Of a DNA stretch of 64,000 nt, positions 1-64,000 are shown in pieces (the stretch's first letter is position 1; each line of letters opens with the position of its first letter). This DNA comes from Malacoraja senta. Lineage: Eukaryota. The stretch spans positions 124,001 through 188,000 of the forward strand of contig CM075980.1 in assembly GCA_038087875.1 (NCBI GenBank). Direction: 5' to 3'. The translations under genes were made by a program, and so were the position numbers. The notes beneath the pieces are model-generated. The model had not been told where the DNA came from. It saw nothing but the letters and a program-made list of their open reading frames with translations, and made no database searches.

Positions 1-533
1 TCCACAACAAAATGTACAGGTTGCAAGGAAATTTCTATAGGCATTTTATGATAATAGCTATTAAAAACCGACTATACCCATCTGACAGGTTAAACATTAC
101 ACTAACTGACAAGAGATGGCCAAAGGACATAACTGCAGCAAATGTTCTTTTGGTAATATATTTAAAGGTGTCAAGACACCACATTACCGGACATTCAGAT
201 TAGATGTACGTGTTGTGAACAGCAATGAAGATACCCAGTTTGTAAGCACCAGATTTAAAAAAAATATATTGATAAACGCTGTTTCCATCATTCCCACTTC
301 AGAATTAACGTTAAAATTTCAACTGAAATATCTCCTGACCAAATTTGTGATGTATATGATCGACTAGAAATAAAACCTGGATAAATCCAACGTATTGTTG
401 TGAATGTTGCTCATTAAATAACTACAGTACTGATACTCCATATTAAGAACATTGATTTGCCGTTAAAATGAATTCTGTAATAACGTGTCAACGGCAGCAG
501 TGACAATCGAACACTCCGGTTTTAATGTTTCAC

Positions 534-1000
534 ATAGAAACATAGAAAAATAGGTGCAGGAGTAGGCCATTCGGCCCTTCGAGCCTGCACCGCCATTCAA
601 TATGATCATGGCTGATCATCCAACTCAGTATCCTGTACCTGCTTTCTCTCCATACCCCCTGATCCCTTTAGCCACAAGGGCCACATCTAACTCCCTCTTA
701 AATATAGCCAATGAACTGGCCTCAACTACATTCTGTGGCAGAGAATTCCAGAGATTCACCACTCTCTGTGTAAAAAATGTTTTTCTCATCTCAGTCCTAA
801 AAGATTTCCCCTTTATCCTTAAACTGTGACCCCTTGTTCTGGACTTCCCCAACATCGGGAACAATCTTCCTGCATCTAGCCTGTCCAACCCCTTAAGGAT
901 TTTGTAAGTTTCTATAAGATCCCCCCCTCAATCTTCTAAATTCTAGCGAGTACAAGCCAAGTCTATCCAGTCTTTCTTCATATGAAAGTCCTGACATCCC
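534..1000 (-). mobile_element. CR1 LINE 3' fragment inserted in transposon copy 1
   Basis: RTRGHSLRIKG...[15 protein letters not shown]-terminal CR1 ORF2 motif; ATAGAAAC tail repeat. Confidence 0.9.
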
Positions 1001-1641
1001 ATGTTCACAATTTAATTAATCCATCTTTGGAGCAAAGGAAATAGGCAACGTTTTGGGTCGAGACCCTTCTTCAGACTGTTCCCCCCATTCTTCTTGAATG
1101 GGAGGATCAGTACAGGATGGGGGGGTTGGGAGATCAGCGCAGGATGAATGGGGGGGGTGCAGGGTAAATGGAGGGTGGTGGGTCAGTACGGGATGAATGC
1201 GTGGATTAGTACAGGATGGATGGAGGAGAAGTGCAGGATGGATGGGAAGGGGGGTAAGTACAGGATGAATTGGGGGACCAGTGTAGGATGGATGGGGGGG
1301 GTGGCAGGAGAATCAATGCGAGGTGGATAGGGTGATCAGCGCAGGATGAATAGATGGGGGGGGGGTAGATGGGAAGGGGAGCACAGGGGATGTCGGTGAG
1401 GACTGAATAGAGGCAGGAATGGGGTTCAGTGCGGGATGGAGAGGAGGGGTCCCAGGATAAGGGGGGGTGGAGGGGGCGTACAAGAGAGAGAGAGAGAGAG
1501 AGGGGGGGGCGAGGTGGGGAGGAAGGAAGGTCAGCGCTCCTCGGACAACATCGCCCTGCTGCCTTGGCCGTTGGGATCTCCTCGCCATCGCCTCCCTCCT
1601 CCGCCAGCCAACAGCAAGGTGCGGGGCCGAGCGGTGCAGCT

Positions 1642-1669
1642 CAAAGATCCTATAGCTATAGGATCTTTG
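1642..1669. mobile_element. 28-bp perfect palindrome with 8-bp flanking direct repeat (TIR-only micro-element); degenerate copy at 16142-16169
   Basis: GTGCAGCT-CAAAGATCCTATAGCTATAGGATCTTTG-GTGCAGCT. Confidence 0.7.
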
Positions 1670-1758
1670 GTGCAGCTGCTTCAGAAGGGTCGGAGCGAAT
1701 GACGGGCCCCGCACAGTGGCTGCGACAGCGGCTCCATCTCCTCCTCCTCCCTGATAGC

Positions 1759-1891
1759 GGCCGCTGCTTGCAAATCCGCTAACGGCGCTTTCAAAACAAA
1801 CCCTCCCGCACGCCGAGGCCCCTTCTCCCGGCCTCGGCGTGCGTGGGGGTTTGTTTTGAAAGCGCCGTTAGCGGATTTGCAAGCAGCGGCC
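1759..1891. repeat. Long inverted repeat (62-bp arms, 9-nt loop) inside the transposon; homolog at 16261-16409
   Basis: Arms 1759-1820 and 1830-1891 are reverse complements with 2 mismatches. An outer IR (GGTCGGAGCGAATGACGGGC) extends the structure to about 1689-1932. Confidence 0.92.
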
Positions 1892-2173
1892 CTTATCAGG
1901 GCAGGGGCGGGAGCCCGTCATTCGCTCCGACCTTTCGTCACTCCGCACCTAGTATCTTTGCCCCGCGCTACAGCCGTCGCCGACACGAAACGTCGCGTTC
2001 CTTTTCTCCAGAGATGCTGCCTGACCCGCGGAGTTACTCCAGTTTTTTGTGTCTATCTTCGGTACAAACCAGTATCTGCGTGCCAAGCCGGGCAAAATGA
2101 CTCGGCCTTTAGGTTGCCCGGCGGCACTTTGGGTGGTCAATGGCACCCGGGCAACTGCTAATTTAGAGTCCTG

Positions 2174-2290
2174 TGTAATAGCGGCGCATTTGGATCGCAG
2201 TAACAGGATCGGTCCAAGTCAGGATGGATTTATGAAGGGGAAATCGTGGTTGACAAATCTTCTGGAATTTTTTGAGGATGTAACAAGTCC
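2174..2290 (+). mobile_element. CR1 RT fragment
   Basis: [36 protein letters not shown]. Confidence 0.8.
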
Positions 2291-2501
2291 CTTCCAGATC
2301 TTTAGAGTTAAGCAGTTATTCAAAACTACAGGCCATCACAAGATAGTCTGACCAATTTCTTGGGCTCATGTGATTTTTTTTTGTCAGTAAAAATGTATGT
2401 ACTGTATCTGGATTTTCACGGTTACTAAAACAGATAATAGTTTAATACTTAACACCAGTAAACCTGTCTAACTTTCACAAATGTATTAATTTTGTTAAAA
2501 G

Positions 2502-5500
2502 TAAAAGTTGGATTGCGCCATCCTGATCCAGTTGTGGAGACCAGTTCCTTATCAAGTGTGACACCTCCTGATGTTTGGTATCGGTTGACTCTACAGGAGG
2601 AGACCATTGACAGTGGCTGGCTATCTGCTTTGCAGCTGGAAGCAATTACCTATGCTGCTCAGGTACTGAGCTTTTAAAACAATTGGTCTACATGCAAATA
2701 AGTTGAGCAGCAATGCCCTCAGATCCAAGTGTTAAAGAAGGAACTGCAGATGCTGGAAAATCAAAGGTACACAAAAATGCTGGAGAAACTCAGCGGGTGC
2801 AGCAGCATCTATGGACCGAAGGAAATAGGCAACGTTTCGGCCCGAAACGTTGCCTATTTTCTTTGCTCCATAGATGCTGCTGCACCCACTGAGTTTCTCC
2901 AGCATTTTTGTGTACCCTCAGATCCAAGTGTGGCCATTACTAAGTCCTGTTCAACATTTATTGTTTTGAACCACAGCAACATGAAACATTCCTCCCCAAT
3001 GGAGACCGTGCAGCCTTCCTGATAGGGGACGGGGCTGGTGTGGGTAAAGGCAGAACCATTGCTGGCATCATTTTTGAAAATTACCTTCTTGGTAGAAAAA
3101 GATCAATATGGTAAGTGGAAACAACATGAATCCAAATTATCCAAAGCGTGTTTACTGCAGTTGACTAAAGTTGAGGTTCTGTGCTTATTACAGGTTTAGT
3201 GTATCCAATGACTTGAAGTATGATGCTGAAAGGGATCTGAGAGACATTGGAGCAAAAAATATTCAAGTTCACGCGCTGAATAAGGTAATGAACAGTTCTT
3301 TTTGAAGGTGGTATCATTTATGTTAAAGGGGGAACTAGTCCACTTTTCTTTCATAACTGAATCAATTTTCCTACTATATATTTGAGGCCAATTTAGATTT
3401 GTATGCTTTTCAACAAGATAATAGTGCTTTCCACTTTCCATAGCCTCGCTGCTTCCAGCCTTTCCCATTACGGATTGACATTTCTGTATTTTAGTTTAAG
3501 GCTTCTGAATTGCTCATTGGAGAGTTTCAGTGGGTATACGGGGGTATTTTGCTTCATGGGTGATCAGGAACTGGGAAATGCAAGTGAAGGCTTTGTCTTT
3601 GTGGCCATGAAGTATTACAATGTGGCACATTATTTTAAATCTGACAATTAGTTTTCAATAAGTTTAATGATTTTCTAAAATCTCACTATCTAAATATAAA
3701 TGCATATAGTTATTTGTGGAAGCTTGATAGGATTGAATGCTCCCTGCACGGGTAAAACCCATGGTGACAAGTATATGTACCCAAGATGTGGAGGAAGATG
3801 ACCTTTGCATAAAGAGAAAAAAGAAACATGAGCATAGGGAACTAATGACTATTGACAATAAATAAACTTCCTGGTATTTTTAGTTTATTTAAGTAAGTCT
3901 TTTCCCATTTCCATTCCCACATTACTGGAGTCCTTTTCAGATTTGTTAACTTAAAGATAATTCAAAGTCTTGGTAAGATCGGAAAGTCCTGAATTGCATG
4001 GTTTGGGCTGCAGATTGATATGATGTGATGTATTCTGGAATATCTACAATTTACTGCACATAACATCGTGTGCATAATTTTGGCCCATACCTTCTTCACA
4101 CTTTGGGTCTTGGCAACCAATGTTGGAAATATGTACACTAATAATGTCACCATAACTACACTTGTTTGTTTTCCAGTTAAAGTATGGAAAAATCTCTTCC
4201 AAACAAAATGGAAGTGTGAAGAAAGGTATCATTTTTGCAACATATTCTTCACTAATTGGTGAAAGTCAATCAGGTGGAAAATATAAAACCAGGTTAAAGC
4301 AGCTTTTGCACTGGTGCGGAGAAGACTTTGATGGGGCTGTATCCTTTTTGTTAGTACAGAATTTAAGTATCACTGTGGTATGTTCCACGAGTAATAGAAC
4401 CAAAAGTACTGTTTTCTACAGAGATGTATTAAATGAACTATGTCCACGATGATTTGTTTCACATATCCTTTGTTTTACAATGTAGTATGACTATTTTTGT
4501 CTGGTAGAAGAGAGAATGCTTAGCTTTGTTGTATATTTAGATACTTTGATGTAGTATTGCTGTCCATTGCCAGTAGACGGGACTGCCGTCATCTGGGTCT
4601 ATGTCTACCTGACCAATGTCATTTGGGCTTGTCTTCCCATGGCACTAAGGAAATGCTGGTTGTCTGTTGGAGTGGAATTTGGATCTTGGAACTACGCATA
4701 TTTCTAAATCCATGGCATCCATTTATAGCTTGCCTTGCTTCCTGCATAACCTTCACCTGTGGGCACTTCAGTCGTTCAGCATCTTTCATGGCACATTTAA
4801 TGGGAATTGGAACTTGGCTTTTTGAGAATAAAACCATTGTAATTAACTGGATGGTTGCATGCTATTTACAGTTAATATAGTTAAAAATAACCTTAACTAA
4901 ATTATTGCAGATAGTTTTTGATGAATGCCACAAAGCCAAAAATCTGTCACCTGTTGGTTCTTCAAAACCCACAAAAACGGGACTGGCAGTATTGGAACTG
5001 CAGAACAAATTGCCAAAGGCACGCGTCGTGTATGCCAGTGCAACAGGTATGCAAACGTGGGAGCTTTAGTTTTGTCTTTGTGATCACTAACGTAAATGTA
5101 TTTACTTTGGGGGAAGCTGGATGGAGGAGCATAATTGTAAAGCAGGACCATGGCCATTCACATGCAAAATATGCAGGTGCAAGGAACATGAAATAGTAAA
5201 AACAGAAATGCTGGAAATGTGAAGCAGATCAGGCAGCATCGGTGAAGAGAGAATCAAATGTTTCAGAAATACCCTATCATCAGAATTCTTACCACCTTTG
5301 TACCTTCCTTTCCCATTTAAATTCATGACATCTCTGATGCTCAACCACTTTGACAGTTTCTGCTTTTTTGTTCCTAAATGTACCAGCATCTGGAGTTCCT
5401 TGTGTCTCATCTTTCCCATGGCCATCTAATTCATGTGCACTTGCCTCTCTTGTTCTCATTCATTTGGCAGAACTCATTCTAGTGCTGAACAACCTCCCCT

Positions 5501-8500
5501 TCTCCTCCACTTACTCCTTCCTTGGCAAAGTAGTATCTATGGGATCTCATGGACCCAAGCTAGGCTTGGGTATGTGGAATTATATTAGTTTTAGTCCTAC
5601 TTGTCCCCCAAGGTTCCTCCAATCCCTCAATTCTTTCTCTGCAACATTGATGTCTGTATTGATTCTGCCTTCTACACTGGCATTGAATTTAAATAGTTTG
5701 TTACTTTTGCTGCCAGTAGTCACCCTGCTCTCACTTTCATGTGGTCTACATTTGAAATTTCATTTCCTATCTTGTGTGTCTGTCTCCAACTTGGTGGGGG
5801 GGGGGGGGGGATAACATCAGTGATCTATTAAGTCCATGAATTCTCATAAATATCTCTCCATATTGCTTCTTGCAATTCCTTTATTATCTCTGTTTCTACT
5901 GTATTTACGCTGTTGACAGGACTTTCCACGTCAATGTTTCTGAAATTTCTTCCTTATTCTTTACCTGCTGCTCTATTGCAGTTGACATCTCTATTTCCTG
6001 TACTTCCACTTTTGTCCCCTCACCTCCACGCAAGGATAAATTCCCTTTGTTCTTGCCTTCCACGACCACCAGTCTCCTCATTCAGCAATGTGGTCTTGTA
6101 CGTAGGAGAATCAAATGCGGATCGCGTGATTACTTTACAAAGTGAGGTGAAATGTCAGGATGTCAAATGCAAGAGAGTATCGTGAAGCAAATGATAAGAC
6201 CCTTGGGAGTATTGATGGACAGAGAGATCTTGTGAGCAAGTCCATAACTACCAGAATGTGGTAATATTTCGACGAGGTGTATAAACAAGGTCTACAGGCT
6301 GCCTTTATGGATCAGGGTGTAGAGTATAAAAGTTGGCAAGCCATGTTGTGGCTGTATAGAACTCTGGTCAGGCCACATTTGGTACAGTTCTGATTGCGTG
6401 TTACAGGAAGGGTCTGTGGGCTTTGGAGAAGGTGCTCACCCAAATGTTGCTTTGATTAGAGAGTATAAGTTCTAAGGAGAAGTTGGACAAAGTTGGAAAC
6501 GCATATGATAATGGCATTTAGACTCCTAAACAGGCAAGTAAGGAGGAATATGCACCATGTGCAGACAGATTTTCAGTTTAAATTGGCGTCATGGTCAGCA
6601 CAGACATGGTGGGCCAGAGGGCCTGTACCTTGCTGTACTGTTCTCTGTGCACAAAGATGATTTGAAACCATGGAAGAGGGATTTTTGAGTATACTTAGGC
6701 CTTTTGAATATTATGAATCATGAAGTTCAGCATGGCCCCTACAACTCTTACCAACTCCTACAGATGAACCATAGAAAGCATTGTATCAGAATGCATCACA
6801 GCTTGGTTTGGGAACAGCTCCATCCAAGTCCGCAAGAAGTTACAGCGAATTTTGGACGCAGCCCAGACCATCACATAAATCAACCTCCCTTCTGTCGACT
6901 CCATTTATACCTCGTGCCGCCTCGACAAGGCCAGCAGTATAATCAAGGACGAGTCGCACTCTCTCTTCTCCCATCGGGCAAAGGGTATAGAAGTGTGAAA
7001 ACGCACACCTTTAGATTCGGGGACAGTTTCTTCCCAGCTGTTATCAGGCATCCTATCGCAACCAGAGAGCAGTGCTGAACTACTATCTACTTCTTTGGTG
7101 ACCCTTGGACTATCCTCAATCGGACTTTGCTGGCTATACCTTGCACTAAACGTTATTCCCTTATGTAAACGTTATTCCCATATACACTGTGAATGGCTCT
7201 ATTGTAATCATGTATTGTCTTTCTGCTGACTGGGTAGCGCACAACAAAAGCTTTTCGCTGTACCTTGGTGCACGTGACACTGAACTGAATGATGTTCTTC
7301 CTTTGTACTTATGGTATTATTCCCCATAATAGGTGCATCAGAACCTCGAAATATGGCTTATATGAATCGACTTGGAATCTGGGGTGAAGGCACACCATTC
7401 AAAGAGTTCAATGATTTCATTCAGGCTGTTGAGAGGAGGTAAAATACAATCCAAACATTTAAGTATTGAAATATAATGGTAACAATATGTCAGCTAGAAT
7501 GAGCTAATTCCTTGTAATGGTTATGTTTCAGCCCAATTCTGTAAATTGTGTTTCTTTTCTTTAAAAATCTTGTTTCTTTAAAACAGAGGTGTTGGGGCAA
7601 TGGAAATAGTTGCCATGGATATGAAACTAAGAGGAATGTATATAGCAAGACAACTGAGCTTTTCTGGAGTAACCTTCAAAATTGATGAAGTTCCCCTCAG
7701 TCAAGATTACATAAAGATGTATAATAGAGCAGTAAAGCTGGTAAGTCACGGTGCAAAGCTTTGTGTTTGGGGGGGCGGGGGGGGGGGGGGGGGGTTGCAG
7801 GCACCCCTTTGTTTGCATGGGGATCTGCAGCTGCTAGAATTGAAGATTAACACCATCATAAATCCTTTTCCATTGTGTTAAAATTCTGCTTTGAAGTAAC
7901 TGATATTTTTCCTTAAGTGTAGAAATATTAGGTAGTTTCATTGAAGCATAAATTACGGTCTAGTTTAGTTCACAAGTTCTAGGAGCAGAATTAGGCCATT
8001 CGACCCATCAAGTCTACTCTGCCATTCAATCATGACTAATCTATCTTACCTTCTCAACCCTATCCTGACACTCTTACTCATCAAGAATCTAAAATTTTAA
8101 ATAGTAGCAAGGAATAGTAAATGTTTAGAATTATAACTGTAGCGAGGAAATTTGAGAGCACAAATAAAGATATTAAGTTACCAGCTTCCTTTCAATGAAG
8201 CCTGAATCTGTCCTGAATTGTTTAAAAATATATATTTATTTTGTTGAATGCTGACTTTTTAATCTTTTCAGTGGGTAGAGGCAAGGGAGAAATTTCAAAT
8301 GTCAGCGGAGCTGATTGATGCAGAGCAGCGGATGAAGAAGTCCATGTGGGGGCAGTTCTGGTCCGCACATCAGCGTTTTTTTAAGTATCTCTGCATTGCT
8401 TCCAAAGTTAGGAGAATAGTGCAACTTGCCCGGGAAGAGATCAAGAATGGAAAGGTGATGAATCATAAATAAAGGCTGTCAATGTTTTTTCTTGTGATTG

Positions 8501-11500
8501 TACCTGCCTCAACTATCTCCTCTGGCAATTCATTTCATATACTTCCCACTCTTTGTGTAAAAATAAAAAGTTGCCCCTCGGGCTCCTGTTAAATCTTTCC
8601 CCTTGCACCTTAAACCCATGTTCTCTGATTCTCGATGCCCCTACTCTGGGTAAAAGACTGCATTTACCCAATCTATTTTTCTCATGATCTTGTACACCTC
8701 TATAAGGTTGCCTCTCGTCCTCCTGCGCTCCAGTGAATAAAGTCTTAGCCTGCTCAACCCCTCCCTATAAATCAGGCCCTGAGTCCTGACAACATCCTTG
8801 TCAATCTTTACTGCACCCTTTCCAGCTTAGCAACATCTTGCCTATGGCAGGTTAACCAAATCTGAACACAACACTCTAAATGTGACGTCATCAATGTCTT
8901 GTACGACTGTAACATGACCTTTCATCCATCTATTTCCAATATTGAGAAATCAGCAAATGCACTCTTTTAAAATTGCAGCAGGGAAGTTGTACAAGTTGTT
9001 GCTGATAAATAAAATGTAAACCATTCTAATACCTTAATTTTGTAATGACTTCTAGTGTGTGGTTATTGGTCTTCAGTCCACTGGAGAAGCACGGACCCTG
9101 GAAGCTCTGGAAGAAGGAGGTGGTGAACTGAATGATTTTGTTTCAACTGCTAAGTATGTTTGCATAGTATAAATGTTTCTTACTGTCAGTGTTATTTGAA
9201 AGGTGGTAGTAATACAAAACGAGCTGAGCATTTGTTTGTGGCATGTGGGAGTTGCTGTCAGGCTGAGTAGTTCTCCCAACTGGAATTTCATTTGTTTTGT
9301 ACGGAAGTCTTGTACCAGCGAGGAAAAATGAGGGAAAAGCTATAACCGGCCCTGTACCTTTCAACATTGCGGCATTGCACAGATGTGATCACACTCTGTA
9401 AATGCACGTTCTTTACATGCGCTACGAAAGCTCTGGAGTATCAAATGGTTTGTAAACAAAAATTCAGTTACTTGAGCTGTCTTAATTAAAGGACGGTAGA
9501 GTTATGGTCAAATAAATTTCCATTAATTTTTTTATTGTATCTGCTTGATTTGAGCAATCTGACCAATCTACATGAATACGTGTGATCAGGCAGTTTAAAA
9601 ATGCAAATAATTGCATTGTGAGCAATTATTTCATGTAACGATTCATGAATAGCAGCTGCGTTTTCCCCAGGTTTTCCTAATGTCATGCATCTGATTAATG
9701 GTATCAACTCTGGAGGGTATGGACAGACCATATTTCCAGTTGGGATCTATCTCCAGGCTAATGGAGTAAGGGGGAGAAAGCTGAACGGTTGACTGGAGTA
9801 GAGAGGGGGATCTGTTTCTCCACCCCCCCCCCTTCAGTCTGAAGAAGGGTCCCGACCTAAAATGTTGTCTGTCCATTCCCTTTGTGAGTGCTGCCTGACT
9901 CCGTTGAGTTCATATTGCACCTTGTTTTGCTGCCTATTGTCTTCTTTTTCAGGAATGATTTAAGATAATTGTATCTGCTGGGGTGACTGGAGTATTCATA
10001 ATGCTTTTTATTGATTTCTATTTTTAAATTGTTGCAGAGGTGTTCTTCAGTCTTTGGTTGAGAAACATTTCCCAGCACCTGACAGAAAGAAGCTGTACAG
10101 TTTGTTGGGGATAGAAATGAATGTGCCCAGTAATCAAGACTCTCCCATTGACAGTCCATCAAGACAAAACAAAGGGAAAAAACGGAAAGGTATGACCTTC
10201 CCTTTTACAGATATTGGTGAATGTATTGCTTCTGGGAGTACAGTGTTTGAGTTATCTCAGTTAAAATGCTGAGCTATGTTGATCCATGTAAATCAATACA
10301 TTTGTGTATATTAAGGGCATCAAGGTATATGGGGAGAGTGCTGGATATGGTGCCAGGATAGAATATTTACCATTATGTGCATGAAGGGCAGACGGGCATG
10401 AAGGGCCACATGGCCGACTCATTTCTTACATTTTTACACTTATTTTTGCCTCCCTTCACCCACCATTGGTTGAACCCTCAGCAGCCAGGACCATTTCTAT
10501 TATTGAAATGACTTTGATAGCCTGTCACTTAGATCAATCTTTTGGTAAGCTATTTGGCTGGACAGCAATTTGTTTTCTGATATATTTATTGAAGGGGATG
10601 ATGATTGGTAGCTATTGACATAAATCCACGTATTTGAAAATTGCAAAGTTTCATTCTTTCTCTTTTGTGAGCCATTTAAAATCTAACTCTTATTTTCTCA
10701 GCTAATGAGGACAAACGGGAAGCTAAAAAAGCCCGCAAGTCCAAAGGGCTGGCTGGGAGCAGCTCATCGGGGAGTGAATCTGAAGGGTCTGAAAGTGAAG
10801 GCAGTGACGCAGAAAGTTTTCACTCTGTTAGTTCTGCTGACGATGACTTCAACCCTTTCAGAGATGAATCTTCCGATGAAGAGGATGGTAAGTTGGAGAA
10901 AACTAAGTAATTATGAAACTGATGAATCAAGAGGTGCAGCATGAGGGTGGGCACGTTATAACTGTGCAATTACCTCTTACCCTTCTGTTATATATGACAT
11001 ATAATTCATGAGTCTTTTGAGTAATTGCTCTTTGAGCAATCCCGTTCTGCCCTTCCCTCTTATCTTTTTGTTCACGCATGCCCCGACCCTATAATCCGAT
11101 TCCCCAACCAGCCGCCTACACGAGGGATAATTCATTAAGGAACCAGCCAACACCTCTTTGAAATGTGGACGGAAATGCAAATTCCACACAGACGGAATAA
11201 ACTTAATTGAAAGTATGATGAGGTTATAAAACTCTCCGTTATATGGGACGTGTCCAGACTTATCAAGAAAAAAATTAGATGAACTTAGTTTAGTTTATTG
11301 TCCCGTGTACTGAGGCACAGGGAAAAGCTTTTGTTTGCATGCTATCATTTAAAGAACAGACAATACATTTAAAGAACAGGCTATACATGAATACTATCAA
11401 GCCATCCACAGTGCACCAATACAGGGTAGGGCATTTAGTGCAAGATATCTTATAGCAAAATATATATCCATATCAGTAATGCTGAGCTGTACTTTGTCCT

Positions 11501-14500
11501 GCTCACTGTTCAGTACGCTACACTTCCCATTGTTGCATGTGAAAAAGTTTCATCAGTCAACACAGATGATGTCTTCTCCTTACAAATCATTCCATGACTT
11601 CACTCCTACTGTCTGCCATGTGACTATGTCTTGAGAGTATTAACCTAAGAGTCATGTGGAGGTTGGAGAATTCTGAGGGGTACGAGTTCAATGGGGCAGG
11701 GAGATTGTGAAGCAGGGTCTTCAGGAGGCTTTAGCAGGTGAATTCATTCAGGATTCTGTTTGTAATGAAGATGAAAGGAATGGGAGAATAGATAGTGATG
11801 AGTTGCACCAAGGGTGTGTCAGACATGGCAGCCGTTGGGCATATTAACTGAGATCTTGTAAGAGATAGAGAGGATTGTGATAGATCTGTGTTGCTCTCCC
11901 AGGGCTGGAGGTTGAGGATGACTTTAGAGGAGCAGAAATCAAAGGGATTTGATATGGCCATTTGATGGCACGGTGTAGATATACTGTGGATTGTGTGGTG
12001 AAGCTGATAATTGAGATTAATGTTAATTGATGGTGACCTCAGCTAATTGTTTTGATTATCTGTTTTTAAGAAATCCTTTGGTTCTCCCAATATCTTTAAT
12101 TTTTTGTGACCATTCTCATTTTTGTTTTTAATAGATCCTTGGTTAGTAAGGAAAGACCGGAAGAAAGACAAAGAAAAGAAAAAGAAAAAGAAAAGCATTG
12201 ATCCAGATTCTATCCAAAGTGCCTTGCTAGCATCTGGCCTTGGATCTAAAAAGCCCAGCTTCTCCACCACGTCAATAAGCAGCACAACCAACAATGCACT
12301 TCCTTCAGGTATAAGTGTTGCCAATGTGGGAAAAGGTTAATAAACCTGTGCAGAATTACCAATTAGTACAGTGCAATGTTTGTTATTATGTGGGTGAAAC
12401 AGCTTTGTTTTAATCTTGCATTGTTAGGCACGCATAGGATTAGAGTCCATTTTCGAGAAAAATAAATTTCTCTTTCCTCCAAATAAAACTCTAGGTAACA
12501 GTAGCCATAGTATTGTAGCCAGCCAAGACGCAGTAGAAAGAGCCCAGCAAATGAAACGAGAGTTACTCGAGAAACTGGACAGGCTCGCTGAAGATCTACC
12601 TCCCAACACACTGGACGAACTCATAGACGAGCTTGGTGGCCCGGACAACGTGGCAGAGGTCAGTGTGAAGAGAACCATGTGGTCACGTGCATGTACCTGT
12701 AACTGACCAGCATCTATAAGGTGGACATCCCATGAGATGTTCCCCAGGAGCCCTGATATTGAGCCACAAGGAAACAGCCATGCAAAATAGGATTATTAAT
12801 CTATGTTGGGATTACAGTGAAGATGGGTCCTATGGTGATAGGAGGTAAACACAATGTAGCAAGCTCAAATAGAGGCAGCAGAGAAATTGAGTTGATGTGT
12901 GTGAAATGGGAGTTTGGCGAGAAAGGCACAGATCTTTGTAAATGTAGAGTAAACAAAAGCACATGTAAGATTTCAGCCACACATCATATTTGGTGCAAGC
13001 ATTGAGGTCGGACATTTGCTTGTCATTCTCAGACCATGGCTTGTGTAAATTGGCAGTGATGTTGAAAGTGAGGAGGAGAGTGTGGCTACAGAATAATATT
13101 GAGTTGGTAATAGAAGCAGAGAAGTGACAGGTGAAAAAAATTGAGGTATTGCATTCTGAAAGGTCAAATAAGTCTGTATACAATAAATGGTAAAAGCTTA
13201 AGTAGTACTGAGGATGAGAGGAAGCTGGGTGAGTACGGCCTTTCACCCCTGCGCAGGAAGAGAAGTTGGTTAAGAATGCTTTCCTTCATTAAAGGGGCAT
13301 AGAACAAGTAAACCAAAAAAGACAGCTTTTTAAATTATTTTTTTAATATTTTATTTATTAGAAGTAATGTACATTACAGTGATATAAGCCAAAAATAACA
13401 TAATACATTTCCTGTACCAGTTGTTTTAAACTTTAAAAAGGAGAAGAATAGAGAGAGTTAGATAAGATAGTAAGTGCGTGAAAGAGTGATCAGGAGAAAC
13501 CCGTAGAAACGTAAAACACGTGAAAGAGTTAAAAAGAAAACCATAGGAAAAGAAAGAGAAAAATAGAAAACAGAAGATATAAGAAAGTAAAATAAGATAA
13601 AAGGGATGTACCTACTTTGTATCTTTACACACCCCTCACCAGGTCCTGAAACCATTTATTTTCAAAGTTATGTTGCACCCTATGCTTGTAATAAGTCGAT
13701 AAATGGAGACCAAATCTTTTGGAAATGGTCTGATTTGCCTGCTAGGAGGAATCTCATGTCTTCGAGGTGTAACATTTCGGACACATTTGAAATCCACATT
13801 TTTATCGTTGGTGTGGGAGCGTTTTTCCAGAATTTAAGTATGTTTTTTTGCCATTATTGCCGTAATTAAGGAAGCTCTTTTGGAACGAAGTCAGCTCAAA
13901 GCTGGCTTCCATAGTTCCAAAAACAATCAATTCTGCGTTCGGTTTCAGTTTTATTTTAAATAATTTTGTAAAAATTTCATCGATTTAATTCCAAAAATTT
14001 TGGATTTTTATACAAAAAACAAAGGAATGTGCTATAGTTGCTTCTTGGGATAGACATTTATCACAGATGGGGGAGACATTTGGAAAAAAATTACTTATTT
14101 TAGTTTTTGAGTAATATAGTCTATGTAAGGTTTTGAATTGGATTAGAATATGTCTTACATTGATCGAGCATTTGTGCACATATAGCAAGTGTTTATCCCA
14201 ACTCTCTTTTGAGATTTTTATAGCTAGTTCTTGTTCCCAATCTCTTCTAATTCTATCGGATGATGGTATTTCTATATTTAGGATGATATTACAGGGCTCT
14301 CGCTTAACTTTTTTTCTCTGTTGCCAGACGGGCAACCTTGGCAGCTTTTTAGGTTGCCAAATGACAGTTTAGGTGGTCATTTAAGATGGCTTGCATGACG
14401 CGTGCGATAATGTGCTTGGAGCAATGAAGCATTCACATATTATTTCTGCTTCAAATAAAGTCACAAGCTAAACATATTCACCAATCAAGACATGATATAT

Positions 14501-17500
14501 CCCACAATGACATGCAGCAAAATTAATAGACAGTATCTCAACTCTTTTTACACATTGCAATTAATGCAATTTCTATTAGTTCTTTCCACTTCCAAACAAA
14601 AATGTGTCAATAAATCCTGGACCATGGTAAAATATATGCGTACGTATAGTTATGATTGTTGCTCATTAAATAACTACAGTACTGATACTCCATATTAAGA
14701 GCATTGATTTGCCATTAAAATGAATTCTGTAATAACATGTCAATGGTAGCAGTGACAATCGAACACTGCGGTTTTAATGTTTCACGTGTTCACAATTTAA
14801 TTCATCCATCTTTATGGATTAAAACAAATAATAACATTGGGAATTAAAACACATTTGATTGCATTCCGTTATCAAACATAGTCAATGTTCGCTCTGAAGA
14901 CATTTCCAGCACAATGGGGTCTGGGAGGGGGGTGTGTGTGAATCAGTGTGGGGTGGATAGATGGCGGGGGTGGGGGGGGTTAGAAGGCAGTCGGTGCAGA
15001 ATGGATGGATTGAGGCAGGTGAATTTGTACGTGTTGGTTGGAGTAGGTAAAATTGTGAGGAGAGCATGGGGGATGTCATAGAAACATAGAAAATAGATGC
15101 AGGAGTAGGCCATTCGGCCCTTCGAGCCTGCACCGCCATTCAATATGATCATGGCTGATCATCCAACTCAGTATCCTGTACCTGCCTTCTCTCCATACCC
15201 CCTGATCCCTTTAGCCACAAGGGCCACATCTAAATCCCTCTTAAATATAGCCAATGAACTGGCCTCAACTACCTTCTGTGGCAAAGAGTTCCAGAGATTC
15301 ACCACTCTCTGTGTGAAAAATGTTTTTCTCATCTCGTCAGTGGTGTTGAATGGGGGGGTTCAGTACGGGATGGATGGGGTAGACAAAAGTGCTGGAGAAG
15401 CTCAGCGGGTGAGGCAGCATCTATGGAGCGAAGGAAATCGGCAAGGTTTCGGGTCGAGACCCTTCTTCAGACTGTTCCCCCCATTCTTCTTGAATGGGAG
15501 GATCAGTACAGGATGGATGGGGGGGGAGATCAGCGCAGGATGAATTGGGGGGGGTCTGTGCAGGATGAATGGGGGATCACTACAGGATGAATGGGGGATC
15601 ACTACAGGATGAATGAGGGGAAGGGGGGAAGGTGCAGGGTAAATGGAGGGTTGGTCAGTATGGGATGAATGTGTGGATTAGTACAGGATGGATGGGGGAT
15701 TAGTACAGGATGGATTGGGGATCAGTACAGGATGGATGGAGGAGAAGTGCAGGATGGATGGGAAAGGGGTAAGTACAGGGTGAATTGGGGAACCAGTGTA
15801 GGATGGATGGGGGGGGGGGGTGGGTGGCAGGAGAATCAATGCGAGGTGGATAGGGTGATCAGCGCAGGATGAATAGATGGGGGGGGGAGTAGATGGGGAG
15901 GGGAGCACAGGGGAGGACTGAATAGAGGCGGGAATGGGGATCAGTGCGGGATGGAGTGGAGGGGTCCCGGGATAAGGGGGTGGAGGGGCGTACAAGAGAG
16001 AGGGCGAGGTGGGGAGTAAGGAAGGTCAGCGCTCCTCGGACAACATCGCCCCGCTGCCTTGGCCGTTGGGAACTCCTCGCCACTGCCTACCTCCTCCGCC
16101 AGCCAACAGCAAGGTGCGGGGCCGGGCCAGGCGATGCAGCTCAGAGATCGTATAGCTTTCGGATCTTTGGTGCAGCTGTTTCAGACTGGTCGGAGCGAAT
16201 GACGGGCCCCGCACAGCGGCTCCACCGCCTCCTCCTGCCCCTCGCCCGCCCTGATAAGGGCCGCTGCTTGCAAACCCGCTAACGGCGATAACCGCTTTCG
16301 AAACAAACCGCTCCTGCACGCCGAGGCCTCCCCGTCCCTCCCGGCCTCGGCGTGCGGGAGGGTTTGTTTCGAAAGCGGTTATCGCCGTTAGCGGAGTGGC
16401 AAGCAGCGGAAGGAGGAGGAGATGGAGCCGCTATCGCGGCCGCTGCTGCCGCTGTTCGGGGCCCGTCATTCGCTCCGACCCTTCCTCACACCGCATCTAG
16501 TATCTTTGCCCCGCACAGCCGCCGCCGACACGAAACGTCACGTTCCTATTCTCCAGAGATGCTGCCTGACCCGCGGAGTTACTCCAGTTTTTTGTGTCTA
16601 TCTTCGGTACAAACCAGTATCTGGTTGCCAAGCCGGGCAAAATGACTCGGTGTTTAGGTTGCCCGGTGGCGCTTTGAGTGGTCAGTGGCACCCGGACAAC
16701 CGCTAATTTCGAGCCCTGTATTATTCAAGTATGATATTAAATTAGTTGATTCTGCCTTTATATTCATTGCTTCGTCAAATAGGTCTGGAGACAAATTTTG
16801 ATATTCTTGTGTATTTTTTCAAATAATCACGGATTTGAAAATATTTAAAATATTGATTACTTCTCAGATTGTATTTAAGTTGTAGTTGGAATGATTTTAA
16901 AAAATCCAGTTTCATACATGTCTCCAAACGTTTTAATTCCTATTCTTTCCCAATGTGTAAATGATTTATCTATAATGGATGGTTTAAACGATGGATTATT
17001 AACTATGGGAGAGAGAAGCGATAGGTTTCTTAATTTTAGGGTTAATTTTATTTGTTTCCAAATTCTAATTGTACTATGCATAATTGGATTTTTACTGTAT
17101 ATTGTGAGTTTTATTGGTGAGAGAAGGATCGCTCCTATATTAAAAGGGGAGCAATCCTCTCTCTCCATTACTATCCAATCCACCCGTTGGGCAGAGTTGT
17201 CCAACAGGTGAATCACATTTTTGACATTTGCTGCCCAATAATAATACAAAAAATTAGGGAGTGTTAATCCACCAAATTCTTTAGGTTTGCACAAATGTCT
17301 TCTTTGAATTCTATGGGATTTATAGTCCCATATAAAATTTGTGATATCAGAATCCAGTTTAAAAGACAGCTATTAAACGTGTTTATTTTTAATTACTTCC
17401 TAGAGCTTTTTCTAATTTCAGAAAATAAGATTTTAAGTTGGTAAAATGTCATACTTGACAAAAGGCAATATTCTGCTTATGCTTATGAAATCATATTAAT

Positions 17501-20500
17501 GACTAAGTTGTTCATAGTATTCATCTTTAATTACTGTTGTTCCTTGTTTGATATATTGAAATGTTCCTGTAATTCAAATGTTGCTAAACTTCTTGAATTG
17601 AAATGTTGTTTTCTAGATGACAGGCCGGAAAGGTAGGGTTGTGAGCAACGATGATGGCAGTATATCTTACGAGTCTCGGTCCGAACTTGATGTTCCTGTG
17701 GAAATCCTCAACATCACGGAAAAGCATCGGTTTATGAATGGAGAGAAGGTATGAGGAGTTCTCGTCAGACATTTATTTTACAGGCGATGCTCTGATTATC
17801 ATTTTTGATTATTGTTTTTTGCACACCAGAATATTGCGATAATTTCGGAAGCAGCCAGTTCTGGGATTTCATTGCAAGCAGATCGCAGAGTAAAGAACCA
17901 ACGGCGACGGGTGCACATGACACTGGAGCTGCCTTGGAGTGCAGACCGTGCCATTCAACAGTTTGGTGAGAGCCCGCCACAGTTTTGTTCCCTCCTCTCT
18001 GTACATGAAGTTTAGTAACTTTATTTTAGACAATTGGTGGAAGACCGACTGTGCCAGTTAGATGTAATGTCTGAAGCTAGGGAATTGTTGGCCAAAATCA
18101 CCCAAATGTTCAAATTCCTCACCACTGATTGCCATCAGCAGGCATCTGCTCCACTGCTGAATATCTGCAGCTGTAATTAATGGATCTGAGACTTTTAAGA
18201 TCAACGGATTTTGGGTAAATCTTTTGCTTTTGCTGGAACTGGAAACTGATTATTGTTTGATTCACAGGTAGAACACATCGGTCAAACCAGGTGACTTCTC
18301 CCGAGTATGTTTTTCTAATATCTGAATTGGCAGGTGAACAGAGATTTGCTTCTATTGTTGCAAAGAGGCTTGAAAGTTTGGTAAGTTCATAACTTTTAAA
18401 ACAACATTTCCAACAAGGTTGCATTTCCAGTTTCACACCAAGTCCAACAAATTGGAGAAATTAAAAAAACTGCCCCAAAAGGTTGCCACCCAGGTTCATT
18501 TTTATTAGTTGTCTTTCTCCCTATTCCATCCTCATTACTTGCCAACTAGATCTGAAAGGTTGGGATCTTTCTGCAGTTGATATGTTTGCAGTCTATTTGC
18601 TTTCATGATCTGCTAAAGAAGTTCATGAAATGACTGAATTTACTTCATTGACCATGGTAAAATATATAAAATATATTCTGCAAAAGCATATCGAAGCATC
18701 AATATCAACTGAGCAGATGGGAAAGGAAAGAAGAAAGACATTTAACAGCCTCTTTCACAATCAGCCAGCACAATTTCCTCCAGAGAGGAGAAAGTTGCAT
18801 TCTTGAAAAGGTGATGGTTAACGGTTATGGGCATAAGACAGGAGAATTGGGTTAAGAGGGAAAGATAGATCTGCCATGATTGAATGTAGACTCGATTGGC
18901 CGAATGGCCTAATTTTGCTCCTATGACATATGACCTTATGAGCAGCTGCTTGGGCAGTATTGAAGGGACCTTTTTATGAACATGTTTCAGAAATCATCTT
19001 GGGGATTTAACAATGGCTGGAGCTAGATACTTTGATGTTATTCGTTGCATAGGAAGTTGGAATTCACAACAGACCCGTATGTAAGACTAGCTTCAGAAAG
19101 CATTGTAACCTCTGTACTTGGAGTGCACCATTGCCTCATGTTAATGATATGAAGCATATTATTTTTGTATACCTTACTTCCTGGTTCCAACCAGTATCTT
19201 CAACCAGAGAACAATTCCTCCAGATTATGTCTGATCTGATCAGTGTTTTCCAACACTTTCTCTTTCAATTTCAAATTCGCAGCACCTACAGTTTTTGAGG
19301 GTTTTTTTCTAGGATGTTTACTTTGTTTTACCTTTTGGACAGGGTGCCCTAACTCATGGTGATAGACGTGCCACTGAAACCAGAGACCTGAGCAGGTTTA
19401 ACTTTGATAACAAGGTAATGTTCTAATTATCTGGGTGTGGAATAATGGGGTTTTACAGTTGCTTATTTTACTTTTCACAATTTATTTAATATTTAGTCAC
19501 TTTTCTAAGTTATTGCATGTATTTTGCAATTGAAATGAGAAATGGCATGACCACAGTAATTTTAATTCATCAAAACAAAAACCAGGATGTGGCAATAAGA
19601 TTCAGGCTCATTGTGAATGAAGTCATATGTTGTATGCACATAATCTGATAGGCTGCCACAATTCTAATGTGGTGATGGACTGTTTGCTACTTCTACAGTA
19701 TGGACGGAATGCCTTGGAAATAGTCATGAAGTCCATTGTAAATCTAGACAGTCCGCTGGTGTCATCACCGAAAGACTACTTTGGGGAATTCTTCAAAGGT
19801 ACAGTACACACTCTTATTTAACTTGTATCCACTGTTATGAACTCTATGCTTGGTTTAATCTGCTTTCTAAAGTTCTTGTCACCCAAGTAAAATTGTTCTT
19901 TCACACCTATTCATTTTTACGGTTAATGCAGCCTTGGTTCATTTACAGCATTCTAATTCTGGATTAGTTAGTTATGGTTCCAACTTCACAGCAGAGAGTT
20001 TGAGCGCTCCATCTTAGTTGAGACTGCCTCAGAAGCATAAGTTCATATACAATCCTTGCAATATTGGATGAAGAATTCTCTGTGCCTGAATCTTCAGATA
20101 AATGTGTAAGGTTCCACAGCACATGTTAAAGAAAAGGAAGTTTTCCTGTGTCCCGTCATTTATCTCATTTCTGTTTACATAAATGAATTCAAATTGATTG
20201 TCAGATTTCCTTTCAGTAAAGCTGCACGTCAAACAGAACAAACTTAACTACATGGAATGGTGCTTAAAGGTTTTTTGTGAAGTCTGCACACAATTCACGT
20301 GATCACTCAGCTCGCAAAAGGGAGCTGTATTAACTTTGCACATTTCATATAGATACGTCAACAGCTCTTCCAGTGAGCTGTTTGTTATCTGACCATGATA
20401 TAAACACCAAGCTGTTGATTTGTTTCATATGGTACACCGTGATGAGTTTAAACACCTCATGTCCTGTAACACGACTCCACTTGTGGTGGCACATCCATTT

Positions 20501-23500
20501 TTAAGAATGGCCCCTTCCTGCGTCAAGGCTGAAACACCTTGAGTGTGAGCAGCTGTAGACACTTTGTGTGCTGATGGTCCCCAAGGATGCAGGATCTGTT
20601 ATGAATTCCCCAGATGATACAGCAATGTTGCCCACAGGACGGTTCAACTACCTAGACATTCAATGCTTTTATTATTAACCTCATTGAGCGAGCCATGCTT
20701 TTCTTTTTGCCTTTGCTTTTTAGAATATAGAACAATACAGCACAATAGCAGGCCCTTCGGCCCACATGTTTGTGCTGAACATGACGCCAAGATCAACTAA
20801 TCTCATCTGCCAGCACATGATCCATGTCCCTCCATTCGCTGCACATCTATGTGCCTATGTGGAAGGTCTCAGATGCTGATGAGTCAGAGTCATGCCCCTT
20901 TTTCTGGTGCTAACTCGCACATTTCCTGCTTGATTATTTTTGCCACTTGAGTTCTGGGCGTGTTAAGCCAAGGCAGTATCCACAGTAGTGTAGAGCATAA
21001 CTAACATTACTGCTTTTAGAATATAAGTCCTCATGTTTTAACCCAACAAGTATCACCATGGATATTAACAGTAATGAAAGTGGAAAGTTGCAAGATCTGA
21101 AGAATTGCATCTCCATCTATTGGTCCTTTAATCAGCTCTAAACGTGCTCTAATAATTGCTTCCCCTTTATCTTTTGTTTGCTTTTTTTTCCAATTTGTTT
21201 TGGTTTTAATTTCTTTATTAAGCTAATTGCAGGTAACCTCTTCTGTGCCTTTGTATCTCTAGATGTTCGACAGGGATTAATTGGTGTTGGTTTAATAAAT
21301 ATGGAAGACCGTTCAGGACTGCTTACACTGGATAAAGGTAACATTTTCACGAAAGTCTGATCTTAAGGCGTGTTTCTGCAATCCAGGCCCCTTGGCTGAC
21401 GATGTGGTTAATGCATTGCAGATTACAACAATATCGGCAAATTCCTCAACCGGATCCTGGGCATGGAGGTGCACCAACAGAACGCACTCTTCCAGTATTT
21501 TTCAGATACTTTAACCGCTGTCATTCACAATGCTAAAAAGAATGGAAGATATGATATGGGAATTTTAGGTAAGTCCTTTATTTTATATTGTAATTTATTT
21601 TTATAAATTTATTCATCGATTTACCAATTTTTGCTTTTCATTTTGGACAGATCTGGGTTCTGGGGATGAGAAGGTGAAGAAACTAGAAGCTAAAAAATTC
21701 CTTACTCCTGGATATTCGGTGTCAGGACGTGTTGAACTGTATACTGTAAGTGGCTATACCCTTTTGGTGAGGTGGTTTGTATTTTGGATCTTTGGTTTTC
21801 CTTTTAACCAGGCCTTTTCCTGAGGTTCAGCACAAAGGCTCTTCAAAGTTGTGTGAGAACACCATTAAGGCAGAGTTCTGTCCTTGTCTAAGGTGTATGA
21901 GCTGCTGTAGGGAATGGCTGCTCAGCTATCGGGAGGTGAGATCTTGGGTAAGCTTTGGATGTTGAGACCATTTGTAACTCACTCCTGCTGCTTATGATTG
22001 AATGTAGACCCATCTCGCTGTCGCAAGAGAGCAACCAATATCATCAAAGACACCACCCACCCAGCACACAAACTGTTCACCCTCCTACCATCCGGCAAGC
22101 GCTACCGCAGCATGCGGAGCAAAACCACCAGATTCAAAAACAGCTTTTTCCCTCGGGCCATCAGGCTACTCAACACACTCAAGAAAATTCCATGAACATT
22201 ACACAAACAAAGACCAACTGACTGTCAAATTAACTTTAACTCAATGTCTGCAGTATGCTATTTGCACTTTTCTATATTGCACCTTTTATTATTGCACCTT
22301 AATAACATACCTCAAAATTTTACTACACTCTGGCACACTGTGAATATTTTATATAATGTATATGTCCATTGTCTATCTTTATTGGTATATTGTCTGTCTG
22401 TGTTATAAATATTACTTGCACATTGGAGTATGGGGAAACGCAATTTCAATCCTCTGTAACTACTTGTTGCATTATTTGAATTGACAATCAAGTTGACTTT
22501 TACTACTATACGGAATCATATTGAACAGTTGATCTAGCAGATGAACTCGGCTATTTACAGGTTGCTCCAAATGGGAACGTTTCCTATTCCCAGCCCATTA
22601 CGTTGTGCAGCTGAGGAGCACAGCTATCATAACTATGATTGAAGATGACATGAAACTCAAATACCCTAATAGAATTTGTAAGAGTTTGATTACCACAATT
22701 TTGGAGTTTTAACAAAGCATGTATCTTCGTAGGTAAGTGTTGAAAGAGGAATGTCCTGGGAAGAAGCTACAAAGATTTGGGCAGAGCAAATGGGAACGGA
22801 TGACGGCTTCTATCTGTCAATGCAGGTATGTGAAGGGAAAGGGGTGAAGTAAAGACTGTGGCTGGTGTTGTGGATCACATCCTGCTGCACGTTACAATAA
22901 CACTTGTCCTTGAGCTGGAACTGAATTGGTATTAAAAGATATCCTTCCAATATCATCAAATGTCTTTTTTTTGTACATTGGCAGTGAAATGGGAGAGTAC
23001 TGTACAGAACTAATTAATTAATTAATAGCAAATGTAATTATGTCCTTTTGTTCTAGATAAGAAATAATAAAAAGACAGCAATCCTTGTGAAGGAAGTTAA
23101 CATCAAGAAGAGACTGTTTATGATGTACAGACCAAACACTGGCAAACAGCTCAAGCTGGAGAATTATATTGACGTAAAAAAGAAGTATAAAAAGGTGAAG
23201 GGAAATTTGCTAAACAAACCTAGTGGTATGTGGACATGCCGGTTACTGACATAATGTTGCTTTGTTTCCTCAAGCAGCGCAGTGGCACGTCGCTGCCCCA
23301 CAGCTCCAGGTGCAACGATCCACACACCACCGTCACTGGGTGCTCTCGCGGGTTTTCCATGTTTCTCCCTCCCTCTCTCTGGCTGGCATGGGCGTGGTGG
23401 GCCGAATGGTCTATTTTCATGCTGTGACTTTGACACATCGCAAAGATGTGCGGCTAGGGTAAATTAGCTACTGTAAATTAGTATGGTATGGGACTTTATT

Positions 23501-26500
23501 TGTCACATACACCGAGGTACAGTGAAATGCATTTTTGTGTACAGTTCAGTACAAGTATCACTATACATAAGTACTAAGATACATCTTAGATAAGCATCTC
23601 AGATGCAGTGCAAGTGTATAGTAGCAGTGCACTGAGACACCAGTTTGCCGCCATTTTCAAGTTGCAGTTGCTAGGAGAATGAGGGGACGATGGCAGTAGA
23701 TGAGAGAGAACAGGTTATAGGGAGTAAGTTGGGGGGTAGATTAATGGGAATGCTCACAGGTGACATTGACCCCATGATCCAAATATGACTTCCTGTGTCA
23801 TGGTAATGGGGAAAGTTCTGGGTCTGGCATTGACGAAATGTTGCCATGTTTTTGATGAATGTGTTTGTGAGCATGTCTGCTGCCATATTAATAATGTTAC
23901 TAACTGATGCTGTGGGCGGTGTGATCTTGAGCTCCTAACCTTTTGTGACTGCCATCGCAGGTCTCCTCTGGGGAAGCAGAGTTGCATTGGTTGGAGCAGT
24001 ACAAGTCCTCTGCAGACACGTGCACTCATGCATATTGGTTAGTATCATTAACAATGTTTTAATTTGTGCTGAAGATAGACACAAATAGCTGGTGTAACTC
24101 AGCGGGACAGGCAACATCTCTGGAGAGAAAGAATGGGTGATGTTTCAGGTCAAGACCCTTCTTCAGACTTAATTTGTGCTATTTGGTGCTGGGCTCATTG
24201 CCTTGGTACCACTACTAGTTGCCTACCACAGTCCAACTTTCTGTTTCTGTGCTATCCACTTGTTGAATGGGTAATGGCTTCAGTTCGGTCTGTATCTTAA
24301 CTCCTTGCTTGAGGTTTTCCTATCCAATTTTTAGCTGCAACTGCAGTTCAACTAACTGAGGCCTTGGCCAACAATTCCGGTGACTATGTGTAGCTCTTTA
24401 CCTGGTTAGGGTTAGAGCCTGGTCTGTGGATGGGTATCGCCCTGTCATTTGATTACGTGTATGTGAACAGCTGGATAGTGGTTTCCATATTGTAAATTGT
24501 TGCTGCAGTGAATGTGAGCAACGTTTCATATTCTGCCACCTGCTGGAACAGAGCATTCATGTCTCGCAGTCGCTTCTTGAATTAAAAAAATTGTCTTGAG
24601 TCCGAAACTAAAAATTCTGTCTTTGAACCCCTCCTACCCCTTGCCTCAACTGATGTTAGTTATGTTGGTATCTTATAGAGAAGTCTGAAGAAGGGTCCCG
24701 ACCCAAAATGTCACCTATCCAGAGATGCTGCCTGATCCACTGTATTACTCCACTGTATTTTTAATATTGTCTTATTTATTTTATCCTATAATTAGTTATG
24801 CTAGTTATGTCGTTTTCTATTCTCTGCCATTAGTCTACCTAGTGATCTGTATCATTAATTTATCAACTTCTGAAGAGTCCAGCACTGAAATAGGCCTTTT
24901 GGTCCATAATAGACAATAGGTGCAGGAGTAGGACATTCAGCCCTTCGAGCCAGCACCACCATTTAATGTGATCATGGCTGATCATCCTCGATCAGTACCC
25001 TGTTCCTGCCTTCTCCCCATATCCCCTGACTCCGCTATTTTTAAGAGCCCTATCTAGCTCTCTCTTGAAAGCATCCAGAGAACCTGCCTCCACCGCCCTC
25101 TGAGGCAGAGAATTCCACAGACTCACAACTCTGTGAGAAAAAGTGTTTCCTCGTCTCCGTTCTAAATGGCTTTCTCCTTATTCTTAAACTGTGGCCCCTG
25201 ATTCTGGACTCCCCCAACATCAGGAACATGTTTCCTGCCTCTAGCGTGTCCAAACCCTTAACAATCTTTTATGTTTCAATGAGATACCGTCTCATCCTTC
25301 TAAACTCCAGAGTGTACAAGCCCAGCCGCTGCATTCTCTCAGCATATGACAGTCCCGCCATCCCGGGAATTAACCTTGTAAACCTACGCTGCACTCCCTC
25401 AATAGCAAGAATGTCCTTCCTCAAATTAGGGGACCAAAACTGCACACAATACTCCGGTTGTAGTCTCACTAGGGCTCTGTACAACTGCAGAAGGACCTCT
25501 TTGCTCCTATATTCGACTCCTCTTGTTATAAAGGCCAACATGCCATTCGCTTTCTTCACTGCCTGCTGTACCTGCATGCTTACTTTCATAGACTGATGAA
25601 CAAGGACCCCCAGATCCCGTTGTACTTCCCCTTTTCCCAACTTGACGCCATTTAGATAGTAATCGGCCTTCCTGTTTTTGCTACCAAAGTGGATTACCTC
25701 ACATTATCCACATTAAATTTCATCTGCCATGCATCTGCCCACTCCCCCAACCTGTCCAAGTCACCCTGCATTCTCATAGCATCCTCCTCACAGTTCACAC
25801 TGCCACCCAGCTTTGTGTCATCTGCAAATTTGCTAATGTTACTTTGAATCCCTTCATCCAAATCATTGATGTATATTGTAAATAGCTGCGGCCCCAGCAC
25901 CGAGCCTTGCGGTACCCCACTAGTCACTGCCTGCCATTCTGAAAGGGACCCGTTAATCCCTACTCTTTGTTTCCTGTCTGCCAACAACTTCTCTCTCCAT
26001 GTCAGCACTCTACCCCCAATACCATGTGCCCTAATTTTGCCCACTAATCTCCTATGTGGGACCTTAACAAATGCTTTCTGAAAGTCCAGGTACACTACAT
26101 CCACTGGCTCTCCGTTGTCAATTTTCCTAGTTACATCTTCAAAAAATTCCAGAAGATTAGTCAAGCATGATTTCCCCTTCGTAAATCCATGCTGACTCAG
26201 ACCGATCCTGTTACTGCTATCCAAACGTGAGGCTATTACATATTATATAATTGACTCCAGCATCTTCCCCACCACCGATGTCAGGCTAACTGGTCTATAA
26301 TTCCCTGTTTTCTCTCCCGCCTTTCTTAAAAAGTGGGATAACATTAGCTACCCTGCAATCAACAGGAACTGATCCTGAGTCTATAGAACATTGGAAAATT
26401 ATCACCAATGCATCCACGATTTCTAGAGCCACTTCCTTAAGAACCCTGAGATGCAGGGTACTTAAGGAAGTGCTGTCTGCTGTCCATTATGCCAATTTAA

Positions 26501-27805
26501 ACTGATCATACACTTGTGCATGGTCTATATCCTTTCATTCCCTGCCTGTTCGTGTCTTGCCTAAATGCCTCTTAATCATAAGTTTAATGTCTGCTTCCAC
26601 CACATCCCCCGGCAATGCATTCCGGACACCTCCCATTCTCTGTATGTCAAGAAAACTTGCCTCAAATCTTTAAATGTTCTACCTCTCGCATCAAAATGAT
26701 GTCATCTATTTGATATTTCCACTCTGGGGGAAAAGGGCTATCTGCCCTAACTGTGCCTCTTAAATTTTATATAATTCTGTCAGGTCTCCTCTCAGGTGTC
26801 TGATGCTCCAGAGAAAACAATTCAAATTTGTCCAAACTCTCCTTACAGCTAATGCACTCCAATCTAAGCAGCATCCTGTGGAGCCTCTTCTACACCCACT
26901 CCAAGGCATTGAAATTCTGTTAGTGATCAAGTTGACACAATGTGGAGATATCATGTCCATTTCTGGAGATCCGTGTTAGTCTCTGTACTGTACACTGCAC
27001 AATGACAATTAAAGATTGAATTGAATTGAATAGTCCAGCGTGCGTGTCAACAGAAGATAATCCACAGTGCACTTCCATTCTAGAAGTGTTTTTGAGGATA
27101 ATGGTTTTTCAGATGCAAAACTGTTGATCGTTATTCTGTCTTGTCTTAATAGGCGCGGAAACTGCAAAAAGGTGAGCCTTGGAATGGTTTGTGAAATTGG
27201 ACTGCGGTGCCGCACGTACCATGTCCTCTGCGGCTCGGTTCTTAGTGTCTGGACCAAGGTGGAAGGTGTCTTGGCGTCAGTGAGTGGGACAAATGTAAAA
27301 ATGCAGATTGTGCGATTGAAAACGGAAGATGGGCAAAGGATTGTAGGTGAGTTTGTGGCCTGGTGTATGTGTACATATCTCATTGCAGCAGTGTTTGGGG
27401 GAGTGAGGTCTGGCCTGCTGTGTGCTGATCACATCCGTTCCATAAATAAATCACTGAAGTGGTCAGATACATTTATAGGAAAGGTTTAGAGGGATATGGG
27501 CCAAATGTGGGCGGGTGGGGCTAGTGTAGATGGGGCATCTTGGTCAGCCTGGGCAAGTTGGGCCGAAGGCCCTGTTTCCGTGCTATATGACTGGCGTAAG
27601 TGCCGGCTGCGGTGACGGCTCTGATTTTCAACCCTTTAATCTTGATTTTCTCGTCTCCGCAGGTTTGATCATTCCTCAAAACTGTGTCTCACCGTTGGTG
27701 AACATTCTGTCGACTTCGGACCAGTCGCAGCAGCTGGCTCTGCAGCAGCAACAGATGTGGCAACAACTGCATCCGCAGAGCATGAGCCACGTGAGCAACA
27801 CATAG
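2502..27805 (+). CDS. SBNO1: Strawberry notch homolog 1 (DExH/helicase-like nuclear protein), last 26 coding exons; 5' exons lie upstream of the window
   Basis: Exons: 2502-2662, 2977-3110, 3194-3284, 4177-4338, 4911-5046, 7333-7438, 7587-7740, 8272-8454, 9056-9153, 10038-10189, 10702-10887, 12135-12308, 12495-12658, 17617-17748, 17830-17965, 18268-18380, 19343-19414, 19699-19798, 21263-21337, 21422-21568, 21651-21745, 22733-22825, 23057-23194, 23961-24037, 27153-27346, 27663-27805 (TAG). All introns are GT-AG and phases are consistent throughout. Translation includes [28 protein letters not shown] (Walker A), [10 protein letters not shown] (DExH), [22 protein letters not shown] and the C-terminal [11 protein letters not shown], matching vertebrate SBNO1. 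Confidence 0.97.
2733..2916. mobile_element. Penelope-associated short element inserted as an inverted dimer (75-bp arms) with a 15-bp TSD
   Basis: Arms 2766-2840 and 2842-2916 are reverse-complementary with a few mismatches; CTCAGATCCAAGTGT at 2718-2732 and 2917-2931. Confidence 0.8.
4339..4910 (+). other. SBNO1: U12-type (minor spliceosome) GT-AG intron of SBNO1
   Basis: 5' splice site GTATCCTTTT at 4339; branch-point box CCTTAAC at 4891-4897, 13 nt from the 3' end; no polypyrimidine tract; splicing joins FDGA|IVFDECH in frame. Confidence 0.93.
5190..6090 (+). mobile_element. Degenerate Penelope-like retroelement remnant (RT region) with an inverted short terminal piece
   Basis: [27 protein letters not shown] resembles the PLE RT region LAELVLTLNNFSF...GVAMG(T/S); later decayed DKFPL/VLAFH-like segments. 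A decayed CTGATGA...GAAA core lies on the minus strand at about 5255-5290. Confidence 0.6.
6130..6650 (+). mobile_element. Old degenerate CR1 3' fragment
   Basis: Decayed QRDL...YRTLVRPHL coding remnants and a CR1-type 3' UTR (GGGCCAGAGGGCCTGT..GCTGTACTGTTCT). Confidence 0.65.
6765..7290 (+). mobile_element. Rex1/Babar-type LINE 3' fragment
   Basis: [29 protein letters not shown]-terminal motif plus 3' UTR. Confidence 0.7.
8500..8920 (-). mobile_element. Degenerate CR1 3' fragment
   Basis: Reverse-strand similarity to the CR1 ORF2 end (CCTCTATAAGGTTGCCTCTC..CTCCTGCGCTCCAGTGAATAAAG). Confidence 0.7.
14292..16718. mobile_element. Non-autonomous composite DNA transposon, hAT5-like (5-bp TSD TATTA), full-length copy
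   Basis: Ends CAGGGCTCtcgcTTAaC and GcTAAtttcGAGCCCTG (imperfect TIRs); TATTA on both flanks; GGCAAC/GTTGCC motifs repeated subterminally. Removing the element and one TATTA restores the L1 ORF2 frame ([15 protein letters not shown]). Confidence 0.8.
15078..15335 (-). mobile_element. CR1 LINE 3' fragment inserted in transposon copy 2
   Basis: Near-identical to 534-790 with an ATAGAAAC tail, but at a different site within the host element. Confidence 0.88.
22015..22508 (+). mobile_element. Rex1/Babar-type LINE 3' fragment
   Basis: [45 protein letters not shown]; short-repeat tail. The duplication start (22382) lies in its 3' UTR. Confidence 0.72.
24908..26460 (-). mobile_element. CR1 LINE (RT and 3' end), young; duplicate at about 42941-44490
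   Basis: [43 protein letters not shown]; AATAGAC tail. Confidence 0.93.
26480..26930 (-). mobile_element. Older CR1 3' fragment (duplicate about 44510-44960)
   Basis: Decayed [11 protein letters not shown] motif and CR1 3' UTR. Confidence 0.65.
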
Positions 27806-30150
27806 TTGCTGGCCTGAAGCCACTCCAACTGCAATTGGCAGGTGTAGCGCCCTGCGACCTTCACTATTTGCAGGAATTCCCGGTCATGTTCCAAAGAGAT
27901 TCCTTGATTAGTGAAGTATTGATGATAATAGTGACTCTGGGATTGCCTTTAATTAAATCAGAAGAATCTGATTGAATGGGTGACAGTTGAAGGCCTGGAC
28001 ATTGGGACGTCTTTACTGATTTTTCTTTTCCTCCTGAAACTCTGTCGGCACTTTCTCTTCTGACACTAGCTGCTATGACTTTCAACGTCCATTTCTGCCC
28101 TTTCAGTAATGGAGGTGAGTGTGTGCCCATTCTGCACACCAGTCAAATACCTTGCCTTCAACATAACTTCCTATGTCCTGTTCTGTAGCATGAGTGAGGC
28201 CATTCTGTGCCCTGTTACAAGTGTGGGTGCTCTGGTGCTGGAGGCATGTTGAAGGCTGCGTCACTCGCTGAAACCGCCTAGAATGTTTCATCTTAAATAC
28301 AACTTAGTGCAGTAGCAGCTCCGTAGGATTTGTCCTAATTCTAGCGTGGGTTTGTTAACCTGCAGTCTTAAAAACTGAACAAACATTTATTCAGGGTTTG
28401 ATTATCATGTATATCCTATAAGCAGGATGTAAATAAGATGCAAAAAATTTGCAAAAATCGCAGCATATTTAAAAAAAAAAAAAAGAGGCAGTATATTTGA
28501 AGATTTATGAGGGCAGAGATCTAATTGCTTTATACAGAAGCTGTTTTGAATATGTTGATATGTTTCCTTTCTCCACAGTATATAATTTCTGGGTAACGAC
28601 AAACTGTATGTTCTGTATTTCAGTGTTTCATGGCACAAGCTTAAATTATCTGGTGATTTTTTTTTTTTATATATTAAAATTCTCAGAACCACTTTATAAC
28701 AGCTCCATCATATTTAATCGCTCCCCTGCTATTGGTTACTCATTTTCTTCCATGCAATTTTACCCAACTCTTATAGTTTAAACCACATCCTTCAACAAAC
28801 CAGAGAGCAGTTTGTATACAAACTGTCATTTGAATCATAGTGGAATATTGCAGATGACAGTAATGCATGTCAGCATGGCTGGTGGTGGAAGTTTTAATAC
28901 TGCCACTTGTCGGTCGTGAGAAGTATCAAAGCTTGTAATTCAAGTTAAAGATGTACATCTTGTACTCTTGTGCATACTGACTGATTCATGGTACATTGGT
29001 TGCACGTTTCACATGCTGGTGAAGCCAATTGCTTAGTCGGGTGTCAAATGTATGAAGGGAGTCTTTGGAGACGACTGCACTGTGTGCGGTGTCCTTAAGT
29101 GCTGTTCACACAATTCAATGCTGTTAAGTATTTAACAGAGTGTCTATATTCAGTTAGTAAAACTTGTACTGTACAAATGTGTATAGTCTCAGCTATGATA
29201 CCAATACTTTGTTTTGACTATAAATAGTTTTGTCAACTTTATCAGAATAGTGAAGGAAGTTTTGCCATTTCAAGCTGGCACAAGTTGCACTACTGAAGAT
29301 ACTCAATTGTTTATAATTGTATATTTAAATTTAGAATTGTCAACAATAAGTTACTGCAAGGCACGAGGCTCTTGCAGCAAGCTATTAATAAATCATATTG
29401 TATTAATGGAAACCGGTGTAGAATTTTTAAAAGATGGAAAGAGGTGCACACTCCCTATATGTGTCTATCTATAGGAAGGATACAGAGTATGTGTGAGCAT
29501 GCGTATGGGTGTGACTGAACAGCACAAATTATAAAAAAAAATAGAATATTATAAACTGGTTGTGTCTAAATTCTACTTCTGTTGCCTTGGTGAACAGTGA
29601 AGGTGTTGCAAAATGTCCTCATTTGTCTGATTATGGGGGGTTGATGATGACAGTCAGATGGTGTTTGTTAGGTTTTTATCACCAGTTTTCAAGTGTTTTA
29701 TTCTTTGGCTGCCTGGTTCCTTCTGCAGTTGTCTGTGACTTGGGAACATTTGCCTTGAGAATTTAAATCTTATTTGGCTCTGGTTCCTGAGTCACTGTAT
29801 TTGTTTTCTCAATATCTATGGTGCTGGTTCTCATTGTAGTTTTTTTGTCTTTTTAAATTGGGCATCACAAAGTCACCTCAGCTTGTGTGCACTCCACTCA
29901 TTTCAATTCAATATCAAGATTCACTTGACGAATGTCGTTAATATACTTTCTGTTATGTTGGTCAAACTAAGAATATTTGGCCTTGGTAATTGTAAAGCTT
30001 TACTCTCCCTGTCTATTTATGATGCCGTTCAGAGCTCTCGTTAATGAATGATGAATAATAGTTTAATTTCTTCATGTGGGTTTTGTCAGCTCACTTCCAA
30101 ACTAACCACTACAATTCTGCAATAAAGTGAGACTTTAGGATCCGTTGTAC
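27806..30150 (+). other. SBNO1: SBNO1 3' UTR with candidate polyA signals (AATAAA 29387-29392 and 30121-30126)
   Basis: About 2.3 kb of AT-rich sequence with no recognisable repeats follows the stop codon; AATAAA at 30121 is followed by GT-rich sequence, after which repeats resume. The true 3' end is not determined. Confidence 0.6.
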
Positions 30151-30289
30151 AGCGGTGTTGATGTCAACTGGCTGCTTTGTCGTTTCCTCCCTGCAATCCT
30201 CTCCTTAATCCTTAAAAAATTGGGTTAATTGATGTGCAGAGGTTGAGCTGAATTCAAACAATAATAAAGACTAAATGTTATCGGTAAGG

Positions 30290-30555
30290 AGCATCTGGTA
30301 GCTGAGTCTCCTGCTTTGGTGCCAGAGACCCAGGTTTGATCCTGACCTTGGCTGCTCTCGGTGTGGAGTTTGCATGTTCTCAATGTGACCATGTGGGTTT
30401 TCTCCCACATCCCAAAGAAATGTGGGTTTGTAGGTTAATTGGCCTTTGTAAATTGCCCCGAGTGCAGGGAGTGGATGCAAAAGTGGGATCATGTAGAACC
30501 AGTGAGATTGTGGACCTGGTGGGTTGATGGGCATGTTTCCAAGCTGTATCTCTAA
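30290..30555 (+). mobile_element. tRNA-derived V-SINE/HE1-like SINE (duplicate about 48322-48587)
   Basis: B-box-like GGTTTGATCC and the TGTGGAGTTTGCATGTTCTC...TCCCACATCCCAAAGA central domain. Confidence 0.75.
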
Positions 30556-31399
30556 CAGGTGCAGGGAAAAGGATTAGAAAATAGTTAAGAAGAAAAGGAT
30601 ACCCAGAAATAAAAGTATTAAATGAGGAGAAAGGTTAATGTCATTACAGTAAACCAGGAGCAGCAAGGGGCAGGCAAGTTCCATCTGCACCTTAGAAGCA
30701 TTCAAAAGAGTAGCAAGTATTTAGGGCCAACATCTTCCTGTAAGTGTTGTAGTTATAATAAGCTCATGTTAGGAGTGGAATTAGACCATTCGGCCCATCA
30801 AGTCTACTCTGTCATTCTCCTGGGGTAGCCACTGGCAGATTGAGCAAGGAATTCTCAAACTAAGCTTTAGTTCAAATTAGTATTAATTCTAGTTACTTGA
30901 GACTTTCTGAGGTACAATTAATTGCAAATCACATTTGACATAAAAAGCACAAGACTGGTGAACTGGCTGGCTTCACTTCCATGGGCATTGTAGTGCTGAG
31001 TTCCAAATTCAGGGTCTTATGGTTGTTCTTGAGTAATCGCCACCCATGTTCTGTCAGATGGGATTAACCCATGGGATGAATGGCCTCTTACCCATGCTGT
31101 ATGAGTATAATTTTAGTGATTGATGTGGGGAAAACAGTGCCGGAGGAGGAAGTGGAATCGGATATATTCACAGGTTTAGATGGATGCGGACGGACACAAA
31201 TGGGCAAAGCATAATGTGCTGAATGGGATTAGTATGTATGGTAAAACAAAAAGGTCAACATGGGGCCGAAGGGACTGTTTCTTTGTTGTACAACTCTGAA
31301 GTGAGACCACTATCAAATTTATGGCCCATAAGGCTTGTGTATAAATCACCAAAATTATATTGATAAAGGCAAATAAATAATTGGATGGTAAGCTTCCCC

Positions 31400-32520
31400 G
31401 TTGGGACGGGTCAATATCCCTGTGTGTGCGGGCAGCGGCGGAATGAGGATGCACCAGGATATCTGAACTCGGGAAGCAGCCTTTGTCTCAAGAGTTTTTT
31501 TAAACAGTCGGAGGAGACAACGTGAGTCTGACGGACGGAGTTTACTGAAGGGGGTTAATTAAACTAACCCATGAAAATAACCAGTTCCCACAATCAGCCG
31601 CTTTGCAGACAAGACCTGAGCGCGGCAGCGGCAGAGATGATGATGATGGTGAGGGGAGAGGATGCGGCGGGGCCGGTCCGGGGGGAGTGAGGGTCGGGGC
31701 CGGTCCGGGGGGAGTGTGGGCCGGGGCCGGGCCTGGGGGGGAGTGTGGGGCCGGGCCTGGGGGGGAGTGAGGGTCGGGGCCGGTCCGGGGGGAGTGAGGG
31801 CCGGGGCCGGGGGGAGTGAGGGTCGGGGCCGGGCCTGGGGGGGAGTGTGGGCGGTGGGTGTGGGGCCGGGCCTGGGGGGGAGTGTGGGCGGTGGGTGTGG
31901 GGCCGGGCCTGGGGGGGAGTGAGGGCGGTGGGTGTGGGGCCGGGCCGGGCCTGGGGGGGGGGGGGGGGGGGGTGTGAGGGCCGGGGCCGGTCCAGGGGGG
32001 AGTGAGGGCCGGGGCCGGGGGGAGTGAGGGTCGGTGCCGAGGCCTGAGGGGGAGTGAGGGCGGCGTGTGTGGGCCGGGGCTGTGGGAGCGGGGCCTAGGC
32101 AGCTCGGAGCCTCAGCAGACGGTGACCACGGGACGGCCTCGCGTCCAGGCCGTGCCCTGCCCCGCCCCACCTGGGCCCGCAGCGGCTGCCGGCGGGACGA
32201 GGAGCCGCGGGGTGGGAGCGGGACCGGGACCGGCCTGCGGTGCGGGAGTCCGGGGGGAGGATGGAGGAGTAACGCTCTCCTGGGGCCCGGGGATCTGCAG
32301 CCTCTCCCGGGCGCTGGTGGGCCGCGGCCCCGGGTGGGAGGCGCCGTTTCCCGTCCCCGCCCTCGGGTTGCATCGGCGCCGGGATGAAAGCCGTCCGTCC
32401 TGGGGAGCCGCGGCCGGGGCCCCGGTACTTCCCTCGGCAAGCCCGGGAACTCATTGCCGGCACCCCAAGTCAAGCAGGCCCATCGGCCCAACGTCCAAGT
32501 CTGTCCAACCTCTCCCTGTA
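31400..32520 (+). promoter_or_regulatory. CpG island, probable CDK2AP1 promoter/first exon (duplicate about 49430-50550)
   Basis: High GC and CpG content between the SBNO1 3' end and the CDK2AP1 exons; donor-like ATG|GTGAGG at 31648/31649. Confidence 0.65.
31668..32060 (+). repeat. G-rich minisatellite (variant units such as GGGGGGAGTGAGGGTCGGGGCCGGTCC); duplicate about 49700-50092
   Basis: Tandem imperfect units of about 20-35 bp with long G runs. Confidence 0.9.
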
Positions 32521-32542
32521 ACTCAGGCCCTCGATTCCTGGA

Positions 32543-32860
32543 AATAGACAATAGATACAGGAGGAGGCCATTCGGCCCTTCGAGCCAGCATCACCATTCA
32601 ATGTGATCATGGCTGATCATCCACAATCAGTACCCCGTTCCTGTCTTCTCTCCATATCCCTTAACTCTGCTATCCCTAAGAGCTCTATCTAACTCTATCT
32701 TTCTCTATCAAGAGAAAGCATCCAGAGAACCAGCCTCCACTGCCCTCTGAGGCAGAGAATTCCACACACTCACAACTCTGTGTGAAAAAGTTTTTCCTCA
32801 TCTCTGTTCTAAATGGCTTACCACTTATTCTTAAACTATGGCCCCTGGTTCTGGACTTGT
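32543..32860 (-). mobile_element. CR1 3' fragment (duplicate about 50575-50892)
   Basis: SRTRGHSLRISGKPFRTEMRKNFFTQ; AATAGAC tail. Confidence 0.85.
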
Positions 32861-33549
32861 AAACCTTGTAAATCATCTCCCCAAAATCACAGGCCTGCAC
32901 CAGTCACTTTCTCAGTCCCCGACTCATGTCCACTCCTGAATTCTCAATCCTTTAATGTTTCTGCTCTGTGAGCCGACCCTCTCTCTGACCTGTCTTACGC
33001 ACCCCACCCATTGCTCATTCTCCAGTCCCCATATCCCCCCCTGTACCAACTACCCCATCTATCCCCAAAGTGTGGACACAACCCACTCATTCCAGCCTCA
33101 CCACAGCATACCAGCCATCCAGTCACACTCACCGGGCCTCTTCCATCCTGCTGCCAGGAGGCCATGAAATGCAGCCTTGAATGTGGAGCAGCAGAAGCAG
33201 AGGGGCCTCCATCATTAACAAGGTCCGTCCTTTTTAACCCATTCATTGAGTATCACATAGCCTTAAGTCATCTCAAGGCACATTATCTCCTCACAATTAT
33301 CAGGACTAAATTACATGTTCTATTCCACTGCCTATCTTACCAACTCCCCGATATTGTCCTGTAGTTTACGACTATCCCGTTCACTATCAACAACACTGCT
33401 TACTAGTCATTGCTCCAATGTTATTCTCCACGTCATTTGTTACTGTATGGAACAAGCAACAAGGTGCTAGCACCGACCCCTCTGCTACACACCAGGGTTC
33501 CAGTAACAAACACATCACCCTCTGCAGTGGACAGGTGCTATAGACCTGC

Positions 33550-33940
33550 ACAGGAAGGTAGACGCTCCCGCCCCCTCGGGCAGATGGGGCTCGTCAGCCT
33601 GGGAAGGTGGTCCATCTAGGAGAGGGAAAACTGATTTAAAACCTCCACTGCCTTGTGGCCATATCCTGTCATGGAAAAGGCTCCTGGAGTCAGAGCCCCT
33701 AAGGTAGTTCGTCGTTGTCTACAACCTCGCTCTGGCAGCTCCTGCGACGGCGCTGGTGCCAAACTAACAGCCCTGCTGTTCCTTTGGATCGATCAGCGAC
33801 GTGGAGAGGGTGGACGTGCTGCATGGGCAACAGCCTGTCCTCCATATGACATCGCCCAGGCTTGCATCCGACCACGCATCACCTGCAAACTAGGATGCAT
33901 CACCCATGGTCAGTCATGTCCGAGGGGGGGGCTACTACCC
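33550..33940 (+). mobile_element. Possible RTE-derived non-autonomous element (duplicate about 51582-51972)
   Basis: CATCTAGGAGAGGGAAAACTGATTTAAAACCTC resembles the conserved RTE 5' UTR motif; CTACTAC short tail. Boundaries uncertain. Confidence 0.4.
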
Positions 33941-34308
33941 TCTATCCTTACCCTCATGCCACATTTGGATCCAATTTGCCAACTTGCCTTGGATGAATAG
34001 ACTCTAACATTTTGGACCATGTCAAAGCAAACTGAAGTCCATGTCGACTACATCAATCACACTGCACTTTATTATCTCTGAAATATTTGATGAGATTGGT
34101 CAGGCAAGATCTTCCAACAGCGCCATGCTGACAATCTTTGATTCACTGCTGCTGCTCCACTTGACATTCGGGCTCTAGGCAAGAGCAATGCTACTGATCC
34201 CACTCTCCAATCTGTTACTGTGTTCTGTTCATTACCATTGTTGGCTTTAGTGACACAACATTTGGGGTCAGTGTGTCTCAGTTTGTAACACTTTGTGTCC
34301 TGTGTTAG

Positions 34309-34920
34309 ACAATGAACAGTGGTCGGGCCCCACAGAGTAAATACACACAGCTCCTTGCTATCATTGAAGAACTGGAGAAAGACATTCGACCATCGTACGC
34401 TGGGAATAAAAGTGCAATGGAGCGTCTAAAACGAGGTAATTAACTGCACAACTGAAGGAATCTAAACAGAGCGCAGGAAATGCTCATTGTTTCAGGCAGT
34501 ATCTGTGGAAGGAGAAACGGCTGACTGACTGAAATAACCTGTCATGAGAGCTGCTTCCCCGCTTTAGCCTTACCCATTCAACATTTTCTGATCTTTATGT
34601 GTAATCTTTCTGCGAGTTTTGACGAGTTGAATCTTGATGTCACATTAAGAGGTATTGAAGTGAGAACTGATGTTTCTTTGTCAGTTTTGGAGTAAAAAAT
34701 GAACGGTGGTTGCTATTCAGTTATTTGTAGCGTGAGTTTATCTTTATGAACAAGACAAGATAGTCTAATTATTCTCTCTTTATATTTAGGAATAATGCGT
34801 GCACGAGGATTAGTGCAAGAATGCCTTGCTGAAACTGAACGAAATGCAAGATCACAGTTTTTAACATGGTTTGAGATGACAATGAACTGCAGTTTTTTCT
34901 GCAAGTGCAATTTTCTTTGA
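34309..34920 (+). CDS. CDK2AP1: CDK2-associated protein 1 (DOC-1), last two coding exons, copy 1 (34309-34435, 34790-34920)
   Basis: Translates [64 protein letters not shown], matching the CDK2AP1 C-terminal domain. AG/GT boundaries and syntenic position fit. A T5 run at 34858-34862 extends this copy to the TGA at 34918-34920. Confidence 0.88.
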
Positions 34921-35114
34921 CCACCCTTTTGTTTTCATTTTTGTACTTGAGCCAAACCATGTATGATTTGTTTCAGGGGAACTCAAAGAATATCGACTGA
35001 ATACAATTTTACTTCTTTACAACTGACAATACTCTTGGTATAACAAAGGCCCAGGTTATGTAGTTAAGTGAATTTATAAATAGCCTTTTGGAAAGAATGT
35101 GGCTCCTAATTATG

Positions 35115-35330
35115 TTCACTCTTTAGACTGCACACTAGGGACAATTTACAATTTTTTTTTTAAACTGAAGCGAATTAACCTAATAGCCTGTACATCTTTG
35201 CCGTGTTGGAAGAAACCCACACGGTCATAGAGAGAACGTACAAACTCCGTACAGGCAGCACCCGTAGTCAGGATGAAACCCGGGTCTCTGGTGTAATGCA
35301 GCAACTCTACTGCTGCACCACGTACTGCCT
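35115..35330 (-). mobile_element. tRNA-derived V-SINE/HE1-like SINE (duplicate about 53147-53362)
   Basis: Reverse strand reads GGTGCAGCAGTAGAG...GACCCGGGTTTCATCCTGACTACGGGTGCTG...GGAGTTTGTACGTTCTC. Confidence 0.75.
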
Positions 35331-37017
35331 CTTGCCAGACCAGTGTTAGAGTTGTTTTGTCTATTGGATGCAGGATACAAGAGAAAAAAAATATTTTGCA
35401 CATCAGAAGAAACTGGAGGAATAGATCAAGGTTTAATTTCATTGATCTATAGATTTAAGTTTTGCTATTGTACAGAAGTTAAACGCTGTCTTTGTATTTT
35501 CTTGCTGAAATAAAGCTGATTTTTCATACCTCTCCTTTCTTGGCTCTGGGTTGGTACCAGACCAAGCTCACATGATCTGGGGAACTGGGTGCCCACTTGA
35601 GTGCAGTGTACCGTTCACACTGATCTTTACTTGAGAAAATGACATTACATTGGGTCTGAACTATGGAGTACCTAATCTATGCAAGAGCTGTCCAAATAGT
35701 CTGATTTATGTTCCCTATTGTCACTGAATGCTTTCTTTTAAAATTAATTATGAATTAATAACCACCTTGCAGATAGCAGACCCTAACTACTGAATGAGAG
35801 AAATTCCAGCCTCCCTGGATCTTTGGCTGACGTTTTTGAGCCTGTGATCTCTAAATGGTAGAGGAATTTAATCGTGACAAGTAAGAAGCAAATAGGGTTA
35901 GTTCAGATGCAGTAAATAGGAGGGACTTATTAATGCAAAGATCTAGGCATACAAGTCCATAGTTCCCTGAAAGTGGCAAGACAGGTCGATAGGGTGGTGG
36001 CATAGGGTGGTCCATCAGTCGTGGCATAGAACACAAGAGGGTTTGGATATTATGCTGCTACTTTATAAATTGTTAGTTAGACCAAGCTTGGGATATTGTG
36101 TGTAGTGTCACCACACTATCATTATGCTGGAGGAAGTGCTGAAAAGATTCACCAGGGTGTTTTCTGGACTGGAGGACCTGACATTTAGGAAGACCAGAAT
36201 AACAGGGTAAGGTGGTTGTGTCCAAGCCCGTGGACAGTAACCACACATCCCAAGGTGCTCTATGTATTTCTGGGGCAGGTGTCGTCAGAGAGAGAGAGGT
36301 CCCCAGTCCAAGCAAAGGAGTAATCAGTGTATGGAACCAGGGGATGTGGGCAAGGTCCTGAATGAATACTTGTCAGTATTTACCATGGGGAAGAATGTGA
36401 AGAAGGTGAGTTCAAGGATGGGTAATACGGAGCAGGTCATCATCTGGGAGAGCGGTGATAAATCCCACAGATAAAATTGTTGACAATTCATTGTAGCTCA
36501 CAACAAACACAATGACCGTGCAACAATACTTAGTCGTTGCAATTAGTTCCAAACAACTCAAAGATTCACTTTGTAGTTACAAATAAGAATGTCCCTCGCC
36601 CTTTTTCAGATAGTGTGATGAAGGCTCTTGTATTTCCGCTGCCACTGCAAGCCCCTGATCAGCTGACCATAAAAACGGGGCTCGTGGTTTAAAGTTCAAC
36701 GGTCTAAATCCAAAACACATTACTTTAAGCCATAATGAAACTGCAGCTCATGCTTTATATATAAAGTTGACACAAGGAACTACAAATGCTGAGCAAAATC
36801 CTTGCTGGAGAAGTGTCCTGACGTGAACTGTGCACGTTCTGAACAGCTGAGTTACTCCAGCGTTTTGTGATTTTTGTTTTAAATATAAAGTTGTTACAGC
36901 AAACCTACCCAACACAAGACAAATATTGACCAGTCAACAGGTGTCATAATGATTGTATATAACTGGATAAAGGTACTGATGTTTATAAAGAAATCACTCT
37001 TTATTAAGATGCTTTAG

Positions 37018-37648
37018 CTAAGTGGCATCTGGAGATTCTTTTAAAAGGTATTTAAATTGTTTTTTTCTTTCCAAATTATCTTTTGCTTTCCTTTTTTTCT
37101 CTTGTTTTTTCCACTGTTGTTCTTTTCTTTCCTTCACAACTTCACTGTTTATTCCTTTATAATAGACATCTAGTTTTTCTTGCAAAATTGATCTGGCAAT
37201 TTTTCTGTTCTGATCCACCGACCTGGTTTGATGGCACTGGAGAAAATGAAAAAGGGACATTATCTAAAGGAGACTTTGTGTTTACTATTTAGAAATATTT
37301 AAGTGAAAATAAGTATCATGGTACTTGATTACGAGTTACAATGTGAGCATGTAAAAGTTCTAAAGAGTTACCTTCACTACAATTCCAGAGGGAACGTGCT
37401 TGAGCACAACACAGTTATTGGTCTTTGTTGGTTGCCTGACCTCCTGGGCCATGTCCTCGGACAAACTGTTCAACTAAATCATCTTCAACCACAGCAGGCA
37501 GGTCCACAAAGCCCTTTTTCTCGGCAACCAAATACAACATAGTAGGCTTGATATCAAGAAATTCCTTTGCTGAGTTCCATCGTTGCACAGACAGTGTTGG
37601 TGCTCTTCGCAACAACGGCAAGAAACTGGACAGAATGGAGGAAATCAT
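37018..37648 (-). CDS. MTRFR: Mitochondrial translation release factor in rescue (C12orf65), copy 1; exons 37648-37372 and 37236-37018; 1-bp frameshift in the first coding exon
   Basis: [16 protein letters not shown] (GGQ motif) and [23 protein letters not shown], with a Lys-rich tail. An extra T at 37424-37426 makes the first coding exon 277 nt; the second exon (219 nt) is intact. Confidence 0.9.
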
Positions 37649-37732
37649 CGGGTGTGAAGCTTAGTCTTAGGCAGTATTCTGAAAAACACAAGTTAGTATT
37701 ATTTAACGTTTGTTATTTATATTAATTTATAT

Positions 37733-40197
37733 TTCAATTTTCCACACATAGACTGGGAAACACATTCTTTAAATGGGCTGGATGGGTTGGAGTTTGTAAA
37801 ATGTGTGCAGGATAGTTTTTTGCAGCAATACATAGAAGTACCTACTAGAGAAGGGGCGGTGCTGGACCTCCTGTTAGGAAATGAGACGGGTCAGGTGGCA
37901 GAGGTATGCGTTGGGGAACAGTTCGGGACCAGTGATCACAATACCATTAGTTTCAATATAATTATGGAGAGGGTCAGAACTGGACCTAGGGTTGAGATTT
38001 TTGATTGGAGAAAGGCTAACTTTGAGGAGATGCGAAAGGATTTAAAAGGAGTAAATTGGGACAGTTTGTTTTATGGGAAAGATGTGGAAGAGAAATGGAG
38101 GACATTTAAAGGTGAAATTTTAAGAGTACAGAATCTTTATGTCCCTGTTCGGTTGAAAGGAAATAGTAAGAATTGGAAAGAGCCATGGTTTTCAAGGGAA
38201 ATTGGACACTTAGTTCGGAAAAAGAGAGAGATCTACAATAATTATAGGCAGCATGGAGTAAATGAGGTGCTGGAGGAGTATAAAAAATGTAAAAAGAGTC
38301 TTAAGAAAGAAATTAGAAAAGCTAAAAGAAGATATGAGGTTGCTTTGGCAAGTAAGGTGAAAGTAAATCCAAAGGGTTTCTATAGCTATATTAATAGCAA
38401 AAGAATAACGAGGGATAAAATTGGTCCATTAGAGAGTCAGAGTGGACAGGTATCTGCAGAGCCAAAAGGGATGGGGGAGATATTGAACAATTTCTTTTCT
38501 TCGGTATTCACCAAGGAGAAGGATATTGAATTATGTGAGGTAAGGGAAACAAGTAGAGTAGCTATGGAAACTATGAGATTCAAAGAAGAGGAAGTACTGA
38601 CACTTTTGAGAAATATAAAAGTGGATAAGTCTCAGGTCCGGACAGGATATTCCCTAGGACATTGAGGGAAGTTAGTGTAGAAATAGCAGGGGCTATGACA
38701 GAAATATTTCAAATGTCATTAGAAACGGCAATAGTGCCGGAGGATTGGCGTACTGCGCATGTTGTTCAATTGTTTAAAAAGGGGTCTAAGAGTAAACCTA
38801 GCAATTATAGACCTGTTAGTTTGACGTCAGTGGTGGGCAAATTAATGGAAAGGATACTTAGAGATAATATATATAAGCATCTGGATAAACAGGGTCTGAT
38901 TAGGAACAGTCAACATGGATTTGTGCCTGGAAGGTCATGTTTGACTCATCTTCTTGAATTTTTGAAGAGGTTACTCGGGAAATTGATGAGGGTAAAGCCG
39001 TGGATGTTGTATATATGGACTTCAGTAAGGCCTTTGACAAGGTTCCTCACGGAAGGTTGGTTAAGAAGGTTCAATGGTTGGGTATTAATGGTGGAGTAGC
39101 AAGATGGATTCAACAGTGGCTGAATTGGAGATGCCAGAGAGTAATGGTGGATGGTTGTTTGTCAGGTTGGTGGCCAGTGACTAGTGGGGTGCCACAGGGA
39201 TCTGTGTTGGGTCCACTGTTGTTTGTCATGTACATCCATGATCTGGATGATGGTGTGGTAAATTGGATTAGTAAGTATGCAGATGATACTAAGATAGGTG
39301 GGGCTGTGGATAATGAAGTAGATTTTCAAAGTCTACAGAGAGATTTATGCCGGTTGGAAGAGTGGGCTGAAAGATGGCAGATGGAGTTTAATGCTGATAA
39401 GTTTGAGGTGCTACATCTTGGCAGGACAAATCAAAATAGGACGTACATGGTAAATGGTAGGGAATTGAAGAATGCAGGTGCACAGAGGGATCTTGGAATA
39501 ACTGCACAGTTCCCTGAAAGTGGAATCTCATGTAGATAGGGTGGTAAAGAAAGCTTTTGGTGTGCTGGCTTTTATAAATCAGAGCATTGAGTATATAAGT
39601 TGGGATGTAATGTTAAAATTGTACAAGGCATTGGTGAGGCCAATTCTGGAGTATGGTGTACAATTTTGGTCACCTAATTATAGGAAGGATGTCAACAAAA
39701 TAGAGAGAGTACAGAGGAGATTTACTAGAATGTTGCCTGGGTTTCAGCAACTAAGTTACAGAGAAAGGTTGAACAAGTTAGGGCTTTATTCTTTGGAGCG
39801 CAGAAGGTTAAGGGGGGACTTGATAGAGGTCTGTAAAATGACGAGAGGGATAGACAGAGTTGACGTGGATAAGCTTTTCCCACTGAGAGTAGGGAAGATT
39901 CAAACAAGGGGACATGACTTGAGAATTAAGGGACAGAAGTTTAGGGGTAACATGAGGGGGAACTTCTTTACTCAGAGAGTGGTGGCTGTGTGGAATGAGC
40001 TTCCAGTGAAGGTGGTGGAGGCAGGTTCGTTTTTCTCATTTAAAAATATATTGGATAGTTATATGGACGGGAAAGGAATGGAGGGTTATGGTCTGAGCGC
40101 AGGTATATGGGACTAGGGGAGAATACGTGTTCGGCACGGACTAGAAGGGTCGAGATGGCCTGTTCCGTGCTGTAATTGTTATATGGTTATATGGTTA
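37733..40197 (+). mobile_element. 5'-truncated CR1 LINE ORF2 (endonuclease end plus RT) in MTRFR intron 1, copy 1
   Basis: [42 protein letters not shown]; TTATATGG tail; several frameshifts. Confidence 0.95.
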
Positions 40198-40214
40198 ATG
40201 ACTTGGATGTGTAT

Positions 40215-40414
40215 NNNNNNNNNNNNNNNNNNNNNNNNNNNNNNNNNNNNNNNNNNNNNNNNNNNNNNNNNNNNNNNNNNNNNNNNNNNNNNNNNNNNNN
40301 NNNNNNNNNNNNNNNNNNNNNNNNNNNNNNNNNNNNNNNNNNNNNNNNNNNNNNNNNNNNNNNNNNNNNNNNNNNNNNNNNNNNNNNNNNNNNNNNNNNN
40401 NNNNNNNNNNNNNN
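40215..40414. other. Assembly gap (200 N)
   Basis: Exactly 200 Ns, a placeholder-sized scaffolding gap. Confidence 0.99.
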
Positions 40415-40765
40415 TTGGTATATTGTCTGTCTGTGTTATAAATATTACTTGCACATTGGAGTATGGGGAAACGCAATTTCAATCCTCTGTAACTACTTGT
40501 TGCATTATTTGAATTGACAATCAAGTTGACTTTTACTACTATACGGAATCATATTGAACAGTTGATCTAGCAGATGAACTCGGCTATTTACAGGTTGCTC
40601 CAAATGGGAACGTTTCCTATTCCCAGCCCATTACGTTGTGCAGCTGAGGAGCACAGCTATCATAACTATGATTGAAGATGACATGAAACTCAAATACCCT
40701 AATAGAATTTGTAAGAGTTTGATTACCACAATTTTGGAGTTTTAACAAAGCATGTATCTTCGTAG

Positions 40766-43700
40766 GTAAGTGTTGAAAGAGGAATGTCCTGGGAAGAAGC
40801 TACAAAGATTTGGGCAGAGCAAATGGGAACGGATGACGGCTTCTATCTGTCAATGCAGGTATGTGAAGGGAAAGGGGTGAAGTAAAGACTGTGGCTGGTG
40901 TTGTGGATCACATCCTGCTGCACGTTACAATAACACTTGTCCTTGAGCTGGAACTGAATTGGTATTAAAAGATATCCTTCCAATATCATCAAATGTCTTT
41001 TTTTTGTACATTGGCAGTGAAATGGGAGAGTACTGTACAGAACTAATTAATTAATTAATAGCAAATGTAATTATGTCCTTTTGTTCTAGATAAGAAATAA
41101 TAAAAAGACAGCAATCCTTGTGAAGGAAGTTAACATCAAGAAGAGACTGTTTATGATGTACAGACCAAACACTGGCAAACAGCTCAAGCTGGAGAATTAT
41201 ATTGACGTAAAAAAGAAGTATAAAAAGGTGAAGGGAAATTTGCTAAACAAACCTAGTGGTATGTGGACATGCCGGTTACTGACATAATGTTGCTTTGTTT
41301 CCTCAAGCAGCGCAGTGGCACGTCGCTGCCCCACAGCTCCAGGTGCAACGATCCACACACCACCGTCACTGGGTGCTCTCGCGGGTTTTCCATGTTTCTC
41401 CCTCCCTCTCTCTGGCTGGCATGGGCGTGGTGGGCCGAATGGTCTATTTTCATGCTGTGACTTTGACACATCGCAAAGATGTGCGGCTAGGGTAAATTAG
41501 CTACTGTAAATTAGTATGGTATGGGACTTTATTTGTCACATACACCGAGGTACAGTGAAATGCATTTTTGTGTACAGTTCAGTACAAGTATCACTATACA
41601 TAAGTACTAAGATACATCTTAGATAAGCATCTCAGATGCAGTGCAAGTGTATAGTAGCAGTGCACTGAGACACCAGTTTGCCGCCATTTTCAAGTTGCAG
41701 TTGCTAGGAGAATGAGGGGACGATGGCAGTAGATGAGAGAGAACAGGTTATAGGGAGTAAGTTGGGGGGTAGATTAATGGGAATGCTCACAGGTGACATT
41801 GACCCCATGATCCAAATATGACTTCCTGTGTCATGGTAATGGGGAAAGTTCTGGGTCTGGCATTGACGAAATGTTGCCATGTTTTTGATGAATGTGTTTG
41901 TGAGCATGTCTGCTGCCATATTAATAATGTTACTAACTGATGCTGTGGGCGGTGTGATCTTGAGCTCCTAACCTTTTGTGACTGCCATCGCAGGTCTCCT
42001 CTGGGGAAGCAGAGTTGCATTGGTTGGAGCAGTACAAGTCCTCTGCAGACACGTGCACTCATGCATATTGGTTAGTATCATTAACAATGTTTTAATTTGT
42101 GCTGAAGATAGACACAAATAGCTGGTGTAACTCAGCGGGACAGGCAACATCTCTGGAGAGAAAGAATGGGTGATGTTTCAGGTCAAGACCCTTCTTCAGA
42201 CTTAATTTGTGCTATTTGGTGCTGGGCTCATTGCCTTGGTACCACTACTAGTTGCCTACCACAGTCCAACTTTCTGTTTCTGTGCTATCCACTTGTTGAA
42301 TGGGTAATGGCTTCAGTTCGGTCTGTATCTTAACTCCTTGCTTGAGGTTTTCCTATCCAATTTTTAGCTGCAACTGCAGTTCAACTAACTGAGGCCTTGG
42401 CCAACAATTCCGGTGACTATGTGTAGCTCTTTACCTGGTTAGGGTTAGAGCCTGGTCTGTGGATGGGTATCGCCCTGTCATTTGATTACGTGTATGTGAA
42501 CAGCTGGATAGTGGTTTCCATATTGTAAATTGTTGCTGCAGTGAATGTGAGCAACGTTTCATATTCTGCCACCTGCTGGAACAGAGCATTCATGTCTCGC
42601 AGTCGCTTCTTGAATTAAAAAAATTGTCTTGAGTCCGAAACTAAAAATTCTGTCTTTGAACCCCTCCTACCCCTTGCCTCAACTGATGTTAGTTATGTTG
42701 GTATCTTATAGAGAAGTCTGAAGAAGGGTCCCGACCCAAAATGTCACCTATCCAGAGATGCTGCCTGATCCACTGTATTACTCCACTGTATTTTTAATAT
42801 TGTCTTATTTATTTTATCCTATAATTAGTTATGCTAGTTATGTCGTTTTCTATTCTCTGCCATTAGTCTACCTAGTGATCTGTATCATTAATTTATCAAC
42901 TTCTGAAGAGTCCAGCACTGAAATAGGCCTTTTGGTCCATAATAGACAATAGGTGCAGGAGTAGGACATTCAGCCCTTCGAGCCAGCACCACCATTTAAT
43001 GTGATCATGGCTGATCATCCTCGATCAGTACCCTGTTCCTGCCTTCTCCCCATATCCCCTGACTCCGCTATTTTTAAGAGCCCTATCTAGCTCTCTCTTG
43101 AAAGCATCCAGAGAACCTGCCTCCACCGCCCTCTGAGGCAGAGAATTCCACAGACTCACAACTCTGTGAGAAAAAGTGTTTCCTCGTCTCCGTTCTAAAT
43201 GGCTTTCTCCTTATTCTTAAACTGTGGCCCCTGATTCTGGACTCCCCCAACATCAGGAACATGTTTCCTGCCTCTAGCGTGTCCAAACCCTTAACAATCT
43301 TTTATGTTTCAATGAGATACCGTCTCATCCTTCTAAACTCCAGAGTGTACAAGCCCAGCCGCTGCATTCTCTCAGCATATGACAGTCCCGCCATCCCGGG
43401 AATTAACCTTGTAAACCTACGCTGCACTCCCTCAATAGCAAGAATGTCCTTCCTCAAATTAGGGGACCAAAACTGCACACAATACTCCGGTTGTAGTCTC
43501 ACTAGGGCTCTGTACAACTGCAGAAGGACCTCTTTGCTCCTATATTCGACTCCTCTTGTTATAAAGGCCAACATGCCATTCGCTTTCTTCACTGCCTGCT
43601 GTACCTGCATGCTTACTTTCAAAGACTGATGAACAAGGACCCCCAGATCCCGTTGTACTTCCCCTTTTCCCAACTTGACGCCATTTAGATAGTAATCGGC

Positions 43701-45838
43701 CTTCCTGTTTTTGCTACCAAAGTGGATTACCTCACATTATCCACATTAAATTTCATCTGCCATGCATCTGCCCACTCCCCCAACCTGTCCAAGTCACCCT
43801 GCATTCTCATAGCATCCTCCTCACAGTTCACACTGCCACCCAGCTTTGTGTCATCTGCAAATTTGCTAATGTTACTTTGAATCCCTTCATCCAAATCATT
43901 GATGTATATTGTAAATAGCTGCGGCCCCAGCACCGAGCCTTGCGGTACCCCACTAGTCACTGCCTGCCATTCTGAAAGGGACCCGTTAATCCCTACTCTT
44001 TGTTTCCTGTCTGCCAACAACTTCTCTCTCCATGTCAGCACTCTACCCCCAATACCATGTGCCCTAATTTTGCCCACTAATCTCCTATGTGGGACCTTAA
44101 CAAATGCTTTCTGAAAGTCCAGGTACACTACATCCACTGGCTCTCCGTTGTCAATTTTCCTAGTTACATCTTCAAAAAATTCCAGAAGATTAGTCAAGCA
44201 TGATTTCCCCTTCGTAAATCCATGCTGACTCAGACCGATCCTGTTACTGCTATCCAAACGTGAGGCTATTACATATTATATAATTGACTCCAGCATCTTC
44301 CCCACCACCGATGTCAGGCTAACTGGTCTATAATTCCCTGTTTTCTCTCCCGCCTTTCTTAAAAAGTGGGATAACATTAGCTACCCTGCAATCAACAGGA
44401 ACTGATCCTGAGTCTATAGAACATTGGAAAATTATCACCAATGCATCCACGATTTCTAGAGCCACTTCCTTAAGAACCCTGAGATGCAGGGTACTTAAGG
44501 AAGTGCTGTCTGCTGTCCATTATGCCAATTTAAACTGATCATACACTTGTGCATGGTCTATATCCTTTCATTCCCTGCCTGTTCGTGTCTTGCCTAAATG
44601 CCTCTTAATCATAAGTTTAATGTCTGCTTCCACCACATCCCCCGGCAATGCATTCCGGACACCTCCCATTCTCTGTATGTCAAGAAAACTTGCCTCAAAT
44701 CTTTAAATGTTCTACCTCTCGCATCAAAATGATGTCATCTATTTGATATTTCCACTCTGGGGGAAAAGGGCTATCTGCCCTAACTGTGCCTCTTAAATTT
44801 TATATAATTCTGTCAGGTCTCCTCTCAGGTGTCTGATGCTCCAGAGAAAACAATTCAAATTTGTCCAAACTCTCCTTACAGCTAATGCACTCCAATCTAA
44901 GCAGCATCCTGTGGAGCCTCTTCTACACCCACTCCAAGGCATTGAAATTCTGTTAGTGATCAAGTTGACACAATGTGGAGATATCATGTCCATTTCTGGA
45001 GATCCGTGTTAGTCTCTGTACTGTACACTGCACAATGACAATTAAAGATTGAATTGAATTGAATAGTCCAGCGTGCGTGTCAACAGAAGATAATCCACAG
45101 TGCACTTCCATTCTAGAAGTGTTTTTGAGGATAATGGTTTTTCAGATGCAAAACTGTTGATCGTTATTCTGTCTTGTCTTAATAGGCGCGGAAACTGCAA
45201 AAAGGTGAGCCTTGGAATGGTTTGTGAAATTGGACTGCGGTGCCGCACGTACCATGTCCTCTGCGGCTCGGTTCTTAGTGTCTGGACCAAGGTGGAAGGT
45301 GTCTTGGCGTCAGTGAGTGGGACAAATGTAAAAATGCAGATTGTGCGATTGAAAACGGAAGATGGGCAAAGGATTGTAGGTGAGTTTGTGGCCTGGTGTA
45401 TGTGTACATATCTCATTGCAGCAGTGTTTGGGGGAGTGAGGTCTGGCCTGCTGTGTGCTGATCACATCCGTTCCATAAATAAATCACTGAAGTGGTCAGA
45501 TACATTTATAGGAAAGGTTTAGAGGGATATGGGCCAAATGTGGGCGGGTGGGGCTAGTGTAGATGGGGCATCTTGGTCAGCCTGGGCAAGTTGGGCCGAA
45601 GGCCCTGTTTCCGTGCTATATGACTGGCGTAAGTGCCGGCTGCGGTGACGGCTCTGATTTTCAACCCTTTAATCTTGATTTTCTCGTCTCCGCAGGTTTG
45701 ATCATTCCTCAAAACTGTGTCTCACCGTTGGTGAACATTCTGTCGACTTCGGACCAGTCGCAGCAGCTGGCTCTGCAGCAGCAACAGATGTGGCAACAAC
45801 TGCATCCGCAGAGCATGAGCCACGTGAGCAACACATAG
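40766..45838 (+). CDS. SBNO1: Duplicate of the last five SBNO1 exons (40766-40858, 41090-41227, 41994-42070, 45186-45379, 45696-45838); probable assembly duplicate
   Basis: Matches 22733-27805 at offset +18033. No upstream exons or promoter; begins just after the N gap. Confidence 0.85.
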
Positions 45839-48800
45839 TTGCTGGCCTGAAGCCACTCCAACTGCAATTGGCAGGTGTAGCGCCCTGCGACCTTCACTAT
45901 TTGCAGGAATTCCCGGTCATGTTCCAAAGAGATTCCTTGATTAGTGAAGTATTGATGATAATAGTGACTCTGGGATTGCCTTTAATTAAATCAGAAGAAT
46001 CTGATTGAATGGGTGACAGTTGAAGGCCTGGACATTGGGACGTCTTTACTGATTTTTCTTTTCCTCCTGAAACTCTGTCGGCACTTTCTCTTCTGACACT
46101 AGCTGCTATGACTTTCAACGTCCATTTCTGCCCTTTCAGTAATGGAGGTGAGTGTGTGCCCATTCTGCACACCAGTCAAATACCTTGCCTTCAACATAAC
46201 TTCCTATGTCCTGTTCTGTAGCATGAGTGAGGCCATTCTGTGCCCTGTTACAAGTGTGGGTGCTCTGGTGCTGGAGGCATGTTGAAGGCTGCGTCACTCG
46301 CTGAAACCGCCTAGAATGTTTCATCTTAAATACAACTTAGTGCAGTAGCAGCTCCGTAGGATTTGTCCTAATTCTAGCGTGGGTTTGTTAACCTGCAGTC
46401 TTAAAAACTGAACAAACATTTATTCAGGGTTTGATTATCATGTATATCCTATAAGCAGGATGTAAATAAGATGCAAAAAATTTGCAAAAATCGCAGCATA
46501 TTTAAAAAAAAAAAAAAGAGGCAGTATATTTGAAGATTTATGAGGGCAGAGATCTAATTGCTTTATACAGAAGCTGTTTTGAATATGTTGATATGTTTCC
46601 TTTCTCCACAGTATATAATTTCTGGGTAACGACAAACTGTATGTTCTGTATTTCAGTGTTTCATGGCACAAGCTTAAATTATCTGGTGATTTTTTTTTTT
46701 TATATATTAAAATTCTCAGAACCACTTTATAACAGCTCCATCATATTTAATCGCTCCCCTGCTATTGGTTACTCATTTTCTTCCATGCAATTTTACCCAA
46801 CTCTTATAGTTTAAACCACATCCTTCAACAAACCAGAGAGCAGTTTGTATACAAACTGTCATTTGAATCATAGTGGAATATTGCAGATGACAGTAATGCA
46901 TGTCAGCATGGCTGGTGGTGGAAGTTTTAATACTGCCACTTGTCGGTCGTGAGAAGTATCAAAGCTTGTAATTCAAGTTAAAGATGTACATCTTGTACTC
47001 TTGTGCATACTGACTGATTCATGGTACATTGGTTGCACGTTTCACATGCTGGTGAAGCCAATTGCTTAGTCGGGTGTCAAATGTATGAAGGGAGTCTTTG
47101 GAGACGACTGCACTGTGTGCGGTGTCCTTAAGTGCTGTTCACACAATTCAATGCTGTTAAGTATTTAACAGAGTGTCTATATTCAGTTAGTAAAACTTGT
47201 ACTGTACAAATGTGTATAGTCTCAGCTATGATACCAATACTTTGTTTTGACTATAAATAGTTTTGTCAACTTTATCAGAATAGTGAAGGAAGTTTTGCCA
47301 TTTCAAGCTGGCACAAGTTGCACTACTGAAGATACTCAATTGTTTATAATTGTATATTTAAATTTAGAATTGTCAACAATAAGTTACTGCAAGGCACGAG
47401 GCTCTTGCAGCAAGCTATTAATAAATCATATTGTATTAATGGAAACCGGTGTAGAATTTTTAAAAGATGGAAAGAGGTGCACACTCCCTATATGTGTCTA
47501 TCTATAGGAAGGATACAGAGTATGTGTGAGCATGCGTATGGGTGTGACTGAACAGCACAAATTATAAAAAAAATAGAATATTATAAACTGGTTGTGTCTA
47601 AATTCTACTTCTGTTGCCTTGGTGAACAGTGAAGGTGTTGCAAAATGTCCTCATTTGTCTGATTATGGGGGGTTGATGATGACAGTCAGATGGTGTTTGT
47701 TAGGTTTTTATCACCAGTTTTCAAGTGTTTTATTCTTTGGCTGCCTGGTTCCTTCTGCAGTTGTCTGTGACTTGGGAACATTTGCCTTGAGAATTTAAAT
47801 CTTATTTGGCTCTGGTTCCTGAGTCACTGTATTTGTTTTCTCAATATCTATGGTGCTGGTTCTCATTGTAGTTTTTTTGTCTTTTTAAATTGGGCATCAC
47901 AAAGTCACCTCAGCTTGTGTGCACTCCACTCATTTCAATTCAATATCAAGATTCACTTGACAAATGTCGTTAATATACTTTCTGTTATGTTGGTCAAACT
48001 AAGAATATTTGGCCTTGGTAATTGTAAAGCTTTACTCTCCCTGTCTATTTATGATGCCGTTCAGAGCTCTCGTTAATGAATGATGAATAATAGTTTAATT
48101 TCTTCATGTGGGTTTTGTCAGCTCACTTCCAAACTAACCACTACAATTCTGCAATAAAGTGAGACTTTAGGATCCGTTGTACAGCGGTGTTGATGTCAAC
48201 TGGCTGCTTTGTCGTTTCCTCCCTGCAATCCTCTCCTTAATCCTTAAAAAATTGGGTTAATTGATGTGCAGAGGTTGAGCTGAATTCAAACAATAATAAA
48301 GACTAAATGTTATCGGTAAGGAGCATCTGGTAGCTGAGTCTCCTGCTTTGGTGCCAGAGACCCAGGTTTGATCCTGACCTTGGCTGCTCTCGGTGTGGAG
48401 TTTGCATGTTCTCAATGTGACCATGTGGGTTTTCTCCCACATCCCAAAGAAATGTGGGTTTGTAGGTTAATTGGCCTTTGTAAATTGCCCCGAGTGCAGG
48501 GAGTGGATGCAAAAGTGGGATCATGTAGAACCAGTGAGATTGTGGACCTGGTGGGTTGATGGGCATGTTTCCAAGCTGTATCTCTAACAGGTGCAGGGAA
48601 AAGGATTAGAAAATAGTTAAGAAGAAAAGGATACCCAGAAATAAAAGTATTAAATGAGGAGAAAGGTTAATGTCATTACAGTAAACCAGGAGCAGCAAGG
48701 GGCAGGCAAGTTCCATCTGCACCTTAGAAGCATTCAAAAGAGTAGCAAGTATTTAGGGCCAACATCTTCCTGTAAGTGTTGTAGTTATAATAAGCTCATG

Positions 48801-51800
48801 TTAGGAGTGGAATTAGACCATTCGGCCCATCAAGTCTACTCTGTCATTCTCCTGGGGTAGCCACTGGCAGATTGAGCAAGGAATTCTCAAACTAAGCTTT
48901 AGTTCAAATTAGTATTAATTCTAGTTACTTGAGACTTTCTGAGGTACAATTAATTGCAAATCACATTTGACATAAAAAGCACAAGACTGGTGAACTGGCT
49001 GGCTTCACTTCCATGGGCATTGTAGTGCTGAGTTCCAAATTCAGGGTCTTATGGTTGTTCTTGAGTAATCGCCACCCATGTTCTGTCAGATGGGATTAAC
49101 CCATGGGATGAATGGCCTCTTACCCATGCTGTATGAGTATAATTTTAGTGATTGATGTGGGGAAAACAGTGCCGGAGGAGGAAGTGGAATCGGATATATT
49201 CACAGGTTTAGATGGATGCGGACGGACACAAATGGGCAAAGCATAATGTGCTGAATGGGATTAGTATGTATGGTAAAACAAAAAGGTCAACATGGGGCCG
49301 AAGGGACTGTTTCTTTGTTGTACAACTCTGAAGTGAGACCACTATCAAATTTATGGCCCATAAGGCTTGTGTATAAATCACCAAAATTATATTGATAAAT
49401 GCAAATAAATAATTGGATGGTAAGCTTCCCCGTTGGGACGGGTCAATATCCCTGTGTGTGCGGGCAGCGGCGGAATGAGGATGCACCAGGATATCTGAAC
49501 TCGGGAAGCAGCCTTTGTCTCAAGAGTTTTTTTAAACAGTCGGAGGAGACAACGTGAGTCTGACGGACGGAGTTTACTGAAGGGGGTTAATTAAACTAAC
49601 CCATGAAAATAACCAGTTCCCACAATCAGCCGCTTTGCAGACAAGACCTGAGCGCGGCAGCGGCAGAGATGATGATGATGGTGAGGGGAGAGGATGCGGC
49701 GGGGCCGGTCCGGGGGGAGTGAGGGTCGGGGCCGGTCCGGGGGGAGTGTGGGCCGGGGCCGGGCCTGGGGGGGAGTGAGGGCCGGTCCGGGGGAGTGAGG
49801 GTCGGGGCCGGTCCGGGGGAGTGAGGGTCGGGGCCGGTCCGGGGGGAGTGAGGGTCGGGGCCGGGCCGGGGGGAGTGAGGGTCGGGGTCGGGGCCGGGCC
49901 GGGCCTGGGGGGGAGTGAGGGTCGGGGCCGGGCCTGGGGGGGAGTGTGGGCGGTGGGTGTGGGGCCGGGCCTGGGGGGGAGTGAGGGCGGTGGGTGTGGG
50001 GCCGGGCCGGGCCTGGGGGGGGGGGGGGGGGGTGTGAGGGCCGGGGCCGGGGGGAGTGAGGGTCGGTGCCGAGGCCTGAGGGGGAGTGAGGGCGGCGTGT
50101 GTGGGCCGGGGCTGTGGGAGCGGGGCCTAGGCAGCTCGGAGCCTCAGCAGACGGTGACCACGGGACGGCCTCGCGTCCAGGCCGTGCCCTGCCCCGCCCC
50201 ACCTGGGCCCGCAGCGGCTGCCGGCGGGACGAGGAGCCGCGGGGTGGGAGCGGGACCGGGACCGGCCTGCGGTGCGGGAGTCCGGGGGGAGGATGGAGGA
50301 GTAACGCTCTCCTGGGGCCCGGGGATCTGCAGCCTCTCCCGGGCGCTGGTGGGCCGCGGCCCCGGGTGGGAGGCGCCGTTTCCCGTCCCCGCCCTCGGGT
50401 TGCATCGGCGCCGGGATGAAAGCCGTCCGTCCTGGGGAGCCGCGGCCGGGGCCCCGGTACTTCCCTCGGCAAGCCCGGGAACTCATTGCCGGCACCCCAA
50501 GTCAAGCAGGCCCATCGGCCCAACGTCCAAGTCTGTCCAACCTCTCCCTGTAACTCAGGCCCTCGATTCCTGGAAATAGACAATAGATACAGGAGGAGGC
50601 CATTCGGCCCTTCGAGCCAGCATCACCATTCAATGTGATCATGGCTGATCATCCACAATCAGTACCCCGTTCCTGTCTTCTCTCCATATCCCTTAACTCT
50701 GCTATCCCTAAGAGCTCTATCTAACTCTATCTTTCTCTATCAAGAGAAAGCATCCAGAGAACCAGCCTCCACTGCCCTCTGAGGCAGAGAATTCCACACA
50801 CTCACAACTCTGTGTGAAAAAGTTTTTCCTCATCTCTGTTCTAAATGGCTTACCACTTATTCTTAAACTATGGCCCCTGGTTCTGGACTTGTAAACCTTG
50901 TAAATCATCTCCCCAAAATCACAGGCCTGCACCAGTCACTTTCTCAGTCCCCGACTCATGTCCACTCCTGAATTCTCAATCCTTTAATGTTTCTGCTCTG
51001 TGAGCCGACCCTCTCTCTGACCTGTCTTACGCACCCCACCCATTGCTCATTCTCCAGTCCCCATATCCCCCCCTGTACCAACTACCCCATCTATCCCCAA
51101 AGTGTGGACACAACCCACTCATTCCAGCCTCACCACAGCATACCAGCCATCCAGTCACACTCACCGGGCCTCTTCCATCCTGCTGCCAGGAGGCCATGAA
51201 ATGCAGCCTTGAATGTGGAGCAGCAGAAGCAGAGGGGCCTCCATCATTAACAAGGTCCGTCCTTTTTAACCCATTCATTGAGTATCACATAGCCTTAAGT
51301 CATCTCAAGGCACATTATCTCCTCACAATTATCAGGACTAAATTACATGTTCTATTCCACTGCCTATCTTACCAACTCCCCGATATTGTCCTGTAGTTTA
51401 CGACTATCCCGTTCACTATCAACAACACTGCTTACTAGTCATTGCTCCAATGTTATTCTCCACGTCATTTGTTACTGTATGGAACAAGCAACAAGGTGCT
51501 AGCACCGACCCCTCTGCTACACACCAGGGTTCCAGTAACAAACACATCACCCTCTGCAGTGGACAGGTGCTATAGACCTGCACAGGAAGGTAGACGCTCC
51601 CGCCCCCTCGGGCAGATGGGGCTCGTCAGCCTGGGAAGGTGGTCCATCTAGGAGAGGGAAAACTGATTTAAAACCTCCACTGCCTTGTGGCCATATCCTG
51701 TCATGGAAAAGGCTCCTGGAGTCAGAGCCCCTAAGGTAGTTCGTCGTTGTCTACAACCTCGCTCTGGCAGCTCCTGCGACGGCGCTGGTGCCAAACTAAC

Positions 51801-52340
51801 AGCCCTGCTGTTCCTTTGGATCGATCAGCGACGTGGAGAGGGTGGACGTGCTGCATGGGCAACAGCCTGTCCTCCATATGACATCGCCCAGGCTTGCATC
51901 CGACCACGCATCACCTGCAAACTAGGATGCATCACCCATGGTCAGTCATGTCCGAGGGGGGGGCTACTACCCTCTATCCTTACCCTCATGCCACATTTGG
52001 ATCCAATTTGCCAACTTGCCTTGGATGAATAGACTCTAACATTTTGGACCATGTCAAAGCAAACTGAAGTCCATGTCGACTACATCAATCACACTGCACT
52101 TTATTATCTCTGAAATATTTGATGAGATTGGTCAGGCAAGATCTTCCAACAGCGCCATGCTGACAATCTTTGATTCACTGCTGCTGCTCCACTTGACATT
52201 CGGGCTCTAGGCAAGAGCAATGCTACTGATCCCACTCTCCAATCTGTTACTGTGTTCTGTTCATTACCATTGTTGGCTTTAGTGACACAACATTTGGGGT
52301 CAGTGTGTCTCAGTTTGTAACACTTTGTGTCCTGTGTTAG

Positions 52341-52895
52341 ACAATGAACAGTGGTCGGGCCCCACAGAGTAAATACACACAGCTCCTTGCTATCATTGAA
52401 GAACTGGAGAAAGACATTCGACCATCGTACGCTGGGAATAAAAGTGCAATGGAGCGTCTAAAACGAGGTAATTAACTGCACAACTGAAGGAATCTAAACA
52501 GAGCGCAGGAAATGCTCATTGTTTCAGGCAGTATCTGTGGAAGGAGAAACGGCTGACTGACTGAAATAACCTGTCATGAGAGCTGCTTCCCCGCTTTAGC
52601 CTTACCCATTCAACATTTTCTGATCTTTATGTGTAATCTTTCTGCGAGTTTTGACGAGTTGAATCTTGATGTCACATTAAGAGGTATTGAAGTGAGAACT
52701 GATGTTTCTTTGTCAGTTTTGGAGTAAAAAATGAACGGTGGTTGCTATTCAGTTATTTGTAGCGTGAGTTTATCTTTATGAACAAGACAAGATAGTCTAA
52801 TTATTCTCTCTTTATATTTAGGAATAATGCGTGCACGAGGATTAGTGCAAGAATGCCTTGCTGAAACTGAACGAAATGCAAGATCACAGTTTTAA
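52341..52895 (+). CDS. CDK2AP1: CDK2AP1 last two coding exons, duplicate copy 2 (52341-52467, 52822-52895)
   Basis: Same exons as copy 1, but a T4 run gives ...ARSQF followed by TAA at 52893-52895. Confidence 0.85.
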
Positions 52896-55050
52896 CATGG
52901 TTTGAGATGACAATGAACTGCAGTTTTTTCTGCAAGTGCAATTTTTCTTTGACCACCCTTTTGTTTTCATTTTTGTACTTGAGCCAAACCATGTATGATT
53001 TGTTTCAGGGGAACTCAAAGAATATCGACTGAATACAATTTTACTTCTTTACAACTGACAATACTCTTGGTATAACAAAGGCCCAGGTTATGTAGTTAAG
53101 TGAATTTATAAATAGCCTTTTGGAAAGAATGTGGCTCCTAATTATGTTCACTCTTTAGACTGCACACTAGGGACAATTTACAATTTTTTTTTTAAACTGA
53201 AGCGAATTAACCTAATAGCCTGTACATCTTTGCCGTGTTGGAAGAAACCCACACGGTCATAGAGAGAACGTACAAACTCCGTACAGGCAGCACCCGTAGT
53301 CAGGATGAAACCCGGGTCTCTGGTGTAATGCAGCAACTCTACTGCTGCACCACGTACTGCCTCTTGCCAGACCAGTGTTAGAGTTGTTTTGTCTATTGGA
53401 TGCAGGATACAAGAGAAAAAAAATATTTTGCACATCAGAAGAAACTGGAGGAATAGATCAAGGTTTAATTTCATTGATCTATAGATTTAAGTTTTGCTAT
53501 TGTACAGAAGTTAAACGCTGTCTTTGTATTTTCTTGCTGAAATAAAGCTGATTTTTCATACCTCTCCTTTCTTGGCTCTGGGTTGGTACCAGACCAAGCT
53601 CACATGATCTGGGGAACTGGGTGCCCACTTGAGTGCAGTGTACCGTTCACACTGATCTTTACTTGAGAAAATGACATTACATTGGGTCTGAACTATGGAG
53701 TACCTAATCTATGCAAGAGCTGTCCAAATAGTCTGATTTATGTTCCCTATTGTCACTGAATGCTTTCTTTTAAAATTAATTATGAATTAATAACCACCTT
53801 GCAGATAGCAGACCCTAACTACTGAATGAGAGAAATTCCAGCCTCCCTGGATCTTTGGCTGACGTTTTTGAGCCTGTGATCTCTAAATGGTAGAGGAATT
53901 TAATCGTGACAAGTAAGAAGCAAATAGGGTTAGTTCAGATGCAGTAAATAGGAGGGACTTATTAATGCAAAGATCTAGGCATACAAGTCCATAGTTCCCT
54001 GAAAGTGGCAAGACAGGTCGATAGGGTGGTGGCATAGGGTGGTCCATCAGTCGTGGCATAGAACACAAGAGGGTTTGGATATTATGCTGCTACTTTATAA
54101 ATTGTTAGTTAGACCAAGCTTGGGATATTGTGTGTAGTGTCACCACACTATCATTATGCTGGAGGAAGTGCTGAAAAGATTCACCAGGGTGTTTTCTGGA
54201 CTGGAGGACCTGACATTTAGGAAGACCAGAATAACAGGGTAAGGTGGTTGTGTCCAAGCCCGTGGACAGTAACCACACATCCCAAGGTGCTCTATGTATT
54301 TCTGGGGCAGGTGTCGTCAGAGAGAGAGAGGTCCCCAGTCCAAGCAAAGGAGTAATCAGTGTATGGAACCAGGGGATGTGGGCAAGGTCCTGAATGAATA
54401 CTTGTCAGTATTTACCATGGGGAAGAATGTGGAAGAAGGTGAGTTCAAGGATGGGTAATACGGAGCAGGTCATCATCTGGGAGAGCGGTGATAAATCCCA
54501 CAGATAAAATTGTTGACAATTCATTGTAGCTCACAACAAACACAATGACCGTGCAACAATACTTAGTCGTTGCAATTAGTTCCAAACAACTCAAAGATTC
54601 ACTTTGTAGTTACAAATAAGAATGTCCCTCGCCCTTTTTCAGATAGTGTGATGAAGGCTCTTGTATTTCCGCTGCCACTGCAAGCCCCTGATCAGCTGAC
54701 CATAAAAACGGGGCTCGTGGTTTAAAGTTCAACGGTCTAAATCCAAAACACATTACTTTAAGCCATAATGAAACTGCAGCTCATGCTTTATATATAAAGT
54801 TGACACAAGGAACTACAAATGCTGAGCAAAATCCTTGCTGGAGAAGTGTCCTGACGTGAACTGTGCACGTTCTGAACAGCTGAGTTACTCCAGCGTTTTG
54901 TGATTTTTGTTTTAAATATAAGGTTGTTACAGCAAACCTACCCAACACAAGACAAATATTGACCAGTCAACAGGTGTCATAATGATTGTATATAACTGGA
55001 TAAAGGTACTGATGTTTATAAAGAAATCACTCTTTATTAAGATGCTTTAG

Positions 55051-55681
55051 CTAAGTGGCATCTGGAGATTCTTTTAAAAGGTATTTAAATTGTTTTTTTC
55101 TTTCCAAATTATCTTTTGCTTTCCTTTTTTTTCTCTTGTTTTTTCCACTGTTGTTCTTTTCTTTCCTTCACAACTTCACTGTTTATTCCTTTATAATAGA
55201 CATCTAGTTTTTCTTGCAAAATTGATCTGGCAATTTTTCTGTTCTGATCCACCGACCTGGTTTGATGGCACTGGAGAAAATGAAAAAGGGACATTATCTA
55301 AAGGAGACTTTGTGTTTACTATTTAGAAATATTTAAGTGAAAATAAGTATCATGGTACTTGATTACGAGTTACAATGTGAGCATGTAAAAGTTCTAAAGA
55401 GTTACCTTCACTACAATTCCAGAGGGAACGTGCTTGAGCACAACACAGTTATTGGTCTTGTTGGTTGCCTGACCTCCTGGGCCATGTCCTCGGACAAACT
55501 GTTCAACTAAATCATCTTCAACCACAGCAGGCAGGTCCACAAAGCCCTTTTTCTCGGCAACCAAATACAACATAGTAGGCTTGATATCAAGAAATTCCTT
55601 TGCTGAGTTCCATCGTTGCACAGACAGTGTTGGTGCTCTTCGCAACAACGGCAAGAAACTGGATAGAATGGAGGAAATCAT
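55051..55681 (-). CDS. MTRFR: MTRFR/C12orf65 copy 2; exons 55681-55406 and 55270-55051; 1-bp frameshift in the second coding exon
   Basis: First coding exon is intact (276 nt, [24 protein letters not shown]) with its acceptor 30 nt upstream of the ATG (exon edge 55711). T8 instead of T7 at 55125-55132 shifts the second exon. Combining the intact halves gives a 164-aa ORF. Confidence 0.9.
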
Positions 55682-55765
55682 CGGGTGTGAAGCTTAGTCT
55701 TAGGCAGTATTCTGAAAAACACAAGTTAGTATTATTTAACGTTTGTTATTTATATTAATTTATAT

Positions 55766-58231
55766 TTCAATTTTCCACACATAGACTGGGAAACACATTC
55801 TTTAAATGGGCTGGATGGGTTGGAGTTTGTAAAATGTGTGCAGGATAGTTTTTTGCAGCAATACATAGAAGTACCTACTAGAGAAGGGGCGGTGCTGGAC
55901 CTCCTGTTAGGAAATGAGACGGGTCAGGTGGCAGAGGTATGCGTTGGGGAACAGTTCGGGACCAGTGATCACAATACCATTAGTTTCAATATAATTATGG
56001 AGAGGGTCAGAACTGGACCTAGGGTTGAGATTTTTGATTGGAGAAAGGCTAACTTTGAGGAGATGCGAAAGGATTTAAAAAGGAGTAAATTGGGACAGTT
56101 TTTTATGGGAAAGATGTGGAAGAGAAATGGAGGACATTTAAAGGTGAAATTTTAAGAGTACAGAATCTTTATGTCCCTGTTCGGTTGAAAGGAAATAGTA
56201 AGAATTGGAAAGAGCCATGGTTTTCAAGGGAAATTGGACACTTAGTTCGGAAAAAGAGAGAGATCTACAATAATTATAGGCAGCATGGAGTAAATGAGGT
56301 GCTGGAGGAGTATAAAAAATGTAAAAAGAGTCTTAAGAAAGAAATTAGAAAAGCTAAAAGAAGATATGAGGTTGCTTTGGCAAGTAAGGTGAAAGTAAAT
56401 CCAAAGGGTTTCTATAGCTATATTAATAGCAAAAGAATAACGAGGGATAAAATTGGTCCATTAGAGAGTCAGAGTGGACAGGTATCTGCAGAGCCAAAAG
56501 GGATGGGGGAGATATTGAACAATTTCTTTTCTTCGGTATTCACCAAGGAGAAGGATATTGAATTATGTGAGGTAAGGGAAACAAGTAGAGTAGCTATGGA
56601 AACTATGAGATTCAAAGAAGAGGAAGTACTGACACTTTTGAGAAATATAAAAGTGGATAAGTCTCCAGGTCCGGACAGGATATTCCCTAGGACATTGAGG
56701 GAAGTTAGTGTAGAAATAGCAGGGGCTATGACAGAAATATTTCAAATGTCATTAGAAACGGCAATAGTGCCGGAGGATTGGCGTACTGCGCATGTTGTTC
56801 AATTGTTTAAAAAGGGGTCTAAGAGTAAACCTAGCAATTATAGACCTGTTAGTTTGACGTCAGTGGTGGGCAAATTAATGGAAAGGATACTTAGAGATAA
56901 TATATATAAGCATCTGGATAAACAGGGTCTGATTAGGAACAGTCAACATGGATTTGTGCCTGGAAGGTCATGTTTGACTCATCTTCTTGAATTTTTTGAA
57001 GAGGTTACTCGGGAAATTGATGAGGGTAAAGCCGTGGATGTTGTATATATGGACTTCAGTAAGGCCTTTGACAAGGTTCCTCACGGAAGGTTGGTTAAGA
57101 AGGTTCAATGGTTGGGTATTAATGGTGGAGTAGCAAGATGGATTCAACAGTGGCTGAATTGGAGATGCCAGAGAGTAATGGTGGATGGTTGTTTGTCAGG
57201 TTGGTGGCCAGTGACTAGTGGGGTGCCACAGGGATCTGTGTTGGGTCCACTGTTGTTTGTCATGTACATCCATGATCTGGATGATGGTGTGGTAAATTGG
57301 ATTAGTAAGTATGCAGATGATACTAAGATAGGTGGGGCTGTGGATAATGAAGTAGATTTTCAAAGTCTACAGAGAGATTTATGCCGGTTGGAAGAGTGGG
57401 CTGAAAGATGGCAGATGGAGTTTAATGCTGATAAGTTTGAGGTGCTACATCTTGGCAGGACAAATCAAAATAGGACGTACATGGTAAATGGTAGGGAATT
57501 GAAGAATGCAGGTGCACAGAGGGATCTTGGAATAACTGCACAGTTCCCTGAAAGTGGAATCTCATGTAGATAGGGTGGTAAAGAAAGCTTTTGGTGTGCT
57601 GGCTTTTATAAATCAGAGCATTGAGTATATAAGTTGGGATGTAATGTTAAAATTGTACAAGGCATTGGTGAGGCCAATTCTGGAGTATGGTGTACAATTT
57701 TGGTCACCTAATTATAGGAAGGATGTCAACAAAATAGAGAGAGTACAGAGGAGATTTACTAGAATGTTGCCTGGGTTTCAGCAACTAAGTTACAGAGAAA
57801 GGTTGAACAAGTTAGGGCTTTATTCTTTGGAGCGCAGAAGGTTAAGGGGGGACTTGATAGAGGTCTGTAAAATGACGAGAGGGATAGACAGAGTTGACGT
57901 GGATAAGCTTTTCCCACTGAGAGTAGGGAAGATTCAAACAAGGGGACATGACTTGAGAATTAAGGGACAGAAGTTTAGGGGTAACATGAGGGGGAACTTC
58001 TTTACTCAGAGAGTGGTGGCTGTGTGGAATGAGCTTCCAGTGAAGGTGGTGGAGGCAGGTTCGTTTTTCTCATTTAAAATATATTGGATAGTTATATGGA
58101 CGGGAAAGGAATGGAGGGTTATGGTCTGAGCGCAGGTATATGGGACTAGGGGAGAATACGTGTTCGGCACGGACTAGAAGGGTCGAGATGGCCTGTTTCC
58201 GTGCTGTAATTGTTATATGGTTATATGGTTA
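55766..58231 (+). mobile_element. Same CR1 LINE, copy 2 (485-aa uninterrupted ORF segment)
   Basis: ORF 56116-57573 with RT motifs; frameshift positions partly differ from copy 1. Confidence 0.95.
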
Positions 58232-58796
58232 ATGACTTGGATGTGTATATAGGTGGGACGATGAGTAAACTTAAGAGATCCCACCAAAACGTGGTATGAT
58301 GGATGGTGTAAAAGGTTACCTGAGATTACAATGGAATCTTGATCTATTGGGCCAATGAATATTAAGATGGAGTTTAGTTCAGGTAAATACGAGGTGTGCG
58401 TTTCGGTTGTCAAACTAGAGCAGGACTTACACAGCAAAAGATAGGGCCCAGGGCAGTGTTGTAGAGCACAAACCTAGGAATGCAAGTACACAGTTCCATG
58501 AAAATGTTGACACAGGTAGACAGGGTGGTGAGTGAAGAAGGTGTTTGGCATCGGTCAGGGTGTTGAGTGCAGGAGTGGGCATATCATGTTACAGCTGTAC
58601 CAAACGCTGGTACGACCAGACGTGGGATCGAGGAGCCCCGGTATAACTGATCTCAATGGGCATCCAGGAGACGGCCCTCCAATGGACATAGTTGCACCTC
58701 ATACATGGGGAGGTGGTGGTGGATATCAGGGGACAATCATCCCAGCCCGGGATATCAGTGGTGTCGCACGCCCAATTATCTATTTGCCAATTAAAA

Positions 58797-58926
58797 CTGT
58801 CTGAAGAAGGGTCTCGACCCGAAATGTCACCCATTCCTTCTCTCCGGAGATGCTGCCTGTCCCGCTGAGTTACTCCAGCACTTCGTGTCTATCTTCGGGG
58901 TAAACCAGCACTTGCAGTTCCTTCCC
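58797..58926 (+). mobile_element. Penelope-associated short repeat with a minimal hammerhead ribozyme core
   Basis: CTGAAGA-A-GGGTC-TC-GACCC-GAAA-T-GTC followed by GATGCTGCCTGTCCCGCTGAGTTACTCCAGC. Related copies at about 1041-1077(-), 9836-9870(+), 15381-15473(-), 24070-24168(-), 24682-24750(+), 60587-60690(+), 60896-61022(-) and 61270-61300(-). Confidence 0.7.
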
Positions 58927-59019
58927 ACACACAACTATGCCTTCACGTTTTAGATTCCTGTTTCCTTAGAAATAGACTTGACTATTCACTCATCCATTCA
59001 CAAACCTCAGACTGCTGCA

Positions 59020-60270
59020 CTCCAGTGGCAGCCTGTCCAGAACTCACCCCCCGGCCTGTGTTTACACGGCCTGTAAACTGGGACCAGGCTGGTCGTGGGA
59101 CGGGGATTGCAGCTCTTGCAGTCACATTACCTCATAGTCTGGGGGTAAGACACAGAGACGGCGAAGTGGAGCCGACAGCGGGGGTGAGTGAGGCTGTGTC
59201 CAGCGTCCAGAGCCCAGCGTCCAGCGTCCAGCGCAGTTGGGGCCGGGTGGTCAGTGCGGTCCGCGCCCGGCGCATGCGCGCATCTCCGCGCCCGGCCTGT
59301 GGGGGGCAGTACCGCGCCCGGCCTGTGGGGGGAAGTACAGCGCCCGGCCTGTGGGGGGGCAGTACCGCGCCCGGCCTGCGGGGGCAGTATCGCGCCCGGC
59401 CTGTGCGGGGGGGCAGTACCGCGCCCGGCCTGTGGGGGGCAGTACAGCGCCCGGCCTGTGGGGCAGTACCGCGCCCGGCCTGTGCAGGTGGGGGGGGGGG
59501 GGGCAGTACAGCGCCCGGCCTGTGCGGGGGGGGGGGGGGGCAGTACCGCGCCCAGCCTGTGGGGGCAGGTACCGCGCCCGGCCTGTGGGGGCAGGTACCG
59601 CGCCCGGCCTGTGGGGGCAGTACCGCGCCCGGCCTGTGCGGGGGGGAGGGGGGCAGTACCGCGCCCGGCCTGTGGGGGCAGTACCGCGCCCGGCCTGTGG
59701 GTCAGTACAGCGCCCGGCCTGTGGGGGCAGTACCGCGCCCGGCCTGTGCGGGGGGGAGGGGGGCAGTACCGCGCCCGGCCTGTGGGGCAGTACCGCGCCC
59801 GGCCTGTGGGGGCAGTACCGCGCCCGGCCTGTGGGGGCAGTACCGCGCCCGGCCTGTGCGGGGGGGAGGGGGGCAGTACCGCGCCCGGCCTGTGGGGCAG
59901 TACCGCGCCCGGCCTGTGGGGGCAGTACCGCGCCCGGCCTGTGCAGGTGGGGAGGGGGGGGGGGGGGGGGACAGTACCGCCTGCCCACCGTCTCCTTCAC
60001 TTAGAGACGCCCGGCCCATGACGGCAGCGTCCACACGCAGAGTCCTTGCGCCTCCAGCTCGGCCGGAGCAGGCCTCGGCCCGCGGACACCGGTACCGCCG
60101 GCAGCCGCCACCACTCTATCTCTGCCTCTTCACCCATGGCTGGTCGGGGCAGCCTCTGCAGCAGGTGACTCGGGACCACCATGGATGATTCGGAGCCAAC
60201 TGTCAGCGCAAAAGCTGCAGCTCGCCAAGATGCTGAGGGGAAGGTGGCGGCAACGGCACACAGGTATGGA
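59020..60270. promoter_or_regulatory. CpG island / probable bidirectional promoter of MTRFR and MPHOSPH9, with NRF1-type site GCGCATGCGC (59270-59279)
   Basis: CpG-rich region between divergent genes; minus-strand donor candidates at 59048/59047 and 59131/59130, plus-strand donor GG|GTGAGT at 59183/59184. Confidence 0.65.
59284..59980 (+). repeat. GC-rich minisatellite, ~25-bp unit CAGTACCGCGCCCGGCCTGTGGGGG
   Basis: More than 20 tandem units with variable G-run spacers; explains the repetitive ORFs at 59025-60188. Confidence 0.93.
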
Positions 60271-63200
60271 GGGACAGTGCTCATGGATCTTCTCTTAATC
60301 ATCTCTTAACGTGTCTCATCTACACAAGGAACTGCAGACACACACACGGTGCTGGAGTAACTCAGCGGGTCAGGCAGCATCTCTGGAGATTGAACGTTAT
60401 CGCCTTCCATCACAGTGAGGAATGTGGAGGATTAACTGGTGGATGTTTATGTTAAAATGTTTTTGTGTGTTCTGTTGCTTTTTATTTGTATGACTGACTT
60501 GGCAAATGAAATTCCTCGTATGTTGCAAAACGTACATGGCTAATAAAGTATTATTGTGATTGTGAACATGGATAGGGGAAGTTTCGGGTCTGAAGAAGTG
60601 TCCTGACCCGAAAGATCACCTATCCATGTTGTCAGGAGATGCTGCCCAAAAATGATGCTGCCTGACCCGCTGAGTTACTCCAGCACGTCGTGTCATTAAA
60701 CATGTATAGTAGATTAGCCAGACTACCCATTGTGGGTTTACCGAAGAAATTTGTTCGTTGAGCAAATCTCCGTTGCAAGTGTGATAGAGAAGTCGGGTAG
60801 AGAACGGGCAGAGGCCATTTCGTTCGCGGAGATGGTCGCCAGTATGTATTGAATATAGTGGTCTTTAGCCGGAAGTCATGTACTTAGCAGTGTCGGAAGG
60901 AACTGCAGATGCTGGTTTAAACCGAAGATAAGACACAAGATGCTGGAGTAACTCAGCGGGACAGGCATCATCTCTGGAGAGAAGGAGTGGGTGACGTCTC
61001 GGGTCGAGACCCTTCTTCAGACCTACTTAGCTTTTGGCTTTTCTCGTTTTAACACTTTAGTTAACAAAAAATGTCCCGATTTTCTAAATTTAACAATTAA
61101 TATAATGAAGAGGGTTTCTAACGTCCGCCTTTGCGAGTTGATTTTTTTTATCCTTAAAGGGCAAGCTTCAAGACTTTTGGTTAAACTCGCTTATTCAAGA
61201 CACTTGAAGCAACTGGAGTAAAATAAACAGTACAGTGGAGTTCTCCAGGATCAGTACTTGATACCAGGATAGACATTTCGGGTCGAGACCCTTCTTCGAT
61301 TTAAACCAGCATCTGCAGTTCTTTCCTACACAGTAGATACCAGGAGTTGGTTCCGTGAAATGAAGCAGACACGTGGAGCCTTTATCAGTGAGGGCACATT
61401 GGGAAAGGGTGTTAGAGTTAAATTTTAGCGTATCTACTGAAAACCAGATACACTACTCCATAAATTGGAAGAATGGTTACAGCAGTAAAAACAGGTCACT
61501 GGGCACCTAATATCCATGTATAGGAAGGAACTAGAGAGAGCTAGATAGGGCTCTTAAAAATAGCGGAGTCAGGGGATATGGGAAGAAGGCAGGAACTGGG
61601 TACTGATTGGGGGTGATCAGCCATGATCACATTGAATGGCGGTGCTGGCTCGAAGGGCCGAATGGCCTAATCCTGCACCTATTGTCTATTGTCTATTGAA
61701 CTGCAGATGCTGGCTTACACCAAAGATAGACACAAAATACTGGAGTAACTCAGTGGGAAAGGCAGCATCTCTGGATTGAAGGAATTCCTCCTATCCAGAG
61801 ATGTTGCCTGTCCCGCTGTTACTCCAGCATTTTGTGTCTATTTTCACCTAATATCCATGTTGGCACTCTATATAAGCTACTGTCCCTAGTTCTACCCCTG
61901 GCTGTTTCACCAGTGCTTTGAAACGTTTCTCTATGAAATAGTTATCCAATTCCTTTGTGACTTCCACTACAACAACAGATTCCACCACACCTGTCAGCAT
62001 TGAAAGGTAAACCAGGGAAGGACTTCCACAGTGAATGGAAAGTGAATTTATTTGTATAGTTCTAGAAAATAAATACAAATCTTTGAATGAAGGTTCACAC
62101 AGTTTTGGCAAAAAATGTGAAAATGGAAAACCTTTTGGTATTGGTTTATTACTGTCATGTGTACTGAGATGCAGTGAAAAACTTTGTCTAGCCACTGAAA
62201 TCATACCATACACGAGTACAATCAAGCCATGCACAAATATAATAGTTTGTGTAAAAATAACCAGAGTGCAGAATATAGTGTTACAACTATATATACAAGG
62301 CCAGCAACAAGATCATTTGGGAGATTGGGACTACACTTTTATCTTATAAGAGATCCATCCGTTCATTAGTCTGATAACAGTGAGGAAGAAGCTGTACCTG
62401 AATCCAACGACACATGCTTTCAAGCTTTTGTATTTCTGCCTAATAGGAGAGAAGAAGGAGTGGTTCTTGATTATGTAGACTTTCTTGAGACAGCATGCAG
62501 TGTGGATGGAGTTGTTTGGGCAGGTGGGGGAGGGAAAGAAGGGACATGCTTATGTCCATGTTTTATGGCAGTATTAAAATATATACTGCAACCTAACTCT
62601 CTGTGAAGGCATTAATATCAAAATACTGCTGTTGGTAACCTTTGCCTATGTTGATTCCAAAGTATTAGTCAGTTCTTAGCTGGGTAAATATATTATTGTC
62701 GGTATCTCTGATCATTTTTGCACTCTACAATTAGGTATGATTTTCATGAACACTTGAAGAAAAAATTACCACTAATTAATCCAAGTGCTCTTCAAACCTT
62801 GGATCGTTTAATGCAAGAGATTCAAAACACAAGTCGGGCAGATCCTGAGATCCTGAAGAAGTGTGAGGTTGGTTGTCTGTCATTCTGGAAATTAAATAAT
62901 TTTACACCATTAATTCATGTACCACTAGGTATGTTTGTAAAGTCAGACGAACCAAGATCTTACTTATCTGCATTGATTTGTGATCTTGACTTTAAAAAAA
63001 ATATTATGGATCATGTATAGATCATCCAAAGATTTTTGTTGTTGCTGTATTTAAATGTTATAACTCTAAAGAATTATTTTGTTAATCCCCAGAGACATTT
63101 AAAATTCAAACCTGAACTTGGTTCTAATTTTGTTCTCAGATTTATTTTACTTCCCTTCTTGGCCTTGGAGGAGGTAAATAGAGAGAGGGAGAGCAATTTT

Positions 63201-63785
63201 ATTTTAAATTTTAGAGTTACTTTAATGTCCGCACTCGCTGAAAGTATTTACTGATGCTTAGTTACAGTATAAAAGGAAGAAAACATGTATCTTCCTTTTT
63301 GACTTTCATGTTTTGGGACAATTTGTTATGCTGGTGGATGTGGCAACCAGTTTGCAAACTTCCACCAAATAGCAACCGACAAAGAACCTCTTCACAAAGT
63401 TTGATATCAGTTGAAACTTTGGCCAAGAATTTAGCCAACTTTTGCTATTCCTTGAAATCATTGAATCATTTTTATGTCTACATGTCCACCTGAATATGGA
63501 TTCAGGGCCTGTTGAGATTTGAACTTGCAATCTCCTAACTCCAAGGCTTTCAGTTAGTCAAGCCCTCCGGCATTGTTTACGTTATTGTAAGTTGTAGGCA
63601 GTTCTGTAAAAGAAAATGTATTGCCGAGTTTAATTATTGCACATAGTTGGATAAATACTGAGGCAGATAACATGTACTTTTGTGTCAATTGTTAGGCAAG
63701 ATGGTTCCAGCTCTTTAAGCTAGTGGAGAAGCAATACCAAGACCAGATATTGTCCCAGCAGGACCAGTACCAATGTCAGATCCAA
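60181..63785 (+). CDS. MPHOSPH9: M-phase phosphoprotein 9, first three coding exons (60181-60263, 62735-62867, 63696-63785); continues beyond the window
   Basis: LMQEIQNTSRADPEILKKCE|ARWFQLFKLVEKQYQDQILSQQDQYQCQIQ resembles the human MPHOSPH9 N-terminus (LMQELQNSG...CETRWLQLFNLVEKQCQEQIVAQQEQF). The first exon is inferred from a strong Kozak ACCACCATGG and a phase-2 donor (CAG|GTATGG) that fits the next exon. Head-to-head with MTRFR, as in human. Confidence 0.85.
61533..61697 (+). mobile_element. CR1 3' end nested inside a Penelope-associated SINE-like repeat
   Basis: CR1 3' UTR with CTATTGT tail splitting GGAAGGAACT|GCAGATGCTGG; GAACT is duplicated on both sides. Confidence 0.8.
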
Positions 63786-64000
63786 GTGAGTAAACTCAAC
63801 ATTATTGCATTTTTGATGCCAAATACCACAAGTGGAGGCAGGAATAAGCATCAGCTCCTCTTGCCAGATTGACATTCACTTTTTCACATGCGTCAAAGCC
63901 ATCCATTCTCTTAATGTCTGGAAAATCTACCCATTTCTATCTGTAATGTACTTAGTGACACCCTTCACAGTCTCTTTACCACCTAAGTGAAGAAAGTTCC

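What the first reader, a model, noticed from the sequence alone, without database searches (positions are those of the whole stretch)
1689..16480. Internal hairpin of the DNA transposon: both arms change together between copies
Seen: copy 1 arms read AACGGCG-CTTTCAAAAC / GTTTTGAAAG-CGCCGTT (1759-1891). Copy 2 arms read AACGGCGATAACCGCTTTCGAAAC / GTTTCGAAAGCGGTTATCGCCGTT (16261-16409). A 7-nt indel and an A/G substitution in one arm are each mirrored exactly in the other arm, although the surrounding element sequence has diverged between the copies. The spacers between inner and outer IR look like different deletions of one longer ancestral arm. Inference: arm identity is maintained either by arm-to-arm copying (cruciform processing, template switching, gene conversion) or by selection on a DNA or RNA structure. 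When SBNO1 is transcribed, the 16261 copy would form a >60-bp dsRNA stem, a possible ADAR or small-RNA substrate.
Basis: partly seen in the sequence, partly recalled or inferred. Interest (0 to 1): 0.72.

Follow-up and report, generated by a model that had tools for sequence, protein, structure and literature searches.

The report
Decaying hairpin inside a skate repeat
Two intronic copies of a very abundant skate repeat each carry a 250-300 bp DNA hairpin whose arms share one small mirrored change, most simply a single old arm-to-arm copying slip inherited by a sub-family, while everything else in the arms decays independently, so this is an ordinary case of a known mutation process.

Summary
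Copy 1 (palindrome 1684-1937) lacks 7 nt in both arms and has A/T. Copy 2 (16184-16485) has CGATAAC/CGGTTAT and G/C at the mirror positions. That is the only concordant change, one patch of about 15 nt.

Aligning the four arms shows 8 further substitutions, two per arm. It also shows a 1-nt bulge and four different spacer deletions. None of these is mirrored. Arms within a copy are no more alike than arms of different copies. A neighbouring 28-nt palindrome, perfect in copy 1, is broken in copy 2.

The hairpins sit at the same place in two about 93% identical copies of a larger high-copy repeat, so they did not insert independently. Public contigs from three coded organisms show copy 1's state as the family majority. 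Copy 2's state, with several flank variants, is shared by about 18-25% of depth in one organism only. The patch is therefore a sub-family marker that arose once.

Best reading: one short-range template switch or arm conversion in a master element, then neutral decay. Selection on structure is not supported. Both copies lie in introns of a Strawberry-notch gene, on the sense strand. A long dsRNA stem is predicted but untested. The genome-wide test could not be run.

The parts
390..2174 (+). Copy 1 of the larger composite repeat. It lacks the 350-nt left terminus present in copy 2, and its right end coincides with copy 2's right end.
   Evidence: Self-BLAST; alignment, (about 7% substitutions in the flanks).
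1684..1937 (.). Copy 1 palindrome. The outer inverted repeat is 1688-1707 / 1913-1932, the inner arms about 1740-1820 / 1830-1910, and the loop 1821-1829.
   Evidence: (I1: 81-nt arms, 90% complementary). RNA fold -221.5 kcal/mol, z -22.5.
1781..1798 (+). Copy 1 left-arm patch: the 7 nt are absent between 1785 and 1786, and 1793 is A.
1853..1870 (+). Copy 1 right-arm patch: 1857 is T, and the 7 nt are absent after 1862.
14292..16719 (+). Copy 2 of the larger composite repeat. It has the 8-bp terminal inverted match CAGGGCTC / GAGCCCTG and TATTA on both sides. Homology to copy 1 starts at 14642.
16184..16485 (.). Copy 2 palindrome. The outer inverted repeat is 16188-16207 / 16461-16480, the inner arms 16261-16328 / 16343-16409, and the loop 16329-16342.
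   Evidence: (I5, I11). RNA fold -245.4 kcal/mol, z -18.7.
16286..16300 (+). Copy 2 left-arm patch: extra CGATAAC (16286-16292) and G at 16300, which creates a CpG.
   Evidence: The family majority at 16300 is A.
16370..16382 (+). Copy 2 right-arm patch: C at 16370 and extra CGGTTAT (16376-16382), the exact reverse complement of the left patch.
   Evidence: The family majority at 16370 is T.
1642..1669 (.). A perfect 28-nt palindrome just upstream of the hairpin in copy 1. Its copy 2 counterpart (16142-16169) carries 4 changes, none mirrored. It serves as an internal control.
   Evidence: The family majority equals the copy 1 state at 16150, 16158 and 16160.
2944..3111 (+). Open frame holding a Strawberry-notch exon (AAA_34, [10 protein letters not shown] motif). 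It is the first exon downstream of copy 1.
   Evidence: PF13872, E 5.6e-20.
17617..17751 (+). Open frame holding a Strawberry-notch exon (Helicase_C_4). It is the first exon downstream of copy 2. The previous exon lies at about 12428-12703.
   Evidence: PF13871, E 2.3e-11.

Best explanation
The hairpin is an internal, once near-perfect palindrome with arms of about 150 nt. It belongs to a larger, very abundant interspersed repeat of skate genomes. In the lineage of one master element, a small complex change in one arm (7 nt plus a transition 7 nt away) was copied onto the other arm. A single short tract of 15-34 nt did this, either by intramolecular template switching during replication or gap repair (quasipalindrome 'correction') or by arm-to-arm gene conversion. 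That master founded a sub-family to which one of the two window copies belongs. After insertion both copies have decayed neutrally, with each arm collecting its own substitutions and deletions.

Shown: the anatomy, the single concordant patch, the arm-specific decay, the homology of the flanks, the high copy number and the sub-family distribution. Inferred: the copying mechanism, and its direction (copy 2's state is probably the derived one).
For: (1) Four-arm alignment. Only the indel and the adjacent transition group the arms by copy. Nothing groups them by side. Singletons are evenly spread at 2 per arm over about 70 nt, or about 2.9% per arm. Flank divergence is about 7% between copies, or about 3.5% per lineage. 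So the arms of each copy were last identical at roughly the time the copies separated and have drifted since.

(2) The tract is bounded by unconverted mismatches at 16275/16395 and 16310. That gives 15-34 nt, the size range of short-range template switches.

(3) The flanks on both sides of the hairpin are homologous between the copies, so the palindrome was inherited and not inserted twice.

(4) Contigs of 3 coded organisms were laid on copy 2. There were 65-69 thousand contigs per large run, and dozens to about 100 per hairpin position. The majority at 16300 is A (75%, 100%, 99%) and at 16370 is T (82%, 99.5%, 99.7%), which is copy 1's state. Copy 2's private changes (16150, 16179, 16315) have about 0% support. 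Its states at 15957, 16258, 16275, 16300, 16370, 16651 and 16671 are shared by 18-93% of depth in organism A, and mostly by 0-15% in B and D. The patch is therefore a sub-family marker.

(5) The mechanism is established elsewhere. Template switching homogenises inverted-repeat arms and yields multi-base compensatory changes (PMC8794818, PMC8604942, PMC7202029).
Against: There are only two full copies with both arms readable, so there is effectively one informative event. The contigs were too short and the arms too alike to link left and right states copy by copy. The 7-nt indel itself was not among the indel rows shown; only a collapse of depth across both 7-nt sites hints that most copies lack it. 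Polarity is not proven, because the CpG-bearing, 7-nt-bearing state could be ancestral. No donor for the 7 nt was found in the window, so the origin of the first-arm change is unknown.
Confidence: 0.6

Rival explanations
1. The palindrome is rebuilt from one arm at every round of transposition or gap repair, for example by snap-back or fold-back synthesis. Every change fixed in a master would then be mirrored automatically, and only post-insertion changes would be arm-specific.
For: Decay is star-like and even at 2 singletons per arm. Arm-to-arm divergence within a copy (3-6% in the inner arms) is no older than the split between the copies. The one sub-family-level difference seen inside the well-aligned inner arms is mirrored.
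Against: At least two variants that are common in the family are not mirrored within a copy. C at 16275 holds 67% of depth in organism A, but its partner 16395 is unchanged. The GC/AG variant at 1757-1758 versus the copy 1 right arm is the second case. The two copies share the same centre and edges, so the palindrome is inherited and not re-made at variable points. There is no direct evidence for such a replication mode.
Confidence: 0.12
2. The mirrored changes arose as two parallel, independent mutations in each arm. Both arms carry the same mutation-prone local sequence: a CpG for the transition, and a CG...CG microhomology with a small GCG-ATAAC-CGC hairpin for the 7-nt deletion.
For: A mirrored substitution alone occurs by chance in 6-12% of simulations. 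If CG/CG was ancestral, half of double CpG decays look mirrored. The 7 nt are flanked by a 2-nt direct repeat.
Against: An indel that is exact in position, length and sequence in both arms has a chance of well under 1 in 1000 from position and length alone (my estimate). The family majority at the site is a clean CA/TG, not the mixture of TG and CA expected from decay of CpG.
Confidence: 0.1
3. Purifying or compensatory selection keeps the stem paired because the DNA cruciform or the intronic RNA hairpin has a function, such as a transposase or host-factor site, or a small-RNA or ADAR substrate.
For: Predicted stems are very stable. The palindrome is conserved as a family feature in several organisms. 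Both copies lie in the sense orientation in introns of an expressed-type gene.
Against: Eight uncompensated substitutions, one bulge and four different spacer deletions are present in two copies. Arm substitution density equals the flank density of about 7%. Intra-copy identity is not above inter-copy identity. There is no Rfam family and no RNA holder. Stability is automatic for any young inverted duplication.
Confidence: 0.07

Closest known systems
Quasipalindrome-associated / short-range template-switch mutations (Ripley model; Loytynoja and co-workers; PMC8794818, PMC7954356, PMC8604942, PMC7202029)
   Same: There is an imperfect inverted repeat. A clustered multi-nucleotide change (indel plus substitution) makes one arm the exact reverse complement of the other. 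The tract is tens of nucleotides long and is bounded by mismatches that stayed unconverted.
   Different: The intermediate state, with the patch in one arm only, is not observed here. The event is inferred in a transposable-element master and then multiplied by transposition. It is not seen as a single-locus change on a species tree.
Foldback and long-TIR DNA transposons (Drosophila FB, Galileo, Tetris: PMC4079207, PMC2775673) and hairpin-forming MITEs
   Same: These are repeats that are largely one long hairpin. Arm structure is unstable, with internal deletions and arm exchange.
   Different: This hairpin is internal to a larger repeat. Its flanks are equally repeated and homologous between the copies, so it is not the transposing unit. 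No TSD is recognisable at its edges, and no transposase was linked to it.
Intronic inverted-repeat dsRNA substrates of ADAR or Dicer (inverted Alu pairs, MITE-derived miRNA/siRNA hairpins; from general knowledge)
   Same: A sense-strand intronic inverted repeat is predicted to form a stem of more than 60 bp.
   Different: No RNA, editing or small-RNA evidence could be obtained, and the stems are accumulating mismatches.

Membership tests
Template-switch / quasipalindrome correction event | A pre-existing imperfect inverted repeat spans the mutated site. | tested here: met
   Palindromes at 1684-1937 and 16184-16485.
Template-switch / quasipalindrome correction event | A clustered multi-base change makes one arm the exact reverse complement of the other, within a short tract bounded by unconverted mismatches. 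| tested here: met
   The 7-nt indel and a transition 7 nt away are mirrored. The tract is 15-34 nt, between 16275 and 16310.
Template-switch / quasipalindrome correction event | Ancestral or outgroup sequences show the change in one arm first, or the pre-event state. | tested here: inconclusive
   The family majority gives copy 1's state at 16300/16370. No copy with a one-arm intermediate could be read, and the 7-nt state of other copies was not shown.
Independent MITE / foldback element | Target-site duplication at the hairpin edges, with flanks unrelated between copies. | tested here: not met
   The flanks are homologous at about 93% on both sides. No convincing TSD is present; TCA lies near both edges but is offset by 1 nt.
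Independent MITE / foldback element | Copy number distinct from the surrounding sequence. | tested here: inconclusive
   Contig depth is continuous across the hairpin edges and is if anything lower inside. Contig depth is a poor measure of copy number.
Structured RNA or DNA element under selection | Compensatory changes exceed uncompensated ones, and arm identity within a copy exceeds that between copies. | tested here: not met
   There is 1 mirrored patch against 8 singletons, 1 bulge and at least 4 arm-specific deletions. Identity matrix. Only two copies were available.
Structured RNA or DNA element under selection | Match to a curated RNA family. | tested here: not met
   Rfam 15 at gathering thresholds found 0 matches in the whole window.
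ADAR / small-RNA substrate | A long, nearly perfect dsRNA stem within a transcribed region. | tested here: met
   Predicted only. Stems; sense-strand intronic position in a Strawberry-notch gene.
ADAR / small-RNA substrate | A-to-I (A>G) sites in RNA but not in DNA of the same animal, or small RNAs mapping to the arms. | not testable with these tools
   No listed run holding the stretch is on record as RNA. X15 is 'probably DNA'.

The most novel reading that the evidence does not exclude
Active master copies of this skate repeat keep their internal hairpin perfect by recurrent arm-to-arm copying or by selection, because the hairpin is needed for mobilisation or is processed from host introns into small RNAs. 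Sub-family-diagnostic changes would then systematically come in mirrored pairs, and only dead copies would decay.
Probability: 0.1. Interest if true: 0.55.

Novelty: new member of a known kind. Interest (0 to 1): 0.2.

Why it matters
If the simple reading holds, this is a tidy natural example of a known process. A template switch or arm conversion can produce an apparent compensatory change, indel included, without any selection. Once such a change sits in a transposable-element master, it is multiplied into hundreds of copies. That is a useful caution for covariation-based claims of functional RNA or DNA structure in repeats. It would matter more only if a genome-wide survey showed that mirrored changes are the rule in this family.

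Tried and rejected
(1) I tried to collect further copies.
- Exact-pattern scans with the invariant 20-nt outer repeat found nothing in metagenome contigs or viral contigs.
- In prokaryotic genomes the scan gave two single hits. About one is expected by chance for 20 nt in roughly 1.2e12 positions.
- A word search with the 78-aa open frame across the hairpin, meant to fish out ORF calls from other copies, found none.
- The scan's own notes had no look-alike by sequence.

(2) Rfam gave no match.

(3) I looked for a nearby donor for the 7-nt insert, as a template-switch source. No word of 10 nt or more occurs elsewhere in the window.

(4) I considered a flip/flop inversion of the palindrome between the copies, because c1_L is most like c2_R. 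I rejected it. The loops are C-rich on the same strand in both copies, and the diagonal likeness comes from independent deletions with different end points plus alignment slippage in GCGGC/CCTCC low-complexity sequence.

(5) I considered segmental duplication as the origin of the two blocks. It is unlikely. The right ends coincide exactly with a terminal inverted match, the sequence beyond is unrelated, and the whole unit is high-copy.

(6) A parvovirus-ITR-like or Helitron-end hairpin was only a passing thought. Nothing in the sequence or context supported it, and I did not test it further.
Full report
**What is there.** I read the quoted arms at the stated places. Copy 1 is a palindrome spanning 1684-1937, with its loop at 1821-1829. 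Copy 2 spans 16184-16485, with its loop at 16329-16342. Each has an invariant 20-nt outer inverted repeat, at 1688-1707 / 1913-1932 and 16188-16207 / 16461-16480. That 20-mer gives 4 matches in the window where 0 are expected. Each also has long inner arms. Arm pair I1 has 81-nt arms at 90% complementarity, and I5 has 49-nt arms at 94%. As RNA they fold at -221.5 and -245.4 kcal/mol, with z-scores of -22.5 and -18.7 against shuffles. Rfam has no match anywhere in the window.

**Context.** The hairpins are not free-standing elements. They lie at the same position in two paralogous blocks, 390-2174 and 14642-16719. The roughly 280 nt before each hairpin and 240 nt after it differ by about 7% in substitutions.

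Copy 2 extends left to 14292. There, an 8-bp terminal inverted match (CAGGGCTC / GAGCCCTG) and TATTA on both sides are visible. An earlier first-stage note (s1-141220) read this as a composite non-autonomous transposon. I checked only the termini. Copy 1 ends on the right exactly where copy 2 does, and it lacks the left 350 nt.

Open frames on the + strand match the two Strawberry-notch domains, AAA_34 and Helicase_C_4. They lie at 2944-3111, 4881-5066, 7582-7878, 17617-17751, 17809-18012 and 18261-18389. I searched the exons one by one by reference. I built no joined model and searched none. Both hairpins are therefore intronic and on the sense strand. I did not separate SBNO1 from SBNO2.

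**The four-arm test.** I aligned the two left arms with the reverse complements of the two right arms (alignment A2) and tabulated the site patterns.
- In the well-aligned inner arms, the only characters that group the arms by copy are the 7-nt indel and the transition 7 nt from it.
- No character groups the arms by side.
- Eight substitutions are private to one arm, two in each arm. Copy 2's left arm also has a private 1-nt insertion at 16310.
- Each of the four outer spacers carries a different deletion of what looks like one longer arm.
- Over the whole palindrome, arm identity within a copy is 90.4% (copy 1) and 83.1% (copy 2). Between copies it ranges from 85.1% to 93.5%. The most similar pair is copy 1 left with copy 2 right.

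A perfect 28-nt palindrome lies 15 nt upstream in copy 1 (1642-1669). In copy 2 it carries four changes, none mirrored.

**How unlikely is the mirrored patch?** I simulated four arms of 70 nt that mutate independently. A substitution shared by both arms of one copy appears in 5.7% of runs with 2 changes per arm, and in 12% with 3. The site is also a CpG/CpA site, which raises the odds further. The substitution alone is therefore weak evidence. An indel identical in position, length and sequence in both arms is the only strong item. Because the two changes lie 7 nt apart, one copying tract of 15-34 nt explains both. The tract is bounded by the unconverted differences at 16275/16395 and at 16310.

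**Family evidence.** One search for public runs found only partial holders in eight coded organisms, and none is on record as RNA. I laid the Logan contigs of four runs, from organisms A, B and D, on 15900-17100 at 80% likeness.
- The whole stretch is high-copy. Each large run laid 65-69 thousand contigs.
- Each hairpin position was covered by dozens to about 100 contigs.
- An extremely abundant short repeat occupies 16515-16637.

At 16300 the majority base is A (75%, 100% and 99% of depth in X1, X3 and X6). At 16370 it is T (82%, 99.5% and 99.7%). Copy 1 therefore has the common state.

Copy 2's clearly private changes (16150, 16179, 16315) have about 0% support in X1. Its bases at 15957, 16258, 16275, 16300, 16370, 16651 and 16671 are shared by 18-93% of depth in organism A. 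In B and D most of them reach only 0-15%. Copy 2 thus belongs to a sub-family enriched in one organism, and the mirrored patch is one of its markers. It arose once in a master element and was multiplied. It did not arise at this locus.

Several limits apply.
- The contigs are short.
- Either arm of any copy can be laid on either arm of the reference.
- The 7-nt indel was not among the indel rows shown. Depth does collapse across both 7-nt sites, for example in X1 from 166,273 at 16275 to 1,940 at 16300, and from 134,416 at 16370 to 17,186 at 16386. This fits most copies lacking the 7 nt, but it is indirect.

**Mechanism.** The best-supported account has three steps.
1. The ancestor carried a near-perfect palindrome.
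2. In one master lineage, one arm acquired a small complex change. That change was copied to the other arm by an intramolecular template switch during replication or repair synthesis, or by arm-to-arm conversion.
3. After insertion, each arm decayed on its own.

The even count of two private substitutions per arm is about 2.9% per arm. Flank divergence is about 3.5% per lineage. This fits arms that were identical at about the time the copies separated and have been neutral since.

Template switching is documented to homogenise inverted-repeat arms. It is also documented to yield multi-base compensatory changes without selection (PMC8794818, PMC8604942, PMC7202029). The anatomy and the distribution are shown here. 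The mechanism and its direction are inferred.

**Rivals.**
- *Rebuilding at each transposition.* The even decay fits this. It fits poorly with family-level variants that are not mirrored within a copy, namely 16275 against 16395 and the GC/AG variant at 1757-1758.
- *Parallel independent mutation.* This could explain the transition but hardly the indel.
- *Selection on a structure.* Uncompensated changes outnumber compensated ones, and the arms decay at the flank rate, so this is contradicted.

**The dsRNA idea.** A stem of more than 60 bp in the sense-strand intron is a fair prediction. No RNA data could be brought to bear.

**Verdict.** The phenomenon is a member of a known kind, and its interest is low.

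Noticed in passing
window 22382-40214 and 40415-58248: Two 17.8-kb stretches are 99.55% identical, in tandem, and separated only by the 200-N run at 40215-40414. This looks like an assembly duplication around a gap (haplotype or mis-join) and not like biology. It would duplicate any Strawberry-notch exons inside it.
   Followed up: partly
window 2766-2916: A nearly perfect head-to-head dimer (75-nt arms, 95% complementary, 1 nt between them) of the very abundant short repeat that also flanks both hairpins (1981-2079, 16526-16623).
   Followed up: no
window 1177-1400 and 15474-15900: A G-rich minisatellite with units like GGATGGATGGGG and CAGTACAGGATGAATG lies inside the composite repeat, upstream of the hairpin. 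Its unit number differs between the two copies.
   Followed up: no
window 59130-60000: A GC-rich tandem array is open in several frames on both strands, giving proline/glycine/arginine-rich translations such as HRPGAVLPP. Self-matches at offsets of about 100-450 nt reach 79-89% identity.
   Followed up: no
window 56089-58126 (and its twin near 38050-40090): Long open frames of 494 aa and 197 aa on the + strand look like a LINE-type ORF2. A related fragment reading [20 protein letters not shown] starts right after copy 1, at 2174-2348.
   Followed up: no
window 14292-14400 versus 16625-16719: The left and right terminal regions of the composite repeat share motifs in direct orientation as well as inverted (TTTAGGTTGCC, AAATGAC, GGTGGTCA). 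The inverted terminal match is only 8 bp. Its classification as a cut-and-paste transposon deserves its own check.
   Followed up: partly
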